64,000 nucleotides of DNA from Candidatus Moraniibacteriota bacterium (GTDB lineage Bacteria; Patescibacteriota; Minisyncoccia; Moranbacterales; GCA-2747515). The notes below the pieces were generated by a model. The model was not told the DNA's origin. It made no database searches and saw only the letters and a program-made list of their open reading frames with translations. Positions 1 to 64,000 of this stretch are shown here, piece by piece. The position numbers and the translations under genes were made by a program. Location of the stretch: NCBI GenBank assembly GCA_002747515.1, contig PDPP01000017.1, positions 4,392-68,391 on the forward strand. The letters run 5' to 3'. Position 1 is the stretch's first letter; each line of letters starts with the position of its first letter.

Positions 1-1
1 G

Positions 2-340
2 ACATGGTTATTTTTTCAAGGTATGCTTTTTGTGCTTTTGCCGTTTTCAGTTGCATTAGCATTATTTTTTGAAATGTCACCATTACTTGGTTTGGTTGTG
101 AATTTGCCATTTTATGCTCTGGGATTTTTATACGTTATATTAAATATTGGTTTATATGAATTTCACAAGAGTTATGATATTAAATATTCGCCATTATTAA
201 TTATTAAAACAGCAGTTTTTTACTTCCCTTTTCAGATACTTCTGGGGATTAGTGCTTTTCGCGCAATTATTAGACAGTTGTTTGGAAATATTACATGGGA
301 AAAAACAGCGCATACAAATGTAAATCGCCAAGAAGTATAA
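2..340 (+). CDS. 5'-truncated hypothetical membrane protein (C-terminal TM segment; frame is open back to the window edge)
   Basis: The ORF track gives 23..340, but the frame has no stop from position 2. The product is hydrophobic with 2-3 TM helices, so it is likely the tail of an upstream gene. Confidence 0.35.
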   Translation, partial: TWLFFQGMLFVLLPFSVALALFFEMSPLLGLVVNLPFYALGFLYVILNIGLYEFHKSYDIKYSPLLIIKTAVFYFPFQILLGISAFRAIIRQLFGNITWEKTAHTNVNRQEV

Positions 341-344
341 AAAT

Positions 345-3020
345 ATGAAAAAATTGCACGATATTATTACACATCAAAGAACTTTATATGCACTTGCATT
401 TATTTTTACATTGATTTTTGTGGGTGTGATGCATGGATATAATATGAATCATTATCCATATTATGAAAGTGATGAAGGTACATATATTTCGCAGGCATGG
501 TCAGTTATAAATATGGGGGAATTTACGCCATATACTTATTGGTACGATCATCCACCGATGGGATGGGTTTTTTTAGCTGGTTGGATTCAAATGTTGGGTG
601 GAGATTTTTTTCAATTTGGCACATCAGTTGATACATTTCGTGTGTGTATGCTTATGGTGCATATTATATCAACAGCGCTTATATTTTATATCGTGCATCG
701 TGTGACAAAAAATATTTTTGCAGCAATTTTTGCTGGCGTGATATTTTCTATTTCTCCACTTGAAATTTATTTTCAGAGACGTGTGCTTTTAGATAATATT
801 ATGATTATGTGGCTTTTGTTTTCTATTGCAATTCTTTTTGTGAAAAAAATATCTTTGCGACATATTTGTGCTTCAGGTATTTTTTTTGCACTTGCTGTTT
901 TGACAAAAGTGACAGCTGTGATGTTTGGTCCAGTTATTTTGGGATATATTATTTTGTATAAAACAAAAATTTCTCGTGTTTTTCGCACAACAATATGGTT
1001 GTTGGTTTCTATCATGTCTACATCATTTTATATCCTTTATGCATTTTTACGTGGTGAATTTTTCCCAGCAAAAAATGGTGAACATGTCAGCTTCATTGAA
1101 GCATTGCAATTTCAAATGTCTCGTAAAGGTGCTGATGTGCATTTTTGGGAGTATGGAAGTGATTTTTACTTTGCACTTGAAAGCTGGATGAATAAAGATA
1201 TATATTTTATTATAATTGGCGCAATTATTATTGTATTGAGTATTATTGTTGCGATACGTTTTAAAAATATTCGTTTTTTCTTAATAGCATTTTTATTGTA
1301 TTTTGTATTTTTGATTCGCGGTGGTGTTGTCATTAATTTTTATATTTTGCCTTTGTTTCCATTCTTTGCAATGATTGTTGCAATTATGTTTTATGATATT
1401 TCTACACTTTTTTGCAAGCGAGAGGGCACACGTGCTATGGTCATGTTTGTTCCTTTTCTTGCTGTGTGCATATATTATGGATTTTATGGACCACGTATTC
1501 ATTTTTTACGTGATGAAACAACACCACAGTCAAATGCAATTGAGTGGATAAAGAAAAATTTACCAAATGACAGTGCAGTAATTATCGATAGCTATGCATT
1601 GGTAGATATCCGTGATCCACACAACATTAATGATAAGACATTTCCAAATGCGGATTGGTTTTATAAGATTAATCGTGACGTTGCAATTCGTGATGAAAAA
1701 TATCATAATATGTGGCAAAATTTTGACTATATTGCATTGACACATGAGATGCTCAAACAAATTGAATTGGATTCACATTCTTTGGTACGTGATGCATATC
1801 GTAATTCGTTGCCACTTGCAAAATGGTTGGGTGATAGAGAGACGTATGTTAATGAGCAAAAATTTCGTACAACAAATGGAGATTGGGCGATGATATTTCG
1901 TGTTAATGATGTGCATCATGCACAACTTTTAGATTCATGGGAATCATATCGCAGTACATATATTAATTTTGATGGAGCTAATTATGGTCAAGTTATTGAT
2001 CCAGCAACAAATACCACAACATCTGAAGGGCAATCGTATGCGATGTTGCGATCTGCATGGATGAATGATCATGAAACATTTCTTGCTGCGTGGTTGTGGG
2101 CAAAAAATCATTTACAAAATCGTGTTGGCGATAAGTTGTTTTCATGGCAATGGAAAGATGATGCTGTTGCAGATAATTCAAATGCAACAGACGCAGATGA
2201 GGATATTGCTCTCGCGCTTTTGTTTGGGTATAAATTGTGGGATGAAGAGCAGTATCTTACAGAGGCAAAAGTAATCATCAATGATCTTTGGGAGCATAGT
2301 GTTATTAAAATTAATGGAAGGTATTACTTTTTGCCAATGCATGAGAGAGATGCTGATAAATGGAGCGGATATTTATTTAATCCATCATATATTTCACCTG
2401 CACATTATCGTATTTTTGCAGAAGTTGATCCAAAACATGATTGGGAACAATTAGCAACAGATTCATACAAAACACTCAATGAAATTGGTGAACGTTATGA
2501 TAATAAAATTTATTTACCAGCTGATTGGTATTTCATTGATAAAAAATATGGGAGATTTTCTACAGCAAATACATATTTTAATCGTAATGTAAACCATTTT
2601 AGTTTCGATGCTTTTCGTGTGTTGTGGCGCGTTGCTTTGGATGCGCAGTGGTTTGACGCAAAAGATGCACATGAATATTTGACACATACAGCAGAGTTCG
2701 TAGATGCATATTATAAAAAAAATGGAAGAATGCCAATGATCTTGAGTAAAAATGGCATACCAATTAATGATAGTCATGCATTGTCAACTGATGTAGGATA
2801 TGCGATTAGTATGCTTTATGGAGAATCAACAGATCATGCACATGAATTTTTTGAAAAGTATGTTTATTCAGTTTATGATGTAGAACGTGCATTTTGGAAT
2901 GAAGGTACAAATTATTATGATGAGAATTGGGCTTGGTTTGGAACTGGGGTGTTTTATAATAATTTGTCAAACATATGGGAAATCAATGTTTTTCGTGATG
3001 ATAATGATATAACTCTATAA
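345..3020 (+). CDS. Fusion protein: N-terminal GT-C fold (PMT/ArnT-like, GT39/GT83-type) polytopic glycosyltransferase domain plus C-terminal glycoside hydrolase family 8 domain
   Basis: The N-terminal ~430 aa has many TM helices, and the first loop carries a DE motif (YPYYESDEGTYISQAW) typical of GT-C enzymes. The C-terminal domain carries GH8 hallmarks TSEGQSYAMLRS and ATDADEDIALALLFGYKLW, consistent with the PROSITE-like GH8 signature A-[ST]-D-[AG]-D-x2-[IM]-A. Confidence 0.6.
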   Translation: MKKLHDIITHQRTLYALAFIFTLIFVGVMHGYNMNHYPYYESDEGTYISQAWSVINMGEFTPYTYWYDHPPMGWVFLAGWIQMLGGDFFQFGTSVDTFRVCMLMVHIISTALIFYIVHRVTKNIFAAIFAGVIFSISPLEIYFQRRVLLDNIMIMWLLFSIAILFVKKISLRHICASGIFFALAVLTKVTAVMFGPVILGYIILYKTKISRVFRTTIWLLVSIMSTSFYILYAFLRGEFFPAKNGEHVSFIEALQFQMSRKGADVHFWEYGSDFYFALESWMNKDIYFIIIGAIIIVLSIIVAIRFKNIRFFLIAFLLYFVFLIRGGVVINFYILPLFPFFAMIVAIMFYDISTLFCKREGTRAMVMFVPFLAVCIYYGFYGPRIHFLRDETTPQSNAIEWIKKNLPNDSAVIIDSYALVDIRDPHNINDKTFPNADWFYKINRDVAIRDEKYHNMWQNFDYIALTHEMLKQIELDSHSLVRDAYRNSLPLAKWLGDRETYVNEQKFRTTNGDWAMIFRVNDVHHAQLLDSWESYRSTYINFDGANYGQVIDPATNTTTSEGQSYAMLRSAWMNDHETFLAAWLWAKNHLQNRVGDKLFSWQWKDDAVADNSNATDADEDIALALLFGYKLWDEEQYLTEAKVIINDLWEHSVIKINGRYYFLPMHERDADKWSGYLFNPSYISPAHYRIFAEVDPKHDWEQLATDSYKTLNEIGERYDNKIYLPADWYFIDKKYGRFSTANTYFNRNVNHFSFDAFRVLWRVALDAQWFDAKDAHEYLTHTAEFVDAYYKKNGRMPMILSKNGIPINDSHALSTDVGYAISMLYGESTDHAHEFFEKYVYSVYDVERAFWNEGTNYYDENWAWFGTGVFYNNLSNIWEINVFRDDNDITL

Positions 3021-3240
3021 GCGTATGAAAAAAAATATAAGTCAATACATACTTTACGTGAAAAAAAACTTGCGTAGCAGTATAAAAAATATATGGAATC
3101 ATGATAGAGTTTCTTCTTTTATAAAAAAAAGAAAAAAGCAGATGTACGTCATATATAAAAAATGTGCGAATCAATGTGTATGTAAAAAACAGAAATTATG
3201 TGATGTTGTGAATAAAAAAATACGTGACACGTATCAAGGT

Positions 3241-5910
3241 ATGCGTGAGTATACATGGAAACAGTTTATGCGTGATTTACGTGCAATTCCGCGATCAATG
3301 TGGGTAAATATTGGCGTGCTACTTTTTCTTATGATTATTGTAATTGTGGCACATACATATAATTTTTTTGCTTATCCTTATTATGAAAATGATGAAGGGA
3401 CATATATATCACAAGCACATGCATTGATTACACAAGGCAAACTTTCACCCTATGTGTATTGGTATGATCATGCGCCAGGTGGATGGATCATTATTGCATT
3501 TTTTGCCAAGATTACAGGAGCTCTTTTTGCATTTGACACATCCGTGAATTTTGGTCGTGTTTTGATGCTTGGTTTTCATATTTTATCAGCAATGATGATC
3601 TATGTTATCGCAAAACGCTTGAGTAAAGGTTATGTAGTTGCAATTATTTCAACAATTATTTTTGCACTTTCTCCACTTGCAATTTATTATCAGAGACGTG
3701 TTTTGCTTGATAATATGATGACGACGCTTGTATTGTGTGCCATAGCAATTCTTTATAAAAAAAGAATTACGATGAATTGGATTATTGCAAGTGCTATACT
3801 TTTTGCAAGTGCTGTATTGGTCAAAGAAACGGCGTTAGTTTTTTTGCCGGCACTGTTGATTGGTGTGTGGCAGAGACGTAAGGAGATATCGTGTAAATGG
3901 GTCAGTGGGAAATGGTTGATTGTTGTTTGTGAGGTGATGGCACTTTATCCGTGGTATGCATTTGTGCGTGGAGAGTTATTTGATGCGCAGGGTGGAGGTG
4001 ATCATGTAAGTTTGTTGGGCACATTGTCATGGCAATTATCTCGTACGGGTTCTGATATTGCATTTTGGCACAAAGGCAGCGAGTTTATGAATGGTGTTAT
4101 GGATTGGTTGTATCATGATCCATATATTATTATCGCAGGATTTCTCACTGGCATGTTGGTGGTTGTGTGGAGTTTGGGACGTAAGGACTTGCGTGTTATT
4201 TCGCTTGGTATGATTTTTTTCTTTTTTTATTTATTGCGAAGTAATATTGTATTAAATTTTTATATCGTACCACTTATTCCTTTCCTCGCTCTTTCTATTG
4301 CATTGATTGTTGAACGATTGGCGCGGTATATTGCAGATGGGTATCAAAAACGATTTGTTTTTACGAGTATGATATTTGTACTTATTGTTGTGGTTGCGAT
4401 GGTGTTGCCTACACAAAAACATTTTATGCTCAATGAAACACAAGCACAAATTGATGCCGTGCATTGGGTTAAAAAACATGTACCTACTTCTGCAAAAATT
4501 GCTATTGATGATTATATGTATACAGATTATCATGATGCGCGATTTGGTAATGGTAAAGTGTTTAATCATGCAGATATTTTCTGGAAGATTGAATCTGATC
4601 CACAGGTGCGCAATGATGTGTACAATAGCGATTGGCGCACAATCAATTATGTTGTAGGTAGTAGCACATTTGATACACATCGATCACATGGACAATTAGA
4701 ATTTGTGGGAGAAGCTGCGAGCAGTGCAGTTGAAATAGTAAAATTTGTCTCTGATGATACAGCAGATGCATATCAGACACGTATTTTAAAAGTTGATCCT
4801 GATATGCCAGTGGATATTACTTATGCACACAGTGATGAAATTACGGATCAGTTGTATCGTGCTTTGCGTTCGTATAAAAAATTCTTTTTTCGGACATACG
4901 GACAAATCGTTGATCCAGATACATCTCTCACAACTTCTGAAGGGCAATCGTATGCGATGTTGCGATCTGTATGGGTGGATGATAAAGAAACATTTGATGG
5001 TGTATGGGAATGGACACAAGATCATCTCCAATTTCGTATAGGCGATAATCTGATTTCGTGGAAATGGGCGTTGGACAAATTGGAAGATTCAAGCAATGCA
5101 ACAGATGCAGATGAGGATATTGCGCTTGCACTTCTTTTTGCGTATGCGCAATGGGGTGATGAAAGATATCTTACAGATGCAAAAAAGATTATTGATGATA
5201 TTGGAGATTATGCAGTTGTGGAAATCGCTGGGAAAAATTATGTACTTTCGTCACATTGGAAGATTATTGAACAAACAGATGGGTTTTTACTTAATCCTTC
5301 TTATCTCGCACCTGCACATTATCGTATTTTTGCAGAAGTTGATCCAAAACATGATTGGCAAAAAATTGCACGTGATTCGTATGACGTGCTTGCACGGGCA
5401 AGTCATTTGGAAGGAAATGTTACAGGTTTACCTGCTGATTGGGTGCTCGTAGATAAAGAGACGGGAGAATTGTCTAGTGCACAGGCATATTTTGATTATG
5501 ATGTGGATAAGTTTAGTTTTGATGCTTTTCGTGTGTTGTGGCGTGTGTCATTGGACTATCAGTGGTTCAATTCATTGAAAGCACGTACATATTTGGATAG
5601 TGTGAATACGTATTTGATTGAACAATATAAAAAAGAAAAAACACTGCCTTCAGAAATAGCATCAGATGGCACGGTAATTGCAAAAGATGCAAGGTTGGCA
5701 GTTGATGCGGGATATCTCGCTGCATTTATGATAAAGAGAGATGCACTTTTGGCAAAAGATTTTTTTGAAAAACAATTTGTACAAAAATATAATGATAGTG
5801 GTGAGTATTGGGGTGATGATAAATACAATTATTACGATGCGAATTGGGCATGGTTTGCGACTGCGATGTATAACGGTAATATGAAAAATCTTTTTGCAGT
5901 TTCTGAATAA
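3241..5910 (+). CDS. Tandem paralog of the previous gene: GT-C (PMT/ArnT-like) membrane domain fused to a GH8 domain
   Basis: Domain order and motifs match the upstream gene (YPYYENDEGTYISQAH; TSEGQSYAMLRS; ATDADEDIALALLFAYAQW). The ORF is open from 3025, but 3025-3240 is A-rich, lysine-coding and low-complexity, so ATG 3241 (MREYTW...) is preferred as start. The start remains uncertain. Confidence 0.55.
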   Translation: MREYTWKQFMRDLRAIPRSMWVNIGVLLFLMIIVIVAHTYNFFAYPYYENDEGTYISQAHALITQGKLSPYVYWYDHAPGGWIIIAFFAKITGALFAFDTSVNFGRVLMLGFHILSAMMIYVIAKRLSKGYVVAIISTIIFALSPLAIYYQRRVLLDNMMTTLVLCAIAILYKKRITMNWIIASAILFASAVLVKETALVFLPALLIGVWQRRKEISCKWVSGKWLIVVCEVMALYPWYAFVRGELFDAQGGGDHVSLLGTLSWQLSRTGSDIAFWHKGSEFMNGVMDWLYHDPYIIIAGFLTGMLVVVWSLGRKDLRVISLGMIFFFFYLLRSNIVLNFYIVPLIPFLALSIALIVERLARYIADGYQKRFVFTSMIFVLIVVVAMVLPTQKHFMLNETQAQIDAVHWVKKHVPTSAKIAIDDYMYTDYHDARFGNGKVFNHADIFWKIESDPQVRNDVYNSDWRTINYVVGSSTFDTHRSHGQLEFVGEAASSAVEIVKFVSDDTADAYQTRILKVDPDMPVDITYAHSDEITDQLYRALRSYKKFFFRTYGQIVDPDTSLTTSEGQSYAMLRSVWVDDKETFDGVWEWTQDHLQFRIGDNLISWKWALDKLEDSSNATDADEDIALALLFAYAQWGDERYLTDAKKIIDDIGDYAVVEIAGKNYVLSSHWKIIEQTDGFLLNPSYLAPAHYRIFAEVDPKHDWQKIARDSYDVLARASHLEGNVTGLPADWVLVDKETGELSSAQAYFDYDVDKFSFDAFRVLWRVSLDYQWFNSLKARTYLDSVNTYLIEQYKKEKTLPSEIASDGTVIAKDARLAVDAGYLAAFMIKRDALLAKDFFEKQFVQKYNDSGEYWGDDKYNYYDANWAWFATAMYNGNMKNLFAVSE

Positions 5911-5971
5911 TTTTGAATATATTTTATGTATGAATAAAATATTTTTTTGGATGTAATTTACAATTATTTTT

Positions 5972-7330
5972 ATGACGAAAATAAAACGTAAAGCATTAAT
6001 GTACTTCATTATTGTGGCTTTGCTTCTAATTGTTTTGGGGAAAGTTTTTTTTGGAACTAATAATACTTCCAATCTTTTTCTATACATGTATGGCATCACA
6101 GTTACAATGATTTTATGTGTTGTATTTTTTATGGTTTTTACGAGTTATTGTGATCCATATGAAATTGCAAAAGAAGAATTGCAAAAAAAAGATAATAATA
6201 AGAAAAAACCTTTGTTTGTCACATGTATGGTAGCTGCGTGGAATGAGGGTGATGGGATTGTGTCATGTATTGAGTCAATGATTGCGCAAACATATCAACA
6301 TCGAGAAATTATTTTTGTTGATGATTGTAGTGATGATAACACAAGAGAGATAATTGAGAGATATGAAAAAAAAGGTCTCATAAAGGGGATTTATCTTGAT
6401 AAAAATGTAGGAAAAAAATGTGCTCTCGGCAAAGCGATGCGCATAGCAAAAGGAGATATATTTGCATTTTCTGATAGTGATTCATTGTGGAAAGAAGATG
6501 CATTGGAGCGAATCATGGCGATTTTTATGCACGATAAAAATGTAGGAGGTGTGAGTGGACATTGTCGCGCACAAAATGCACAAAAAAATGTGATTACACG
6601 GGTACAAGATTCATGGTATGAGGGACAATTTGGCATTCGCAAAGCGTTTGAAAGTATTTTTGGGGCGATTACATGTGTCTCTGGTCCACTTGCTGTTTTC
6701 CGTCGTGAAGCAATTTATAATTATATTCCTGCGTGGGAAAATGATAAGTTTCTTGGACAAGAATTTCGTTTTGCGACAGATCGCACATTAACTGGTTTTG
6801 TATTAGGTGCACCATATATTGGGAAAAAACTGAAGAAAAAGTATGCACAATCTTCATTTGTGAAAGAAATTGATTATCCAGAAAAAGAATGGAAAATTGT
6901 ATATTGCAAATCTGCACGATCATGGACGATTGTGCCAGATACACTGTCTCGTGTTTTCAGGCAACAGGTGCGATGGAAAAAAAGTTTTATTAGAAATACT
7001 ATCTTTACAGGTAGTTTTTATTGGCACAAGCATTTTTTAACAGCCTTTGTGTATTATATGCATATAATATTTGTTGTTATCGGTCCTTTTGTGGTTTTTC
7101 GTCATTTGGTGTATATGCCACTTCATGGAAATTGGTGGACAGTGCCTTTGTATCTGTCAGGAATTCTTCTTGTAGGGTTTTCATTTGGATTGGCATATCG
7201 GTTGGATAATCCTGATGATGATCAATGGGTGTATCGACCGCTTATGAGTTTGTTTTCAACACTTGTTTTGTCTTGGATATTGTTCTATTCATTATTTACT
7301 ATTAAAAAAATGCAATGGTCACGAAATTAA
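5972..7330 (+). CDS. Processive family-2 glycosyltransferase (PgaC/IcaA/BcsA/NodC-like polysaccharide synthase), membrane-embedded
   Basis: N-terminal TM helices followed by a GT2 catalytic core. The core shows DDCSDD (a D,D,D-type motif), DSD, and the QQVRWKKS (QxxRW) motif characteristic of processive beta-glycan synthases, then C-terminal TM helices. Confidence 0.65.
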   Translation: MTKIKRKALMYFIIVALLLIVLGKVFFGTNNTSNLFLYMYGITVTMILCVVFFMVFTSYCDPYEIAKEELQKKDNNKKKPLFVTCMVAAWNEGDGIVSCIESMIAQTYQHREIIFVDDCSDDNTREIIERYEKKGLIKGIYLDKNVGKKCALGKAMRIAKGDIFAFSDSDSLWKEDALERIMAIFMHDKNVGGVSGHCRAQNAQKNVITRVQDSWYEGQFGIRKAFESIFGAITCVSGPLAVFRREAIYNYIPAWENDKFLGQEFRFATDRTLTGFVLGAPYIGKKLKKKYAQSSFVKEIDYPEKEWKIVYCKSARSWTIVPDTLSRVFRQQVRWKKSFIRNTIFTGSFYWHKHFLTAFVYYMHIIFVVIGPFVVFRHLVYMPLHGNWWTVPLYLSGILLVGFSFGLAYRLDNPDDDQWVYRPLMSLFSTLVLSWILFYSLFTIKKMQWSRN

Positions 7331-8940
7331 GTAAGAAAGAATTGTGTGCATATTTGGTTATTGTTTGTGTAACAATTATTGCTGTAGGAAAGTATTATTT
7401 TGAAGATGCGACTCGAATAGCAGATGCATACGATATGTATAAATTATTTGAGAATAAGCATGCACAAAGCAAAAAGAAAATTGTAAAAGAAAATCTTGTA
7501 TTGCGCTATGATGTTTCACGAGGAGAGTGGGTTGTGTATAACAAAAACGGTTCAGAAAGCGTTTTATTTCTAGCAAAAAAAAGTACAGATGGATTTATTG
7601 ATATTATACCTACACAAAAATTAACAGAAGATCATGTTGTGGCACATGTATATAATGTTGGCACATATTATGGTAACAGTGCATATGCGATTACAACAAA
7701 TATTCCTTTTGATGTTTCTCAATCATCATATGATCTTTTTGCACAAGAGGATGTGATACCAATTATTGGATATCATTTTGTTATACCAGATAAACAGCCA
7801 ATCACATATCCATCTTTGGAAATTCACAAAACAGATTTTCGTAGGCAAATTCAATATATGACAGAACAAGTTGGTTGTCAGTGGTTTACTTTTTCAGAGA
7901 TTGTTGACAATTTTATTAATAAGGGTCGTAAAGTTCCACGTAATGCATGTGTGATTAGTTTTGATGATGGGAAGCGAAATAATTATACAGAAGCATTTCC
8001 TATTTTGGAAGAATTTGGTGCGAAAGCAACATTTTTTGTGATCACGGATCGTGTGGGTTCATCAGATGCTTATATGACATGGCGTCAAATCAATGATCTT
8101 TATAAACATGGTCATGAAATTGGTTCACATTCTGTAGCATCGGGAAGCTTGGTTAAGGATTTAACTAAGGGAGGAGAAGATCTATTGAATCATGAATTAA
8201 AAGATTCGCTTTTGCGATTGCAAAAAAAAGGATTTGAGACAAAAACATTTGCTTATCCACACGGTGAATGTAATGATCGCATAGTACAAGGTGTAAAGGA
8301 AGCGGGGTATAGTGCTGCACGTGCAATTCGTGTGCCACAAATTTGGCGAGATAAACGCACAACTACAATTGGATATGATGACACATTTAAATGGCACATG
8401 CATTATATCAAGACAGAAGAAATGACACTGGAACAAATTGGTGATGCAATTATGTATGATGGATGGTGGCAGTGTGAAAATGGATATAGTGATAATGCAG
8501 AAAAATCTGGAAAAAATACACTTACATTTAATGCAAAAACGAAACCAACAGATCGCAGTTTTGGCGTAACTGTATTATCTGCAAATGAAAAAATGCATCA
8601 AGATTTTTTCCTTGAACAATCAGGTACATATACGATTGATATATCAGTTGGCATATCACAATCAGTATACAAAAAAATGGAAAATATCAATGATTTTATA
8701 AATGTTTTTGTGAATGATAATATGTATACATTGATTAATGATCCACATGATTGTGTGGATGTGAAAAATTGGAAATTTTGTACATATGAAATTACTGCAG
8801 ATATGAAACATGGAAGACAAAAAATTACAATGCAAGCAACATCATGTAAAATACTTTTAGATCGATTTCGTGCGTATCGTACACTTTCACAAAAAGAAGA
8901 ATACCCACTTACAATACTGTATAAAACTGACATAAAATAA
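7315..8940 (+). CDS. Polysaccharide deacetylase (CE4, NodB homology domain) with an extra C-terminal domain
   Basis: NodB-domain motifs are present: VISFDDGKRNNYTEAFPILEEFGAKATFFVITDRVG ... HGHEIGSHS. The gene overlaps the upstream GT2 gene by 16 nt, indicating an operon. N-terminal TM anchor. Confidence 0.65.
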   Translation: MVTKLSKKELCAYLVIVCVTIIAVGKYYFEDATRIADAYDMYKLFENKHAQSKKKIVKENLVLRYDVSRGEWVVYNKNGSESVLFLAKKSTDGFIDIIPTQKLTEDHVVAHVYNVGTYYGNSAYAITTNIPFDVSQSSYDLFAQEDVIPIIGYHFVIPDKQPITYPSLEIHKTDFRRQIQYMTEQVGCQWFTFSEIVDNFINKGRKVPRNACVISFDDGKRNNYTEAFPILEEFGAKATFFVITDRVGSSDAYMTWRQINDLYKHGHEIGSHSVASGSLVKDLTKGGEDLLNHELKDSLLRLQKKGFETKTFAYPHGECNDRIVQGVKEAGYSAARAIRVPQIWRDKRTTTIGYDDTFKWHMHYIKTEEMTLEQIGDAIMYDGWWQCENGYSDNAEKSGKNTLTFNAKTKPTDRSFGVTVLSANEKMHQDFFLEQSGTYTIDISVGISQSVYKKMENINDFINVFVNDNMYTLINDPHDCVDVKNWKFCTYEITADMKHGRQKITMQATSCKILLDRFRAYRTLSQKEEYPLTILYKTDIK

Positions 8941-9021
8941 AAAATACTGTATGATAATATCTATGTATTTAATAAGGAATAATTTATAAATTTCTGATAA
9001 AAGAAAAACAAAAAAATTTTT

Positions 9022-10281
9022 ATGATTAACAAATTTTTGCAAGATAAATTTATCAAAGATAACGCTGTGTTTTTTGTAGGTTCAATAATCGTAGCTATTT
9101 TGAATTATCTCTATCATCCTGTGATGAGTCGGATGATGAGCGTTGAAGATTTTGGAGAAGTACAGACACTTATTTCTTTGACATATCTTACAGGAATACT
9201 TAGTGTAATATTTGGGACGATCGCAACAAACATCGTTGCACACATAAAAGATCTATCAGTAAAAAAGCACACAGAAATTTTGTCGCAGCTAGCTACTCTT
9301 GCATTATATGTTACTGGTTTTTTTGCATTAGCTCTACTTGTGCTTAGTCCATATTTGCGTGATGTGTTGCAATTTAGGTCAATAGCTTCCTTTTTGCCTT
9401 TGATTTTGATTATGTTAGTAGGTGTGCCAATGATTTTCTATAACGCATATTTTCGTGGCATAAAACAATTTGACGTGGCATCAATCACAGGAATTATTAT
9501 GTCTAGCGGAAAGATTATCTTTGCAATACTTTTTGTTTTTCTTGGTTTTCGTGTTTTTGGTGCAATAAGTGCACTTGCACTTGCAACACTTTGCTCATTG
9601 CTATATGCAATGCGTAAAGCACGTGGCACATTTGTATTGAATTGGGAAGGTAAATTAACATGGACACCAGAAATGAAAAGAGAACTTTCATATGGAATGC
9701 TTATTTTCTTTTCTTTAGGATATATCACATTTTTATATACATCAGATGTGATTATGGTGAAATATTTTTTTTCACCTGAAATAGCAGGAGTGTATAGTGG
9801 AGTTGCAACAATTGCACGTATCATTTTCTTTGCGACAGCATCTGTGGCAGGCGTCCTTTTGCCAACGATAAAGATGACCGCTAAATATGAAGAAAATATT
9901 GCAGTTTTGAAAAAAGCTTTTATGATCATCTCACTTATGGGAGTAGGAGCACTTGGAATTTTTTTTCTTTTTCCAAAATTTATTATAACTGTGCTAATTG
10001 GAGAAAAATATCTATCGCTAACAAACTTACTGCCACTTGCAGGATTGTATATTTTCCTAGCCTCTGTGACAAATATTTTGTATTCTTATTCACTGGCGTT
10101 GCGAGACAAAAGGCTAATTACAACTTCATTGATTGGCTTTTTAGTTATCATTGGTTTAATTTGGTGGCATCATGATTCACCTAGAGCGATTGTAATAGAC
10201 TATATCATAGGTGCAGCAATGACAATTATTGTCACTTTTGTAGTGCTTTTGTTTTCAAAAAGAAAAGAAGTTAGATTGTAA
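9022..10281 (+). CDS. Polysaccharide biosynthesis protein / oligosaccharide flippase (Wzx-like, MOP superfamily)
   Basis: The protein is 419 aa with about 12 predicted TM helices, and the composition and length are typical of Wzx/PST family transporters. It sits within a glycosyltransferase cluster. Confidence 0.5.
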   Translation: MINKFLQDKFIKDNAVFFVGSIIVAILNYLYHPVMSRMMSVEDFGEVQTLISLTYLTGILSVIFGTIATNIVAHIKDLSVKKHTEILSQLATLALYVTGFFALALLVLSPYLRDVLQFRSIASFLPLILIMLVGVPMIFYNAYFRGIKQFDVASITGIIMSSGKIIFAILFVFLGFRVFGAISALALATLCSLLYAMRKARGTFVLNWEGKLTWTPEMKRELSYGMLIFFSLGYITFLYTSDVIMVKYFFSPEIAGVYSGVATIARIIFFATASVAGVLLPTIKMTAKYEENIAVLKKAFMIISLMGVGALGIFFLFPKFIITVLIGEKYLSLTNLLPLAGLYIFLASVTNILYSYSLALRDKRLITTSLIGFLVIIGLIWWHHDSPRAIVIDYIIGAAMTIIVTFVVLLFSKRKEVRL

Positions 10282-10285
10282 ATTT

Positions 10286-11242
10286 ATGGATAAAAAAATA
10301 AAAGAAAAGAAAGTGATATCAATTATCATCCCAGCATATAATGAAGTGGAAAATGTTTTACGCATCTATAAAGCACTTAAGAAAGAATGGAAAAAATCAA
10401 TGAAAAAGTTCTATGATTATGAAATTATTTTTATTGATGATGGAAGCACGGATGAGACGATAAAGGAAATTGAAAAAATTGCACATACAGATGAACAAGT
10501 ACGTTTTGTGGAATTTTCACGAAATTTTGGTAAGGAAATCGCAACAACTGCAGGAATTCATGTGTGTACAGGTGATGCGTGTATCATAATTGATGCAGAT
10601 TTACAACACCCAGTAGAATTAATTCCAGAATTTATTGAAAAATGGTGTAATGGATTTGAGGTGGTTATTGGTGTTCGAAAAGAAAGTAAAAGTGATAGCT
10701 GGATCAAAAAGATTGGTGGAAAGGTATTTTATAAAATTATGCGATTTATCTCTGATGTGCCAATCATCTCTCATGCAACAGATTATCGATTACTTGACCG
10801 TAAGGTAATTGATGCGTTTAATGAATTGCCAGAGCGAAATCGGATGACACGTGGATTGATTGACTGGCTTGGATTTAAGCGAGGCGTCATTTATTTTGAA
10901 GCAAATGAACGGGTGTGTGGCACAGCAAGTTATTCTACATGGAAGTTGTTTCGTCTTGCATTTACAAGTGTCATCTCTCTCAGCATGATGCCGCTGCGAT
11001 TTGCTGGATATCTGGGTGTGATTATTATGTTTGCTTCAGGAGCACTTGGCATTTTTATGTTTGTTGATCGTTATTTTGCTGATTGGGGATTTCATTTTTC
11101 AGGCTCAGCGATTCTTGCTGATATCATTCTCTTTCTTATTGGTATCGTATTAATATCTTTGGGATTACTCGCATTTTATATCGGACACATCTATAACGAA
11201 TGTCAGGGAAGACAAATGTATATTATAAGAAATAAAAAATAG
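10286..11242 (+). CDS. GT2 polyprenyl-phosphate glycosyltransferase (DPM1/ArnC/GtrB-like)
   Basis: Motifs ISIIIPAYNEVENV, FIDDGSTDET and DADLQHP are followed by two C-terminal TM helices, the classic DPM1/GtrB architecture. It would be a functional partner for GT-C enzymes. Confidence 0.65.
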   Translation: MDKKIKEKKVISIIIPAYNEVENVLRIYKALKKEWKKSMKKFYDYEIIFIDDGSTDETIKEIEKIAHTDEQVRFVEFSRNFGKEIATTAGIHVCTGDACIIIDADLQHPVELIPEFIEKWCNGFEVVIGVRKESKSDSWIKKIGGKVFYKIMRFISDVPIISHATDYRLLDRKVIDAFNELPERNRMTRGLIDWLGFKRGVIYFEANERVCGTASYSTWKLFRLAFTSVISLSMMPLRFAGYLGVIIMFASGALGIFMFVDRYFADWGFHFSGSAILADIILFLIGIVLISLGLLAFYIGHIYNECQGRQMYIIRNKK

Positions 11243-11379
11243 TTCATATTATTTTTACAAAGATAGGAATATAAAGAGTGAAGAATTTTATATTGTCATT
11301 CCAGCGCAAGTGGGAATTTAGTAAATATAAAATAAAAAATATTTTAAACAATATTGCAGAAGCAAGTTATAAAACATTT

Positions 11380-12954
11380 ATGAGAATTCTTTGGTTTACA
11401 TGGAAAGATAAGACGCATCCACTTGCAGGTGGTGCAGAGGTTGTCGCGAGTGAGCTAGGCAAACGTCTTGTATCTGATGGTCATGAGGTTGTTTTTATTG
11501 TTGGTGGATATAAAAAAAATAAAAAAGCTAGATCAAAAGAAATAATTGATGGTTACACAGTGATCCGTGTCGGTGGACGTTGGAGTGTGTATTGGCAAGC
11601 ATATAGATATTACAAAAAACATCTCAGAGGTTGGGCAGATGTTGTGATTGATGAGATGAATACGATGCCATTTTTCACAAAATATTACATAACAAAAAAT
11701 AAAAACACTCCTACTTGTCATTCTCGTGAAAGAAGAAATCCAAAAGATAAAAAAGATACACCGTGTCATTCTCGTAAAAGCAGAAATCCAGAATATGAAG
11801 AAAACACCTTTTGTCATTCTCGTAAAAGCAGAAATTCAGAACATGAAGAAGCTACCTCTTGTCATTCCCGCGCAGGCGGGAATCCAGAGAATAAAGATGT
11901 CGTTAAAAATCAAAAAAAATCCTTTTGTCACAATCACGAAGCAGAAAATTCACAAAATAAAAATCCACGCCAGTTTCTATTTGTTCACCAACTTTGTAGA
12001 GAGATTTGGTTTTATCAGATGTTTTTTCCACTCAATATTATCGGTTATGTGTTAGAATTTTTTTATCTGCGTTTACTCAATGATCAAGAAGTGATTACCG
12101 TGTCAGAGAGTACAAAAAAAGACCTCATGCGATATGGATTTAAAAAAGATCGTATTCACATTATTTCCGAAGGGATTCAATGTGAACCACTTGCACAATT
12201 ACCTGCAATACATCATGCAAAATATGACACGCCGACTATTCTCTCACTTGGTGCAGTGCGTGCGATGAAGCGTGCAGATCATATTGTCACAGCATTTAAC
12301 ATCCTCAAGTCCACCTCCTCCCACTCTCACAAAAACCTTTCTCATCTCCACGACAACTCTTGTCATTCCCGCGCAGGCGAGAATCCAGAATATGAAGAAG
12401 CTACCTCTTGTCATTCCCGCGCAGGCGGGAATCCAGGGAATAAAGATGTCGTTAAAAATCAACAAAAAACCTGTCAATCTATTCACAAAAATAACAATCT
12501 AAAATATAAACAACAAATCAAAAATGCAAAACTCATCATCGCAGGAGACATACATGATCCATATGCACAAAAAGTACTGCATAATGTCGCAAAATCTCCG
12601 TACAAAAACGATATCACTGTCCTCGGGCGAGTCTCTACAGAAAAAAAATGGGAACTCATGCAAAAAAGCCACCTCATCGCAGTTACCAGTATCAAAGAAG
12701 GATGGGGACTCATCGTCACAGAAGCAGCGAGTCAGGGCACACCGGCAGTAGTTTATGATGTAGATGGACTCAGAGATGCAGTGGAGTGGGGTGATGCAGG
12801 ATACATGACAAAAGACAACACGCCAAAGGCACTGGCAAATGAAATGATACAAGCATTGCAAGATGAAGATAAATATGAGAGAATACGCCAATATGCATGG
12901 CACAAATCACAAAAACTTACTTTTGAAAAAAGCTACAAAGACTTTTTTCTGTGA
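11380..12954 (+). CDS. GT4 glycosyltransferase carrying two in-frame tandem arrays of a degenerate palindromic repeat (possible pseudogene or repeat-tolerant enzyme)
   Basis: The N-terminus MRILWFTWKDKTHPLAGGAEVV and the C-terminus GWGLIVTEAASQGTPAVVYDVDGLRDAVE match a GT-B/GT4 fold. The ORF is open from GTG 11278, but 11278-11379 is itself a degenerate repeat copy, so ATG 11380 is preferred. The interior encodes repeated CHSR(K/A)(S/G)(R/G)NPE peptides derived from the repeat DNA. Confidence 0.55.
   Translation: MRILWFTWKDKTHPLAGGAEVVASELGKRLVSDGHEVVFIVGGYKKNKKARSKEIIDGYTVIRVGGRWSVYWQAYRYYKKHLRGWADVVIDEMNTMPFFTKYYITKNKNTPTCHSRERRNPKDKKDTPCHSRKSRNPEYEENTFCHSRKSRNSEHEEATSCHSRAGGNPENKDVVKNQKKSFCHNHEAENSQNKNPRQFLFVHQLCREIWFYQMFFPLNIIGYVLEFFYLRLLNDQEVITVSESTKKDLMRYGFKKDRIHIISEGIQCEPLAQLPAIHHAKYDTPTILSLGAVRAMKRADHIVTAFNILKSTSSHSHKNLSHLHDNSCHSRAGENPEYEEATSCHSRAGGNPGNKDVVKNQQKTCQSIHKNNNLKYKQQIKNAKLIIAGDIHDPYAQKVLHNVAKSPYKNDITVLGRVSTEKKWELMQKSHLIAVTSIKEGWGLIVTEAASQGTPAVVYDVDGLRDAVEWGDAGYMTKDNTPKALANEMIQALQDEDKYERIRQYAWHKSQKLTFEKSYKDFFL
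11716..11887 (+). repeat. Four tandem 48-nt units (28-nt palindromic core TGTCATTC(C/T)CG...GAAATCCAG plus a 20-nt linker) inserted in-frame in the GT4 gene
   Basis: Cores start at 11716, 11764, 11812 and 11860, an exact 48-nt (16-codon) period. The first three are A/T-mutated variants and the fourth is near-consensus (tgtcattcccgcgcaggcgggaatccag). Confidence 0.8.
12361..12436 (+). repeat. Second in-frame insertion in the same GT4 gene: two 48-nt-spaced copies of the palindromic core
   Basis: The cores are tgtcattcccgcgcaggcgagaatccag (12361) and tgtcattcccgcgcaggcgggaatccag (12409). Low-complexity flanks on either side. Confidence 0.8.
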
Positions 12955-12987
12955 TATTAGAAAATGTAAAAAAATAATATATTTTTT

Positions 12988-13797
12988 ATGAAAGAACCAC
13001 TAGTGTCAGTTGTTGTGCCAACATATAATTCAGAAAAGTTTTTGAAATTGTGTTTAGACTCAGTGCAGAATCAGACTTATAAAAATATTGAATTAATTGT
13101 GGTAGATAATAATTCAACAGATGGAACAAAAGAAATTGCAAAAAAATATACCAGTAAAGTTTTTAATAAAGGTCCTGAAAGGAGTGCTCAAGTAAATTTT
13201 GGTGTAAAACATGCAAATGGCGTGTATGTATATAAAATTGATTCTGATTTTGTTCTAGAAAAGAATGTCGTTCAACAATGTGTAGATGAAATTTCTAATA
13301 ATTTTGATGCAATTGTTGTTCACAATTCTCCAGATATTAGAGTGAGTTGGATAGCAAAAATTAGAAAATTTGAAGTTGATATGTATAAATATGATATTAC
13401 ACATTCATCGGCACGATTTGTTAAAAAAAGTGTATATCAAAAAATTGGGGGATTTAATAGTGCAATCACTGCAGGCGAGGATTATGATTTTCAAAATAAA
13501 TTAAATAGAAGTGGTTATAGGACTGGATTCATAGAAGCTGAAGCTTTACATTTGGGAGAGCCTACAAATTTTTTTGCACATATGAAAAAATATTATGACT
13601 ATGGAAAAGATTTTGTAAATTATAAATCTGAAAACGAAACAGAATCAAAAGAGCAATTAGGATTTATTAGAAAGGTGTATGTAAAAAATTGGAAAAAATT
13701 TTTATGTCATCCAATACTTTCTGCTGGTTTCATTTTTTATAATATTTGTAAATTTGGATGTGGAGGGGTCGGTTTATTGATAAATAGCATGAAGTAA
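12988..13797 (+). CDS. GT2 glycosyltransferase (soluble, single-domain)
   Basis: VSVVVPTYNSEKFLKLCLDSVQNQTYKNIELIVVDNNSTDGT matches the typical GT2 N-terminal signature with the DxD region. Confidence 0.6.
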   Translation: MKEPLVSVVVPTYNSEKFLKLCLDSVQNQTYKNIELIVVDNNSTDGTKEIAKKYTSKVFNKGPERSAQVNFGVKHANGVYVYKIDSDFVLEKNVVQQCVDEISNNFDAIVVHNSPDIRVSWIAKIRKFEVDMYKYDITHSSARFVKKSVYQKIGGFNSAITAGEDYDFQNKLNRSGYRTGFIEAEALHLGEPTNFFAHMKKYYDYGKDFVNYKSENETESKEQLGFIRKVYVKNWKKFLCHPILSAGFIFYNICKFGCGGVGLLINSMK

Positions 13798-13831
13798 AGT
13801 TAAATAAGTTTTAAATGATAATTTATTTACT

Positions 13832-15016
13832 TTGATTAAAAATAGTATGTGTATATATTTTTTTGAATTACCAAAAACAGGACATAATATAAGTGGTGGC
13901 GAAAATTGTTTACTTGAAAATATTAAATATTTTAGTAAAAAGTATCGATGTATAATTATTACAACTGATTTGGCAGAAAAAATTTTCAAAGAAAGGCTGG
14001 GTGGTAATTTAAAAAATGTAGAATATAGAACAATTTCAACGAGTGATAAGGAGGGAAATTTAAATATATTTTTTTCTTATGTTTTAAGAACTGTAAAAGC
14101 AATTTTTTTGGTTAGTAGAATTAAATTAAATAATCAAGATGTTTTAATATGCAATTCAGATTTTTTTCCAAATTCTATTCCTTTCTTTATTTTTGCAACA
14201 ACGAAAAAAAGTGTAAAAATTTTTTATTGGTGGAGAGTTGTGGCTCCCTCTATTTTTAAGGGATTTGAGGGACAATATACGGGTCGATATCAAATTCCGA
14301 AAATTAATGTTGTTCATTATAAAATAAATCAATTATTATACATATTATTAACTAAAAAAAAGGGTATAATAATAACTCATGCCCCAGCATATTATGATTA
14401 TCTTTCAAACAAGTTCGCAAAAAATCAAATCAGGGTCATTAAACCCTATGGAGGCCATGAAAAAGTCGTTTTTAATTGTAAAGAAAAGATAATTGATATT
14501 ATATGGATGGCTAGATTTCAAAAATTGAAAGGTCTTGATAATTTTATAAATATTGTAAAAAAAATTCAAAAAGATATCCCCAATATAAAAGTGGTTATTT
14601 TGGGAAGTGGGAATAAAAAGGAGATAAATAAACTCAACGAAGCAATATTAAAAAATGGTCTTAGTAAAAATATTAAATGCAAAGGATTTGTTTTTGGACA
14701 ACAAAAGAGTGATTTTCTTTCGCAGTCGAAAATTTTTGCGATGACAAGTTATTTTGAAAGTTACGGACAGGTTATTGTGGAATCTATGGCACACGGCCTT
14801 CCTATTGTTTCATATGACCTTCCTACGTTTACAGTTTTTTCTCGTGGAATCATAAAAGTTCCAATTCTTGATGATGATAGTTTTTCTAAAGAAATCATAA
14901 AATTGTTATCAGATAAAGAAAAATTGCAAAAGTTTTCGGAAGACGCAAAAGAATTCTCATCGGGATTTTCTTGGGATAAAACAAATTCTGCAATCGAATC
15001 AATCATTAATTGTTAA
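13832..15016 (+). CDS. GT4 glycosyltransferase
   Basis: The C-terminal GT4 motif is FAMTSYFESYGQVIVESMAHGLPIVSYD, with the EX7E-like region. The gene is very AT-rich. Confidence 0.55.
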   Translation: MIKNSMCIYFFELPKTGHNISGGENCLLENIKYFSKKYRCIIITTDLAEKIFKERLGGNLKNVEYRTISTSDKEGNLNIFFSYVLRTVKAIFLVSRIKLNNQDVLICNSDFFPNSIPFFIFATTKKSVKIFYWWRVVAPSIFKGFEGQYTGRYQIPKINVVHYKINQLLYILLTKKKGIIITHAPAYYDYLSNKFAKNQIRVIKPYGGHEKVVFNCKEKIIDIIWMARFQKLKGLDNFINIVKKIQKDIPNIKVVILGSGNKKEINKLNEAILKNGLSKNIKCKGFVFGQQKSDFLSQSKIFAMTSYFESYGQVIVESMAHGLPIVSYDLPTFTVFSRGIIKVPILDDDSFSKEIIKLLSDKEKLQKFSEDAKEFSSGFSWDKTNSAIESIINC

Positions 15017-18000
15017 TAATTATGAAATTACAAGATAAGGATAATATCATAAATATAATTGTGATAATATTTTTTTTGTTTTTACCATACTTTATATTCA
15101 AAGGAAATTTTCATATTGGTGGTGATGATTCACATCTATTTTATATATATCCGCAATTATGGATTGAAAATGTTTCAAATTCTACATGGACAAGTTATTC
15201 ATCTTTAGGATTATTTAGCAATCAATATTATTATAATCCATTGTTATATATTTTGTCATTTTTACACATTTTTTTTATTTCGAGTTATGTAATTCAAAAC
15301 ATTATATTCTCAACAATTTTTATTGGTGGTTTTGTATTTTTGAAGAATTTTTTATATGTAATTATTCCGCAGTCTAGAAGATATATTGTCGAAATCAATC
15401 TCAGTGGTTTTGTCTATATTTTTTCTCCAATTTTATTGATAACCCCTCTTAGAGCGTATTTGGCAAATATTTGGTTAATTCCTTTAATTCCATTACTTGC
15501 TTTTTTGTTTTCTAAATATTATAAAACAAATCATTTCAAGTATAACACTCTAATTGGAATTGTATCTTTCTTTTTTGCACTAGCTTTTAATGCTGTTCCG
15601 TGGCTTTTGGGAGTTATTCTGCCACTTATTTCTGGGGTTTTAATTGGGGTGTTTTTTTTGAAGAAGGCAAGAGCATATAATCTTCTTAAAAAATTTTTTT
15701 TATCTGGGTTGTTAATTGGTTTAACTCAATTATTTTGGCTATTCCCCTTTTTTATGTCAGTTATGTCGTCACATAATTCTGTGGGATCAAAAGTTTTTAA
15801 TGATGAATTTGAAAATACATTTATAAAGGAAGTCTTAGCAACTTCTGCTAACACAACGATTTTAGATCCTTTAAGGAATTTTTTCCATATCGGACTACAG
15901 GAAAATTTTAAGTGGTCAACTTTACAATTATATTCTAATTGGTATTTAAAAATTGATTTTCTTAATTATATTTTTCCAATTATAATATTTTTGGGAATTA
16001 TATTATCTTACAAGAATTTGAAAAGGGTTTATCTAGTTTTTTTATTTCCATTTATCGTGTCCTTGTTTTTATTTACGGTTAAGATTGGTTTATTGAAAGA
16101 CTTCTTTATGATATTGGGCAATATTCCTGGATTTGTTATGTTTAGAAATTTTTATGATAAATTTTCTATAGGCTATGTTTTTTTCTTTTCAATAATTATT
16201 TGTTTTTCATTAATTTTTTTAAAAAACAGTTTAAATAGATCAGGTATCTATAAATTAATATTAATCGTGATAGCATTTGTTGTTTTGTATGATTCAAAAC
16301 CGTTAATTTTTGGGGATGTTTTTAATGATAATATAAGAGGAACAAATTCTGTTGGTCAAAATATTATAATTCCGCAAGAATATTTAAATTTTATGGATCA
16401 TGTATCTAAAGTTGTTCCACATTCATCGAATATTTTTGATGTTCCATTTGGTAATTCTGCGTTTACTATTATTGTTGGAGAATCTGGCCATTCTGTTTTT
16501 TCTGGTAAGTCTCCTGTAAAGTTATTTAGTGGCATTAATGATTTTAGCGGAAAGCTTTCATTTGATAAAGAAACTTCTAAAATTATTTATAAATTTATCA
16601 GAGAAAGAAAATATTATAAACTAAGAAATCTATTAAGTATTTATAATATTAATTATGTTTTTGAAACAAATAATATTCCTTTTGAAATTTTAAATTCGCA
16701 TCTCTATTCTGAAAAAATTTTAAAAAAGCAAGATGAAATTTTTAGGGATAATATGTATGGTGATTTAATTTTTTCTAGTATAAATAAAAATTATAATTTA
16801 TATTCTTTAAAGAAAAATGAATCAGGAAATTCTCAAATAATAAATTTTCCCAAAAATATATATTTGTATGAAGATGTCATTGATCAGAGAATTAGAGAGT
16901 CTTTAATGAGTTTGGTGAACTCAGAAAATGTTTTTGTTAGAGAGAAATTACATGGCATTAATAAATTAAAAAAAATTGAAAAATTAACAGAGGACTCCGA
17001 GTATGAAGATCATAAGCGTTCATCTATTTTGATTGTAGATGAATTGAATGTTGGGCTGTTGTCTTTTGAAGAAAGTGATAAAAATATGTATATATCAAAT
17101 GTATATGATTATATTTTTGATAAAAAAAATTCGAAAGTATTTCAAGAAAATATTTCTTCAGATTCTTTAATTGAAATTAATCAAAAGATTTATAATATAA
17201 AAGACGTTGATTATATTCCGATAGATACCGAATCTTCAAAAATTAAACTGTATACAAAATCTTTAGACAATATACTCGAATCAAGTTTTGATATTTATAA
17301 AAATTGGAAAAAAGGTGATTGTAATGCGCATGATGGCAATCGCGAAGTTTTTTTTAACTTTGACGTTGAAAAAAACAGTCTTGTTTTAAAATCTCAAAAT
17401 AATCATAATGCATGTACTTATTCTAATATTGATATTGAAAAAAATGAAATTTATTCTTTAGTTTTTGATTATGAAACTAATAATGATAGAATTACTGTTT
17501 TTATTGAGTTATCAGATGGTGAATTTATTAAACGTGAAGAAAAAGTTAATCAAAAAGGACAATTTAATCTAACATTTAAAAATCCTATTGATGATGATAT
17601 AAAATTATATTTATATTCAGGAGAATCAAGTGATAAGAGTATCACTGAGTATTTTAATGTTAGGTTATTCAAATATAATTTTTTAAAAGAATTTGATGAT
17701 ACAGATATTGCAATTGATAATTTACATTCTCGTTATATTCCAGGTAATTCTCTGAGTAAAAGAATGAAAATTATATCTCCAGTTGTAAATAATGTTGATG
17801 AGTTTTCAAATTCATTTGAAAACTGGAAAAAGGGTGATTGTGGTGCAATTAATTTGGAAAAAAAAGTTTTTTTTAACAATATTTCAAATAATGAAATAGA
17901 ACTAAAATCTAGTGATGGGCATAATGCTTGTATGCATAAGTCAATTTCAATTGATAAGAATTATAAATATGATTTATCTTTTCAATACATGAATAAAGAT

Positions 18001-18762
18001 TTGGATTATATTGATATTTATATTGATTATGGAAAAAATAACAATCCACAAAAAATAAGAAAGTCTGTACAAATTGGTCAGTGGGAAGATTTGTCTTTTG
18101 AAATATATCCGCCTCGTGATGCAGAAAAAATGACTATATATTTTTATTCAGGAAAGTCACAAAATTCTAATTACACACGTAGTGTTTATAAAAATATTAA
18201 GTTATCCTATAGTCTAAGGGGTTATTACAATAATCTGTTGGTTGAAAATGATGGGGATATCTCAGAGATAAAACCTGAAGTGTCTTTCAAAAAAGAAGCA
18301 AATTATCAATATAGGGTTTTTATTTCTTCAATTACTCGTCCTGAATTATTGAATTTTGTGGATTCTTATCATCCAAAATGGAATATTTTTGCCATTGGAA
18401 CAGATGGAAAAAAAGTGGGAATTAATGCTCAGCATGTAGAAGTCAATCGTTATTCAAATGGATGGGTAATAAACCCAAAAGAGATATGTGAAAACAATAA
18501 AAATTTTTGCGTTAAAAATGAAGATGGTAGCTATGACATGGAAATGACGATAGAATTCGTTCCACAAAGGTGGTTCTATTTAGGGTTGTTTATAAGTGGA
18601 ATAACGTTTATGAGCTTGATCGGATTTTTGGGATATGATTTTGTGAGGCGTCGCAGAGTGAAAAGGTATGGTTTGCAGCGTGGTGATGTGGGTGGAGAGA
18701 AGCGTTTTGGCGGTTCTGGTTCGCGTTCGCGGAGGTGTAGTACACGTGGTGTGCGACGGTAG
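15010..18762 (+). CDS. Giant polytopic membrane protein, possibly a GT-C-like glycosyltransferase, with a large extracytoplasmic region containing an internally duplicated ~150-aa beta-sandwich/CBM-like module
   Basis: The first ~430 aa contain about 12 TM helices. Two internal repeats share NWKKGDC..(K/R)(E/K)VFFN...HNAC. A C-terminal TM helix is followed by an Arg-rich tail. The gene is AT-rich and overlaps the upstream gene by 7 nt. Confidence 0.35.
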   Translation: MLIIMKLQDKDNIINIIVIIFFLFLPYFIFKGNFHIGGDDSHLFYIYPQLWIENVSNSTWTSYSSLGLFSNQYYYNPLLYILSFLHIFFISSYVIQNIIFSTIFIGGFVFLKNFLYVIIPQSRRYIVEINLSGFVYIFSPILLITPLRAYLANIWLIPLIPLLAFLFSKYYKTNHFKYNTLIGIVSFFFALAFNAVPWLLGVILPLISGVLIGVFFLKKARAYNLLKKFFLSGLLIGLTQLFWLFPFFMSVMSSHNSVGSKVFNDEFENTFIKEVLATSANTTILDPLRNFFHIGLQENFKWSTLQLYSNWYLKIDFLNYIFPIIIFLGIILSYKNLKRVYLVFLFPFIVSLFLFTVKIGLLKDFFMILGNIPGFVMFRNFYDKFSIGYVFFFSIIICFSLIFLKNSLNRSGIYKLILIVIAFVVLYDSKPLIFGDVFNDNIRGTNSVGQNIIIPQEYLNFMDHVSKVVPHSSNIFDVPFGNSAFTIIVGESGHSVFSGKSPVKLFSGINDFSGKLSFDKETSKIIYKFIRERKYYKLRNLLSIYNINYVFETNNIPFEILNSHLYSEKILKKQDEIFRDNMYGDLIFSSINKNYNLYSLKKNESGNSQIINFPKNIYLYEDVIDQRIRESLMSLVNSENVFVREKLHGINKLKKIEKLTEDSEYEDHKRSSILIVDELNVGLLSFEESDKNMYISNVYDYIFDKKNSKVFQENISSDSLIEINQKIYNIKDVDYIPIDTESSKIKLYTKSLDNILESSFDIYKNWKKGDCNAHDGNREVFFNFDVEKNSLVLKSQNNHNACTYSNIDIEKNEIYSLVFDYETNNDRITVFIELSDGEFIKREEKVNQKGQFNLTFKNPIDDDIKLYLYSGESSDKSITEYFNVRLFKYNFLKEFDDTDIAIDNLHSRYIPGNSLSKRMKIISPVVNNVDEFSNSFENWKKGDCGAINLEKKVFFNNISNNEIELKSSDGHNACMHKSISIDKNYKYDLSFQYMNKDLDYIDIYIDYGKNNNPQKIRKSVQIGQWEDLSFEIYPPRDAEKMTIYFYSGKSQNSNYTRSVYKNIKLSYSLRGYYNNLLVENDGDISEIKPEVSFKKEANYQYRVFISSITRPELLNFVDSYHPKWNIFAIGTDGKKVGINAQHVEVNRYSNGWVINPKEICENNKNFCVKNEDGSYDMEMTIEFVPQRWFYLGLFISGITFMSLIGFLGYDFVRRRRVKRYGLQRGDVGGEKRFGGSGSRSRRCSTRGVRR

Positions 18763-18776
18763 TGGTTGGTTTTTTT

Positions 18777-19070
18777 CTGGATTTCCGCTTTTGTGGGAAT
18801 GATGAGGGTATGGTGGGAATTGTTGGATTCCCGCCTCCGCGGGAATGACAGGGGGTATGGGAATGACAAGGGGGACGCGCGGGGGTGACATAGACTATAG
18901 TGGAAACCTCTGGATTCCCGCCTTCGCGGGAATGACACAGTGCGATATAGTGGTAGTTTCTGGATTCCCGCCTTCGCGGGAATGACAGGGGGGTATGGGA
19001 ATGACAAAAGGGGGCGCGGGAATGACAAGGGAGGTGCGGGGTGACGTATGAGATGTGGGGTTTGTAATGT
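18777..19070 (+). repeat. Repeat island A: clustered copies of the 28-nt palindrome CTGGATTCCCGCC(T/C)(T/C)CGCGGGAATGACA with GGGAATGACA(R)GGG sub-repeats
   Basis: Core copies lie at 18824, 18910 and 18960, and a degenerate copy at 18777. The island is GC-rich within an AT-rich genome and the units are 50-95 bp. Confidence 0.8.
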
Positions 19071-19098
19071 TATGTTGTTGAATATATAATGATCTTTT

Positions 19099-19674
19099 AT
19101 GGATATAATGAGAAAACAGAAAAATACGGTTGATTTGCGTGGTGGTGTGTTACGACAAGAGCAGAGGCATCGACATGGCACGCGGCGATCTTTTGATACG
19201 CAAAAGCATGCAAATGCGATATCTCATAGGAAATATATGGATGCGCAATCATATACAGTATCACAGAAGCAACAACAAGAAAGAGTGAAAAAAAATGGGC
19301 AGAATACCAAAAAATTTCAATTATTGCAAAAGAAACATTCTGTTTTATATAATAGTATTGGTGGAGTTGTGTTTTTTTGTGTGATTATAGGTCTTTTTGT
19401 TTTTACGGAGTTGACGAGTATTGATATTTTCTTTTGGACATTTTTTCTGTCGCTTTTTTATTGGCATATTGATAGTCGTGTTTCAATTGGTGGAGCTTTG
19501 GCGTGTCTTTTGGCAATTCCAGTTTTACTTATTGCAGAAAATAACTTTGGATATATCAATGGTGGTGTGTGGGCAGAAGAAGTTGCGGTGTGGGCATATT
19601 TTTTTCTCGTGATTGGTGTGGTGAAACAAATCTATGAATATATATGGGAGTCAAAAAGACTGAAGTCATCATGA
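19099..19674 (+). CDS. Hypothetical protein with a basic N-terminus and C-terminal TM helices, embedded between repeat islands
   Basis: ORF of 191 aa with a hydrophobic C-terminal half and no recognisable motif. The true start may be internal. It could also be a non-genic ORF. Confidence 0.25.
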   Translation: MDIMRKQKNTVDLRGGVLRQEQRHRHGTRRSFDTQKHANAISHRKYMDAQSYTVSQKQQQERVKKNGQNTKKFQLLQKKHSVLYNSIGGVVFFCVIIGLFVFTELTSIDIFFWTFFLSLFYWHIDSRVSIGGALACLLAIPVLLIAENNFGYINGGVWAEEVAVWAYFFLVIGVVKQIYEYIWESKRLKSS

Positions 19675-19688
19675 TGTTTTTTGTGGTT

Positions 19689-19895
19689 CTCTGGATTCCC
19701 GCCTTCGCGGGAATGACAAAGGGGAGCGCGGGAATGACAGGGGGGACGCGCGGGGGTGACATAGGCTATAGTGGAAAACTCTGGATTCCCGCCTTCGCGG
19801 GAATGACAAAGGGGAGCGTGGGAACGACAAAAGAGACAAAGATGATGTTTTTTATAATTATGTTATCCCCGCGAAGGCGGGGATCCAGGAATTTT
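19689..19895 (+). repeat. Repeat island B: two forward palindrome copies (19691, 19781) followed by a ~50-bp module containing the inverted-orientation core (ATCCCCGCGAAGGCGGGGATCCAGG, 19866-19890)
   Basis: Identical in layout to island A units (gacgcgcgggggtgacatagNctatagtggaaa). The island ends 7 nt before the GIY-YIG start codon. Confidence 0.8.
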
Positions 19896-19897
19896 TT

Positions 19898-20182
19898 ATG
19901 AAACAGTATTATGTATATATTTTAGCTAGTCAGAAAAATGGTACTTTGTATATTGGAGTGACGAGTAATTTGCAAAAAAGAGTTTTTGAACATAAAGAAA
20001 AGTTGGTTGCAGGGTTTACAGAAAAGTATAATGTAGATAAATTAGTGTATTTTGAACAAACAGGTGATGTGCAATCTGCACTTTTGAGAGAGAAGCAATT
20101 GAAAAAATGGAATAGGGATTGGAAATTGAAATTAATTGAAGAAAAAAATCCGCAATGGAATGATTTGTATGATTTTTTGTGA
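19898..20182 (+). CDS. Small GIY-YIG domain nuclease (UPF0213/YhbQ-like stand-alone GIY-YIG protein)
   Basis: YVYILASQKNGTLYIGVTSNLQKRVFEHK matches the GIY-YIG catalytic motif. The 94-aa size is typical of stand-alone GIY-YIG proteins. Confidence 0.7.
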   Translation: MKQYYVYILASQKNGTLYIGVTSNLQKRVFEHKEKLVAGFTEKYNVDKLVYFEQTGDVQSALLREKQLKKWNRDWKLKLIEEKNPQWNDLYDFL

Positions 20183-20184
20183 TT

Positions 20185-20512
20185 TTCTGGATTCCCGCAT
20201 GCGCGGGAATGACGAAGTGGACGTGGGAATGACAAGGAGTATAGTGAAAGTCTCTGGATTCCCGCATGCGCGGGAATGACAGGAAGGGTGCGGGAATGAC
20301 ATGGGAGACGTGGGAATAATATGATGTGCGTGAATGAGACGGGGTGTGTGCATGAATGACATGGATTATAGTGAAAGTCTCTGGATTCCCGCCTGCGCGG
20401 GAATGACAGGATGGGTGCGGGAATGACAGGGGAGGGTACGGGAATGACAAGGGGATGTAAGGATGATGTTTTTTATAATTGTGTCATCCCCGCGAAGGCG
20501 GGGATCCAGGGG
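20185..20512 (+). repeat. Repeat island C: three forward palindrome copies (20187, 20254, 20381; loop variant CATG/CTG) plus a terminal ~50-bp module with the inverted core (20486-20510)
   Basis: The island begins 3 nt after the GIY-YIG stop codon. Its terminal module ggatgatgttttttataattgtgtcatccccgcgaaggcggggatccagg is near-identical to 19843-19890 (upstream island B). Confidence 0.8.
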
Positions 20513-20521
20513 GTGTAATGA

Positions 20522-22228
20522 ATGACTAAGAGTGTTATGAAAAAATTTATTTTGAAATATCAGCATGGTATTTTTGCGGTTGTGGGTGCAGTTGTTGTGC
20601 TTTGGCAGATGCTTTTGCCAGGTTATGTTTTGTTGCTTGACTGGATTGCTGGTCCGAGTAATGTATTTTCGTATTATACGCTTTCGGATATTATGCATGC
20701 GCCAAGTACAGGGTTTATATATTTTTTGCAAATGTTTTTATCTGCATGGTTTGTCCAAAAAATATTTTTATTTGGTCTGTTTTTTGTCTTGTTTTATTTT
20801 CCTTTAAAATTTCATCCAAAGGAGATTTTTGATGCAATAGCACAGGATAAACCTACAATTATAAGCGTAAAATATTTTACATCAGTATTTTTTGCATGTA
20901 ATCCTTTTGTATATGAACGGTTTTTAGCGGGACAATGGCGTGTGATTATTGGCTATGCATTTATGTTTCCAATGGTTTATTATCTTTTTAAATTTTGGAA
21001 TAATCGATCATGGCATGCGATGGTCGGTGCTTTTGCAACATTATTTTTTGTGGGTATTTGGTCTGTACATTTTCTTGTGATTGGCGGAATTATGTTTTTG
21101 ATCTATGTATCTATTTTGTTTGTGGCAAATTTGAAAAATAAGGGTGTATTATGGGATGTGAGCAAAAAACTTCTCTTTGGTATTCTTGTTTTTATGGCGT
21201 TTAGCTCTTATTGGATTGTGCCATATATGTTGCAAAATGATAAAACAGTGGAGTATTTCGATGCTAGTCATCAAAAAGCTTTTGCTACAGCAATAGATCC
21301 AAAAGTTGGTGCTTTGGGCAATGTGATAACGCTGCGTGGTTTTTGGGGAGAAAGTCATGCTTGGGCGGATCAATTTGTAATGCCAGGTGATAACACTGTT
21401 GTTTTTTATATGAGTTTTTTTGTGATTATCACACTTAGTATTATTGGTATACGCATACTATGGCGTGATGTGAAAAATCGAGGGTTTGCAGTGTTTTTGG
21501 GTGTTTTTTTTATGTTGAGTGTGATTTTTTCTGCAGGAATTAGTGTAAATTTTTTGTGGAAGATTAATGAATGGCTCTTTGAGAATGTTTCGTTTTGGTC
21601 AGGATTTCGTGATACACAAAAATGGTCCGGCATAAGCGCAATGATTTATGTGCTATTGGCAAGTGTAGGTGTGAATTTACTTGTGCATAGTTGCAAAAAT
21701 CGTCTTGCACAAAAGATAGTATTGGGAGTGTGTTTATTGTTGCCAATTTCACTTGTTTCTAATATGCCTTTTGGATTTAGTGGACAAATTCACTCAGTGC
21801 AGTATCCAGAGCAGTGGCATAAAGTAAATGTTATTTTGAAAAAAGATGACGAATGCAAAATGATTTTTTTGCCATGGCATCAGTATTATTCAGTAAAGTT
21901 CAATAGTGGTATGCTCATTGCTAATCCAGCAAAAAAGTTCTTTGATTGCATTGTTGTGACCGGACATAATACAGAGCTAGGAGGCATTGCCTCAATTGCA
22001 GGAGATGTGAAACACTATCATGAAATGGAATCATTTGTTATGTCAAACAATCCTCAAGATGAATTTATAGAAAAAGGTATTGCGATGTTGCGACAAAATA
22101 ATGTGCGTTATATCGTGTGGACCAATGATTTAGAAGGACATGATTTATATCGTTATCCGTTTCTGCACTCTAGTCAATTGGAAGAGATTTATAATGGTGA
22201 CGGCATTGTGATGTATAAGATTAAATAG
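20522..22228 (+). CDS. Polytopic membrane protein, hypothetical (possible GT-C-like or YfhO-like glycosyltransferase)
   Basis: The protein is 568 aa with more than 10 TM helices in the N-terminal two-thirds and a soluble C-terminal domain. No specific catalytic motif was recognised. Confidence 0.35.
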   Translation: MTKSVMKKFILKYQHGIFAVVGAVVVLWQMLLPGYVLLLDWIAGPSNVFSYYTLSDIMHAPSTGFIYFLQMFLSAWFVQKIFLFGLFFVLFYFPLKFHPKEIFDAIAQDKPTIISVKYFTSVFFACNPFVYERFLAGQWRVIIGYAFMFPMVYYLFKFWNNRSWHAMVGAFATLFFVGIWSVHFLVIGGIMFLIYVSILFVANLKNKGVLWDVSKKLLFGILVFMAFSSYWIVPYMLQNDKTVEYFDASHQKAFATAIDPKVGALGNVITLRGFWGESHAWADQFVMPGDNTVVFYMSFFVIITLSIIGIRILWRDVKNRGFAVFLGVFFMLSVIFSAGISVNFLWKINEWLFENVSFWSGFRDTQKWSGISAMIYVLLASVGVNLLVHSCKNRLAQKIVLGVCLLLPISLVSNMPFGFSGQIHSVQYPEQWHKVNVILKKDDECKMIFLPWHQYYSVKFNSGMLIANPAKKFFDCIVVTGHNTELGGIASIAGDVKHYHEMESFVMSNNPQDEFIEKGIAMLRQNNVRYIVWTNDLEGHDLYRYPFLHSSQLEEIYNGDGIVMYKIK

Positions 22229-22290
22229 CACGGTATTATTGACTAGTGAATTTAAATGAGATAGGCTCAAATTATAATTTTTTATGATTT

Positions 22291-23010
22291 ATGATGAAGA
22301 AAAGAAAATATAAATGGCTAAAAATACTTGTAATTATCGCAAGTATTGGTGTGATTACTTTTGTGGTTTATAACAAAATGCCACAACATAGCAAAGAAGC
22401 TATCATTAACCGATTAACAAGAGGTATTATTGAAACAAAGCAACCAGTAACAGTTGAGAAAAAAGTTGTTGATGCTGTTAACACTAACAGATCACGAACA
22501 GTGAGATTTTACATGCCTTCAAAAGGCGATGTGCAAAATGATAAGCAAAAATTTTTAGCAAAGGGCATAATGTATTCAAAAAATGGCATACTCGTAACAG
22601 CAAGAGGGTATTTCCAAGAAGGAATTTCGTATGAAATTGCGATCCCAGGACAAAAAGAACATGTTGTAGCAGTGCCATTTAATGTTGGAAAAAATTTTGT
22701 TTTTTTTGATATTAAACAAAACATGCCCTTTGTTGCAGAATTAAGTAATTCACCAGTTTCTGTTGGTGATACGGTTGTAGCAATTGGAGGCGAGGAAGAA
22801 GATCAGATTGCAACAGGCGAAGTACGTTTGGTTGAAAGAACTGATCATGACTCTTTTATTGTGACAACCATCCCTTCGCATCAAATGACAATTGGATCAC
22901 CACTTATGAATGAAAAGAGAGAAGTGGTTGGACTATATTTTAAAAAGAGCGTTGATAATAAAGCGGTTTTTGTTTCTGTGCGAGGTGTTGACAAAATAAT
23001 AAATAAATAG
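22291..23010 (+). CDS. Membrane-anchored hypothetical protein, possibly a degenerate trypsin-like (HtrA-type) protease domain
   Basis: N-terminal TM helix. TIGSPLMNEKREVVGLY resembles the GNSGGPL...G(V/I)(N/G) region of S1C proteases. The match is weak. Confidence 0.3.
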   Translation: MMKKRKYKWLKILVIIASIGVITFVVYNKMPQHSKEAIINRLTRGIIETKQPVTVEKKVVDAVNTNRSRTVRFYMPSKGDVQNDKQKFLAKGIMYSKNGILVTARGYFQEGISYEIAIPGQKEHVVAVPFNVGKNFVFFDIKQNMPFVAELSNSPVSVGDTVVAIGGEEEDQIATGEVRLVERTDHDSFIVTTIPSHQMTIGSPLMNEKREVVGLYFKKSVDNKAVFVSVRGVDKIINK

Positions 23011-23102
23011 ATAATTATAGTATATTGTGCGACACTATGTAGTGTGGTATAGTAAATACATATTTAATAAAATAATTATATAAAATATAAAATATAAAAT
23101 AT

Positions 23103-23933
23103 ATGCAAGAAAAGAAAGTGATTAATGTTATGGCAAGTTTGTGCGTTGTAATCAGTATGATGTTTGCATCAACTGTATTCGCAGCTTTAGAAGATGGGGG
23201 AGAAGAGATAATTGAAATTGGTTATGGGGGTAATGATCCAGCATGTACCATGTATGCTGAACCAGATACAATTAATGCAGGGGGAGGAACAACATTACAT
23301 TGGGATGTAAATGAATATACTGTTCGTGCATATCTTCATCCAAAAGGATCGGGGAGTTGGATGCAGGAAGTGCCACTTGATGGATCATGGTGGATTTCTG
23401 GTATTACAGATAGTCGCGTATATACTTTGACAGTGGAAAATGAAGAAGGTGTCACAGCAACATGTGATGCACCTATTACAGTAAATGAAGGAGTAAATGA
23501 AGAACTAACATGTGAGATGTATGCAGATCCATCAACAATTGCACAGAATGGCGGCACAAATCTCGTGTGGAGTTCTACGGGAAATGTGGTGAATGCAAAA
23601 TTGCATCCAACAGGATCAACGTCATATTTTGCAGATGTGAGCGCAAACGGTTCATGGTGGATTTCTGGCATTTCAAATAATCGCAGTTATAGTGTGACAT
23701 TATGGGATGCACAAGGAAATACAGTGACATGTGATGCACCGATTTCTGTAATAGAGGAACAAGAAGAACCTGTGTGTTATGATTGGGACGGAGATGGCTG
23801 GGGATGGGATGGTGAAAAAGGTTGTAAAGTAGAAGCTGTGACAGAAACTGCTGAGTGCTATGACTGGGACGGAGATGGCTGGGGATGGGATGGTGAAAAA
23901 GGCTGTAAAGTGGAGTCTACCGTACAACATTAA
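23103..23933 (+). CDS. Secreted repeat protein: two ~95-aa Cys-framed repeats plus two near-identical 20-aa C-terminal DGDGWGWDGEKGCKVE repeats
   Basis: A signal peptide is present. Repeats begin C(T/E)MYA(E/D)P(D/S)TI and end TCDAPI(T/S)V. The C-terminal tandem DNA repeats (23774-23833 and 23843-23902) are about 90% identical. Confidence 0.5.
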   Translation: MQEKKVINVMASLCVVISMMFASTVFAALEDGGEEIIEIGYGGNDPACTMYAEPDTINAGGGTTLHWDVNEYTVRAYLHPKGSGSWMQEVPLDGSWWISGITDSRVYTLTVENEEGVTATCDAPITVNEGVNEELTCEMYADPSTIAQNGGTNLVWSSTGNVVNAKLHPTGSTSYFADVSANGSWWISGISNNRSYSVTLWDAQGNTVTCDAPISVIEEQEEPVCYDWDGDGWGWDGEKGCKVEAVTETAECYDWDGDGWGWDGEKGCKVESTVQH

Positions 23934-23945
23934 AGAATGCATTAT

Positions 23946-23975
23946 AAAAAACACCCATGTAGATATGGGTGTTTT
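23946..23975 (+). terminator. Rho-independent terminator
   Basis: Hairpin acacccat-gtagat-atgggtgt followed by tttttttg. Confidence 0.6.
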
Positions 23976-24057
23976 TTTGATATATGAAAATAAGTATTTT
24001 GTATGGTTTTTTGTTTTTATTTTGTTGTAAGAAATAATGTTTTGATGCAGTCTTATA

Positions 24058-24280
24058 GTGAAAGTTGCATCATTCTCTGACAAAAGTTATCACTTTTAAA
24101 TTCGTTGTGCGACAGAAGGATATGAGAAGAATATTATTGAATTTTTTCAATAATTATTAGAACTCATCGAGTGTAAATGCTGTCATGAAGTCTGCTTTTT
24201 GATAAAAGTGGAGAATTAATGTGGCAACACGAAATATTCGTCCTTAAATTATTTTTTGAGGATTTTTTATTTTTAAAACA
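24058..24280 (+). promoter_or_regulatory. Degenerate duplicate of the ileS T-box leader (paralogous to 33088-33310), probably a non-functional relic
   Basis: About 80% identical over ~230 nt to the ileS leader, including the GA/K-turn region aggatatgagaagaa, the ATC specifier context (aactcATCg), and the terminator hairpin plus T-run. The T-box consensus is damaged: AATTAATGTGGCAACACG versus the canonical AATTAAGGTGGTACCACG. Confidence 0.55.
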
Positions 24281-24305
24281 ATAGGTATAATATTTAAAAA
24301 AGTAG

Positions 24306-24367
24306 AAATAAAAAAGGAAGATTATACACTTACAATACTGTATAAAACTGACATAAAATAAAAAAAT
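24306..24367 (+). pseudogene. 3'-terminal relic of a paralog of the CE4 deacetylase gene (encodes ...KEDYTLTILYKTDIK*)
   Basis: A 39-nt exact match (cacttacaatactgtataaaactgacataaaataaaaaa) to 8906-8944, the last codons and stop of the deacetylase gene. The upstream codons are also similar (KEEYPLT vs KEDYTLT). Confidence 0.6.
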
Positions 24368-24513
24368 GTGTATGTAATTGCACAGAAATAGAGAATGTTG
24401 TACAATATATATCGGAGGGGTGAGTCTCAAAAAAACAAGCGTTGGACAAGGTCGTAGGCGCTAAAGAGAATCAATCTATCCGCGTAAATCAGTTAAGCAG
24501 GTACTTACACGTT

Positions 24514-24834
24514 ATGGAAAGAGATGCACAATTCGTCGAAGAAGTAGTGAAGATGCTTGTCGACAATCCTGAGGACGTGAAAGTTGATCGTAAAGTTGAC
24601 GAGATGGGCGTACTGATCACTTTGGATGTAAATCCAGAGGATATGGGTATGGTTATCGGTCGCGAAGGTTCTACTGCAAAAGCGCTTCGCACATTACTTC
24701 GTGTAGTGGGTGCGCGTAATAATGCACGTGTGAACTTAAAGATCAATGAGCCAGAGGGTTCTGAACGCCCAGAGAAAAAAGAAGAGGGTGATCAGAAAAC
24801 TCTTGATGAAGTTGTCGGGGATATTCAGATCTAA
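24514..24834 (+). CDS. khpA: KH-domain RNA-binding protein (KhpA/YlqC-like) with an acidic/charged C-terminal extension
   Basis: MERDAQFVEEVVKMLVDNPEDVKVD...EDMGMVIGREGSTAKALRTLL matches the KhpA family pattern (LVDNPEDV; GxxIGxxG KH motif). The ORF is open from 24442, but family alignment favours start at 24514. Confidence 0.6.
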   Translation: MERDAQFVEEVVKMLVDNPEDVKVDRKVDEMGVLITLDVNPEDMGMVIGREGSTAKALRTLLRVVGARNNARVNLKINEPEGSERPEKKEEGDQKTLDEVVGDIQI

Positions 24835-24885
24835 ATTTGAATTCACAACATGAAACGTGATCAAAGGATCGTTTCAATGAAAAAA

Positions 24886-24915
24886 CCATCTGACTTGATG
24901 GTTTTTTTATTTTTG
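24886..24915 (+). terminator. Rho-independent terminator
   Basis: aaccatc-tgacttg-gatggtt followed by tttttttatttt. A second weaker hairpin lies just upstream (gaaacgtgatcaaaggatcgtttc). Confidence 0.55.
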
Positions 24916-25106
24916 AGTTATGTTTATCATAATAGTTTTGGGATATTTTGCAGAAGTTTTTGTATTATTGGAATATTAGGTAATTATGAAACAATATGAA
25001 AATTTGGTGAATTTGTCTTTGTGTGTGGTTATATTTTGGCATAAAATATTTTTCATAAAGTATTTGATTTCGTGACAAGAAATATGTTTTTAATTAAAAT
25101 AATATT

Positions 25107-25754
25107 ATGGCAAATTTCAAAACACACATTAGCTGGGGAGTTGTACTTGCTTTTGTCATGGCAGTTGGTTTTTTGATTTGTTGGAATATTGATATGAGAG
25201 TTTTCATCCTTGTTTTTTCTTCAGCTTTGATTGGTTCTTTTTTGCCAGATGTTGATTCAGATAGTGGTGTACCGTTTCGCATATTATTTTATACACTTAG
25301 TGTAGTTTTGACATTTTTTTCCGTGCATGTACTTATTGCAAAGGAGGTTGTAGGTTTTTGGTTTTTTGTTCTTATACCGCTTACAGTTTTTATCTTTGTG
25401 CGATTTGTTTTGGGAGATATTTTTAAAAAATTTACAAGACATAGAGGGATATGGCATTCGATTCCAGCAGCGATTCTTGCAGGACTTGTGACGATGGTGA
25501 TTGTGTATGAATTGGATTTTTTGAATCGAGGATCATCAGCAGTGCATATAGGTGTGGCGATGTTTGCTGGTTATATGGCACATTTATTTCTCGATGAGGT
25601 TTATGCAAGTGTAAATTTTTCTGGAAAATTATTTAAGCCAAAAAAATCTCTTGGTACTGCGATGAAATGGTATTCGTCTTCACTGATTGTGACAGTGTTT
25701 GTGTATAGCTGTCTTCTAATCTTCTGGTTATTTGCTCTTAAAATACTATTGTAA
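25107..25754 (+). CDS. Membrane-bound metal-dependent hydrolase-like protein (YdjM/DUF457-like)
   Basis: 4-5 TM helices with His/Asp-containing loops (FLPDVDSDSG; RHRGIWHS; AHLFLDE) resembling the YdjM family. Confidence is moderate. Confidence 0.4.
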   Translation: MANFKTHISWGVVLAFVMAVGFLICWNIDMRVFILVFSSALIGSFLPDVDSDSGVPFRILFYTLSVVLTFFSVHVLIAKEVVGFWFFVLIPLTVFIFVRFVLGDIFKKFTRHRGIWHSIPAAILAGLVTMVIVYELDFLNRGSSAVHIGVAMFAGYMAHLFLDEVYASVNFSGKLFKPKKSLGTAMKWYSSSLIVTVFVYSCLLIFWLFALKILL

Positions 25755-25990
25755 AAACGGTAGTGAGTGCATGTATAAGATTATTGATTCAAAGATTATA
25801 GTAACGTGTGAAGTACCTATGCATTTTTTTTGTTTTACTTTTGAGCGGTGTCATTGTAGTATGGATACGATTTTGTTAAAGATTTGTTTTGTAATACATC
25901 TAGTTAAATATATCGATGAAAAATTTTTTGGTTTAAAGTGTGTTGTGATACTTTCATTTGTATTTGATAGTACGTATAAAATAAAAAAAT

Positions 25991-27013
25991 ATGAAGAGAA
26001 AAAAGATTGTGACAATTGGTGGTGGAACAGGATCATTTACATTGCTTAATGGAATTAAAGATTATCAATATGACATTACAGCAATTGTGACAATGGCTGA
26101 TGATGGAGGTTCTACTGGTGTTCTTAGAGATGAACTTGGTGTACTGCCTCCTGGAGATGTTCGTCAATGTCTTGTTGCGTTATCGGATTCTTCTATGAAA
26201 TTGCGTGAGCTTATGAATTATCGATTTGAAGAAGGTGGTTTAGAAGGGCATAATTTTGGCAATCTTTTTCTTTCAGCGCTAGAAAAAATTAATGGTGGGT
26301 TTTCGGAAGGTGTTGATCAAGCGATTGAGATACTTAATGTGCGTGGCAAAGTTGTGCCGGTGAGCGAGGGAGATATGCGACTCAAAATTCGACTTAATGA
26401 TGGGCGTGTTGTAGTTGGAGAAAAAGAGTTGGATGATAATGAAGATGTGCGTAGTACAGGGGTACATGATATTAAACTGGCAAAGATGGTGCATGCAAAT
26501 AAAAAGGCAGTAAAAGCGATTGAGGTGGCAGATTTTATTGTTATTGGACCGGGTGATCATTATGGTAGTATTGTGCCAAATTTACTTGTTGGTGGTATTA
26601 AAAAAGCGATCAAAAAATCACATGCAAAGGTGATATTTGTTGCACCGTTGACGAATAAAAAGGGTTTGACTGATGCATATACCGTCAGTGCCTATGTCAG
26701 TGATATTGAAGATCAGATTGGCATAGGTCAAATAGATTTTGTGATTTGTAATACAAAAGTTCCTCATAAAGATATTCTTGCGCGTTATGAAAAACAAGAG
26801 GGAAAAGATTCTCTTGTTGTGTGTGATGAATATAATCTTAATAACTGCAAAGTTGTAAAAGGTGATATTTTACAAAAAGAAACAACAAAAAACATAAAAG
26901 GAGATAAAATTGCACATACGCGTGCATTTATTCGTCATGATAGTCATAAACTTGCACGTGCAATTGCACTCATTACAGAGTATAATGATTATAGGACATT
27001 TGCTATAGAGTAA
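25991..27013 (+). CDS. YvcK/CofD-like protein (gluconeogenesis factor / UPF0052 family)
   Basis: IVTIGGGTGSFTLLNGIKDY...AIVTMADDGGSTGVLRDELGVLPPGDVRQCLVALS is the hallmark N-terminal region of the YvcK/CofD family. Confidence 0.7.
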   Translation: MKRKKIVTIGGGTGSFTLLNGIKDYQYDITAIVTMADDGGSTGVLRDELGVLPPGDVRQCLVALSDSSMKLRELMNYRFEEGGLEGHNFGNLFLSALEKINGGFSEGVDQAIEILNVRGKVVPVSEGDMRLKIRLNDGRVVVGEKELDDNEDVRSTGVHDIKLAKMVHANKKAVKAIEVADFIVIGPGDHYGSIVPNLLVGGIKKAIKKSHAKVIFVAPLTNKKGLTDAYTVSAYVSDIEDQIGIGQIDFVICNTKVPHKDILARYEKQEGKDSLVVCDEYNLNNCKVVKGDILQKETTKNIKGDKIAHTRAFIRHDSHKLARAIALITEYNDYRTFAIE

Positions 27014-27017
27014 TTTT

Positions 27018-28784
27018 ATGAATGAAAAAAAATTACAAAAATTTCAATATGATCCAAAAGGATTTATTTTTTTTGCTGCAAGGCAAAAAGTATGTCTCGG
27101 TATTATCATATTTATTTGTGTGATTATTGCGCGTGGTGTGTATACAATTGTGCCGTTTATTTCAAAACAAATTACTGATTTATTGACACATTTTAGTGGA
27201 AATTATGATGATTTATATAGGTTGATTTTTTTGCTTTTGATTGCAATGATTGTGAGTATGTTGATATATCGTATTACTGGAATTATCGCAACGATATGGA
27301 TACCATATATTGAAAAATATGCAGCACAAATATCTTTTGATTATTTGATGAGACATGGCGCACAATACTTTTCTAATCGACTCAGTGGAAAGTTGCAAAA
27401 TAAGATATTTAATATCTCACAAGCCATTCATAATATTTTTCCAATTATTTTTTGGAATCTCACAGATTTATGTGTAAAGTTATTTTTTTCTATATTTCTT
27501 GCATTTACAGTGCATTTTTATGTAGGTTGTGTTTTTTTAATCTTTTCTGCAATAACTGTAATTTATAGTATTTTTGTTTCACGAAAACTTGCTAAATATT
27601 CACAAATTTGTGCAGAATCTGCATCAGAATCACGAGGTGTCATGATAGATGTTATTAGTAATATTTTGGCAGTAAAACAAAATGTTGCATTGGAGAGAGA
27701 ATCGCATAATGTGGATAGTGCTTTAGAGGATTATCGTAGAAAGAGTCAAAAAAATTGGAATTTTTTTGAGTGGTCATTACTTTTTAATAACATCATTATT
27801 CTCACGATGTTTTTTGTTGTTTTGATTGTTTCTGTACATTTTTTGCGAGAGGGCGTTGCAACGCCTGGTGATATCGTGATGCTCTTGGTGATTATGATGG
27901 GACTTTATGGTGAATTGCAATTTTTAAGTATGTCGCTTAATCGATTTATGGAGCAATATGGACAATTGCGAGAAGGATTAGAAGAAGTATTTGCGCCATT
28001 TGATATTGTTGATCGTTCTTATGAATGTAAGGATGGTAAAATGTCAAAAGGGGACATTCTGTTTGATCATATCAATTTTAAGTATGAAGACGATGATTCT
28101 CAAGCAGTATTTAAAGATTTATCATTTTCGATACCTTCAGGACAAAAAGTTGGACTTGTGGGAGAGTCTGGTGCAGGAAAGTCAACTTTTGTAAATTTGC
28201 TTTTGCGATTTGTCGAGCCAAATGATGGAGTAATTTTAATTGATGGATGTGATATTTCAAAAATAAAACAAGACACCTTACGAAATGTAGTGGCATATGT
28301 ACCGCAAGATTCGATGCTTTTTCACAGGACGCTTCAAGATAATATTAAATATTCTGATCCACACGTGTCTGATGAGGAAATGATTATTGCAACAAAGCGA
28401 GCGCATGCAGAGAAATTTATAGAAGATTTACCAAAAAAGTATAACACTCTTGTAGGAGAGCGTGGTGTAAAGCTTTCTGGTGGACAAAAGCAACGTGTAA
28501 TGATTGCGCGTGCTATGCTCAAAAAATCTCCAATTCTTGTACTTGATGAAGCAACAAGTGCATTGGACTCTGAGTCAGAAAAGCTAATTCAAGATGCACT
28601 TGAAAAACTAATGGAAGATCGTACAACTATTGTAATTGCACATAGATTGAGTACGCTTAAGAAAATGGATCGTATTGTCGTATTTGATAATGGAAAAATC
28701 ATTGAGGATGGCACGCACAAAGAATTACTCGAGAAAAGAGGAAAATATTATGATCTCTGGCAATATCAAACAGGAGAAATGTAA
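27018..28784 (+). CDS. ABC transporter, fused permease/ATP-binding protein (MsbA-like exporter)
   Basis: Six N-terminal TM helices. Walker A GESGAGKST, ABC signature LSGGQKQR, and Walker B ILVLDEATSALD. Confidence 0.8.
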   Translation: MNEKKLQKFQYDPKGFIFFAARQKVCLGIIIFICVIIARGVYTIVPFISKQITDLLTHFSGNYDDLYRLIFLLLIAMIVSMLIYRITGIIATIWIPYIEKYAAQISFDYLMRHGAQYFSNRLSGKLQNKIFNISQAIHNIFPIIFWNLTDLCVKLFFSIFLAFTVHFYVGCVFLIFSAITVIYSIFVSRKLAKYSQICAESASESRGVMIDVISNILAVKQNVALERESHNVDSALEDYRRKSQKNWNFFEWSLLFNNIIILTMFFVVLIVSVHFLREGVATPGDIVMLLVIMMGLYGELQFLSMSLNRFMEQYGQLREGLEEVFAPFDIVDRSYECKDGKMSKGDILFDHINFKYEDDDSQAVFKDLSFSIPSGQKVGLVGESGAGKSTFVNLLLRFVEPNDGVILIDGCDISKIKQDTLRNVVAYVPQDSMLFHRTLQDNIKYSDPHVSDEEMIIATKRAHAEKFIEDLPKKYNTLVGERGVKLSGGQKQRVMIARAMLKKSPILVLDEATSALDSESEKLIQDALEKLMEDRTTIVIAHRLSTLKKMDRIVVFDNGKIIEDGTHKELLEKRGKYYDLWQYQTGEM

Positions 28785-28922
28785 ATATATGTACGAATCT
28801 CGTTTTGCATTTTTAATTAAAGAGTTATAAAAATTTTATTGATTTTGATGATTTGTGAAAATAAAAAACCTTACATGAGTTTGTATCATTTGTTTGATAA
28901 CAATAGTCATGTGAGGCGTGAC

Positions 28923-29282
28923 TTATGAAGCTTTTACGGATTTTGGTGGAATGATATCTGCACAAAAGCGTTTCTCCCATTCTTGTAACCACATGTAGTT
29001 GTATAAATAAGAAATTTTTTCTTTCTTATCCATATGTACAATGATGTGTGGGAAATTGTTGCGGATAGCATTTTTACGATGTTTGTATCTTGTTGTACTG
29101 ATGAATTTACAAGATTCAAAAGTATCAATCCAGTAACGTGTAGCAGTTTGACTGATGTTTGCTTTTGTAGCAATATCAGGAATCAATGCTTCCTTTAATC
29201 CAATCTCAACGAGTGCCATGAGCGTTGTTGCTACGCGGTAGGCATTCTCACTGTTAAAAAGAACTTCTCTTTGTTCTTTCAT
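28923..29282 (-). CDS. Small HTH DNA-binding protein (putative transcriptional regulator), divergent from glmS
   Basis: Likely HTH region IPDIATKANISQTATRYWI. The start codon was chosen at ATG 29280-29282, which has a strong RBS (aaaaggagaaaaaagATG). The ORF track extends it to 29381 without an RBS. Confidence 0.4.
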   Translation of the reverse strand: MKEQREVLFNSENAYRVATTLMALVEIGLKEALIPDIATKANISQTATRYWIDTFESCKFISTTRYKHRKNAIRNNFPHIIVHMDKKEKISYLYNYMWLQEWEKRFCADIIPPKSVKAS

Positions 29283-29462
29283 CTTTTTTCTCCTTTTGTT
29301 TTTTTGATGAAAATATACATTAACATGACATTGTATTTTTGTCAATGGATTTTGCAGGCAATACCATGATATACTTGGCACAGTCGTTAAATAGAAAGAT
29401 TCTTGTTCACAAGATTTTGTTTTTAAGTGAATGAGTTATGTCTAAAATGTAATTATAAATAT

Positions 29463-31289
29463 ATGTGTGGAATTGTAGGATTTATAGGAAAAAAAGATAA
29501 CGCATATGATGTGCTTTTGGATGGATTGAAACGGTTGGAATATCGTGGGTATGATAGTTCTGGAATGTGTTTGTTATCTAATGATAAAGTCAAAACATTT
29601 AGATCTGTGGGAAAAATTTCTTCGCTCGAAGAAAAAATTGGTAGTAGACATATAGAGTCACATATGGGTATTGCACATACACGGTGGGCAACACATGGTA
29701 AGCCAAGTGTAAAAAATGCACATCCGCATAGTAGTGGAAAAATTCATCTTGTACACAATGGAATCATAGAAAATTATCAACAGTTAAAAAGCATGCTTGT
29801 GGAGAAGGGGCACAAGTTTACGTCTGATACTGACAGTGAAGTTGTTGCACACTTAATTGCACAAGAGAATAAAAAAAGTGGATTTGAAGAATCTGTATAT
29901 AATGCAATGGCTCAAATTCACGGAGCATACGCACTCGTGATTTGTCATGAGGATGAACCAGAAAAAATGATTGCAGTACGCAACAGTTCTCCACTTGTTA
30001 TGGGTGTTGGAAAAAATGAATATATTCTTGCATCTGATGCATCAGCTATTGTTCAACATACAGATCGTGTCATTTATCTTGATGATGGGGAATTAATTAT
30101 TCTGACACCAACCGAATATAAAATAACAACTTTACGTGGAAAGAAAAAAAATAAAAAAGAGCATATTCTTGAATGGACTGATGATGAAGCACAAAAAGAA
30201 GGATATAATCATTTTATGATTAAAGAGATTTTTGAACAGCCGCATGCTATAGAGGACGCAATTCGTGGTAGGATGATTTTGTCTGATGGATTAGCTCGAT
30301 TAGGTGGTCTTAAAGACGTGGAAAAGCGTTTGCGAAATATTAATAGAATTGTGATTGTGTCATGTGGCACATCATATTGTGCTGGACTTGTGGGTGAGTA
30401 TATGCTTGAAGAATATGCTGGTATTTCAACAGAGGTGGAGTATGCATCTGAATTTCGTTATCGCAAACCACTTATTGATAAAAATACTGTGGTGATTGCA
30501 ATTTCGCAGTCTGGTGAAACTGCAGATACACTTGCAGCGATTCGTGAAGCAAAAAATAAAGGTGGTTTGACATTGGGCATTGTTAATGTTGTTGGTTCTA
30601 CAATTGCACGTGAAACTGATGCAGGAATATACAATCATGCAGGTCCAGAAGTTGCTGTTGCAAGTACAAAGGCGTTTACATCACAACTTTCGATACTAGC
30701 TCTGCTGACGGTGTATCTCGGTCGTCAAAGAAATATGTCAATGGTTATGGGTAAGAGAATACTTGCAGAGTTACAAAGAATTCCAAAAAAAATTAATACA
30801 ATACTTGAAAGCGAAAAGGAGATAAAAAAAATTGCAAAAAAATATATAAAATATAACAGCATGTTTTATTTGGGGAGAAAATATAATTTTCCAATTGCTT
30901 TGGAAGGGGCAATTAAAATAAAAGAAATATCATATGTTCATGCAGAGGGATACGCTTCTGGTGAAATGAAACATGGTCCAATTGCACTTATTGATAAAAA
31001 TTTCCCTTCTGTCATTATTGCCGTAAAAGATAGTGTGTATGAAAAAACATTGTCAGCGATTGAGGAAGTAAAAGCACGTGATGGAAAAGTGATTGCTATT
31101 ACAACAAAGGGTTCGAAAGAGGTAGAAAAAATTGCAGATCATGTGTTATATATTCCAAAGACATTGGAGATGCTTACGCCACTGCTTTCTATAATTCCTT
31201 TACAGCTTTTAGCATATTATACTGGTGTAGAAAAAGGTTTTGATGTAGATAAACCACGTAATCTTGCTAAAAGCGTTACTGTAGAATAA
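29463..31289 (+). CDS. glmS: Glutamine--fructose-6-phosphate aminotransferase (isomerizing)
   Basis: N-terminal MCGIVGFIG, with Cys2 as the nucleophile, so the start is set at 29463 rather than 29427. Two SIS domains and the C-terminal ...KSVTVE. The gene is about 608 aa. Confidence 0.85.
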   Translation: MCGIVGFIGKKDNAYDVLLDGLKRLEYRGYDSSGMCLLSNDKVKTFRSVGKISSLEEKIGSRHIESHMGIAHTRWATHGKPSVKNAHPHSSGKIHLVHNGIIENYQQLKSMLVEKGHKFTSDTDSEVVAHLIAQENKKSGFEESVYNAMAQIHGAYALVICHEDEPEKMIAVRNSSPLVMGVGKNEYILASDASAIVQHTDRVIYLDDGELIILTPTEYKITTLRGKKKNKKEHILEWTDDEAQKEGYNHFMIKEIFEQPHAIEDAIRGRMILSDGLARLGGLKDVEKRLRNINRIVIVSCGTSYCAGLVGEYMLEEYAGISTEVEYASEFRYRKPLIDKNTVVIAISQSGETADTLAAIREAKNKGGLTLGIVNVVGSTIARETDAGIYNHAGPEVAVASTKAFTSQLSILALLTVYLGRQRNMSMVMGKRILAELQRIPKKINTILESEKEIKKIAKKYIKYNSMFYLGRKYNFPIALEGAIKIKEISYVHAEGYASGEMKHGPIALIDKNFPSVIIAVKDSVYEKTLSAIEEVKARDGKVIAITTKGSKEVEKIADHVLYIPKTLEMLTPLLSIIPLQLLAYYTGVEKGFDVDKPRNLAKSVTVE

Positions 31290-31341
31290 TAGTATAATTA
31301 AAAAATATCATTTTTCATTTTACATTTAAATATTTTAAAAT

Positions 31342-32133
31342 ATGGAGATGACAATTATGCAGGCAATTGTGTTCGGTATCGTTCAAGGTGTTACAGAGTT
31401 TTTGCCGATATCTAGTTCTGGGCACATTGTATTGGCACAATATTTTTTTGGCATTGAGGATCCGCAAATGAGTTTTGTTTTCGCATTACATATGGGAAGT
31501 CTTTTGGCAGTGGTGATGTATTTTTGGCGTGACTGGTTAAATCTCGTGCATATTAAAAAAGATATGAAAGTTTATCAAGATAATCCACATCTGTTATGGT
31601 TAATTGTTGTCGCAACAATTCCTTCTGTTGCAGTTGGTTTATTTATTGGGGATTTTGTGGAAAATTTAGTTTTTTCTAAAGTTGTTGTTGCATTTTTGAT
31701 TTTGTGTGGAAGTGTTGTTTTGTTTGTATGTGACAGAATATTTAGTAAAAAAAGAACATTGAAACATATCAATGTAAAAAATTCTTTTATTATCGGACTT
31801 TTTCAAATTGTTGCATTGATACCCGGAGTATCTCGTAGTGGAATGACAATTTCTGGTGCACGGATGTGCGGATTTAATCGTGTGGATGCAGCACGTTTCT
31901 CATTTCTTATCTCTGTACCAATTATTATTGGAGCAGGTATTTTAATGATTAAAAGTGCTGTATTTTCTGAATTTACTGTGCAAGTTTTTGTAGGCACAGT
32001 TGCTTCGTTTATTGTATCAATTTGCACAATTCATTATTTTCTTGCACTTATTAGAAAAGTAAGTTACGCTATATTTTTATACTATTCAATAGTATTTTTT
32101 ATTATTACTTGTTGTGTTGTTTATCTGGGGTAA
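31342..32133 (+). CDS. uppP: Undecaprenyl-diphosphate phosphatase (BacA/UppP)
   Basis: QAIVFGIVQGVTEFLPISSSGHI and SRSGMTISGA are the conserved UppP motifs. Eight TM helices. The start could instead be ATG 31357. Confidence 0.75.
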   Translation: MEMTIMQAIVFGIVQGVTEFLPISSSGHIVLAQYFFGIEDPQMSFVFALHMGSLLAVVMYFWRDWLNLVHIKKDMKVYQDNPHLLWLIVVATIPSVAVGLFIGDFVENLVFSKVVVAFLILCGSVVLFVCDRIFSKKRTLKHINVKNSFIIGLFQIVALIPGVSRSGMTISGARMCGFNRVDAARFSFLISVPIIIGAGILMIKSAVFSEFTVQVFVGTVASFIVSICTIHYFLALIRKVSYAIFLYYSIVFFIITCCVVYLG

Positions 32134-32199
32134 GGGTTTTTTGATATGATACAAAATATCTATAAAGAAAAAATATGTGTTATTGCATAGAATTATATT

Positions 32200-33051
32200 A
32201 TGAAAAAAATTAATGGAAAAGAAATTGCAGCAAAAAAACTTCTTAAATTGAAGGAGGATATTGAAGAACTGAATTTAGAACCATCACTTGGTGTAATACT
32301 TGTTGGTGATGATGCACCATCACATTTATACGTAAAACTCAAAGAAAAGGCTGCAAAAGAAATTGGCATAGAGTTGCGAAAATATATTTTTGATGCAGAA
32401 GCATCAGAGGATGAATTGCGTTTAAGTATTGAATTTCTCAATAATGATTTAGACACGCATGGGATTATTGTGCAATTGCCATTAGCAAAGCAATTTAATG
32501 CTGATGATATTGTGAGTTTGGTGAATCCAAAAAAAGACGTTGATGGTTTTCATAGTGCAAATCAAGAGCGATTTTTGCACAATGAGGAATTTATTTATCC
32601 TGTATTTCCACGGGCAATTGTTGAGCTTATTGATAGTTGTAATGTAATTTTATCGGGGAAAAAAGCTGTTGTAATCGGCAAGAGTGATGTGTTTGATCGT
32701 GTGATGACACATGCATTGGAGCGTAAAGGTCTTAAAACACAATTTATTCAATGTGTTGATAGAGTGATTTTTTCTCAAAAAGAAAAAGAAATTATAAATC
32801 AATCAGACGTGATTGTGACTGCATGTGGTGTGCCTAGAGTGCTTTCTTGTGATATTGTACAGGATGGTGCGATTGTAATTGATGGCGGCATCAGTAAGGT
32901 TGATGGAAAAACTGTAGGAGATGTCGACGTAAAAAATTGTATTGATCGAGATATTTTTATTTCTCCTGTTCCTGGTGGCGTAGGTCCGATGACAATTGCG
33001 TTTCTTATGGAAAATGTTGTGCAGTTAGCTAAAAGAAATATAAAAAAGTAA
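32200..33051 (+). CDS. folD: Bifunctional methylenetetrahydrofolate dehydrogenase/cyclohydrolase
   Basis: INGKEIAAKKL...LGVILVGDDAPSHLYVKLKEKAAKEIGI; GFHSANQ; PVPGGVGPMTIA. Confidence 0.8.
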   Translation: MKKINGKEIAAKKLLKLKEDIEELNLEPSLGVILVGDDAPSHLYVKLKEKAAKEIGIELRKYIFDAEASEDELRLSIEFLNNDLDTHGIIVQLPLAKQFNADDIVSLVNPKKDVDGFHSANQERFLHNEEFIYPVFPRAIVELIDSCNVILSGKKAVVIGKSDVFDRVMTHALERKGLKTQFIQCVDRVIFSQKEKEIINQSDVIVTACGVPRVLSCDIVQDGAIVIDGGISKVDGKTVGDVDVKNCIDRDIFISPVPGGVGPMTIAFLMENVVQLAKRNIKK

Positions 33052-33089
33052 TTAGTTTGCAAAAAGTAACATTTTACTGTAACCTTGTA

Positions 33090-33310
33090 GTGAAAAATGA
33101 TAAAATCCTCTGACAGTGAATATCATCATTGAATTTGTGTGTAGACACAAAAGGATATGAGAAGAACGTTGTTGAAACAATTATTAGAACTCATCGGGTA
33201 AGCCCGTAAACGCTGTAATGAAGTCCGCTTTTTTGTAAGGTGGAGAATTAAGGTGGTACCACGAAATATTCGTCCTTAAATAATTTTTAAGGATTTTTTA
33301 TTTTTATAAA
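33090..33310 (+). promoter_or_regulatory. T-box riboswitch leader, Ile-specific, controlling ileS
   Basis: Stem I GA motif (aggatatgagaagaa). ATC specifier at 33191-33193. T-box sequence AATTAAGGTGGTACCACG at about 33246-33263. Terminator hairpin tccttaaa...ttaagga followed by a T-run ending about 33310, just 9 nt before the ileS ATG. Confidence 0.75.
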
Positions 33311-33318
33311 ACAATAAT

Positions 33319-36258
33319 ATGGCATTTAAAAAAGTAGAGTCAAATCAAAAATTACCAGAAATGGAAAAAGAAATTATCAATGTGTGGAACAAAAATCAAA
33401 CATTTCAAAAAACATTAGAAAATCGTAAAGGTGCAAAGGAATATACATTTTATGATGGTCCTCCATTTGCAACTGGTTTACCGCATTATGGTCATATCGT
33501 GGCAAGTGTATTGAAAGATGTGGTGCCACGGTATTGGACGATGCGTGGTTACTATGTGGAGCGTAAATGGGGGTGGGATTGTCACGGATTGCCAATTGAA
33601 AATATTGTGGAAAAAGAATTGGGCTCAAAAAAGAAAAAAGATATCGAAAAGATGGGCGTGGCGGTATTTAATGAAAAATGTCGTGAAAAGGTTTTGGTTT
33701 ATGTATCTGAATGGGAAAAAACCATAGAACGACTCGGACGTTGGGCAGATATGGAAAATGCATATCGTACGATGGACAGGGATTATATGGAGAGTGTGTG
33801 GTGGGTATTCAAAGAGTTGTGGGATAGGAAGTTAATCTATGAAGATTATCGCTCAATGCACATTTGTCCGCGGTGCGAAACGACATTATCACAACAAGAA
33901 GTTTCAGAAGAGTATCAAAATATTAAAGATTTGTCAGTAATGGCAAAATTTGCACTTGTTGATGAGTTGAATACGTATGTACTTGCATGGACAACAACAC
34001 CATGGACATTGCCGGGCAATGTTGCACTTGCTGTAGGAAATGAAATTACATATGTGAAAGTGGAGAAAAATGAAGAAGGTGATTTTGTGCAATATATTTG
34101 TGCTAAAGAACTTGTTGAAAATATTTTTAAAGATCAAGAATATAAAATTGTTGAGGAATTTTTGGGGTCAGAATTTGTGGGCAAAAAATACCAACCGCTT
34201 TTTGATGTGTACAAAAAAGATGAAAATGTAGAAAATCGGGAAAATGGATGGAAAATTTATGCAGCGGATTTTGTAACAACTGATGAAGGAACTGGTGTGG
34301 TGCATATCGCACCAGCATTTGGTGAAGATGATATGAATCTCGGTCGTGAAAATCATTTACCATTTGTACAGCACGTTGCGATGGATGGAAGTTTTAAAAA
34401 GGAATTGGGTGATTTGGCTGGAAAAAATGTGAAGCCGATTGACAATCATCAAGAAACAGATGTGGAGATTATTAAATATCTCGCAAAAAATGGAACATTA
34501 TTTCACAAGGAAAAATATGAGCATAGTTATCCGCACTGTTGGCGTTGTGATACACCACTGATTAATTACGCAACAACCTCGTGGTTTGTGTCTGTGACAA
34601 AAATCAAAAAACGTATGTTGGAATTGGCAAAAGAGATTAATTGGTCGCCAGAACATATCAAAGAGGGGCGTTTTGGAAAATGGTTAGAGGGCGCACGGGA
34701 CTGGTCAATTTCTCGTCAACGGTTTTGGGCGAGTGTGATGCCGATCTGGGTGTGTGATACGTGTGACAAGAAAATTGTTTTTGGTAGTGCAAAAGAATTA
34801 GAGGATGCGAGCGGGCAACAAATTGATGATCTGCATAAACATATTGTAGATGAAGTGACATTTGGATGCGATGCATGTGAGGGAACAATGAAACGTGTGC
34901 CAGATGTTTTAGATACGTGGTTTGACAGTGGTTCGATGCCATATGCAGGGAAACACTATCCGTTTGAAAATGAGGAGCAATTTGAGCAAAATTTTCCAGC
35001 AGATTTTATCGCAGAGGGTGTAGATCAAACACGTGCATGGTTTTATTATCAACATGTTATTGCAACAGGTATTAAGGATAATCATGCATTTAAAAACGTG
35101 GTTGTTAATGGAATTGTGTTGGCGGAGGATGGTAAGAAGATGAGTAAAAAATTACAAAATTATCCAGATCCAGGTGACATGTTTGAAAAGTATGGTGCGG
35201 ATGCGGTACGTTTTTACTTGATGCAGTCTCCAGTCGTTGCGGCAGAAAACATGAATTTCATTGAGCAAGAGTTGGGTGAGGTTTCGCGGGGGATGTTGCG
35301 TCGGTTGTGGAACAGTTATTCATTTTTTGTGTTGTATGCGTTGGTGGATAAGTGGTCGCCAAAAACTGTCAATCACCAGCCGTCGGTTACTCGTTCTAAC
35401 ATTCTTGACCGATGGATTCTGTCAGAGTTACATGTGTTAATTGGGAATTTCAATACTCATATGGAGGCGTATGAACTGCACAAAGCGGCACGACTATTGC
35501 CACAATTTATCGATGATCTGTCAAATTGGTACATTCGTCGTTCGCGGCGGCGGTTTTGGAAAAGTGAAGATGACGCGGACAAAAACGAGGCATATCAGAC
35601 ACTTTATGAGGTATTGGTGACGATATCAAAAGTGATGGCACCGTTCACGCCGTTTATCACCGAAGAAATTTTTAGAAACTTGACTGACGAAGAATCGGTA
35701 CATCTTACTGATTTTCCCGAAGCAAATGCAAAGCTGATTGACGAGGAACTCAATCAAAAAATGGCAAACACGAGAAAAGCGATTGAAATAGGCTTGTCAC
35801 TGCGTGCACAAAACAGTCTCAAAGTGCGCCAACCACTCGCAATGCTAGAAATTACTGGTGCAGATATTGACACGGAACTTCTGGAACTTATCACAGATGA
35901 GGTGAACGTCAAAGCAGTGAACATCGTGGACAAAATCAATTCTAGTTTCAAAAGCAAAGCAGACGGCACACTGACGGTCGGACTGGATATCGCACTGACG
36001 GATGAATTGAAAAAAGAAGGGCAGATGCGCGAACTCATTCGCCACATCCAGCAAGCACGCAAAAAGGCGGGGCTAGCTATTGACAATCGAATAAAACTAT
36101 GCTATACTGGTAATTCTGAAATTATTAATTCTTTTACAACTGAAATTGCCAAAGAAGTTTTGGCAACAGAAATTGTTCAAGGAGAGCCTGATGCGGAAGC
36201 GTTTTCAGAGTCCATTGCGGTAGGCGATGAAATGCTAACGATTTGGATTGTGAAATAA
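33319..36258 (+). CDS. ileS: Isoleucyl-tRNA synthetase
   Basis: HIGH motif PHYGH, KMSKS motif KMSKKL, zinc-binding Cys pairs (CPRCE; CWRCD; CDTCD). The protein is 979 aa. Confidence 0.9.
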   Translation: MAFKKVESNQKLPEMEKEIINVWNKNQTFQKTLENRKGAKEYTFYDGPPFATGLPHYGHIVASVLKDVVPRYWTMRGYYVERKWGWDCHGLPIENIVEKELGSKKKKDIEKMGVAVFNEKCREKVLVYVSEWEKTIERLGRWADMENAYRTMDRDYMESVWWVFKELWDRKLIYEDYRSMHICPRCETTLSQQEVSEEYQNIKDLSVMAKFALVDELNTYVLAWTTTPWTLPGNVALAVGNEITYVKVEKNEEGDFVQYICAKELVENIFKDQEYKIVEEFLGSEFVGKKYQPLFDVYKKDENVENRENGWKIYAADFVTTDEGTGVVHIAPAFGEDDMNLGRENHLPFVQHVAMDGSFKKELGDLAGKNVKPIDNHQETDVEIIKYLAKNGTLFHKEKYEHSYPHCWRCDTPLINYATTSWFVSVTKIKKRMLELAKEINWSPEHIKEGRFGKWLEGARDWSISRQRFWASVMPIWVCDTCDKKIVFGSAKELEDASGQQIDDLHKHIVDEVTFGCDACEGTMKRVPDVLDTWFDSGSMPYAGKHYPFENEEQFEQNFPADFIAEGVDQTRAWFYYQHVIATGIKDNHAFKNVVVNGIVLAEDGKKMSKKLQNYPDPGDMFEKYGADAVRFYLMQSPVVAAENMNFIEQELGEVSRGMLRRLWNSYSFFVLYALVDKWSPKTVNHQPSVTRSNILDRWILSELHVLIGNFNTHMEAYELHKAARLLPQFIDDLSNWYIRRSRRRFWKSEDDADKNEAYQTLYEVLVTISKVMAPFTPFITEEIFRNLTDEESVHLTDFPEANAKLIDEELNQKMANTRKAIEIGLSLRAQNSLKVRQPLAMLEITGADIDTELLELITDEVNVKAVNIVDKINSSFKSKADGTLTVGLDIALTDELKKEGQMRELIRHIQQARKKAGLAIDNRIKLCYTGNSEIINSFTTEIAKEVLATEIVQGEPDAEAFSESIAVGDEMLTIWIVK
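36080..36108 (+). promoter_or_regulatory. Putative sigma70-type promoter embedded in the 3' end of ileS (TTGACA-N17-TATACT)
   Basis: ttgaca at 36080-36085, a 17-nt spacer, then tatact at 36103-36108. The same segment is repeated at 37042 and 38410 with TTGACA-N17-TATGAT. Confidence 0.5.
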
Positions 36259-36309
36259 TAGGAAATTATAGACAGACAGTAAGAAAAACAGTTAATCAAG
36301 GAGAAAATC

Positions 36310-36969
36310 ATGGAAATTACAGGAAAGCTGAACAAGCTGGATAGTCTTACTCGAGGAGAGGTGGATTCAGTTTTGATTAAAATTGGACATGATGCAGGGA
36401 TGGATGTCTTGGAAGCAATCAGAGCGTATCTTCGCGGTGATCTCATCATTCGGCCCAAGGGGCTATTTCTCAAAAATGACAATGGTCACCATGTATTTAA
36501 AATTTTTGGAGAGAATTATCTTGGCAAGGAGGAAGCAGATCGCATAGATGCAGGTATTCTTCAGATGAATATTGAAGCTTATCAAATTCTGATAAATGAC
36601 GATTACAACAAAAACCATCTTCTTGAAGAAGATGAGGAATACACGATTGTGTTAGTTCCTAGTGATGAAATCACCGAAGGAAGAACAGTGGAAGAATATG
36701 GATTATCTTTTAATTATCAAAAAATGCGTGCCGAAGCCGTTCTTCGTATGCAAGAAATTGTTACTCAAAAACAAATGAAAAAGATGGGTTTTTCTGATAT
36801 TATGGGAGTTCATATGCCAATCAGCACTCTTCGTGGTGATTTCTATTCTCTCGGATTGAGTCGTTGTAATAGTGTCGGTGATGAACACTGTCTCCTTGGT
36901 GCTTATAGTAGGACGTATGATAGCCAGTGGAATAATTTAGCATTTGCATTCTTTGCTCCTGGAGATTAA
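36310..36969 (+). CDS. Hypothetical soluble protein with no recognisable domain, GC-richer than its surroundings
   Basis: ORF of 219 aa with RBS aaggag 8 nt upstream. It follows the ileS stop by 51 nt. Composition is visibly more G+C-rich than flanking genes. Confidence 0.45.
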   Translation: MEITGKLNKLDSLTRGEVDSVLIKIGHDAGMDVLEAIRAYLRGDLIIRPKGLFLKNDNGHHVFKIFGENYLGKEEADRIDAGILQMNIEAYQILINDDYNKNHLLEEDEEYTIVLVPSDEITEGRTVEEYGLSFNYQKMRAEAVLRMQEIVTQKQMKKMGFSDIMGVHMPISTLRGDFYSLGLSRCNSVGDEHCLLGAYSRTYDSQWNNLAFAFFAPGD

Positions 36970-36984
36970 CTTCTGTTCCTTAAG

Positions 36985-37040
36985 TCTTTGCCCTTTGTTC
37001 TTTTTTCACAAAACTGTGAGAGAAGTGCAAAGGGTTTTTT
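36985..37040 (+). terminator. Probable terminator hairpin after the 219-aa gene
   Basis: ccctttg ... caaaggg stem followed by ttttttatt. The loop is long, so strength is uncertain. Confidence 0.35.
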
Positions 37041-37224
37041 ATTTGACAAAAATCACAAAAATTACTATGATGACCAGTCAGATATGAATAGTACCTTTAC
37101 AACTGAAATTGCCAAGGAAGTTTTGGCAACAGAAATAATCAATGGTGAGCCAGATACAAAAGTGTTTTCTCAGTCCATAACACTGGGCGAAGAAAAGCTG
37201 ACGATTTGGATTGTGAAATAATAG
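37035..37224 (+). repeat. Copy 2 of the ileS 3'-end segment (promoter TTGACA-N17-TATGAT at 37042-37070, plus diverged ileS tail codons ending TAATAG)
   Basis: The segment aligns to 36075-36261 at nucleotide and protein level (NSTFTTEIAKEVLATEIINGEPDTKVFSQSITLGEEKLTIWIVK vs ileS NSFTTEIAKEVLATEIVQGEPDAEAFSESIAVGDEMLTIWIVK). ORF-track entry 36988..37221 is this relic, not an independent gene. Confidence 0.8.
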
Positions 37225-37244
37225 GAAAAAATCGGAGGTGTGAA

Positions 37245-37544
37245 ATGAAAAATGAGACAGTAATAATGAGTGTTATTTGTCTTGGTGCTGTGATTTTGCG
37301 CAACACAATTAATCTCGGTGATTTTGTTGTAAATGCAATTTTACGCGATTATTTGTTGGCAGTTATCATCATGTCAGCATTATTTGTGACATGTGAGACG
37401 ATTTTTAGGAAAGAACTTGTTACTAATGCAGTATGGTTACAAGTAAAAGAGGCAATAAGCATGTCTATCTATCTGTTAAGTAGCGGCACTTTGCTTCTTA
37501 TCTGTTTGTGTGCGATACGAATACACACAGGTCCTTTGCTGTGA
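37245..37544 (+). CDS. Small multi-TM membrane protein, member of a local paralog family
   Basis: Starts at ggaggtgtgaaATG (37245). The 99-aa product has 3 TM helices and no known motif. Confidence 0.45.
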   Translation: MKNETVIMSVICLGAVILRNTINLGDFVVNAILRDYLLAVIIMSALFVTCETIFRKELVTNAVWLQVKEAISMSIYLLSSGTLLLICLCAIRIHTGPLL

Positions 37545-37565
37545 ATTATGAAATGGAGGTGTGAA

Positions 37566-37946
37566 ATGGTTCGTCTGAACAAGTTTGATATAGTTCTTAG
37601 TATCGTTTTCTATGGGATTTGTTTCGGTATGTATTTCACTAATTTTGGCGTATCTACAAAAATAGCATTTTTTGTTTTTGTTGCGTTGCTGGTTCTGTAT
37701 GAGTTTACTAATCCAATTGTACATCTGCCAATGCTTACAGTTAAAGCGACTGAAAGAATAAAAATCGGTTCAGTGGTCGTTTTGATTGTTTCGGAAATTT
37801 CCACTTTTGCGTTAATGTTTCTTGATCTCTGTAATTTAGGATACGTGATGCATGTAAGTAATGTGTTGCTTGGATTGGCTTTCGTTCTCATTGTTGTTTT
37901 CATAGTTTCGTGGTTGCAACGGCGGAAAGTCGTAGCATGCCAGTAA
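37566..37946 (+). CDS. Small multi-TM membrane protein, paralog of 38807..39076 plus 39089..39280
   Basis: Starts at ggaggtgtgaaATG (37566). The N-terminal half is similar to the 38807 ORF and the C-terminal half (VSNVLLGLAFVLIVVFIVSWLQRRKVVACQ) to the 39089 ORF. Confidence 0.45.
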   Translation: MVRLNKFDIVLSIVFYGICFGMYFTNFGVSTKIAFFVFVALLVLYEFTNPIVHLPMLTVKATERIKIGSVVVLIVSEISTFALMFLDLCNLGYVMHVSNVLLGLAFVLIVVFIVSWLQRRKVVACQ

Positions 37947-38051
37947 TTACTAGCGAACAAGCAATGGTGGGATTATGTGTATTATCTGGTAGTTTTGCTT
38001 ATGGTGGCAAGTGTTGTTTTGAGATTTTTTGGTTTGTGAGGGAGGTGTAAA

Positions 38052-38354
38052 ATGAATGAAGAAAATATTGAAGGCTGGTTTATTCCATACATCATCCTGA
38101 TTTTTAGTGGGTTAGCTATTATTCTGGGAGGTTGTTTGCATCCAGATTTGTGGTTGTTTAGCAAGATTTTAACAGTTTTGGCTGGATTGCTGATTGTGGT
38201 ACTTTCTTCTGTTAGAGTGTTCGCTAAAAAAAGAGATGTCACACTTGCATGGTTGGACCAAAGAAGTCATTTTGTGAAACGGTTCATGCTGATTTTAGCT
38301 TCAGTTATTCTTGCAATCGAAATTGGAAAAGAGATGTTGGTATATTTTCTATGA
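38052..38354 (+). CDS. Small multi-TM membrane protein (local paralog family)
   Basis: Starts at gggaggtgtaaaATG. The 100-aa product has 3 TM helices. Confidence 0.4.
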   Translation: MNEENIEGWFIPYIILIFSGLAIILGGCLHPDLWLFSKILTVLAGLLIVVLSSVRVFAKKRDVTLAWLDQRSHFVKRFMLILASVILAIEIGKEMLVYFL

Positions 38355-38374
38355 AGTTGCATATGAAGTATATA

Positions 38375-38408
38375 TCCGGTTGTATTCACATATATAACCG
38401 GTTTTTTA
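38375..38408 (+). terminator. Rho-independent terminator immediately upstream of the copy-3 promoter
   Basis: ccggttgtattcacatatataaccgg followed by tttttt. Confidence 0.55.
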
Positions 38409-38590
38409 TTTGACAAAAATCACAAAAATTACTATGATGACCAGTCAGATGTGAATAGTACCTTTACAACTGAAATTGCCAAGGAAGTTTTGGCAACGGA
38501 TATCATCAACAGTGAGCCAGATACGGAAGCGTTTTCTCAGTCCATTACACTGGATGATGAAATGCTCACTATGTGGATTGTGAAACAATA
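38400..38590 (+). repeat. Copy 3 of the ileS 3'-end segment (promoter TTGACA-N17-TATGAT at 38410-38438, plus diverged ileS tail ending ...MWIVKQ*)
   Basis: Aligns to copy 2 and to ileS 36075-36261. There is no in-frame ATG, so the tail is a non-expressed relic. Confidence 0.8.
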
Positions 38591-38607
38591 GGAAATGGAG
38601 ACTTAAA

Positions 38608-38805
38608 ATGGAATACAGTGCATACATACAATATATCGGATGGATTTTAATGGCATTTTGGCTGTTTCTTTCTTCTGCTGATGAGGCTTATTGTGAGTGG
38701 AAAGGAATTGTTTTGAGTAAAAAGAGAAAAATGTTTTGGAAAGGAATGTTTTTGCTTTCAGTCATAATAATTTTGGGTGGACATTTTTTGATAACGGAGG
38801 TGTAG
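38608..38805 (+). CDS. Small membrane protein (2 TM)
   Basis: RBS ggagacttaaaATG. The product is 65 aa and hydrophobic. Confidence 0.35.
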   Translation: MEYSAYIQYIGWILMAFWLFLSSADEAYCEWKGIVLSKKRKMFWKGMFLLSVIIILGGHFLITEV

Positions 38806-38806
38806 A

Positions 38807-39076
38807 ATGAATTTTTCGAAAATCAGTTTTATGGTGCCTTACATAATCTTGTTGTGTGGTTATTGCGGTGTACTCGTTTCAAATTTCAGTGCATTTACTA
38901 AGAGTTGTTTCTCTGTTTATGTTGTAGCACTGCTCTTGTATGAGTGGTTTGACCCAGAAAAAACCTACAAAAAAATTTCACCAGAAATGGAATCTTGGTT
39001 ACGGATAATTCTTTGTTATGGAGTTATTATTCTAACAGTTGTCACTTTTGGGTCAGTAATTTATGATTCTCTATAA
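38807..39076 (+). CDS. Small membrane protein, paralog of the N-terminal half of 37566..37946
   Basis: Starts at cggaggtgtagaATG. It shares ...NF(G/S)...TK..F.V.V.ALL.YE(F/W).(N/D)P with 37566..37946. Confidence 0.4.
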   Translation: MNFSKISFMVPYIILLCGYCGVLVSNFSAFTKSCFSVYVVALLLYEWFDPEKTYKKISPEMESWLRIILCYGVIILTVVTFGSVIYDSL

Positions 39077-39088
39077 TGTAGGAGGTGT

Positions 39089-39280
39089 GTGATGCGTGTA
39101 AGTGATGTATTACTCGGGTTAGCTTGCATCCTTTGTGTTATTTTTGCAGCACCGATTTGGCTACAGCAGAAAGTTGTAGCATGTCAGCAATTAGTGAACA
39201 ATCGATGGTGGGGGTGTTTGTATCTCTCAGTGATTGGATTGATTGTTGTGAGTGGTATGTTGAAGTGTTATGGATTATGA
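39089..39280 (+). CDS. Small membrane protein, paralog of the C-terminal half of 37566..37946
   Basis: Starts at taggaggtgtgtgATG. MRVSDVLLGLACILCVIFAAPIWLQQKVVACQ parallels the tail of 37566..37946. The reading frame continues past the point where the paralog has a stop. Confidence 0.4.
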   Translation: MMRVSDVLLGLACILCVIFAAPIWLQQKVVACQQLVNNRWWGCLYLSVIGLIVVSGMLKCYGL

Positions 39281-39725
39281 ATGGATGTGTGTGATGAGTT
39301 AGGATTTGGCTTTTGGACTTTGGTATCTAGGCGATGTTTTTTTCTCAGAACAAAATTTTCTGAGTAAAGTTTCAATAGCATTCTCTATTGAGACACCTTT
39401 GCTAATCCATGTTGTTTTTTTCGTGGAAATGGAAAGAATCTTTTCCATTTGCAAAAACTGTTGTACCGATTTTATTTGGCATGTTTGACATGGGGCGATA
39501 TGTGTCGCTAGTATTGTGCAGTTTGTAGGAGGCTATGTTTATGACTGGTGTAGAAATTTTTATTGCGTGGGGTATTTTTTTTGTATTGATTGGAGTAGCA
39601 GAATTGTGTTGCGGATATCTTTTTTAGAGAAAAAGTAAGGTCTTGTGCATGTAACCCAGTGTTCATAAAAGAATACTGGGTTTTTCTTTTGTTGTGTAAT
39701 TATGGTATGATATGGAGCATTAATA

Positions 39726-40469
39726 GTGTATTGTGTCATTTTTGTGAAACAAAATTATCATGCGATTACGCTTGACAAGCGAGACATAGGTGAAACAGAC
39801 CGTCTGTATACATTTTATACGTTAGAGACTGGTTTGATGCGTGTTTTAGCACGATCAATTCGTAAGATGAATGCAAAACTTCCTATGCAGGTAGAGGATT
39901 TTGTATTGTCTCATATTACTGTAGCAAAAAACTATGGTCGTGGGACACTTGCCGGAGCGGTTGCTGAGGAATATTTTGAGGAATTGCGTATAAATTATGA
40001 TGCATTGATGTGTGTGGATATTGTGCGTAATGTGCTTTTGACAATAATTGAAGAGAATGATAGTGATGAAGATATTTTTGCACTTTTAGTAGAATATTTG
40101 CAAAAAATTAACGCACTTGCAACACAGAAAAAAGAAAAGAATATTTCACAAATGCAGTGGATTACAAATGCATTCCTTATGAATTTTTTTGCATTACAAG
40201 GGTATACGTTTGATGTGTCAAAGTGCTGTGTGTGTAAAAATTCGCTTGAAAAAAAACGTAATGGGTTTAGTGCAAATAGGGGTGGTGTGATTTGTGAAAA
40301 ATGTTTTTCTGGTAATTGGTATTGTTATGTAGATCCAGATACTGTCAAAGCATTGCGTGTAATTCAGACAAATAGATTTTCAACACTGACAAAGGTAATG
40401 ATTCATTCGATTGTGCATAAACAAATGAAAATGGTTGTAGGAGACATTGAGAGATGGGTAATGCGATAG
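39726..40469 (+). CDS. recO: DNA repair protein RecO
   Basis: N-terminal OB-fold region (AITLDKRDIGETDRLYTFYT), C-terminal zinc finger (CCVCKNS...VICEKC). GTG start. Confidence 0.6.
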   Translation: MYCVIFVKQNYHAITLDKRDIGETDRLYTFYTLETGLMRVLARSIRKMNAKLPMQVEDFVLSHITVAKNYGRGTLAGAVAEEYFEELRINYDALMCVDIVRNVLLTIIEENDSDEDIFALLVEYLQKINALATQKKEKNISQMQWITNAFLMNFFALQGYTFDVSKCCVCKNSLEKKRNGFSANRGGVICEKCFSGNWYCYVDPDTVKALRVIQTNRFSTLTKVMIHSIVHKQMKMVVGDIERWVMR

Positions 40470-40519
40470 TTCGTGGTATAATACTATTAACTTTTCAATT
40501 ACGATTAAATATAAATACT

Positions 40520-42388
40520 ATGTCTCTTGATAAATTAAAAAAAGATATTCAAGGTCAAGATTCAGAAGTCCTTGATCGAGAGCATGATAAAACGGTATAC
40601 AACGAATGGGAATCAAAAGAAGTGCAAAAAAAAGAGTCAGCATGGAAACGGTTTATGGGTGGAATGCAAGAAACACGATCACGAGCAATTGTTGTTGGTG
40701 GGATTGTTATTGGCGTGATTGTTTTTTTGCTTATTGCATCAGCATCTTTTATGTATTATCAGGGTGGTTTTTTTGCAAATGATCGTGTGACTTTTTCAAT
40801 GGAAGCGCCGCAGACAGCAAAAAGTAATGATATTACAGAGATTTTGTTTTATTATGAAAATGATAATCGTGCAAAACTCATGCAATCAGAGATTGTTGTG
40901 CGATTTGGGGAATATTTTGTGCCAGAGGAAAATCAAGAAAACTTCACACGCGTTAGTGCAAGTCAAGGTGTAATTACCATTGATCAAATTGAAGGAGGTA
41001 AAAAAGGTAGTGTTTCACTTGCGGGACATTTTGTGGGACCGAAAGAATCCTCGGCAGATATCTCTAGTACATTGCGTTATGTGCCAGAGGCCTCATCGAC
41101 ACGATATATTATAGATGCACGATCTTCTACAGTTATAACATCTTCAGCGATTACTGTGGATATTGAATCTCCCCAGGAGGTTGTTAGCGGAAATTTATTG
41201 GATGTAGTTGTGAAGGTACAAAATACGAGTGCTGATCGATTAGATGATATAAAAATGACTATTGATGTGCCAAAAGAATTTTCTGTACACAGCATTGAGC
41301 CGCGTGCGAGTCATGGTTTTATGTGGCTCATTGGAGAAATGGCGCCACATGAAGAAAAAATTTATCATATACGTGGTGGCCTCGATGCAGCAATTGGTAG
41401 TGTGCAAATATTTGACGTGGAGGTTGGTGTAGGTGAAAGTGGTGATGGCTATATGCGTTATGCAAATGCAAAATATACACCACGTATTGTTAGTTCACCA
41501 ATTCTTGTGCATCAAGAGATTGATACAAGAACTCATGGTGGTGGTGTTGCGTATGCAGGGGAATCTGTAAGGTATAGTATTAAATTTACAAATGATAGCG
41601 ATATTGCGCTACGTGATGCAATCGTCACTTTGAATTTAGAAGGTGAAGCAATTGATTTTGAATCATTGACATTAGGTAAACAAGGTGATTATGATCAGGA
41701 AAATCGACGAATTATATGGAAAGCAGCAGATGTGCCGGCATTGCGTATCTTGAAGCCAAAGGATTCTGGAGAAGTGACATTTTCTTTTAATATTAAAGAA
41801 CAGTTGCCTGTCAATACGGAAAATGATCATCATTTTTCAATTACTTCTGTTGCTGCAATTGATAGTGAGGATATTCCATCGCAGTTGCGAGAAAATAAGA
41901 CGGTATTGAGTAATGTGCGCACACTGCCAGTTGGTGCAAAAGTCATTTTCAGTGCAAGTTCAGAATATGACTCAGGACAAGAACAGCCAAAGGTTGGAGA
42001 AAAATCTGTATACAAAATTACGATGAAAATCGATAGTATTAATAATGATATTTCCAATGCAGTTGTTTCTATTCCACTGCCAACACATACGACTTTTGAA
42101 GGTGGAGATTCTAAAGAGATTTCATATAAAGAACGTACAAATGACATTACATGGACTGTTGGTGATATAGCGCATGGCACAGGGGTGACGTCTGATTCAA
42201 AGACAGTGTCATTTAGAGTTGGTATCGTTCCGAGTGTTGATCAAATTGATAAATCACCAGTTCTTTTAAAGAAACAATTTCTTTCAGCAGTGGATTTATT
42301 TACAGAACTTGAAATTAATGGGGAGGCTCATGAAATATATTTAAACAGTGATGGGCGTTTTGGTGAAGTCGGTCTAGTGCAACCATAA
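40520..42388 (+). CDS. Membrane-anchored large extracytoplasmic hypothetical protein
   Basis: ATG 40520 (MSLDKLKK) is preferred over the ORF-track start 40454, which overlaps recO. There is a single TM helix near residue 55, followed by a ~550-aa beta-rich Ser/Thr/Val-rich domain. No identifiable motif. Confidence 0.4.
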   Translation: MSLDKLKKDIQGQDSEVLDREHDKTVYNEWESKEVQKKESAWKRFMGGMQETRSRAIVVGGIVIGVIVFLLIASASFMYYQGGFFANDRVTFSMEAPQTAKSNDITEILFYYENDNRAKLMQSEIVVRFGEYFVPEENQENFTRVSASQGVITIDQIEGGKKGSVSLAGHFVGPKESSADISSTLRYVPEASSTRYIIDARSSTVITSSAITVDIESPQEVVSGNLLDVVVKVQNTSADRLDDIKMTIDVPKEFSVHSIEPRASHGFMWLIGEMAPHEEKIYHIRGGLDAAIGSVQIFDVEVGVGESGDGYMRYANAKYTPRIVSSPILVHQEIDTRTHGGGVAYAGESVRYSIKFTNDSDIALRDAIVTLNLEGEAIDFESLTLGKQGDYDQENRRIIWKAADVPALRILKPKDSGEVTFSFNIKEQLPVNTENDHHFSITSVAAIDSEDIPSQLRENKTVLSNVRTLPVGAKVIFSASSEYDSGQEQPKVGEKSVYKITMKIDSINNDISNAVVSIPLPTHTTFEGGDSKEISYKERTNDITWTVGDIAHGTGVTSDSKTVSFRVGIVPSVDQIDKSPVLLKKQFLSAVDLFTELEINGEAHEIYLNSDGRFGEVGLVQP

Positions 42389-42404
42389 AAAAGAATTTTG
42401 ATGT

Positions 42405-44621
42405 ATGCGTATATTTTTTGCAATAATGTTATTATTGCCATTTGTGGCAACAGCTCAAGAGTCTTCCACGATACAATTATTTATGGAGAGGGCAGAGAGT
42501 GGGGATGTGGTTTTTGATATTCCTGGTGGAAGTCAAGAATCTTTTACTATTTTTGTGAAAAACGATACAGACAAGAAAAGCGAAATAAGAATATTAATGA
42601 GTGGTGAGGGGGGCAGTCTTGTAGAAAACACGCGTTTTTTTGATGAAATGACAGATCCAAAGATACAGACAATTCTAGAAGAAAACAAAAATGATATCAT
42701 TACACTTTGTAGTAAAAATGACCTTCAGGATGAAATAAAAAAATGGTGTTTAGGAATAAAACAACTTTCTTTTGTAGCTGATCCTGGACAAGAAAAACAG
42801 ATTTTGGTGCGCATTGCGATTGATTCTGCACAAACTGCACAAGAGGCAAATCTTGTTGTTGAGCAGAAAAATGCTCTTGGAGAATATGAGCGCGTGCAGG
42901 AGCAAAAAATACAGTATCATCCACCAGAGAAAGATGTTGCTTTGCTTCAGGTGTCTAATTTTACACTTGATCAAAAATTCGGTCCATTAGATGTGCAATC
43001 GTGGTTTTCGGCAGGAATGAAGGAATTGTATGGTGCGCATTATCTTGTAGAAAATAGAGGAATAAGGGATGTGAAATATACATCTGTTGCAAAAGTATAC
43101 TCACATTTCATTGGAGATGAAGTGTATTATGAGGAAACAGAAGTGATTTCACGAGGAGAAAAAAAAGAAACTACGCTCGAATTACGTATGCCACGATTTG
43201 GAAAAGTGCAGATTACTGGTAGTGTTACATATACTGATCAAAATGATGTTTTACAAGAGATACAAAGTGAACCAATCGAAATTTTTGTGTGGCCAGCAAC
43301 TTTGTTTTTATTGATAATGCTCGGCGGTTGTTTTTGTCTCATAAGTGTTTTATTATATAAGTATCTAAAAAAAAATATGTTTGGATTCAAAAAGAAAAAC
43401 GAAAAAAAAGATGAAAGCGGTTTCGGTGGAACATACACTGTGCAAGATGCTGATAATATTATTTCTATTGCGCAACATTACAATATTTCATGGAAAGAAT
43501 TAGCTAAACAAAATGGTATCGAACCACCCTATATTTTGATTTCTGGTGAAACGATTAAAGTACCGGGAGAAGCTGACGAGTCTATATCTCAATCTCAGAA
43601 AAAACAAGCAAAAGAGAAAAAAAATGTGGCAGATCAGTGGGGGGGAAAGTTTAAAGAAAAACAAGAAAACATTGTGCAATCGACTACAGAAGATTCGCAC
43701 GATAATCAGATGCTTATTGAAAACAAAGAACAGGAGTTATCAGCGCCTAAGCAAAATGCGATTGCAGAGGATATGACAGTGGCATCTCAAAAATCTGTAA
43801 ATACTTCACATGAGAAAAAAGAAGTGGAAAAAGAACAAAAGAAAAAGCGAAAAGTAACATTTGCTTCACCGAAGAATATGCTCACAAAACCGTCATCTGA
43901 GCCAACAACGCGTGCGATTGATATTGAATGGATGCGTGATGATGAGATTGCATATATGGAAGAAATGGAGGTGCAGGAAAAAAAGACAAACAGAAAATTT
44001 ATTGCTGTGATTGTGATAAGTGTTTTGATTGTTGGTATAGTGATTTGGTATGGTGTCGTATGGTTTATGGAGAAAAACAAAGGCGAAGAAAGTGTTTCAG
44101 TTGACACATTGATTACAGAGCAATCTGCGGAGAAAGAAAAAAAGAAAGAGGAAATGAATGCTTCACAAGTTGAAGCACCAAAAGTTGAGTCTGATGTATC
44201 TGATGATCATGAAAAGAAAGAGGAGAATAATTTAGAGAATTTGCAAGATAATAATCCTGATAAAGAAGAGGTTACTGCTAAAGAATCTGATATAAAAGAA
44301 ACTGAAGAAGGACAGGATAAAGAAAGTGTTAGTGAAAATAACAAAGAAGTGTCTGTGCAAGTCCTTAATGCTGGCGCACCAACTGGCGCAGCAGGTGCAG
44401 TTTCTAGTGAAATCAAAAAAGCTGGATTTACAACTAAAGCAGCGCAAAATGCACAAAATGATTATGAAAATGTTGTGATTTATTATAAAAAGAATTTAGA
44501 AGATGTTGCGAAAAAGATTGGTGTTGAAATTGATGAGAAATATGGTGTACAAAAAGTAGAAGAGTCAGATGATGTAGCAAAAAAATATGGTGTGGATATT
44601 GTTGTTGTGTTAGGTACGTAA
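42405..44621 (+). CDS. Secreted/membrane protein with a LysM domain, a Lys/Glu-rich linker and a C-terminal LytR_C-like domain
   Basis: Signal peptide MRIFFAIMLLLPFVATAQ. LysM (YTVQDADNIISIAQHYNISWKELAKQNGIE...GETIKVP). Internal TM helices. C-terminal VSVQVLNAGAPTGAAGAVSSEIKKAGF...VVIYY...VAKKIG resembles LytR_C. Confidence 0.5.
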   Translation: MRIFFAIMLLLPFVATAQESSTIQLFMERAESGDVVFDIPGGSQESFTIFVKNDTDKKSEIRILMSGEGGSLVENTRFFDEMTDPKIQTILEENKNDIITLCSKNDLQDEIKKWCLGIKQLSFVADPGQEKQILVRIAIDSAQTAQEANLVVEQKNALGEYERVQEQKIQYHPPEKDVALLQVSNFTLDQKFGPLDVQSWFSAGMKELYGAHYLVENRGIRDVKYTSVAKVYSHFIGDEVYYEETEVISRGEKKETTLELRMPRFGKVQITGSVTYTDQNDVLQEIQSEPIEIFVWPATLFLLIMLGGCFCLISVLLYKYLKKNMFGFKKKNEKKDESGFGGTYTVQDADNIISIAQHYNISWKELAKQNGIEPPYILISGETIKVPGEADESISQSQKKQAKEKKNVADQWGGKFKEKQENIVQSTTEDSHDNQMLIENKEQELSAPKQNAIAEDMTVASQKSVNTSHEKKEVEKEQKKKRKVTFASPKNMLTKPSSEPTTRAIDIEWMRDDEIAYMEEMEVQEKKTNRKFIAVIVISVLIVGIVIWYGVVWFMEKNKGEESVSVDTLITEQSAEKEKKKEEMNASQVEAPKVESDVSDDHEKKEENNLENLQDNNPDKEEVTAKESDIKETEEGQDKESVSENNKEVSVQVLNAGAPTGAAGAVSSEIKKAGFTTKAAQNAQNDYENVVIYYKKNLEDVAKKIGVEIDEKYGVQKVEESDDVAKKYGVDIVVVLGT

Positions 44622-44657
44622 GTTTACTCTAAAGATCAGTCAAAAATAAAAATACAC

Positions 44658-47357
44658 ATGAAAAAGTTTGCACAAAGACCGCATTATATGCTGTCATCAA
44701 GCGCGACACTTTTACATTTACAAACATCAGAAAAGGGATTGAGTGATTTTGATGCAAATGGACGTCTGAATGTATTTGGAAAAAATGCGCTACCAAAACA
44801 AAAAAAGCTTTCACGTATAAAATTATTTTTTCGTCAGTTCAATAATCCATTGATTTATATTGTGGTTGTTGCTGCGGGTATTTCGGTGATGCTCAATCAT
44901 ATGATTGACGCATCTTTTATTATGTTTGTTGTTGTGCTTAATGCTATTGTGGGATATTTACAGGAAAACAAAGCAGAGAAATCGCTTGAAAAATTATATG
45001 ATAGTATTCAGCAATATGTGCGTGTTATACGACAAGGCGGAAAGAAAGAGATTTTGGCAGAACAGCTTGTTGTCGGAGATGTGGTAAATCTTATGGCAGG
45101 AGATAAAATTGCTGCAGATGGGCGACTGTTGAGTGTGGAAGAATTACATGTTAATGAGGCAATTTTAACAGGAGAGTGGCGACCAGTAAAAAAGGAGACA
45201 GAAATTATCGAAGAGGAGGTAATTGTATCAGATCAAAAGAACATGGTATTTGCAGGTACTACTGTAACACAGGGTTATGGATATTATGTTGTGACAGCTA
45301 CAGGAGTTGATACAGAGATTGGTAAAATTTCACATTTTGTGAAAAACACAAATGAGAGTCAAACACCATTACAAAAGAAATTTGCAGAACTGTCTAAATT
45401 AATTGGTGTGGTCGTTTTTGCTGCAATAATCCTTTTTGCAATTCTCGGTTTGTGGCGTGGTCAATCCGTAGAAGATGTATTCATTGCATCAACAGCATTG
45501 ACTGTAAGTGCGATTCCGGAAGGTTTATTGCCAGCTATTACGATTGTTTTGATATTTGGCATGCGACGATTGGCAAAGCATCGTGCACTCGTGCGCAAAC
45601 TCAATGCATCTGAGACTATGGGTGCGATTACAACAATTTGTGCAGATAAAACTGGTACACTTACAATGGGAGAGATGCGTGTTAGTCACGTACTAACAGG
45701 TCCAAATGAATTGTATGATTTTGGAAAAAGTAATGGTGCTATACATACAAAAAATGGTGAGGTGCAAGGATATATCAAAGCACTACAAATCGCCTCAATT
45801 GTAAATGATGCATATACAGAACAGACACAAGAAACTGATGCGGAAATGATTTATCACGGACGACCGACAGATTGTGCGTTGCTTATGGCAGCAAATCAGG
45901 TAGGTATTAGTGTAGAGAGCTATCGTGCAAAGTATACACAAATTGATCAGGAACTTTTTCAATCAGAAAAAAAATATGCAGTTCGTGTACATGAGATTGA
46001 AAATGACAAAGTGCGCATTATGATGTTGGGCGCTCCAGAAATCATATCTGACCGAACTGATTTTTTGGATGTGAATAACGTACGTATGCCACGAAAGTCT
46101 GGAGAGGGCAAACAAATTAATAAATCTCTTGAAGAATTAACAAAGCAGGGGTTGCGTGTGCTTGCGTGTAGTGAGCGTATTTTGACACGAGAAACATATA
46201 ATCGTCTTTCAAAAAAAGATCGATATAAGAACATGACACTTGTTGGGTACATTGCGCTCAAAGACCCACTTCGTCATGAAGTAGAAGCATCACTTTCCAA
46301 AGCAGAAAGAGCAGGGATTCGATTGGTTGTGATTACAGGAGATCATGCAACAACGGCAAAATCTGTAATGCTTGAGCTTGGACACAATATTCCTGAGAGT
46401 AAAATCTGTATTGGTGCTGATATCACTGATATGAGTGATGATGAGTTGCAAAAGCAGGTAAAGACTATGAAAATTTTTGCACGCGTACTTCCAGAGCATA
46501 AGATTCGTATTGTACGTGCACTACAAAAAAATGATGAAGTTGTTGCAATGGTTGGCGATGGGATTAATGATGCACCAGCGATTAAGGCGTCTGACGTTGG
46601 TATTAGTGTGGGCAATGGAACTGATGTAGCAAAAGAAGTATCTGATATTATTTTACTTGATAGTAGTTTCAGCACGATTGTAAAAGCAATTGAGCAGGGA
46701 CGTGTGATTTATGAGAATATTCGACGAATATTGATTTATCTTATTGCAGATGATTTTTCTGAACTTTTTGTGTTTTTTGTGGCAATGCTTTTTGGTTGGC
46801 CACTGCCACTATTACCAATTCAGATTTTGTGGATTAATGTGATTGAAGATAGTTTTCCAAATATCGCACTTACAACAGAGTATGATAGTAAAAAACTCAT
46901 GGATGAGCCACCACGCAATCCAAAAGAATCAATTCTTTCAAAGAAATATAAAGAATTTATGATCATTGTGTTTTTTGTGTCAGGTATTTCTGCAGCATTT
47001 ATGTTCTGGCTCGTTAATAGTTTTTGTGAAAATGTAGAGCTTGCACGTACAGCAACATTTGCACTTATTGCATTTGATTCTTTAGTATTTGTATATGTAA
47101 TTCGCAATTTTCGACGATTTATATTTCGTAAAGATATTTTTAGTAATACATCGCTCAATATCGCTGTTATAGTATCATTTCTTTTGTTGCTTGTGGGTAT
47201 TTATATGCCATTTTTATCAAATTTTCTCGGAACAGTACCGATTGGTGGTGCGATTTGGACGATTATTATAGCAATTACATTTGCTGAGACACTTATTTTT
47301 GAGGTAATGAAAAGTGTATTATTTATCAATCGGAAAAAGTCAGTGACAAAAGTATAG
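44658..47357 (+). CDS. Cation-transporting P-type ATPase (type II, Ca2+/Mg2+-like)
   Basis: Phosphorylation motif ICADKTGTLT, hinge motif GDGINDAPAIK, TGES-like TGEWRP, and 10 TM helices. Confidence 0.85.
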   Translation: MKKFAQRPHYMLSSSATLLHLQTSEKGLSDFDANGRLNVFGKNALPKQKKLSRIKLFFRQFNNPLIYIVVVAAGISVMLNHMIDASFIMFVVVLNAIVGYLQENKAEKSLEKLYDSIQQYVRVIRQGGKKEILAEQLVVGDVVNLMAGDKIAADGRLLSVEELHVNEAILTGEWRPVKKETEIIEEEVIVSDQKNMVFAGTTVTQGYGYYVVTATGVDTEIGKISHFVKNTNESQTPLQKKFAELSKLIGVVVFAAIILFAILGLWRGQSVEDVFIASTALTVSAIPEGLLPAITIVLIFGMRRLAKHRALVRKLNASETMGAITTICADKTGTLTMGEMRVSHVLTGPNELYDFGKSNGAIHTKNGEVQGYIKALQIASIVNDAYTEQTQETDAEMIYHGRPTDCALLMAANQVGISVESYRAKYTQIDQELFQSEKKYAVRVHEIENDKVRIMMLGAPEIISDRTDFLDVNNVRMPRKSGEGKQINKSLEELTKQGLRVLACSERILTRETYNRLSKKDRYKNMTLVGYIALKDPLRHEVEASLSKAERAGIRLVVITGDHATTAKSVMLELGHNIPESKICIGADITDMSDDELQKQVKTMKIFARVLPEHKIRIVRALQKNDEVVAMVGDGINDAPAIKASDVGISVGNGTDVAKEVSDIILLDSSFSTIVKAIEQGRVIYENIRRILIYLIADDFSELFVFFVAMLFGWPLPLLPIQILWINVIEDSFPNIALTTEYDSKKLMDEPPRNPKESILSKKYKEFMIIVFFVSGISAAFMFWLVNSFCENVELARTATFALIAFDSLVFVYVIRNFRRFIFRKDIFSNTSLNIAVIVSFLLLLVGIYMPFLSNFLGTVPIGGAIWTIIIAITFAETLIFEVMKSVLFINRKKSVTKV

Positions 47358-47412
47358 GTTTACTTTATATGATGTTATTGGTACAGTGAGGATAATAAAT
47401 ATTGTATTATAA

Positions 47413-48480
47413 ATGCGTATGATAATAAAAAATTTGAACGTATATTTTTTTATCTTTTTACTAATTGTAGGAACGGTAGCAGGCTTTTTGCTTGTGAAGC
47501 CATATCTTAGTGCGATATTTATGGCTGCACTTTTTGCTGCGTTTTTTAATCGTCCATATGAATATTTGCAACGAAAATTGCATAGCCCAGCAATTGCATC
47601 ATCACTTATGCTTGTCGTGATTGCTGTAGGGATTATTGTGCCAGTTCTTTTGGTGTTTGGACTTGTGTATAATGAAGTGTCTGATGTTGTTGTCACAATT
47701 ACAGAAAAGGATTCTGTGGCACAAAGTTTTGTGAAAGACACGATTGAAACAGTAGAAAATACATCTGTATTTAGCACAGTATTTGAAAGTTTCGAGGGAC
47801 ATACTAGTGGGACGGAGATTTCTGATTCGATTAAAAATGTAGCAAATTATTTTATCACGCTAGTACAAGCACTTTACAAAGGTATTATGAATAGTGCAGT
47901 AGCAATTTTTGTTATGTTTTTTACGTTATTTTATTTTTTCATTGATGGGAAAAAGTTGGTGAAAAAGATTATGCAGATTAGTCCACTTAGAGATGTTCAT
48001 GAAAAGAAATTAATTGATGAATTTATCTCTATGACACGTGCCACACTCAAAGGCACAGTTGTTATCGGTTTTATACAGGGGACAATTGGCGGTATCGCAT
48101 TTGCTGTTGCAGGGATTACGTCGCCTGTTCTTTGGACTGTAATTATGGTTGTCGTAGCAATTATTCCGGCAATTGGTGCTGGTCTTGTTATCTTTCCAGC
48201 AGCAATTATCATGCTTCTTTTGGGTAATGTGTGGCAAGGAATATTTCTCGCAGTTATTGGGGTATTTGTTTCGACGATTGATAATGTATTACGACCAAAA
48301 CTTGTCGGAAATGATACACAAATGCATTCACTTGCGGTTTTCTTTGCGACGATTGGCGGATTACAACTTTTTGGCATTCTCGGATTTATTATTGGTCCGA
48401 TTATCATGGCGCTTATGATTGCTATGTGGAAAATTTACGCAATTGAATTCAAACAAGATCTCGAAAAATTTAATGCATAA
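47413..48480 (+). CDS. AI-2E family transporter (PerM/UPF0118-like) membrane protein
   Basis: 355 aa with about 8 TM helices and a topology typical of the family. The motif match is only approximate. Confidence 0.45.
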   Translation: MRMIIKNLNVYFFIFLLIVGTVAGFLLVKPYLSAIFMAALFAAFFNRPYEYLQRKLHSPAIASSLMLVVIAVGIIVPVLLVFGLVYNEVSDVVVTITEKDSVAQSFVKDTIETVENTSVFSTVFESFEGHTSGTEISDSIKNVANYFITLVQALYKGIMNSAVAIFVMFFTLFYFFIDGKKLVKKIMQISPLRDVHEKKLIDEFISMTRATLKGTVVIGFIQGTIGGIAFAVAGITSPVLWTVIMVVVAIIPAIGAGLVIFPAAIIMLLLGNVWQGIFLAVIGVFVSTIDNVLRPKLVGNDTQMHSLAVFFATIGGLQLFGILGFIIGPIIMALMIAMWKIYAIEFKQDLEKFNA

Positions 48481-48484
48481 ATGA

Positions 48485-49306
48485 ATGTTTATGTTGCAAT
48501 TTTATCAAGAACTTCCATCGCATCTTAGTTCAACTGTTTTTACGATTGGAAATTTTTCGTTGTATTGGTATTCTGTGATGTGGATTGTTGCATTTGCTGT
48601 GGGATACACACTTTTGATTTATCGTATAAAAAAAGGCGAAGGTTCATATAACAAAGAGTTTATCCAAAATATTGTAATGTATGGTTTGATCGGTGCGATT
48701 ATCGGTGGGCGAATTGGATATGTGCTTTTTTATGATTTGCAGTATTATATCGCACATCCATTGGAGATCGTATCGCCATATAGTTTTTCTTTGGGGGAAT
48801 GGGTTGGGATTTATGGAATGAGTTATCATGGTGGACTTATCGGTGTGATTGTCGCACTTATGTGGACTGTGCACAAAGATAAGAAAGATGTTTTGGAAGT
48901 TGGTGATTTTGTTGCGCCTGTTGTACCAATTGGTTATTTTTTTGGTCGTGTGGGTAATTTTATGAATGAGGAACTCTTTGGACGTGTGACAGAATCAGCT
49001 TTTGGGATGTATTTTACTGGTGAGACAGCATTGCGGTATCCATCACAGTTATATGAAGGGTTTTTTGAGGGGATTGTGCTTTTTTGTGTCTTATGGAGTA
49101 TACGAAATAAAAAATATAAAAAGGGTACACTGAGTGCACTATATCTACTTGGCTATGCAATTACACGGTTTTTTGTGGAGTATTTTCGTGCGCCAGATGA
49201 GCATTTGGGATTTGTGTTTGGTGAATGGTCAATGGGACAGATTTTGTCGATTATTATGTTTTTTGCAAGCGGGAGCTTTCTTTTGTGGGTTTATAAAAAA
49301 CAGTAG
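48485..49306 (+). CDS. lgt: Prolipoprotein diacylglyceryl transferase
   Basis: GGRIGYVLFYD, YHGGLIGV and the Lgt signature FFGRVGNFMNEELFG. Confidence 0.8.
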   Translation: MFMLQFYQELPSHLSSTVFTIGNFSLYWYSVMWIVAFAVGYTLLIYRIKKGEGSYNKEFIQNIVMYGLIGAIIGGRIGYVLFYDLQYYIAHPLEIVSPYSFSLGEWVGIYGMSYHGGLIGVIVALMWTVHKDKKDVLEVGDFVAPVVPIGYFFGRVGNFMNEELFGRVTESAFGMYFTGETALRYPSQLYEGFFEGIVLFCVLWSIRNKKYKKGTLSALYLLGYAITRFFVEYFRAPDEHLGFVFGEWSMGQILSIIMFFASGSFLLWVYKKQ

Positions 49307-49445
49307 TTAGTGAATTGGATCGTGTGATGAGGTGATAAAATTTGAGTGAATTTGTATTTTGTCAGGTGTGGGAGGATATAGAGTCGAAATAGATATATAG
49401 TGAAATGTTATAGTACAATTTACAAATTCATACATTTAAAAAAAA

Positions 49446-50846
49446 GTGTGTTATAATTTATCTCGTATGGATATAAAAAGCAGTCACTTGCAGAAATGTG
49501 TGAGTGGCGAATACAAAAAAAAGCAACGGATTAATACGGATGGGATTTCTAGAAAAAGACCACAGAAACAAAAAGTGTCTTTGGATGGGTTTCGAAATAC
49601 GTCAGTAAAAAATGCACAAAATGTCAAATATGCACATACAATTCTGTTAAAGGATTTAAATGTGTGTCGTCGTACAGCAGTGGATCCTGAGCGATATATC
49701 AGAACGCAGAGACAGAGACAACACATGTATCGCGCACAATATGTAGCACAAACACAGGGACGGCGCATGGATGGTGTGAGGGTTGCAAAAACAAAAAATA
49801 CGGTAGTTACAGCAACGACAGAAAAGAAAAAGAAACAGATAAGTGTTCAAGAACGTTTTCAAAACACATACAATGCGTTTGTGGCATATCGTCGATCGAT
49901 TGGTGTATATTTTGATATACATTTCAATTTCGATCTCTCACCAACACGAATGTGGCAAGCATCTCTGGCAGGTGCGGTGATTTTTGGTATGGTATCGATG
50001 AGTTTTATCTATAGAAACTTGGGTCAGAGTGCATTTGCAAAAGAAAAAGCTGAGCGTGCACTTGCAGTTGCACAAGAAGAAAAGATTGAGCGTAGCATCG
50101 AAGACGTTGAAAGTGTTGAGAAAGGAGAGCAAGATGAAGAGAGAGATGAGAAAGAAGATGAGGAAAAAGGTAAAAATAATGTAAAGGAGAAGGATAAAAA
50201 ACCAGAAGAAGAGAAAATTGAGGAATCTGAAAATGTCGTAACAAAATCGGTGGATAGCGTAACAAAAAAAGAAAATACCGATAAGAGCGTGAAAAAAAAG
50301 ACGCAGGAAAAAACAGAAAAAAAAGAAGTAGTGAAAAAATCAATTGATAGTGTCGTGCAAACAAAGGAAAGTACGGAAGACGAAGTGAAGGAGGTCAAAG
50401 AAAAATTAAAAGAAAAAACACTAAAAGAAATCGCATATGAAACAGTGGAGGGATATCCGATTGAAAAGATGTTGCCATATATCCTCGAACAAGACCCTGA
50501 GGTAGCAAAATATTTGATTGCAATTGCAAAACAGGAGAGTGGATGGGGTAAACGCGTACCAGTGCTTAATGGACAAGATTGTTATAATTACTGGGGATAT
50601 CGTGGAATAAGAAAACTCATGGGAACAGGTGGACACACATGTTTCAATAGTCGTAAAGATGCAGTAGAAACAGTCGGAAAACGTCTCAATGATTTGATTT
50701 ATGAATACGACCGCACAACTGCAGAGCGTTTAATCGTATGGAAGTGTGGAAGCAGTTGTGCTGGACATTCACAATCTGGTGTAGATCGTTGGATTGGTGT
50801 GGTGGGAGCATATTATGATAAATTATCACAAAAAAGTCGGAAGTAG
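49446..50846 (+). CDS. Membrane-anchored protein with a basic N-terminus, a Lys/Glu-rich coiled region and a C-terminal glucosaminidase (GH73/FlgJ-like) type domain (putative peptidoglycan hydrolase)
   Basis: TM helix ASLAGAVIFGMVSMSFIY. C-terminal AIAKQESGWGKR resembles the (A)xESGWG motif of mannosyl-glycoprotein endo-beta-N-acetylglucosaminidase domains. The start codon is uncertain. Confidence 0.4.
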   Translation: MCYNLSRMDIKSSHLQKCVSGEYKKKQRINTDGISRKRPQKQKVSLDGFRNTSVKNAQNVKYAHTILLKDLNVCRRTAVDPERYIRTQRQRQHMYRAQYVAQTQGRRMDGVRVAKTKNTVVTATTEKKKKQISVQERFQNTYNAFVAYRRSIGVYFDIHFNFDLSPTRMWQASLAGAVIFGMVSMSFIYRNLGQSAFAKEKAERALAVAQEEKIERSIEDVESVEKGEQDEERDEKEDEEKGKNNVKEKDKKPEEEKIEESENVVTKSVDSVTKKENTDKSVKKKTQEKTEKKEVVKKSIDSVVQTKESTEDEVKEVKEKLKEKTLKEIAYETVEGYPIEKMLPYILEQDPEVAKYLIAIAKQESGWGKRVPVLNGQDCYNYWGYRGIRKLMGTGGHTCFNSRKDAVETVGKRLNDLIYEYDRTTAERLIVWKCGSSCAGHSQSGVDRWIGVVGAYYDKLSQKSRK

Positions 50847-51102
50847 AGATGTGTGTTTTAGAAAAGTGAAAAAGACAAGTTTTTTCAAAACAGGTCTTTT
50901 TCTTTTTATGCCTATTTTTAATTATTTTTTATCAAAAATATTAAAACCATATAACAATGCGGTCTCTAGCTGTGGATAATAAAGGGTTTGCAAAAAAGAT
51001 AATTATGGTACAATGAGTTTGTATCATGGTGTAACTTGCGGTCGAGAAGGTTATACAAATGGTACGCATATATATGTTTGTAAATAAATAATTAAAAAAA
51101 AT

Positions 51103-51852
51103 ATGCAAATGAAAAAAATTATTGCAGGCACAAGTGCAATTGCACTTTCGCTTTCGATGACATCTTTCGCTCTTGCAGCGACTGACAGTGAAACGATTAA
51201 TCTCGAAGTAACAGTACAAGACACTCTATCAATGGATTGTTTTGATATAGCTGACAATGATGGAACAGTTACACTCGGTGGTGCGGCAGGTGCAGGTATT
51301 GTATCAGCTGGTTCACCAGCAATTGGTCAATCACGATGTTCAGTAACAACAAATGATCAAAACGGATATTATCTTACAATTGTAAATTCGACTACAGATG
51401 AGGCAGGTACTACAGATGTATTACAGCATCAGTTACCGGATACTTCATGGGTTTCAATTGATGATGATGTGGCAGGAGCATTGCAGCCATACGAGTATGA
51501 TTTAGTTGGTGGAAATGTGTGGGGTGCTACTGCACAAAACTGGGCATCAACTATAACAGGTCTTGGTTTTACTGTAACAGCTGTTCCAGACACGACGAAT
51601 GCAAGCGCTGCGGATGATCTTTGGGCTGATGGTGGATTGAGTACATGTACTACCGCTGCAACAGATAGTGGTAAGTTTTTTGCAGTACCTGATACAGCAC
51701 AGACAATTACAGCAGTGCCAGTTTATCTATCTGGTACAACGCATACAGATGTATGTTATAAAGTTGATGTGCCGACAACACAACAGTCAGGTGATTATGC
51801 TGGTCAGGTGACATATACAGCAACAACAAGTGCAGCTGCGTATCATAACTAA
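51103..51852 (+). CDS. Secreted Thr/Ser/Ala/Gly-rich surface protein (hypothetical)
   Basis: Signal peptide MQMKKIIAGTSAIALSLSMTSFALA. Low-complexity composition typical of a surface protein. No anchor motif recognised. Confidence 0.45.
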   Translation: MQMKKIIAGTSAIALSLSMTSFALAATDSETINLEVTVQDTLSMDCFDIADNDGTVTLGGAAGAGIVSAGSPAIGQSRCSVTTNDQNGYYLTIVNSTTDEAGTTDVLQHQLPDTSWVSIDDDVAGALQPYEYDLVGGNVWGATAQNWASTITGLGFTVTAVPDTTNASAADDLWADGGLSTCTTAATDSGKFFAVPDTAQTITAVPVYLSGTTHTDVCYKVDVPTTQQSGDYAGQVTYTATTSAAAYHN

Positions 51853-51960
51853 GAGAGTTATTTGGAGTTAATATGTATTCTTGCCCTCTTCACATTTCTG
51901 CTATGTGGAGAGGGTTCTGAATGTATTAATTGTGTAATAATTTGTAGTATAAAACAGTGT

Positions 51961-52941
51961 ATGAATAATGTGATTTATAGGTTTTTTGGTGTTTTTTTGA
52001 TGGTGGGGTTGTGCTTTTTAGGGCAAAGCGTTTTTGCTGATGAAGTGGAACCAGACCCAAATGATGGAATTCCTGATAGTGGGATACAGATTTCGCCGAC
52101 AAAATTTGTATGGACTCTCAATGATGGAGAGGTGAAAACAGGAAAAGTTGTTGTAAAAAACTATTCTGATAAAGAACAATATATCACGATGGAGGTGGAG
52201 GACTTTTTTGTCCAAGCAGATGGAAAAAGTACTCAATTGTATGTGCCAGATGCAGATCATGAGCTCAAATCTCTTGATGTCATCGACTGGTTTACAGCAC
52301 CTAATGCGACCAAGCTTGCACCTGGAGAATCAAAGTCTGTGGAATTTACTGTGCGCGTACCAGATGGGCAGCCGACAAATGGATATTATGGCTCGCTTTT
52401 GTTTCGTGCTAGTGACGATCCTGGTGATGGAGATAAATCGCGCATTGGAATTAGTTATCGCATTGGTACACTTGTGATTATGACGGTACAAGGAGATCAG
52501 CCATTGGAAACCAATGGAGAGATTCAAGAATTTTACTCTGAAGAAGACGTGTACTGGGAATCACCAGTGCAAGTGGTTGCGAAGATAAAAAACACGGGAA
52601 ATATCCACTTTCCACTTCTTGGAGATATTGAGATTAAAAAGTTTGGTAAAAAATTTCATGAGATTAAAATAGAGCCACAGTTGCTTTATCCAACAGCAGA
52701 TGCGACGTTTATCCGAGAGCGTATGGATTTTGGTATATGGGAATTTGGGAAGTTTGATGCACGATTTGTAGCATACTCGGAGGATAAAACTGTACAGATG
52801 GAGGGTGGCACATCGTTTTGGATTATTCCGTGGAAGGGAAGTGCGATTATCATTGGTAGTCTCATTGGATTTTTCATCATAACAATACTGTTTAAGCGGT
52901 ATGTGCATATTGATATCGGCAAGAGGGAAAAGAAAGGATAG
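51961..52941 (+). CDS. Cell-surface protein with an N-terminal signal peptide and a C-terminal TM anchor plus basic tail (DUF916/DUF3324-like architecture)
   Basis: ATG 51961 gives the signal peptide MNNVIYRFFGVFLMVGLCFLGQSVFA. The ORF-track start 51862 is TTG with a non-signal N-terminus. C-terminal IIIGSLIGFFIITILFKRYVHIDIGKREKKG. Confidence 0.45.
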   Translation: MNNVIYRFFGVFLMVGLCFLGQSVFADEVEPDPNDGIPDSGIQISPTKFVWTLNDGEVKTGKVVVKNYSDKEQYITMEVEDFFVQADGKSTQLYVPDADHELKSLDVIDWFTAPNATKLAPGESKSVEFTVRVPDGQPTNGYYGSLLFRASDDPGDGDKSRIGISYRIGTLVIMTVQGDQPLETNGEIQEFYSEEDVYWESPVQVVAKIKNTGNIHFPLLGDIEIKKFGKKFHEIKIEPQLLYPTADATFIRERMDFGIWEFGKFDARFVAYSEDKTVQMEGGTSFWIIPWKGSAIIIGSLIGFFIITILFKRYVHIDIGKREKKG

Positions 52942-53101
52942 TTTTTTGGAAAACATAAAAAGAAAGAGTAAGTTTTGTCAAACTACTCTTTTTTGTTATC
53001 AGTGGTTATTCTGAAAAATGCGAGATAGCATATCTAATATAAAATTTTTTGTTTTTTTGATAAAAAATGCCAGTTTATGTGATATTTTCCATAAATAAAA
53101 A

Positions 53102-53135
53102 AGGATAGATTTGTGGTCTATCCTTTTTGATTTTT
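53102..53135. terminator. Bidirectional rho-independent terminator
   Basis: aaaaa-ggatagatttgtggtctatcc-tttttgattttttt. It lies at the 3' end of the minus-strand phosphohexomutase gene and downstream of the plus-strand surface-protein genes. Confidence 0.55.
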
Positions 53136-54479
53136 TTAGCTTCTGATAATTGCAAGTAATTCATCACGTTTTTCTTCCATGAGTTTTTGCGTTTTTGCTT
53201 CGCAGTTGAGACGGAGGACCGGCTCTGTATTTGAAGCACGAACGTTAAACCACCAGTCAGGGAAATCAACTTTTATACCATCGAGCTCTGTAATGATGCC
53301 GTCAGAATAGGTATTTCTGAGCGTGGTAATCACTGCGTCTTTATCTTGTACTTCTGAGTTAATTTCACCACTGTGTGCATAGCGTCGAAGATCAGATACG
53401 AGTTCAGAAATCTTTTTTTCTGTCTCTGCCATGAGATTGAGCAATGTAAATGCTGCGAGCGTACTAACCTCGCCATTTTTGTTTGCTTGGAAATAATAAT
53501 GTCCAGAGAGTTCACCAGCAAAAAGTGCGTTTTCTTCACGCATTTGTTCTTTGATAAACGCATGTCCGACACGACATTCATGTGCAACACCATTATTTTC
53601 CTCGATTATTTCTTTGACTGCACGTGATGAACGGAGATCATAAAGAATTGTTGCACCTGTATTTTCTGCGTTTTCTAAAAGAACCTTTGCGATAAGTCCT
53701 GTTGTGAGATCCATGGGGATAATCTCGCCGTTTTCATCGATAAATCCGATACGATCAGCATCACCATCATAAGCGATACCAAGATCAGCATTTTCTGCGA
53801 TAACTTTTTCTTGTAATTCTTCTAGTGTTTTTGTGTTGAGTGGATTTGCCTCGTGCGCATTGTATGCATTATTGAGATCACAATAGAGTTGGACAACTTC
53901 AAAGTTCTGCGGGAAATGCTTCATGTAAAATGGTAGCTCTAAGACACCCATTGTATTGGCACAATCTACAACAATCTTGAATTTTTTATCACCAAATTGT
54001 GCAAATTTACTGAAATATGCATAATATTTTTCTTTGATATCTTGATGTGAAACGATACCTTTTTTCTCTGCTTTGGCAAATTTTTCTGCGATGACAGCGT
54101 CGCGGATTTCATTGAGTCCGCTTGTGCTACCAACTGGTATGGCATTTTTGCGACAGATTTTTATCCCGTTGTATTCACCAGGATTGTGAGATGCTGTTAC
54201 AGCGATTGCGCCATCTACATCAAGGTGATGTGAAGAAAAATACAACATCGGTGTTGTGACCATGCCAAGATCAATCACATCACATCCTGCATCAGTGATT
54301 CCGTTGATCAGTGCGGTGTGTAATGATGGTCCAGATTTTCGTGCATCATGTCCAACAGTAAGTACTTTTGCATCGAGTTCTTGCACTGCTGCACGACCGA
54401 TTTTGTATACTGTTTCTTCGTCGATATCACTTGGATAAATACCACGAATATCGTATGCCTTGAAAATTTCTTTATTCAT
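53136..54479 (-). CDS. Phosphohexomutase (phosphoglucomutase/phosphomannomutase family; possibly a GlmM-like phosphoglucosamine mutase)
   Basis: Phosphoserine loop TASHNPGEYNGIK. N-terminal FKAYDIRGIY and the Mg site DGDADR. Substrate specificity is not determinable from sequence alone. Confidence 0.75.
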   Translation of the reverse strand: MNKEIFKAYDIRGIYPSDIDEETVYKIGRAAVQELDAKVLTVGHDARKSGPSLHTALINGITDAGCDVIDLGMVTTPMLYFSSHHLDVDGAIAVTASHNPGEYNGIKICRKNAIPVGSTSGLNEIRDAVIAEKFAKAEKKGIVSHQDIKEKYYAYFSKFAQFGDKKFKIVVDCANTMGVLELPFYMKHFPQNFEVVQLYCDLNNAYNAHEANPLNTKTLEELQEKVIAENADLGIAYDGDADRIGFIDENGEIIPMDLTTGLIAKVLLENAENTGATILYDLRSSRAVKEIIEENNGVAHECRVGHAFIKEQMREENALFAGELSGHYYFQANKNGEVSTLAAFTLLNLMAETEKKISELVSDLRRYAHSGEINSEVQDKDAVITTLRNTYSDGIITELDGIKVDFPDWWFNVRASNTEPVLRLNCEAKTQKLMEEKRDELLAIIRS

Positions 54480-54687
54480 AAGCGAATTTTATTATGGTTT
54501 TAGAATGGCTATATTGATATTATAAGGGTAAAATGAAAAACTGTGCAATTATTTTTGATTTTTATGAATAATCTGTACAAAACTTTTGAGGTAGAGATGT
54601 ACAAGGTGTTTTTGTGAGTGTATTATTTTAATTTGACAGAGATGCTTTTGTCAGTCACACTTTAGATGTAAGAAAAAAACAAAAAAT

Positions 54688-54900
54688 ATGCGAAAAAGTT
54701 TGAGAAAATTACGCAAAACATATCATAATGGGTATGTGGTCGTGGTTGCAGTTGCAATTGTGATGTTTTGGTATGGAATGCTTGGAATTTTAGAGACATT
54801 TCTTTTTCCAAATAATAAAGTGTTGAGCTATGCGATCGCACTTACGTTGGGATTATTTGTGTTATTTGTGAATGATTTTAAATTAGATGAGTTAGAGTAA
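54688..54900 (+). CDS. Small hypothetical membrane protein (2 TM)
   Basis: ORF of 70 aa with two hydrophobic helices and no homology recognised. Confidence 0.25.
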   Translation: MRKSLRKLRKTYHNGYVVVVAVAIVMFWYGMLGILETFLFPNNKVLSYAIALTLGLFVLFVNDFKLDELE

Positions 54901-55086
54901 GGTTTTTCACTAAAGAGATAGAAACTTTAACTTCTATGAGTTTCATCGTTTTTGATAAATGACAAAATTCATGACGTATGAAATCTTTTGAGATATGGAT
55001 GTTTACTCAAAATAAGGTGTCTTATTTATAGTACATATATTGTAAAAGTTCATATCTACTAAAATATATAATTTTTCTATAAATAT

Positions 55087-55752
55087 ATGAAAAAATATGT
55101 AATTTGTGATTTTGATAGCACGATTGTTTCTATCGAAACACTTGATGAACTAGCAAAGTTTGTCATGCATAAATCAGAATACAAAGCAGATCTCACGCAA
55201 AAGATTGAAGAAATCACAGAAATGGGTATGCAGGGAAAGATTAGTTTCTCACAATCGCTATATATGCGTCTCGATCTCATGCATTTACATAAGGATGATA
55301 TCGAGGAATTCAAAGATCGTGTGAAAAATGCGATTACGGTATCGGTGGATAAGAATAAGAAATTTATTGAAAAAAACCGTGATAACATGTATGTTGTATC
55401 TGGTGGTTTTCGTGAGCTAATTACACCAGCAGCTGTGAGTATTGGGTTCAAAAAGGAAAATATTTTTGCTAATGATTTTGTATATGACGGCAAAGGGTAT
55501 GTGACAGGGTTTGATGAGAATAATTTTCTTGCTACTACTCTTGGAAAGGCAAATCAGGTTAAACAATTGCAATTGGAAGGATGTGTGATTATGGTAGGAG
55601 ATGGGTGGACAGATTATGAAGTAAAGCAAGAAGGTGTAGCAGATTGTTTCGTTGCATTTGCGGAACATGTAGAGAGAAAAATAGTGGTGCAGCATGCAGA
55701 TTGTGTAGCATATGATTTTGATGAGGTTATTAATTTTTATAAAAAAGTATAA
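55087..55752 (+). CDS. HAD-family phosphatase, phosphoserine phosphatase (SerB)-like
   Basis: Motif I DFDST, motif III/IV MVGDGWTD. The overall length fits HAD subfamily IB. Confidence 0.6.
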   Translation: MKKYVICDFDSTIVSIETLDELAKFVMHKSEYKADLTQKIEEITEMGMQGKISFSQSLYMRLDLMHLHKDDIEEFKDRVKNAITVSVDKNKKFIEKNRDNMYVVSGGFRELITPAAVSIGFKKENIFANDFVYDGKGYVTGFDENNFLATTLGKANQVKQLQLEGCVIMVGDGWTDYEVKQEGVADCFVAFAEHVERKIVVQHADCVAYDFDEVINFYKKV

Positions 55753-55754
55753 GT

Positions 55755-56807
55755 ATGGGATTGCAGGTAGGAATTGTCGGATTACCAAATGTGGGTAAGT
55801 CAACGCTTTTTAAAGCAATGACAAAAAATCCTGTAGATATCAATAATTATCCATTTTGTACAATTGAGCCAAATGTCGGTGTTGTAGAAGTACCAGATGA
55901 AAGACTAAGTCAGCTGGCGCAAATGTCAAAAAGTGAAAAGGTAGTACCGACGGTGATTGAGTTTGTTGATATTGCAGGATTGGTTAAAGGTGCATCAGAA
56001 GGAGAGGGATTGGGTAACAAATTTCTTGCAAATATTCGTGAAGTAGATGCAATTGCACAGGTAGTGCGTGTGTTTGATAATGGGAACATTACACATGTGC
56101 ATGACAGTGTGGATCCATTGAGAGATATTGAAATTATTGAAACAGAGCTTATTCTCGCTGATATGGTCACAGTGGATAAGACGATTGCACGATTGGAAAA
56201 ACTAATTCGCGGAAATGATAAAGATGCAATTGGTCAATTGGAATTAGTTAAAAAAATAAAGAAAGCGCTTGATGCTGGAGAGTTGGCGCGAACTGTATTG
56301 TTTGACAGAACACATGAACCGAGTAAAAGGATTGTACAGGAAATGAGTTTGCTTACTATAAAACCGATTATGTACATTTATAATGTATCTAATATGGATG
56401 CAGACCTTGATGAAGAGCTGGAGAAAAAACCACATGTGAAACTTGATATCAAGATTGAAGAAGAATTGATGGAAATGAGCGTAGAAGATGCTCAGGAACT
56501 TGGGATACAGTCACATCTCGATGATGTAATCACAGAAGCATTTGATTTACTGGGACTGCAAACATTTCTCACAACTGGTGAAAAAGAATCACGTGCATGG
56601 ACGATTAAACAGGGTGCAACAGCCCCAGAAGCTGGAGCAGTAATTCATAATGATTTCAAAGAACGATTTATCCGAGCGGATATCGTGAATTGGAAAAAAC
56701 TTCTCGAAGTGGGCAGTTGGAGTGCTGCGCGTGATGCTGGCGTATTGCAAACAGTAGGAAAAGATTATGTGATGCAGGATGGGGATGTGGTGGAGTTCAA
56801 GGTTTAG
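55755..56807 (+). CDS. ychF: Ribosome-binding ATPase YchF (Obg-family GTPase)
   Basis: G1 GIVGLPNVGKST. NYPFCTIEPNVGVVEVPDERL. C-terminal TGS domain (DYVMQDGDVVEFKV). Confidence 0.85.
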   Translation: MGLQVGIVGLPNVGKSTLFKAMTKNPVDINNYPFCTIEPNVGVVEVPDERLSQLAQMSKSEKVVPTVIEFVDIAGLVKGASEGEGLGNKFLANIREVDAIAQVVRVFDNGNITHVHDSVDPLRDIEIIETELILADMVTVDKTIARLEKLIRGNDKDAIGQLELVKKIKKALDAGELARTVLFDRTHEPSKRIVQEMSLLTIKPIMYIYNVSNMDADLDEELEKKPHVKLDIKIEEELMEMSVEDAQELGIQSHLDDVITEAFDLLGLQTFLTTGEKESRAWTIKQGATAPEAGAVIHNDFKERFIRADIVNWKKLLEVGSWSAARDAGVLQTVGKDYVMQDGDVVEFKV

Positions 56808-56826
56808 CAACTAATAATGAGAAATT

Positions 56827-57318
56827 GTGGAAGAAAGATTATATACAGTTTTAGATGCTCTAGGGATTCAATACGAGAAGTATGAACACCCAGCTTTTGC
56901 TTCATGTGATGCGTCAGGAGATTATTATCAAAATCATGATATGGGTGTGGATTGTCGGAATAGTTTTATGCGTAATCGTCGTGGGAAAAAACACTATCTT
57001 GTAGTAATGAAGAAAGAGAAAAAGATTGATATTCCACATCTTGCTGCATTTCTCGGTGAAAATAAAAAAATGGGTTTTGCATCAAAAGAGCGATTAGAAA
57101 AATATCTTGGACTCACACCTGGATCTGTGACGCCATTTGGAATTTTGCACGAGAATGCTTGTGATATTCCACTTGTGATAGATAATGACATATTTGATCA
57201 TGAATATGTGCATTATCATCCATTGCGTAATACAGCATCGCTCAAGATTACAACAAAAGACTTTAAAAAATTTCTCGATATGATCAATCGAAAAGTTTTC
57301 TATTATGAGGTTAAATAG
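56827..57318 (+). CDS. YbaK/ProX-like aminoacyl-tRNA deacylase (trans-editing domain protein)
   Basis: HPAF..C; KHYLVVM; GLTPGSVTPFGIL is typical of the YbaK/ProX family core. Confidence 0.45.
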   Translation: MEERLYTVLDALGIQYEKYEHPAFASCDASGDYYQNHDMGVDCRNSFMRNRRGKKHYLVVMKKEKKIDIPHLAAFLGENKKMGFASKERLEKYLGLTPGSVTPFGILHENACDIPLVIDNDIFDHEYVHYHPLRNTASLKITTKDFKKFLDMINRKVFYYEVK

Positions 57319-57445
57319 CAGTTTGTAGCACAAGCAGTGTTACTTTTTAGATAATAATTAGTTATTGATGATTTTTGTTTTTTATTACACGATGATGTGT
57401 AATGATGGTAAAAAGTGGATTGATTTTTTATGATAGTTTAATATA

Positions 57446-57473
57446 TTGACAAATAAAAAAAATTGGATACAAT
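57446..57473 (+). promoter_or_regulatory. Sigma70-type promoter for groEL (TTGACA-N16-TACAAT)
   Basis: ttgaca at 57446-57451, a 16-nt spacer, then tacaat at 57468-57473. It lies directly upstream of the CIRCE element. Confidence 0.5.
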
Positions 57474-57483
57474 AATGAAGGAA

Positions 57484-57510
57484 TTAGCACTCTCTTGTTT
57501 AGATTGCTAA
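57484..57510 (+). promoter_or_regulatory. CIRCE operator (HrcA binding site)
   Basis: TTAGCACTC-N9-GATTGCTAA against the consensus TTAGCACTC-N9-GAGTGCTAA, one mismatch. Confidence 0.7.
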
Positions 57511-57578
57511 TGTGCCTTGTCGGCACACAAGTTCTATGTAATAAATGTATTATTAAATAATTAACTTTATATTGGGTT

Positions 57579-59237
57579 ATGGCTAAACAAATAGAATTTA
57601 GTACAGAGGCGAGGAAAAAGATCGTTGCAGGGATTGATACTGTGGCGGACGCAGTGAAAACGACAATTGGTCCAAAGGGGCGGAATGTCGTGCTTGATAA
57701 AGGTTTTGGTGCACCAACAGTGACAAATGATGGTGTATCAATTGCAAAAGATATCGAATTGGAGGATAAGTTTGAGAACATCGGAGCTGAACTCATTAAG
57801 GAGGTTGCAGATAAGACAAATGATGCAGCAGGTGATGGAACAACAACATCAACAATTATGACACAAGCAATTGTGAATGAGGGGTTGAAATTTGTGGAGA
57901 CAGGAATTAATCCAGTTGGTATTCGTAAGGGTCTCGAGTCAGCAAAAAATGATGTGATTGCTATTTTACAGAAAAATTCAAAGCGCGTATCAAATAAAGA
58001 GGAGATTGCACAAGTTGCAACGATTAGTGCAGAAAACGTAGAAATGGGTACAATGATTGCTAATGTAATGGAGCAAGTTGGTAAAGATGGTGTAATCACG
58101 GTAGAAGAGTCACAAACAGTAGGACTTTCTTATGACGTGGTAGAAGGTATGCAGTTTGATAAAGGATATGTGTCTCCATATATGATTTCTGATGCAGAGT
58201 CTCGCAAAGCAGAAATTAAAGATCCAGCAATCCTCATTACTGATAAAAAAATTTCAGCAATCAATGATATCTTGCCACTGCTTGAAAAAATTGCACAAAG
58301 TGGAAAGAAAGATCTCGTAATCATTTGCGAAGATCTCGAAGGTGAAGCACTTGCAACGCTTGTAGTGAATAAATTGCGTGGCACAATGAATGTGCTTGCT
58401 GTGAAAGCGCCAGAATTTGGGGATACGCGAAAGGATGTTCTTGAGGATATTGCAATTGTGACTGGAGCGACTGTAATTGCTGAAGATAAAGCGATGACAA
58501 TGGAAAATGTTGATCTTGATGTTTTAGGATCTGCAGCAAAAGTTGTATCTACAAAGGATGATACGACAATTGTAGATGGTAAGGGAACCAAAAGAATAAT
58601 TAAAGAACGCGCAGCGCAAATTGCACGTCAAGCTGAGATGGAAACATCAAATTATGAAAAAGAAAAGTTGCAAAAACGTGTAGCAAAGCTTTCAGGTGGT
58701 GTGGCTGTGATTCGTGCTGGTGCTGCAACTGAAACAGAAATGAGTTATGTGCGACACAAGCTTGAAGATGCACTTGCTGCAACAAAAGCTGCTGTAGAAG
58801 AAGGTATAGTAGCTGGTGGTGGTACAGCACTTGCAAAAGCAGCTACTGTAGTAAAGGTTGATGAAGAAGCAAATAATGAATTTCGTGCAGGATATGAGAC
58901 ACTGCTTAATGCGCTTTCAGCGCCACTGAAACAAATTGCAAAAAATGCAGGTGAAAGAGATGCAGCAGTTGTGTTCAATGCAGTCATTGAAGGAAAAGGA
59001 AAAAATTATGGATATAATGCATTGGATGATGTATATGAAGATGATATGGTGAAATCAGGTATCATCGATCCGCTTAAGGTAACGCGAACAGCGATTGAAA
59101 ATGCTGTGTCTGTAGCATCAATGCTTCTTACAACTGAAGCGGTGATTACAGATAAGCCAGAAGAAAATGGTGGTGGCATGGATACTGCAGCCGCAGCAGC
59201 AATGGGCGGCATGGGCGGCGGCATGCCGATGATGTAG
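57579..59237 (+). CDS. groEL: Chaperonin GroEL
   Basis: MAKQIEFSTEARKKI...TIGPKGRNVVLDK. ATP-site motif DGTTTST. C-terminal GGM-repeat tail (GGMGGGMPMM). Confidence 0.95.
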   Translation: MAKQIEFSTEARKKIVAGIDTVADAVKTTIGPKGRNVVLDKGFGAPTVTNDGVSIAKDIELEDKFENIGAELIKEVADKTNDAAGDGTTTSTIMTQAIVNEGLKFVETGINPVGIRKGLESAKNDVIAILQKNSKRVSNKEEIAQVATISAENVEMGTMIANVMEQVGKDGVITVEESQTVGLSYDVVEGMQFDKGYVSPYMISDAESRKAEIKDPAILITDKKISAINDILPLLEKIAQSGKKDLVIICEDLEGEALATLVVNKLRGTMNVLAVKAPEFGDTRKDVLEDIAIVTGATVIAEDKAMTMENVDLDVLGSAAKVVSTKDDTTIVDGKGTKRIIKERAAQIARQAEMETSNYEKEKLQKRVAKLSGGVAVIRAGAATETEMSYVRHKLEDALAATKAAVEEGIVAGGGTALAKAATVVKVDEEANNEFRAGYETLLNALSAPLKQIAKNAGERDAAVVFNAVIEGKGKNYGYNALDDVYEDDMVKSGIIDPLKVTRTAIENAVSVASMLLTTEAVITDKPEENGGGMDTAAAAAMGGMGGGMPMM

Positions 59238-59280
59238 GATTAGTTATATCAGTGGATGAATAGATTGGTAAAAATAAAAA

Positions 59281-59317
59281 GGATAGGTCAGACCTATCCT
59301 TTTTGCTTTTTTGTTTT
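59281..59317 (+). terminator. Rho-independent terminator after groEL
   Basis: ggataggtc-aga-cctatcc followed by tttttgcttttttg. Confidence 0.65.
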
Positions 59318-59369
59318 CAATATATGCACAAAGATGATATAATAAGTTGTAGATACACAAACAAAAGAT

Positions 59370-61109
59370 ATGAAAATAGAAAATTCACAGATACGAGACT
59401 ATCTTTTAGAAAATAGTATTGTTGATCAAAAAGTGCTTGATCCGCTTTTTATGCGTGCAGAAAAAGAAAATGTGCAATTATGTGATCTTTTAGTACAAGA
59501 AGAAGTACTAAAGGAAGCACAATGTGTTAAGTGTATGTCGTCAGTTTTAGGGTATCCGTTTGTCGATCTTACAAAAGAGCAGATTCCAACTCAGATTTTA
59601 GGAATTATTCCTGAACAAGCTGCAAAGAAATCACAAGTGATTGCTTTTGAAAAAAATGGAAAGATGCTTAATGTGGCAATGATTGATCCAGAAAACTTGC
59701 AGGTAATTGATTTTCTCAAAAAAAAGACAGATTTGGAAATCATGCCGTACATGACAACAAAAGATAGTATAAAAACAGCGCTCAAACAATACACAAAGAG
59801 CTTGAAAGCAGAATTTGGCGATATGATTAGTGAGGATGAGCGTCAGGCAATCGAAACAGCAGGAGGAGAAGAAGATCTCGTAAAAATTGCAGAAGATCTT
59901 CCAATTGTGCGGATTGTAGACACACTTCTCAAACACGCAATTTTGGACGGTGCATCTGACATTCACATTGAACCACAGGAGAAGGAAGTTTTGGTGCGAT
60001 ATCGTATTGATGGTGTTTTGCGTCAGGCAATGACACTACCAAAGACAGCCCTTGCTGGTATTGTGGCACGCATCAAAGTGCTTTCTAGTCTCAAACTTGA
60101 TGAACATCGTTTACCACAAGATGGACGATTTAAGATTGAAAAAGATGAATATAAGATTTCTTTTCGTGTAAGTATTCTTCCAGTATTTGATGGTGAAAAG
60201 ATTGTTATGCGTTTGTTAGATGAAACATCACAAGGTCTTACACTAGAAAAGATGGGTCTTTATGGGGACGCACTTGAAGCAATTCAAAGAGAAATTCACA
60301 AACCAAATGGCATGGTTTTGGTTACTGGTCCAACTGGTTCTGGTAAGACAACAACACTTTATACTGTTGTGGATATTTTGAACTCACCTGAAGTAAATAT
60401 CTCTACCGTAGAAGATCCTGTTGAGTATCGTATGAATAACATCAACCAGACACAAGTGATTACGAAGATCGGTATGACCTTTGCTTCTGCACTTCGCGCA
60501 CTTTTGCGTCAAGATCCAGATATTATTATGGTTGGTGAGATTCGTGATCAGGAAACACTAGAAATTGCGATTCATGCGGCCATGACTGGTCATTTAGTAC
60601 TTTCAACACTTCATACCAATTCAGCAGCTGGTGCAGTTCCTCGTATGGTGGATATGGGTGTGGAGCCTTTTCTTATTGCGTCGACAACAAATGTAGTGAT
60701 TGGTCAGCGTCTTGTGCGTCGTGTGTGTGGAGAGTGTCGTAAATCTTATAAACTTGATCAGAAGGAAGTTGATACACTCAAGAAAAATTATGATATGGAT
60801 GCTATAATGAATACAATGTTGCGCATTGGTGGAATGAAGTCTGGAACACAGTGGACAGATGTGGAACTATTTAAGCCAGAAGGATGCTCTCATTGTAATG
60901 GGACAGGATATAAGGGACGAAGTGGTATTTATGAGGTTTTTGAGATAACAGAAGATATCGAAAAAATGATTACACAAAATGCAACGTCAGAGGCAATGGA
61001 ACGAAAGGCACGAGAGAATGGGATGGTTACGATGGTGGAGGATGGGTTTTATAAAGTTTTACAAGGTGTGACGAGTATCGAAGAAGTGATGCGTGTCACG
61101 AAAGAATAA
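59370..61109 (+). CDS. pilB: Type IV pilus assembly ATPase PilB (GspE family)
   Basis: N-terminal GSPII_E_N domain. Walker A GPTGSGKTT, Asp box, His box and a tetracysteine motif (CGECRKSY...CSHCNGTGY). Confidence 0.8.
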   Translation: MKIENSQIRDYLLENSIVDQKVLDPLFMRAEKENVQLCDLLVQEEVLKEAQCVKCMSSVLGYPFVDLTKEQIPTQILGIIPEQAAKKSQVIAFEKNGKMLNVAMIDPENLQVIDFLKKKTDLEIMPYMTTKDSIKTALKQYTKSLKAEFGDMISEDERQAIETAGGEEDLVKIAEDLPIVRIVDTLLKHAILDGASDIHIEPQEKEVLVRYRIDGVLRQAMTLPKTALAGIVARIKVLSSLKLDEHRLPQDGRFKIEKDEYKISFRVSILPVFDGEKIVMRLLDETSQGLTLEKMGLYGDALEAIQREIHKPNGMVLVTGPTGSGKTTTLYTVVDILNSPEVNISTVEDPVEYRMNNINQTQVITKIGMTFASALRALLRQDPDIIMVGEIRDQETLEIAIHAAMTGHLVLSTLHTNSAAGAVPRMVDMGVEPFLIASTTNVVIGQRLVRRVCGECRKSYKLDQKEVDTLKKNYDMDAIMNTMLRIGGMKSGTQWTDVELFKPEGCSHCNGTGYKGRSGIYEVFEITEDIEKMITQNATSEAMERKARENGMVTMVEDGFYKVLQGVTSIEEVMRVTKE

Positions 61110-61154
61110 TGAATGAATGCAATAAATAATTTGTGAAATTAGGAATAAGGAGGT

Positions 61155-62372
61155 ATGTCAAAATATTTATATACAGCAAAAAGTGTCGAAGGAAAACCGC
61201 GTTCAGGTGAGATGGAGGCAAAGAATGAACGTGATCTTGCGTTGCAATTGCGAGGAGATGGTTATATTGTTACATCTATTGAGCGTGTGGAAGACTATGG
61301 TGGAAAACCACATATCAGATTTATTGATCGCATACAAGGCGTAAGCATGAAAGAAAAACTTTTTTTTACGCGTAATTTGGGCGTTATGGTTTCTTCTGGT
61401 CTCACTATTGCGCGTGCAATATCAAATTTGAGCACACAAACAGAAAATAAACATTTCAAAGCAATTCTCGACAATGTATATAATGATGTGCAAAAAGGTC
61501 TGCCATTGAGTGATGCATTGGCAAAATATCCGGTAGTGTTCAATGATCTCTTTGTGAATATGATTCGTGTTGGTGAGATTGGTGGAACACTTGAAGAATC
61601 ACTGAATATCATAACAATTCAGATGGAAAAAGATCACGAACTTCGATCAAAAGTAAAAGGTGCAATGATGTATCCTTCAGTAATTGTTGTGGCGATGATT
61701 ATTATTGGGATTATTATGCTTACATATATTTTACCGCAAATCTTGAGTGTTTTTGATGGTATGGAGGTAGAATTACCAGCAACAACACAATTCATTATTA
61801 AAATAAGTGAAATTTTAGGAAGTTATAAAATTGTAATTGGTATTGGTTTGATTGGCGGTGGAGTTTTTCTTAAAGCATTTACGTCAACTAATTTTGGAAA
61901 AAAGACTGCAAGTTTTACATTACTCAAAATGCCAATTCTCAAAAATATTGTAACAAAGGTGAATTGTGCGCGTTTTGCACGTATTTACAGCTCTCTTTTG
62001 CATAGTGGCGTGTCAGTTGTGGACTCACTTAATATTGTAGCAGCAACATTATCAAATACTTTTTTCAAAGAAGCAGTGCTAGAAGGACGAAATAAAATTC
62101 AACGTGGAATTGATTTATCTTCTGTTATTGCAGAATATCCAGATATTTTTCCAGTAATTGTAGCGCAAATGATAAAAGTGGGTGAGGAGACAGGAAAAAC
62201 AGAAGATATGATGGTAAAGCTTGCAGAATTTTATGAGGAAGAAGTAAATCAAATTACAAAGAATTTATCATCAATTATTGAACCAGTTTTAATGTTGTTG
62301 ATTGGTGGCGCAGTTGGATTTTTTGCGGTAGCAATGCTGACGCCAATGTATAGTGTATTAGAAAATATATAA
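61155..62372 (+). CDS. pilC: Type IV pilus inner-membrane platform protein PilC (GspF family)
   Basis: Two T2SSF-like repeats (…FTRNLGVMVSSGLTIARAIS…; …CARFARIYSSLLHSGVSVVDSL…), each followed by TM helices. The 405-aa size fits the family. Confidence 0.75.
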   Translation: MSKYLYTAKSVEGKPRSGEMEAKNERDLALQLRGDGYIVTSIERVEDYGGKPHIRFIDRIQGVSMKEKLFFTRNLGVMVSSGLTIARAISNLSTQTENKHFKAILDNVYNDVQKGLPLSDALAKYPVVFNDLFVNMIRVGEIGGTLEESLNIITIQMEKDHELRSKVKGAMMYPSVIVVAMIIIGIIMLTYILPQILSVFDGMEVELPATTQFIIKISEILGSYKIVIGIGLIGGGVFLKAFTSTNFGKKTASFTLLKMPILKNIVTKVNCARFARIYSSLLHSGVSVVDSLNIVAATLSNTFFKEAVLEGRNKIQRGIDLSSVIAEYPDIFPVIVAQMIKVGEETGKTEDMMVKLAEFYEEEVNQITKNLSSIIEPVLMLLIGGAVGFFAVAMLTPMYSVLENI

Positions 62373-62381
62373 AATCGTTTT

Positions 62382-63950
62382 ATGATGTATATACAAAAAA
62401 ATAAAAAAGGATTTACGATTATTGAAGGGTTGATTGCTCTCACAATATTTATTATTCTTGTGACAGTTTTTTATAAAATTTTTTCACAATCAGCTACGCA
62501 TCTCGGTGATGCAAAACAACGTCGTGCTGCAGTAGCACTTGCTAATGAGCGTATGGAACATTATCGTAATTTTGCATATGATAATGTTGAAGTGACGACA
62601 AAAGGTGGAGATATCGTTGCTGATGAAAATGCTACGATGAATGATATGAATTTTCGTATTATTACATCAGTAAATCTTGTAGACGATCCACTTGATGGAA
62701 CGATTATTGATGGCACAGATCCAATATGGAATGATTATAAGCGAGTGAGTGTAACGGTGGTGTGGGATGCATGTAATAATATGTCAGCGTATGATCGTGG
62801 TATAGCGGAATATGGTGATGTATGTTCTAGTAAACGTGTGCGGATTGTTTCACAATTTGTGCCACCTGGTGGATTGGAAGTAAGTCCTTCTGGTGGGGTG
62901 CTTTCAGTGAATGTTTTGGATGAGGATGCACATATTGTGGATACAGCACATATTACAATTTATGATAATGTACGTGATCAGACACCATTTGCAAATGAAC
63001 CTGTTAGCTCTGATGGCAACTTACTTTATGTTGGTGCACCTGCGTGTGAGGGGTGTTATGAGGTAACTGTAGAAGCTGATGGATATGAAGTGATACGTAC
63101 TGAAAGAAAGCCAACAGAATCAAATCCGATAACACAGACCATTCCAATCAATGGAAGCAATGAAGACGTTGCATATCATCCTCGATATTTACATCAAAAT
63201 GTTGCTGATGGTGAATTAACAACGATGACATTTGTGATTCATAAAAAATCAGAATTGAATATTGTAGCAGAGGATCCATTGGGCACAGAAAATTATGGCG
63301 GAATCAACTTTTCCGCTCGGGGTGGTCGTGTACTTGGCACGAACCTTGGTGAAAATCCATTGTACACAGAACCAGACGTATATAATTTCAATAAGGATGT
63401 AACAACAGATGGAAGGGGTGAATTGGAAATACGTACAGATACAGATAATGATGGTGATATTGATAGCAATGATAAGACAAATGCTGGTCCATTTACATTT
63501 TTTGATTTTGATCTAGATACAGATGATGATGGAAGTGATGAATATGTTTTTTGGAAGTTTGCTCCAGGAATAGATACCAATGCATCACAAATTGGACTAG
63601 AATCAGATACAACTATTGATGCAAAAATGATTCTTGTAGACAAAGAAAAAGAGGGGATTTTTCTCACAATTATAGATAATGATGGAAATCCTATAGAAAA
63701 TGCAACAGCACATGTTTATGATGATAAAGATATACTTGATCCTGATAAATATAATGTGCAAATACAATCTGATGTATATGGAAAAGTTTTTTTCCCTGAT
63801 GATTCTGATGAGTTGATTGTTGGAGATAAATATAATATCGAAATTGGAGCGGCTGGATTTGATACTGAGTCTTTTGTTGATGCTGATGCTGTAGAGATTG
63901 AGCAAGACACACTTATTGAAAAGGAAGTGATATTAACACCAAGCACATAG
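62382..63950 (+). CDS. Large prepilin-type protein (N-terminal cleavage/methylation motif; putative major or minor type IV pilin or pseudopilin)
   Basis: The N-terminus ...KKGFTIIEGLIALTIFIILV is a class III signal peptide (G/FTxIE followed by a hydrophobic helix). A large Thr/Asp/Asn-rich C-terminal domain follows. Confidence 0.65.
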   Translation: MMYIQKNKKGFTIIEGLIALTIFIILVTVFYKIFSQSATHLGDAKQRRAAVALANERMEHYRNFAYDNVEVTTKGGDIVADENATMNDMNFRIITSVNLVDDPLDGTIIDGTDPIWNDYKRVSVTVVWDACNNMSAYDRGIAEYGDVCSSKRVRIVSQFVPPGGLEVSPSGGVLSVNVLDEDAHIVDTAHITIYDNVRDQTPFANEPVSSDGNLLYVGAPACEGCYEVTVEADGYEVIRTERKPTESNPITQTIPINGSNEDVAYHPRYLHQNVADGELTTMTFVIHKKSELNIVAEDPLGTENYGGINFSARGGRVLGTNLGENPLYTEPDVYNFNKDVTTDGRGELEIRTDTDNDGDIDSNDKTNAGPFTFFDFDLDTDDDGSDEYVFWKFAPGIDTNASQIGLESDTTIDAKMILVDKEKEGIFLTIIDNDGNPIENATAHVYDDKDILDPDKYNVQIQSDVYGKVFFPDDSDELIVGDKYNIEIGAAGFDTESFVDADAVEIEQDTLIEKEVILTPST

Positions 63951-63958
63951 GTAATATT

Positions 63959-64000
63959 ATGAAAAAATATCGTGGAATCACATTAATAGAAACAATTGTT
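63959..64000 (+). CDS. 3'-truncated prepilin-type protein (second pilin gene; window ends)
   Basis: MKKYRGITLIETIV... carries the class III signal motif (GITLIE). The gene continues beyond the window. Confidence 0.5.
   Translation, partial: MKKYRGITLIETIV

What the first reader, a model, noticed from the sequence alone, without database searches (positions are those of the whole stretch)
36310..36969. GC-richer orphan 219-aa gene sits directly behind ileS under the ileS-internal promoter
The ORF has a good RBS, no recognisable domain, and a visibly higher G+C content than the flanking AT-rich genes. It occupies the first cassette position of the ileS-tail repeat array, while the later positions hold small TM proteins. 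The combination of a soluble protein followed by arrays of small membrane proteins resembles an effector/immunity-like layout. The alternative is a horizontally acquired passenger gene.
Basis: partly seen in the sequence, partly recalled or inferred. Interest (0 to 1): 0.55.

Follow-up and report, generated by a model that had tools for sequence, protein, structure and literature searches.

The report
Retroelement-target family protein behind ileS
The "orphan" gene behind ileS belongs to a large, unnamed protein family of tiny candidate-phyla bacteria whose tail end is normally hypermutated by a diversity-generating retroelement, but this copy has no such retroelement nearby and is not part of a toxin/immunity pair.

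Summary
The ORF at 36310-36969 is real. It encodes a soluble 219-aa protein with a good RBS, and no curated library matches it.

It is not an orphan. An exhaustive HMMER search finds 124 representative homologues, and a profile search finds at least 848 clusters, all of them unnamed Parcubacteria/Patescibacteria proteins.

In many relatives the gene is followed by a ~130-nt template repeat, a bAvd gene and a reverse transcriptase. The TR/VR mismatches lie almost only at TR adenines (17/17, 8/8, 22/23, 16/17). The family is therefore a target (variable) protein of CPR diversity-generating retroelements (DGRs).

The window copy has no TR, Avd or RT anywhere in 64 kb. It is most likely a fixed-sequence, DGR-less copy.

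The gene sits 51 nt after the ileS stop with no detected terminator in between. A near-consensus promoter lies inside the ileS tail, and a strong terminator (-27.4 kcal/mol) closes the unit. That terminator insulates the gene from the small-TM-protein units, which have their own promoters.

- **Effector/immunity reading:** not supported.
- **GC claim:** weak. The gene is 38.5% GC against 35.5±3.5%, and ileS is richer. Its codon usage, however, is the most atypical of 38 genes.
- **Passenger-gene alternative:** fits best. The closest ileS relative retrieved (50% identical) is followed directly by recO.
- **Left unexplained:** the three ileS-tail copies form a mosaic that resembles att junctions.

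The parts
36080..36108 (+). Promoter-like site inside ileS codons (TTGACA-17-TATACT, TG before the -10). It lies ~200 nt upstream of the ORF219 start.
   Evidence: 11/12 match. The same hexamers, in the same register, are kept in the two displaced tail copies. Function is inferred, not shown.
36070..36265 (+). ileS 3' tail, which is copy 1 of the 196-nt repeat. It includes the conserved 36-nt P block (36133-36168) with the palindrome TTGCCAA-N7-TTGGCAA at 36146-36166.
36298..36303 (+). Shine-Dalgarno AAGGAG, 6 nt before the ATG.
36310..36969 (+). ORF219 (PID52306.1, CR972_02415). It is a soluble two-domain protein of the CPR DGR-target family.
36322..36444 (+). N-terminal three-helix module (residues ~5-45; LTRGxxDxxLxKIGxDxG...AFLRGDL). 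It is shared with a subgroup of the family and with proteins that have other C-terminal halves.
   Evidence: No PDB or Pfam match.
36811..36966 (+). VR-equivalent region (residues 168-219, from HxPI to AFAF). It corresponds to the stretch that DGRs hypermutate in relatives.
   Evidence: Alignments. TR/VR pairs in relatives. 39/52 NNY codons and adenine depletion.
36990..37041 (+). Intrinsic terminator: a long hairpin followed by a T-run. It ends the ileS-ORF219 transcription unit.
   Evidence: -27.4 kcal/mol, z -5.83, 0 of 200 shuffles fold as well.
37033..37228 (+). Displaced ileS-tail copy 2, with promoter TTGACA-17-TATGAT at 37043-37071.
37245..38354 (+). Unit 2 cargo: three small multi-TM proteins (37245-37544, 37566-37946, 38052-38354). 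Its terminator is at 38376-38401.
38400..38595 (+). Displaced ileS-tail copy 3, with promoter at 38410-38438.
38608..39280 (+). Unit 3 cargo: three small TM proteins, paralogous to unit 2 (TM2 ~ TM5+TM6). Its terminator is at 39653-39682.
39726..40469 (+). recO. In the closest ileS relative retrieved it lies directly after ileS.

Best explanation
ORF219 encodes a soluble protein with no detected export signal. It belongs to a large, unnamed, Patescibacteria-specific family that serves as the variable (target) protein of CPR diversity-generating retroelements.

The protein has two parts: a conserved N-terminal three-helix module and an alpha/beta core. The last ~50 residues of the core (168-219) are the stretch that the retroelement rewrites at template adenines in relatives. 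By analogy with other DGR targets, that stretch is the ligand-binding face.

In this genome the gene has no template repeat, Avd or reverse transcriptase within 64 kb. It is therefore most likely a DGR-less copy with a fixed binding specificity.

It is a passenger inserted between ileS and recO. It is expressed by read-through from ileS plus a near-consensus promoter embedded in the last ~60 ileS codons. A strong terminator closes the unit.

Shown:
- family membership
- the DGR linkage of relatives
- the absence of DGR parts in the window
- the signals that define the transcription unit

Inferred:
- a ligand-binding role
- a cytoplasmic location
- promoter activity
- loss rather than remoteness of the DGR
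For: Homology:
- 124 representatives at E<=1e-3, best 3.1e-30.
- >=848 clusters, all 'hypothetical' and without Pfam domains. The named sources are Parcubacteria, Uhrbacteria, Giovannonibacteria and Wolfebacteria.
- Conserved motifs: NxxGH, LTGxEE, YDxxHRL, HxPIxDxxG and W..AFAF.

DGR linkage of relatives:
- TR, bAvd and RT follow the family gene in L019, L020, L022-L029, L032-L035, L040 and L042-L044.
- The RT matches Pfam RVT_1 at 3.4e-25 and the Avd matches bAvd at 2.1e-11.
- The RT is 33% identical to Bordetella phage Brt, E 2e-52.
- TR/VR mismatches at TR adenines: 17/17, 8/8, 21/22, 22/23 and 22/23; 16/17 and 15/18.

ORF219 itself:
- The VR-equivalent region carries the family's VR composition: 39/52 NNY codons (p 1e-4) and adenine 22% against 34% in the rest of the gene.
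- AF2 with the family alignment gives pLDDT 91.4 and pTM 0.80.
- No RT, Avd or TR is present in the window.
- Other DGR-less copies exist (L012-16, L018, L038, L039, L041), and L017 has an RT remnant.
- The Logan contig runs through the VR-equivalent region unbroken and identical.

Expression signals.

Insertion between ileS and recO.
Against: - Only 64 kb of a 106-kb contig, and of an unknown total genome, could be read. A DGR elsewhere that targets this gene in trans is not excluded.
- The NNY and adenine-depletion signature is shared by DGR-linked and DGR-less members, so it says nothing about present activity.
- No function of any family member is known.
- The predicted fold has no Foldseek match in PDB or BFVD. 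It has no profile similarity to Mtd. The 'C-type-lectin-like binding face' is therefore an analogy, not a result.
- Promoter and terminator are consensus and energy predictions only.
Confidence: 0.72

Rival explanations
1. ORF219 is still an active DGR target. The reverse transcriptase and template repeat lie outside the 64-kb window and act on it in trans.
For: - The family is a bona fide DGR target.
- The VR-type codon and adenine signature is intact.
- Only part of the contig and genome was readable.
- From general knowledge of DGRs, remote targets are known.
Against: - No TR-like copy of 36701-36990 and no RT or Avd occurs in 64 kb.
- In every DGR-linked relative examined, the TR lies within ~0.5 kb of the gene.
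- An independent assembly passes through the region without a break or a variant.
- The 3' end of the VR-equivalent region is AT-rich, whereas DGR-linked relatives have a GC-rich end.
Confidence: 0.12
2. ORF219 is a soluble effector or toxin, and the small TM proteins downstream are its immunity partners.
For: The layout is a soluble protein followed by arrays of small membrane proteins. The displaced-tail array resembles orphan toxin/immunity stacking.
Against: - No toxin, secretion or defence domain is found.
- The terminator at 36990-37041 and separate promoters uncouple ORF219 from the TM genes.
- No TM-protein relative occurs near any homologue in 31 family loci, or in the 8 ileS loci also searched.
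- Homologues sit next to DGR parts or unrelated housekeeping genes.
Confidence: 0.03
3. This reading is about how the gene got there and is compatible with the best explanation. ORF219 is the cargo of the most recent of several small integrase-less inserts. Each insert entered at a conserved palindromic site (P) inside the ileS tail. Each brought its own replacement ileS tail and an outward-facing promoter, and pushed the older tail and cargo downstream.
For: Mosaic of the three copies:
- P block: 94-97% identical in all three, with a perfect TTGCCAA-N7-TTGGCAA palindrome.
- U arm: 97.5-100% identical between copies 2 and 3, but ~50% identical to ileS.
- D arms: roughly equidistant at 76-81%.

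Other evidence:
- dN/dS of the D arms is 0.22-0.26, meaning they diverged as working coding sequence.
- Homology ends 7 nt after the stop codon.
- Cargo of units 2 and 3 is far more diverged (57-66%) than their U-P arms.
- The ileS 3' third has anomalous GC3.
- A similar clpB-tail duplication lies next to a family gene in L038.
Against: - No recombinase is found in the window.
- The U arm keeps the -35/-10 hexamers in the same register as ileS. That argues it descends from ileS sequence, as tandem duplication would give.
- Units 2 and 3 carry paralogous cargo, as expected from in-situ duplication.
- The L038 duplication shows no such mosaic.
- No other copy of P or U was found in IMG/VR.
- The counts behind dN/dS are small.
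Confidence: 0.2
4. ORF219 is a decaying, functionless remnant of a former DGR cassette.
For: - No DGR parts remain.
- Several family motifs are degenerate in ORF219: YDxNHRL has become YNKNHLL and PRIRE has become LRMQE.
- L017 shows that DGR cassettes do decay next to family genes.
Against: - The reading frame is intact and aligns over its full length to P0002 (residues 5-217 against 2-215).
- The near-invariant residues G59, G72, E149 and H168 and the AFAF motif are kept.
- The AF2 model is confident.
- The RBS, promoter and terminator are strong.
Confidence: 0.08

Closest known systems
Target (variable) proteins of Patescibacteria/CPR DGRs ('clade 2' DGRs of Roux et al. 2021, PMC8144416; first surveyed by Paul et al. 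2017, not readable here)
   Same: - Size of ~210-230 aa, with no TM segment, signal peptide or known domain.
- The VR lies at the extreme C-terminus.
- The taxon is Parcubacteria/Patescibacteria.
- Homologues of ORF219 are flanked by TR-bAvd-RT with adenine-specific TR/VR differences.
[quoted passage not shown]
   Different: - The window copy has no TR, Avd or RT within 64 kb.
- It combines the N-terminal three-helix module of one subgroup with the core of another.
- It sits directly behind ileS.
C-type-lectin-fold DGR variable proteins (Mtd of Bordetella phage BPP-1, TvpA, AvpA)
   Same: A C-terminal VR with AAY-rich template codons. The scaffold tolerates massive variation. The presumed role is ligand binding.
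   Different: - No sequence-profile similarity to Mtd (hhalign probability 0.3%).
- The confident AF2 model has no Foldseek hit in PDB (best E 2.0) or BFVD.
- No Pfam CLec, FGE or DUF1566 match in 29 members.
Displaced ('orphan') C-terminal modules downstream of cdiA/rhs polymorphic toxin genes (from general knowledge)
   Same: Repeated copies of the 3' end of an upstream gene, each followed by different small genes. The newest copy is attached to the full-length gene.
   Different: - The anchor gene is the essential housekeeping gene ileS, not a toxin gene.
- The repeated piece is the conserved tail, not a variable toxin domain.
- Each displaced copy has its own promoter and terminator.
- No toxin or immunity domains are present.
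Integrative elements that target the 3' end of a gene and carry a replacement 3' end (tRNA- or gene-3'-end-targeting islands); integrase-less Xer-dependent modules (IMEX, pdif modules) (from general knowledge)
   Same: attL/attR-like junctions. A short conserved palindromic core is shared by all copies. The arms have different histories on either side of the core.
   Different: - No integrase is present in the window.
- The units are only ~1-1.4 kb.
- The element-side arm still resembles ileS in register.
- The site was not tested in relatives.

Membership tests
DGR variable (target) protein family | Homology to proteins whose C-terminal region is a VR paired with a TR that differs at template adenines | tested here: met
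   E 3.1e-30 to 1e-3 against 124 representatives. tblastn of ORF219 against DGR-linked loci gives E 1e-20 to 1e-25. Adenine-specific TR/VR mismatches are 8/8 to 22/23.
DGR variable (target) protein family | Own cognate template repeat (a near copy of the gene's 3' end) in the neighbourhood | tested here: not met
   blastn (word 7) of 36701-36990 against the whole window finds only itself. The next best hit is 37 nt, E 0.044.
DGR variable (target) protein family | DGR reverse transcriptase and accessory Avd nearby | tested here: not met
   tblastn with two DGR RTs and a bAvd against the 64-kb window gives a best E of 0.48. The rest of the contig and genome could not be reached.
DGR variable (target) protein family | VR-type composition (NNY codons, adenine depletion) in the C-terminal ~50 codons | tested here: met
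   39/52 NNY against a 48.7% background (p 1e-4). Adenine is 22% against 34%. The same pattern appears in DGR-linked and DGR-less relatives, so it marks the family, not present activity.
C-type lectin fold VR domain (Mtd/TvpA type) | Structural similarity of the VR-bearing domain to solved CLec-fold variable proteins | tested here: inconclusive
Effector/toxin-immunity module | Recognisable toxin, secretion or defence domain in the soluble protein | tested here: not met
   Pfam, NCBIfam, PHROGs and PADLOC: nothing at E<=0.01.
Effector/toxin-immunity module | Effector and immunity genes in one operon and co-inherited in relatives | tested here: not met
   A terminator of -27.4 kcal/mol lies between ORF219 and the TM genes, and each TM unit has its own 11/12 promoter. 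No TM-protein relative occurs in 39 loci, 287 kb.
Site-specific cassette array (integron-like / 3'-end-targeting element) | A conserved recombination core bounding every unit, with arms of different ancestry on either side | tested here: inconclusive
   The P block is 94-97% identical in 3 copies and holds a perfect palindrome. The U and D arms show discordant identities. Tandem duplication plus conversion could also give this pattern.
Site-specific cassette array (integron-like / 3'-end-targeting element) | A cognate recombinase | tested here: not met
   tblastn with a tyrosine integrase gives a best E of 1.4. A trans-acting enzyme elsewhere in the genome could not be tested.
Horizontally acquired passenger gene | Absent from the syntenic site in relatives, with atypical composition | tested here: met
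   In L001 (Saccharibacteria), ileS is followed 10 nt later by recO. This rests on a single, distant comparator. Codon usage ranks 1st of 38 for atypicality, at the 3.2th percentile. GC alone is not distinctive.

The most novel reading that the evidence does not exclude
The ileS tail holds a 36-nt palindromic attachment site used by small integrase-less cassettes. Each cassette carries its own replacement ileS tail and an outward promoter. The ileS-recO gap is then a cassette-stacking platform anchored in an essential gene, and ORF219 (a DGR-target-family protein detached from its retroelement) is the most recent cargo. A second, independent novel reading is that the family's VR-bearing domain is a fold with no solved relative, which would be a non-C-type-lectin scaffold for DGR hypervariation.
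Probability: 0.2. Interest if true: 0.7.

Novelty: new member of a known kind. Interest (0 to 1): 0.38.

Why it matters
The result replaces an 'orphan effector' label with a specific placement. ORF219 belongs to what may be one of the larger uncharacterised Patescibacteria protein families: at least 848 clusters, no Pfam model, and a confident predicted fold with no solved neighbour. That family is the substrate of CPR diversity-generating retroelements.

DGR-less copies like this one matter for two reasons:
- They show that the scaffold is kept and expressed without hypermutation.
- They offer fixed-sequence members for structure and ligand work. The open question there is what non-membrane CPR DGR targets bind.

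The ileS-tail mosaic, and the clpB parallel in another genome, hint at a way small genomes add cargo behind essential genes without silencing what lies downstream. That hint remains unproven.

Tried and rejected
- **Single-sequence AF2.** It failed (pLDDT 35), and only the family alignment gave a usable model.
- **Word-indexed homology search.** With the single protein it found only itself. This would have wrongly confirmed 'orphan'.
- **PDB sequence-profile searches.** Searches with the whole family and with the N-terminal module gave nothing significant. Pfam on the N-terminal module gave nothing.
- **Walking the 106-kb contig.** The window-end proteins and the NCBI contig are not in the index; only a 1057-nt Logan contig is.
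- **The search for related loci with the broad alignment.** The viral collection held no family member and no copy of the P or U sequences.
- **Rfam and tRNA scans of the window.** Both were empty.
- **ileS-tail repeats as a TR/VR pair.** Considered and rejected, because the differences between copies are not adenine-specific.
- **A conserved leader RNA structure in the tails.** Three sequences gave no useful covariation.
- **GC content as evidence of foreign origin.** Rejected as too weak.

Full report
**1. The observation**

The ORF at 36310-36969 (+) is real. It encodes 219 aa, starts with ATG, and has AAGGAG 6 nt upstream. It lies 51 nt after the stop codon of a 979-aa IleRS, which matches Pfam tRNA-synt_1, Anticodon_1 and DUF5915.

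The protein is identical to PID52306.1 (CR972_02415) of a Candidatus Moraniibacteriota MAG. An independently assembled Logan contig reproduces 36006-37062 at 100% identity, so the ileS-ORF junction is not a binning or assembly artefact.

The protein has no hydrophobic segment. The six small ORFs further downstream each have 1-4 TM-like segments and strong GGAGGTG ribosome-binding sites. Pfam, NCBIfam, PHROGs and PADLOC give nothing.

The composition claim is weak. The gene is 38.5% GC against a gene mean of 35.5+-3.5%. That is the 78th percentile of equal-sized windows, and it is below ileS at 39.8%. The real compositional outlier is the last third of ileS, where GC3 is 0.42-0.52 against 0.243+-0.061 for other genes. 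ORF219 does, however, have the most atypical synonymous codon usage of 38 genes. It falls at the 3.2th percentile of 219-codon windows.

**2. The protein is not an orphan**

The word-indexed search found only the protein itself. The exhaustive HMMER search of 1.84 billion representatives found 124 homologues at E<=1e-3 and 22 at E<=1e-10. The best non-self hit is 3.1e-30 at 41% identity over the full length. A profile of the closest subgroup then retrieved at least 848 clusters. All are called 'hypothetical', all lack Pfam domains, and the named sources are Parcubacteria, Patescibacteria, Uhrbacteria, Giovannonibacteria and Wolfebacteria.

The alignment shows a ~45-residue N-terminal module followed by a core. 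The N-terminal module reads LTRGxxDxxLxKIGxDxG...AFLRGDL. The core carries the motifs NxxGH, LTGxEE, YDxxHRL, YxIVLxPG, HxPIxDxxG and W..AFAF. G72 and H168 are nearly invariant.

With this alignment AlphaFold2 gives a confident model, with pLDDT 91.4 and pTM 0.80. The single sequence alone had given pLDDT 35.

**3. What the family is**

In metagenome loci that encode relatives, the gene is followed by three things:
- a second, partial copy of its last ~130 nt
- a minus-strand four-helix protein
- a reverse transcriptase

Pfam calls the accessory protein bAvd (2.1e-11) and the polymerase RVT_1 (3.4e-25). The RT is 33% identical to Brt of Bordetella phage BPP-1, E 2e-52.

The downstream copy (TR) and the gene's 3' end (VR) differ almost only where the TR has adenine. 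The counts are 17/17, 8/8, 21/22, 22/23, 22/23 and 16/18. The subgroup that shares ORF219's N-terminal module behaves the same way. In Giovannonibacteria CP066687.1 (L040) 16 of 17 mismatches lie at TR adenines, and in Uhrbacteria (L043) 15 of 18 do, in both cases with bAvd and RT adjacent.

This is the defining signature of a diversity-generating retroelement. The family is therefore a DGR variable (target) protein. It fits the description of CPR 'clade 2' DGR targets in Roux et al. 2021: cellular, aquatic, and without any recognisable TM or conserved domain.

**4. The window copy**

No RT, Avd or TR-like copy of the gene's 3' end exists anywhere in the 64 kb. Other family members are also DGR-less within the sequence available. 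These are L012-16, L018, L038, L039 and L041. L017 keeps only a C-terminal RT fragment right after the gene, which shows that the cassette can decay.

The VR-equivalent region of ORF219 (residues 168-219) keeps the family's VR composition. It has 39 of 52 NNY codons (p 1e-4) and 22% adenine against 34% in the rest of the gene. DGR-linked and DGR-less relatives look alike in this respect, so the signature marks ancestry, not activity.

The Logan assembly passes through the region without a break or a variant. I therefore read ORF219 as a fixed-sequence, DGR-less copy. I leave about 12% for an active DGR elsewhere in the genome, which I could not reach.

**5. Expression and the link to the TM genes**

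Three signals define the transcription unit:
- A TTGACA-17-TATACT site, preceded by TG, lies inside ileS at 36080-36108.
- The consensus scan of this interval lists no + strand terminator-like site between ileS and ORF219.
- A long hairpin plus T-run at 36990-41 follows ORF219. Its energy is -27.4 kcal/mol, z -5.8.

Each TM unit then starts with its own 11/12 promoter, at 37043-37071 and 38410-38438. Each ends with its own terminator, at 38376-38401 and 39653-39682.

None of the 39 fetched loci (287 kb; 31 of them carry a family homologue, the other 8 are ileS loci) encodes a relative of the TM proteins. ORF219 has no toxin or defence domain. The effector/immunity reading is not supported.

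**6. How the gene came to be there**

In the closest ileS relative retrieved (Saccharibacteria L001, 50% identity), recO starts 10 nt after ileS. The 3.5 kb between ileS and recO in the window is therefore probably added material, although this rests on one distant comparator.

That material is organised by three copies of the ileS tail. Anchored on the invariant sequence TTTACAACTGAAATTGCCAA, the copies form a mosaic:

| Segment | Length | Identity between copies |
|---|---|---|
| U arm (upstream; T-run, promoter) | 62 nt | 97.5-100% between copies 2 and 3; ~50% to ileS, yet the -35/-10 hexamers are in the same register |
| P block (palindrome TTGCCAA-N7-TTGGCAA) | 36 nt | 94-97% in all three |
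| D arm (downstream, to the stop) | 100 nt | 76-81% in every pair |

The D arms have dN/dS of 0.22-0.26, so they diverged as working coding sequence. Homology stops 7 nt after the stop codon.

The cargo of units 2 and 3 is paralogous (TM2 ~ TM5+TM6) but only 57-66% identical. ORF219's unit is unrelated to either.

This pattern looks like attL/attR junctions left by successive insertions at P, each insertion bringing its own ileS tail. Tandem duplication with conversion of U-P is the rival. No recombinase is present in the window, and I could not examine relatives. I leave this unexplained, at roughly 20% for the cassette model.

There is a parallel in L038. There, ~340 nt of the clpB 3' end are duplicated around an inserted gene, and a family member follows the displaced copy.

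**7. Mechanism proposed**

ORF219 is a soluble binding protein with no detected export signal. Its C-terminal ~50 residues form the specificity surface that DGRs diversify in relatives, and here that specificity is frozen. It is transcribed with ileS, and probably also from the promoter inside the ileS tail.

Family membership, DGR linkage in relatives, absence of DGR parts in the window, and the sequence signals are shown. The binding role, the cellular location and the promoter activity are inferred.

**8. Comparison with what is known**

ORF219 is a new, DGR-less member of a known kind, the CPR DGR target proteins.

**9. Verdict**

The main interpretation is not supported, and the 'passenger gene' alternative is favoured. 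Interest is moderate. The gene itself is an ordinary member of a catalogued but uncharacterised family. The family's unmatched fold and the ileS-tail mosaic are the parts worth a further look.

Noticed in passing
window 36070-36265, 37033-37228, 38400-38595: The three ileS-tail copies form a mosaic. A 36-nt block with a perfect palindrome (TTGCCAA-N7-TTGGCAA) is conserved in all three. The upstream arm is near-identical only between copies 2 and 3. The downstream arms are equidistant (76-81%) with dN/dS ~0.25. The pattern resembles att junctions and is unexplained.
   Followed up: partly
window 35119-36078 (last third of ileS): GC3 is 0.42-0.52 against 0.243+-0.061 in other genes, a far stronger compositional anomaly than ORF219 itself. 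The best ileS relatives among GTDB representatives are Saccharibacteria, not Parcubacteria. This may reflect a recombination or HGT tract.
   Followed up: partly
window 37245-38354 and 38608-39280: The two small-TM-protein units are diverged paralogues (TM2 ~ TM5+TM6; 57-66% nt identity). Their leader and tail repeats are 91% identical overall, and 98-100% identical in the promoter-bearing part.
   Followed up: partly
window 18775-20510 (+) and 11715-12446 (opposite orientation): A family of at least 10 short hairpin repeats (CTCTGGATTCCCGC-CTTC-GCGGGAATGACA), REP/MITE-like. Some copies lie within or next to the GT4 gene at 11278-12954. A small GIY-YIG ORF (~19880-20113, Pfam 3.5e-16) sits among them.
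   Followed up: no
window 24205-24306 vs 33237-33338; 8891-8953 vs 24312-24374: Shared 60-100-nt sequences (77% and 89% identical) lie upstream of unrelated genes, including the region just before the ileS start. They may be common promoter or leader elements. No Rfam family matches them.
   Followed up: no
L038 3988-4287 and 5438-5737 (JGI Ga0675941_000234): The clpB 3' end (~340 nt, 92% identical) is duplicated around an inserted 292-aa repeat protein. An ORF219-family gene, a GIY-YIG ORF and glyS follow the displaced copy. This is the same tail-duplication architecture as behind ileS.
   Followed up: partly
L017 8118-8337: Only a C-terminal fragment of a DGR reverse transcriptase remains directly after a family gene (P0126). 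This is a decayed DGR cassette.
   Followed up: partly
L027 1148-3479 and 6001-8363; L042-L044: One contig carries two complete DGR cassettes, each with a family target. In Uhrbacteria the DGR plus its target is flanked by a tyrosine integrase, Fic and an AEP primase, which suggests carriage on a mobile element.
   Followed up: no
window 345-3020 and 3025-5910; 23103-23933: Two tandem paralogous PMT+GH8 genes lie side by side. A 276-aa ORF carries internal CYDWDGDGWGWDGEKGCKV repeats and has no Pfam match.
   Followed up: no
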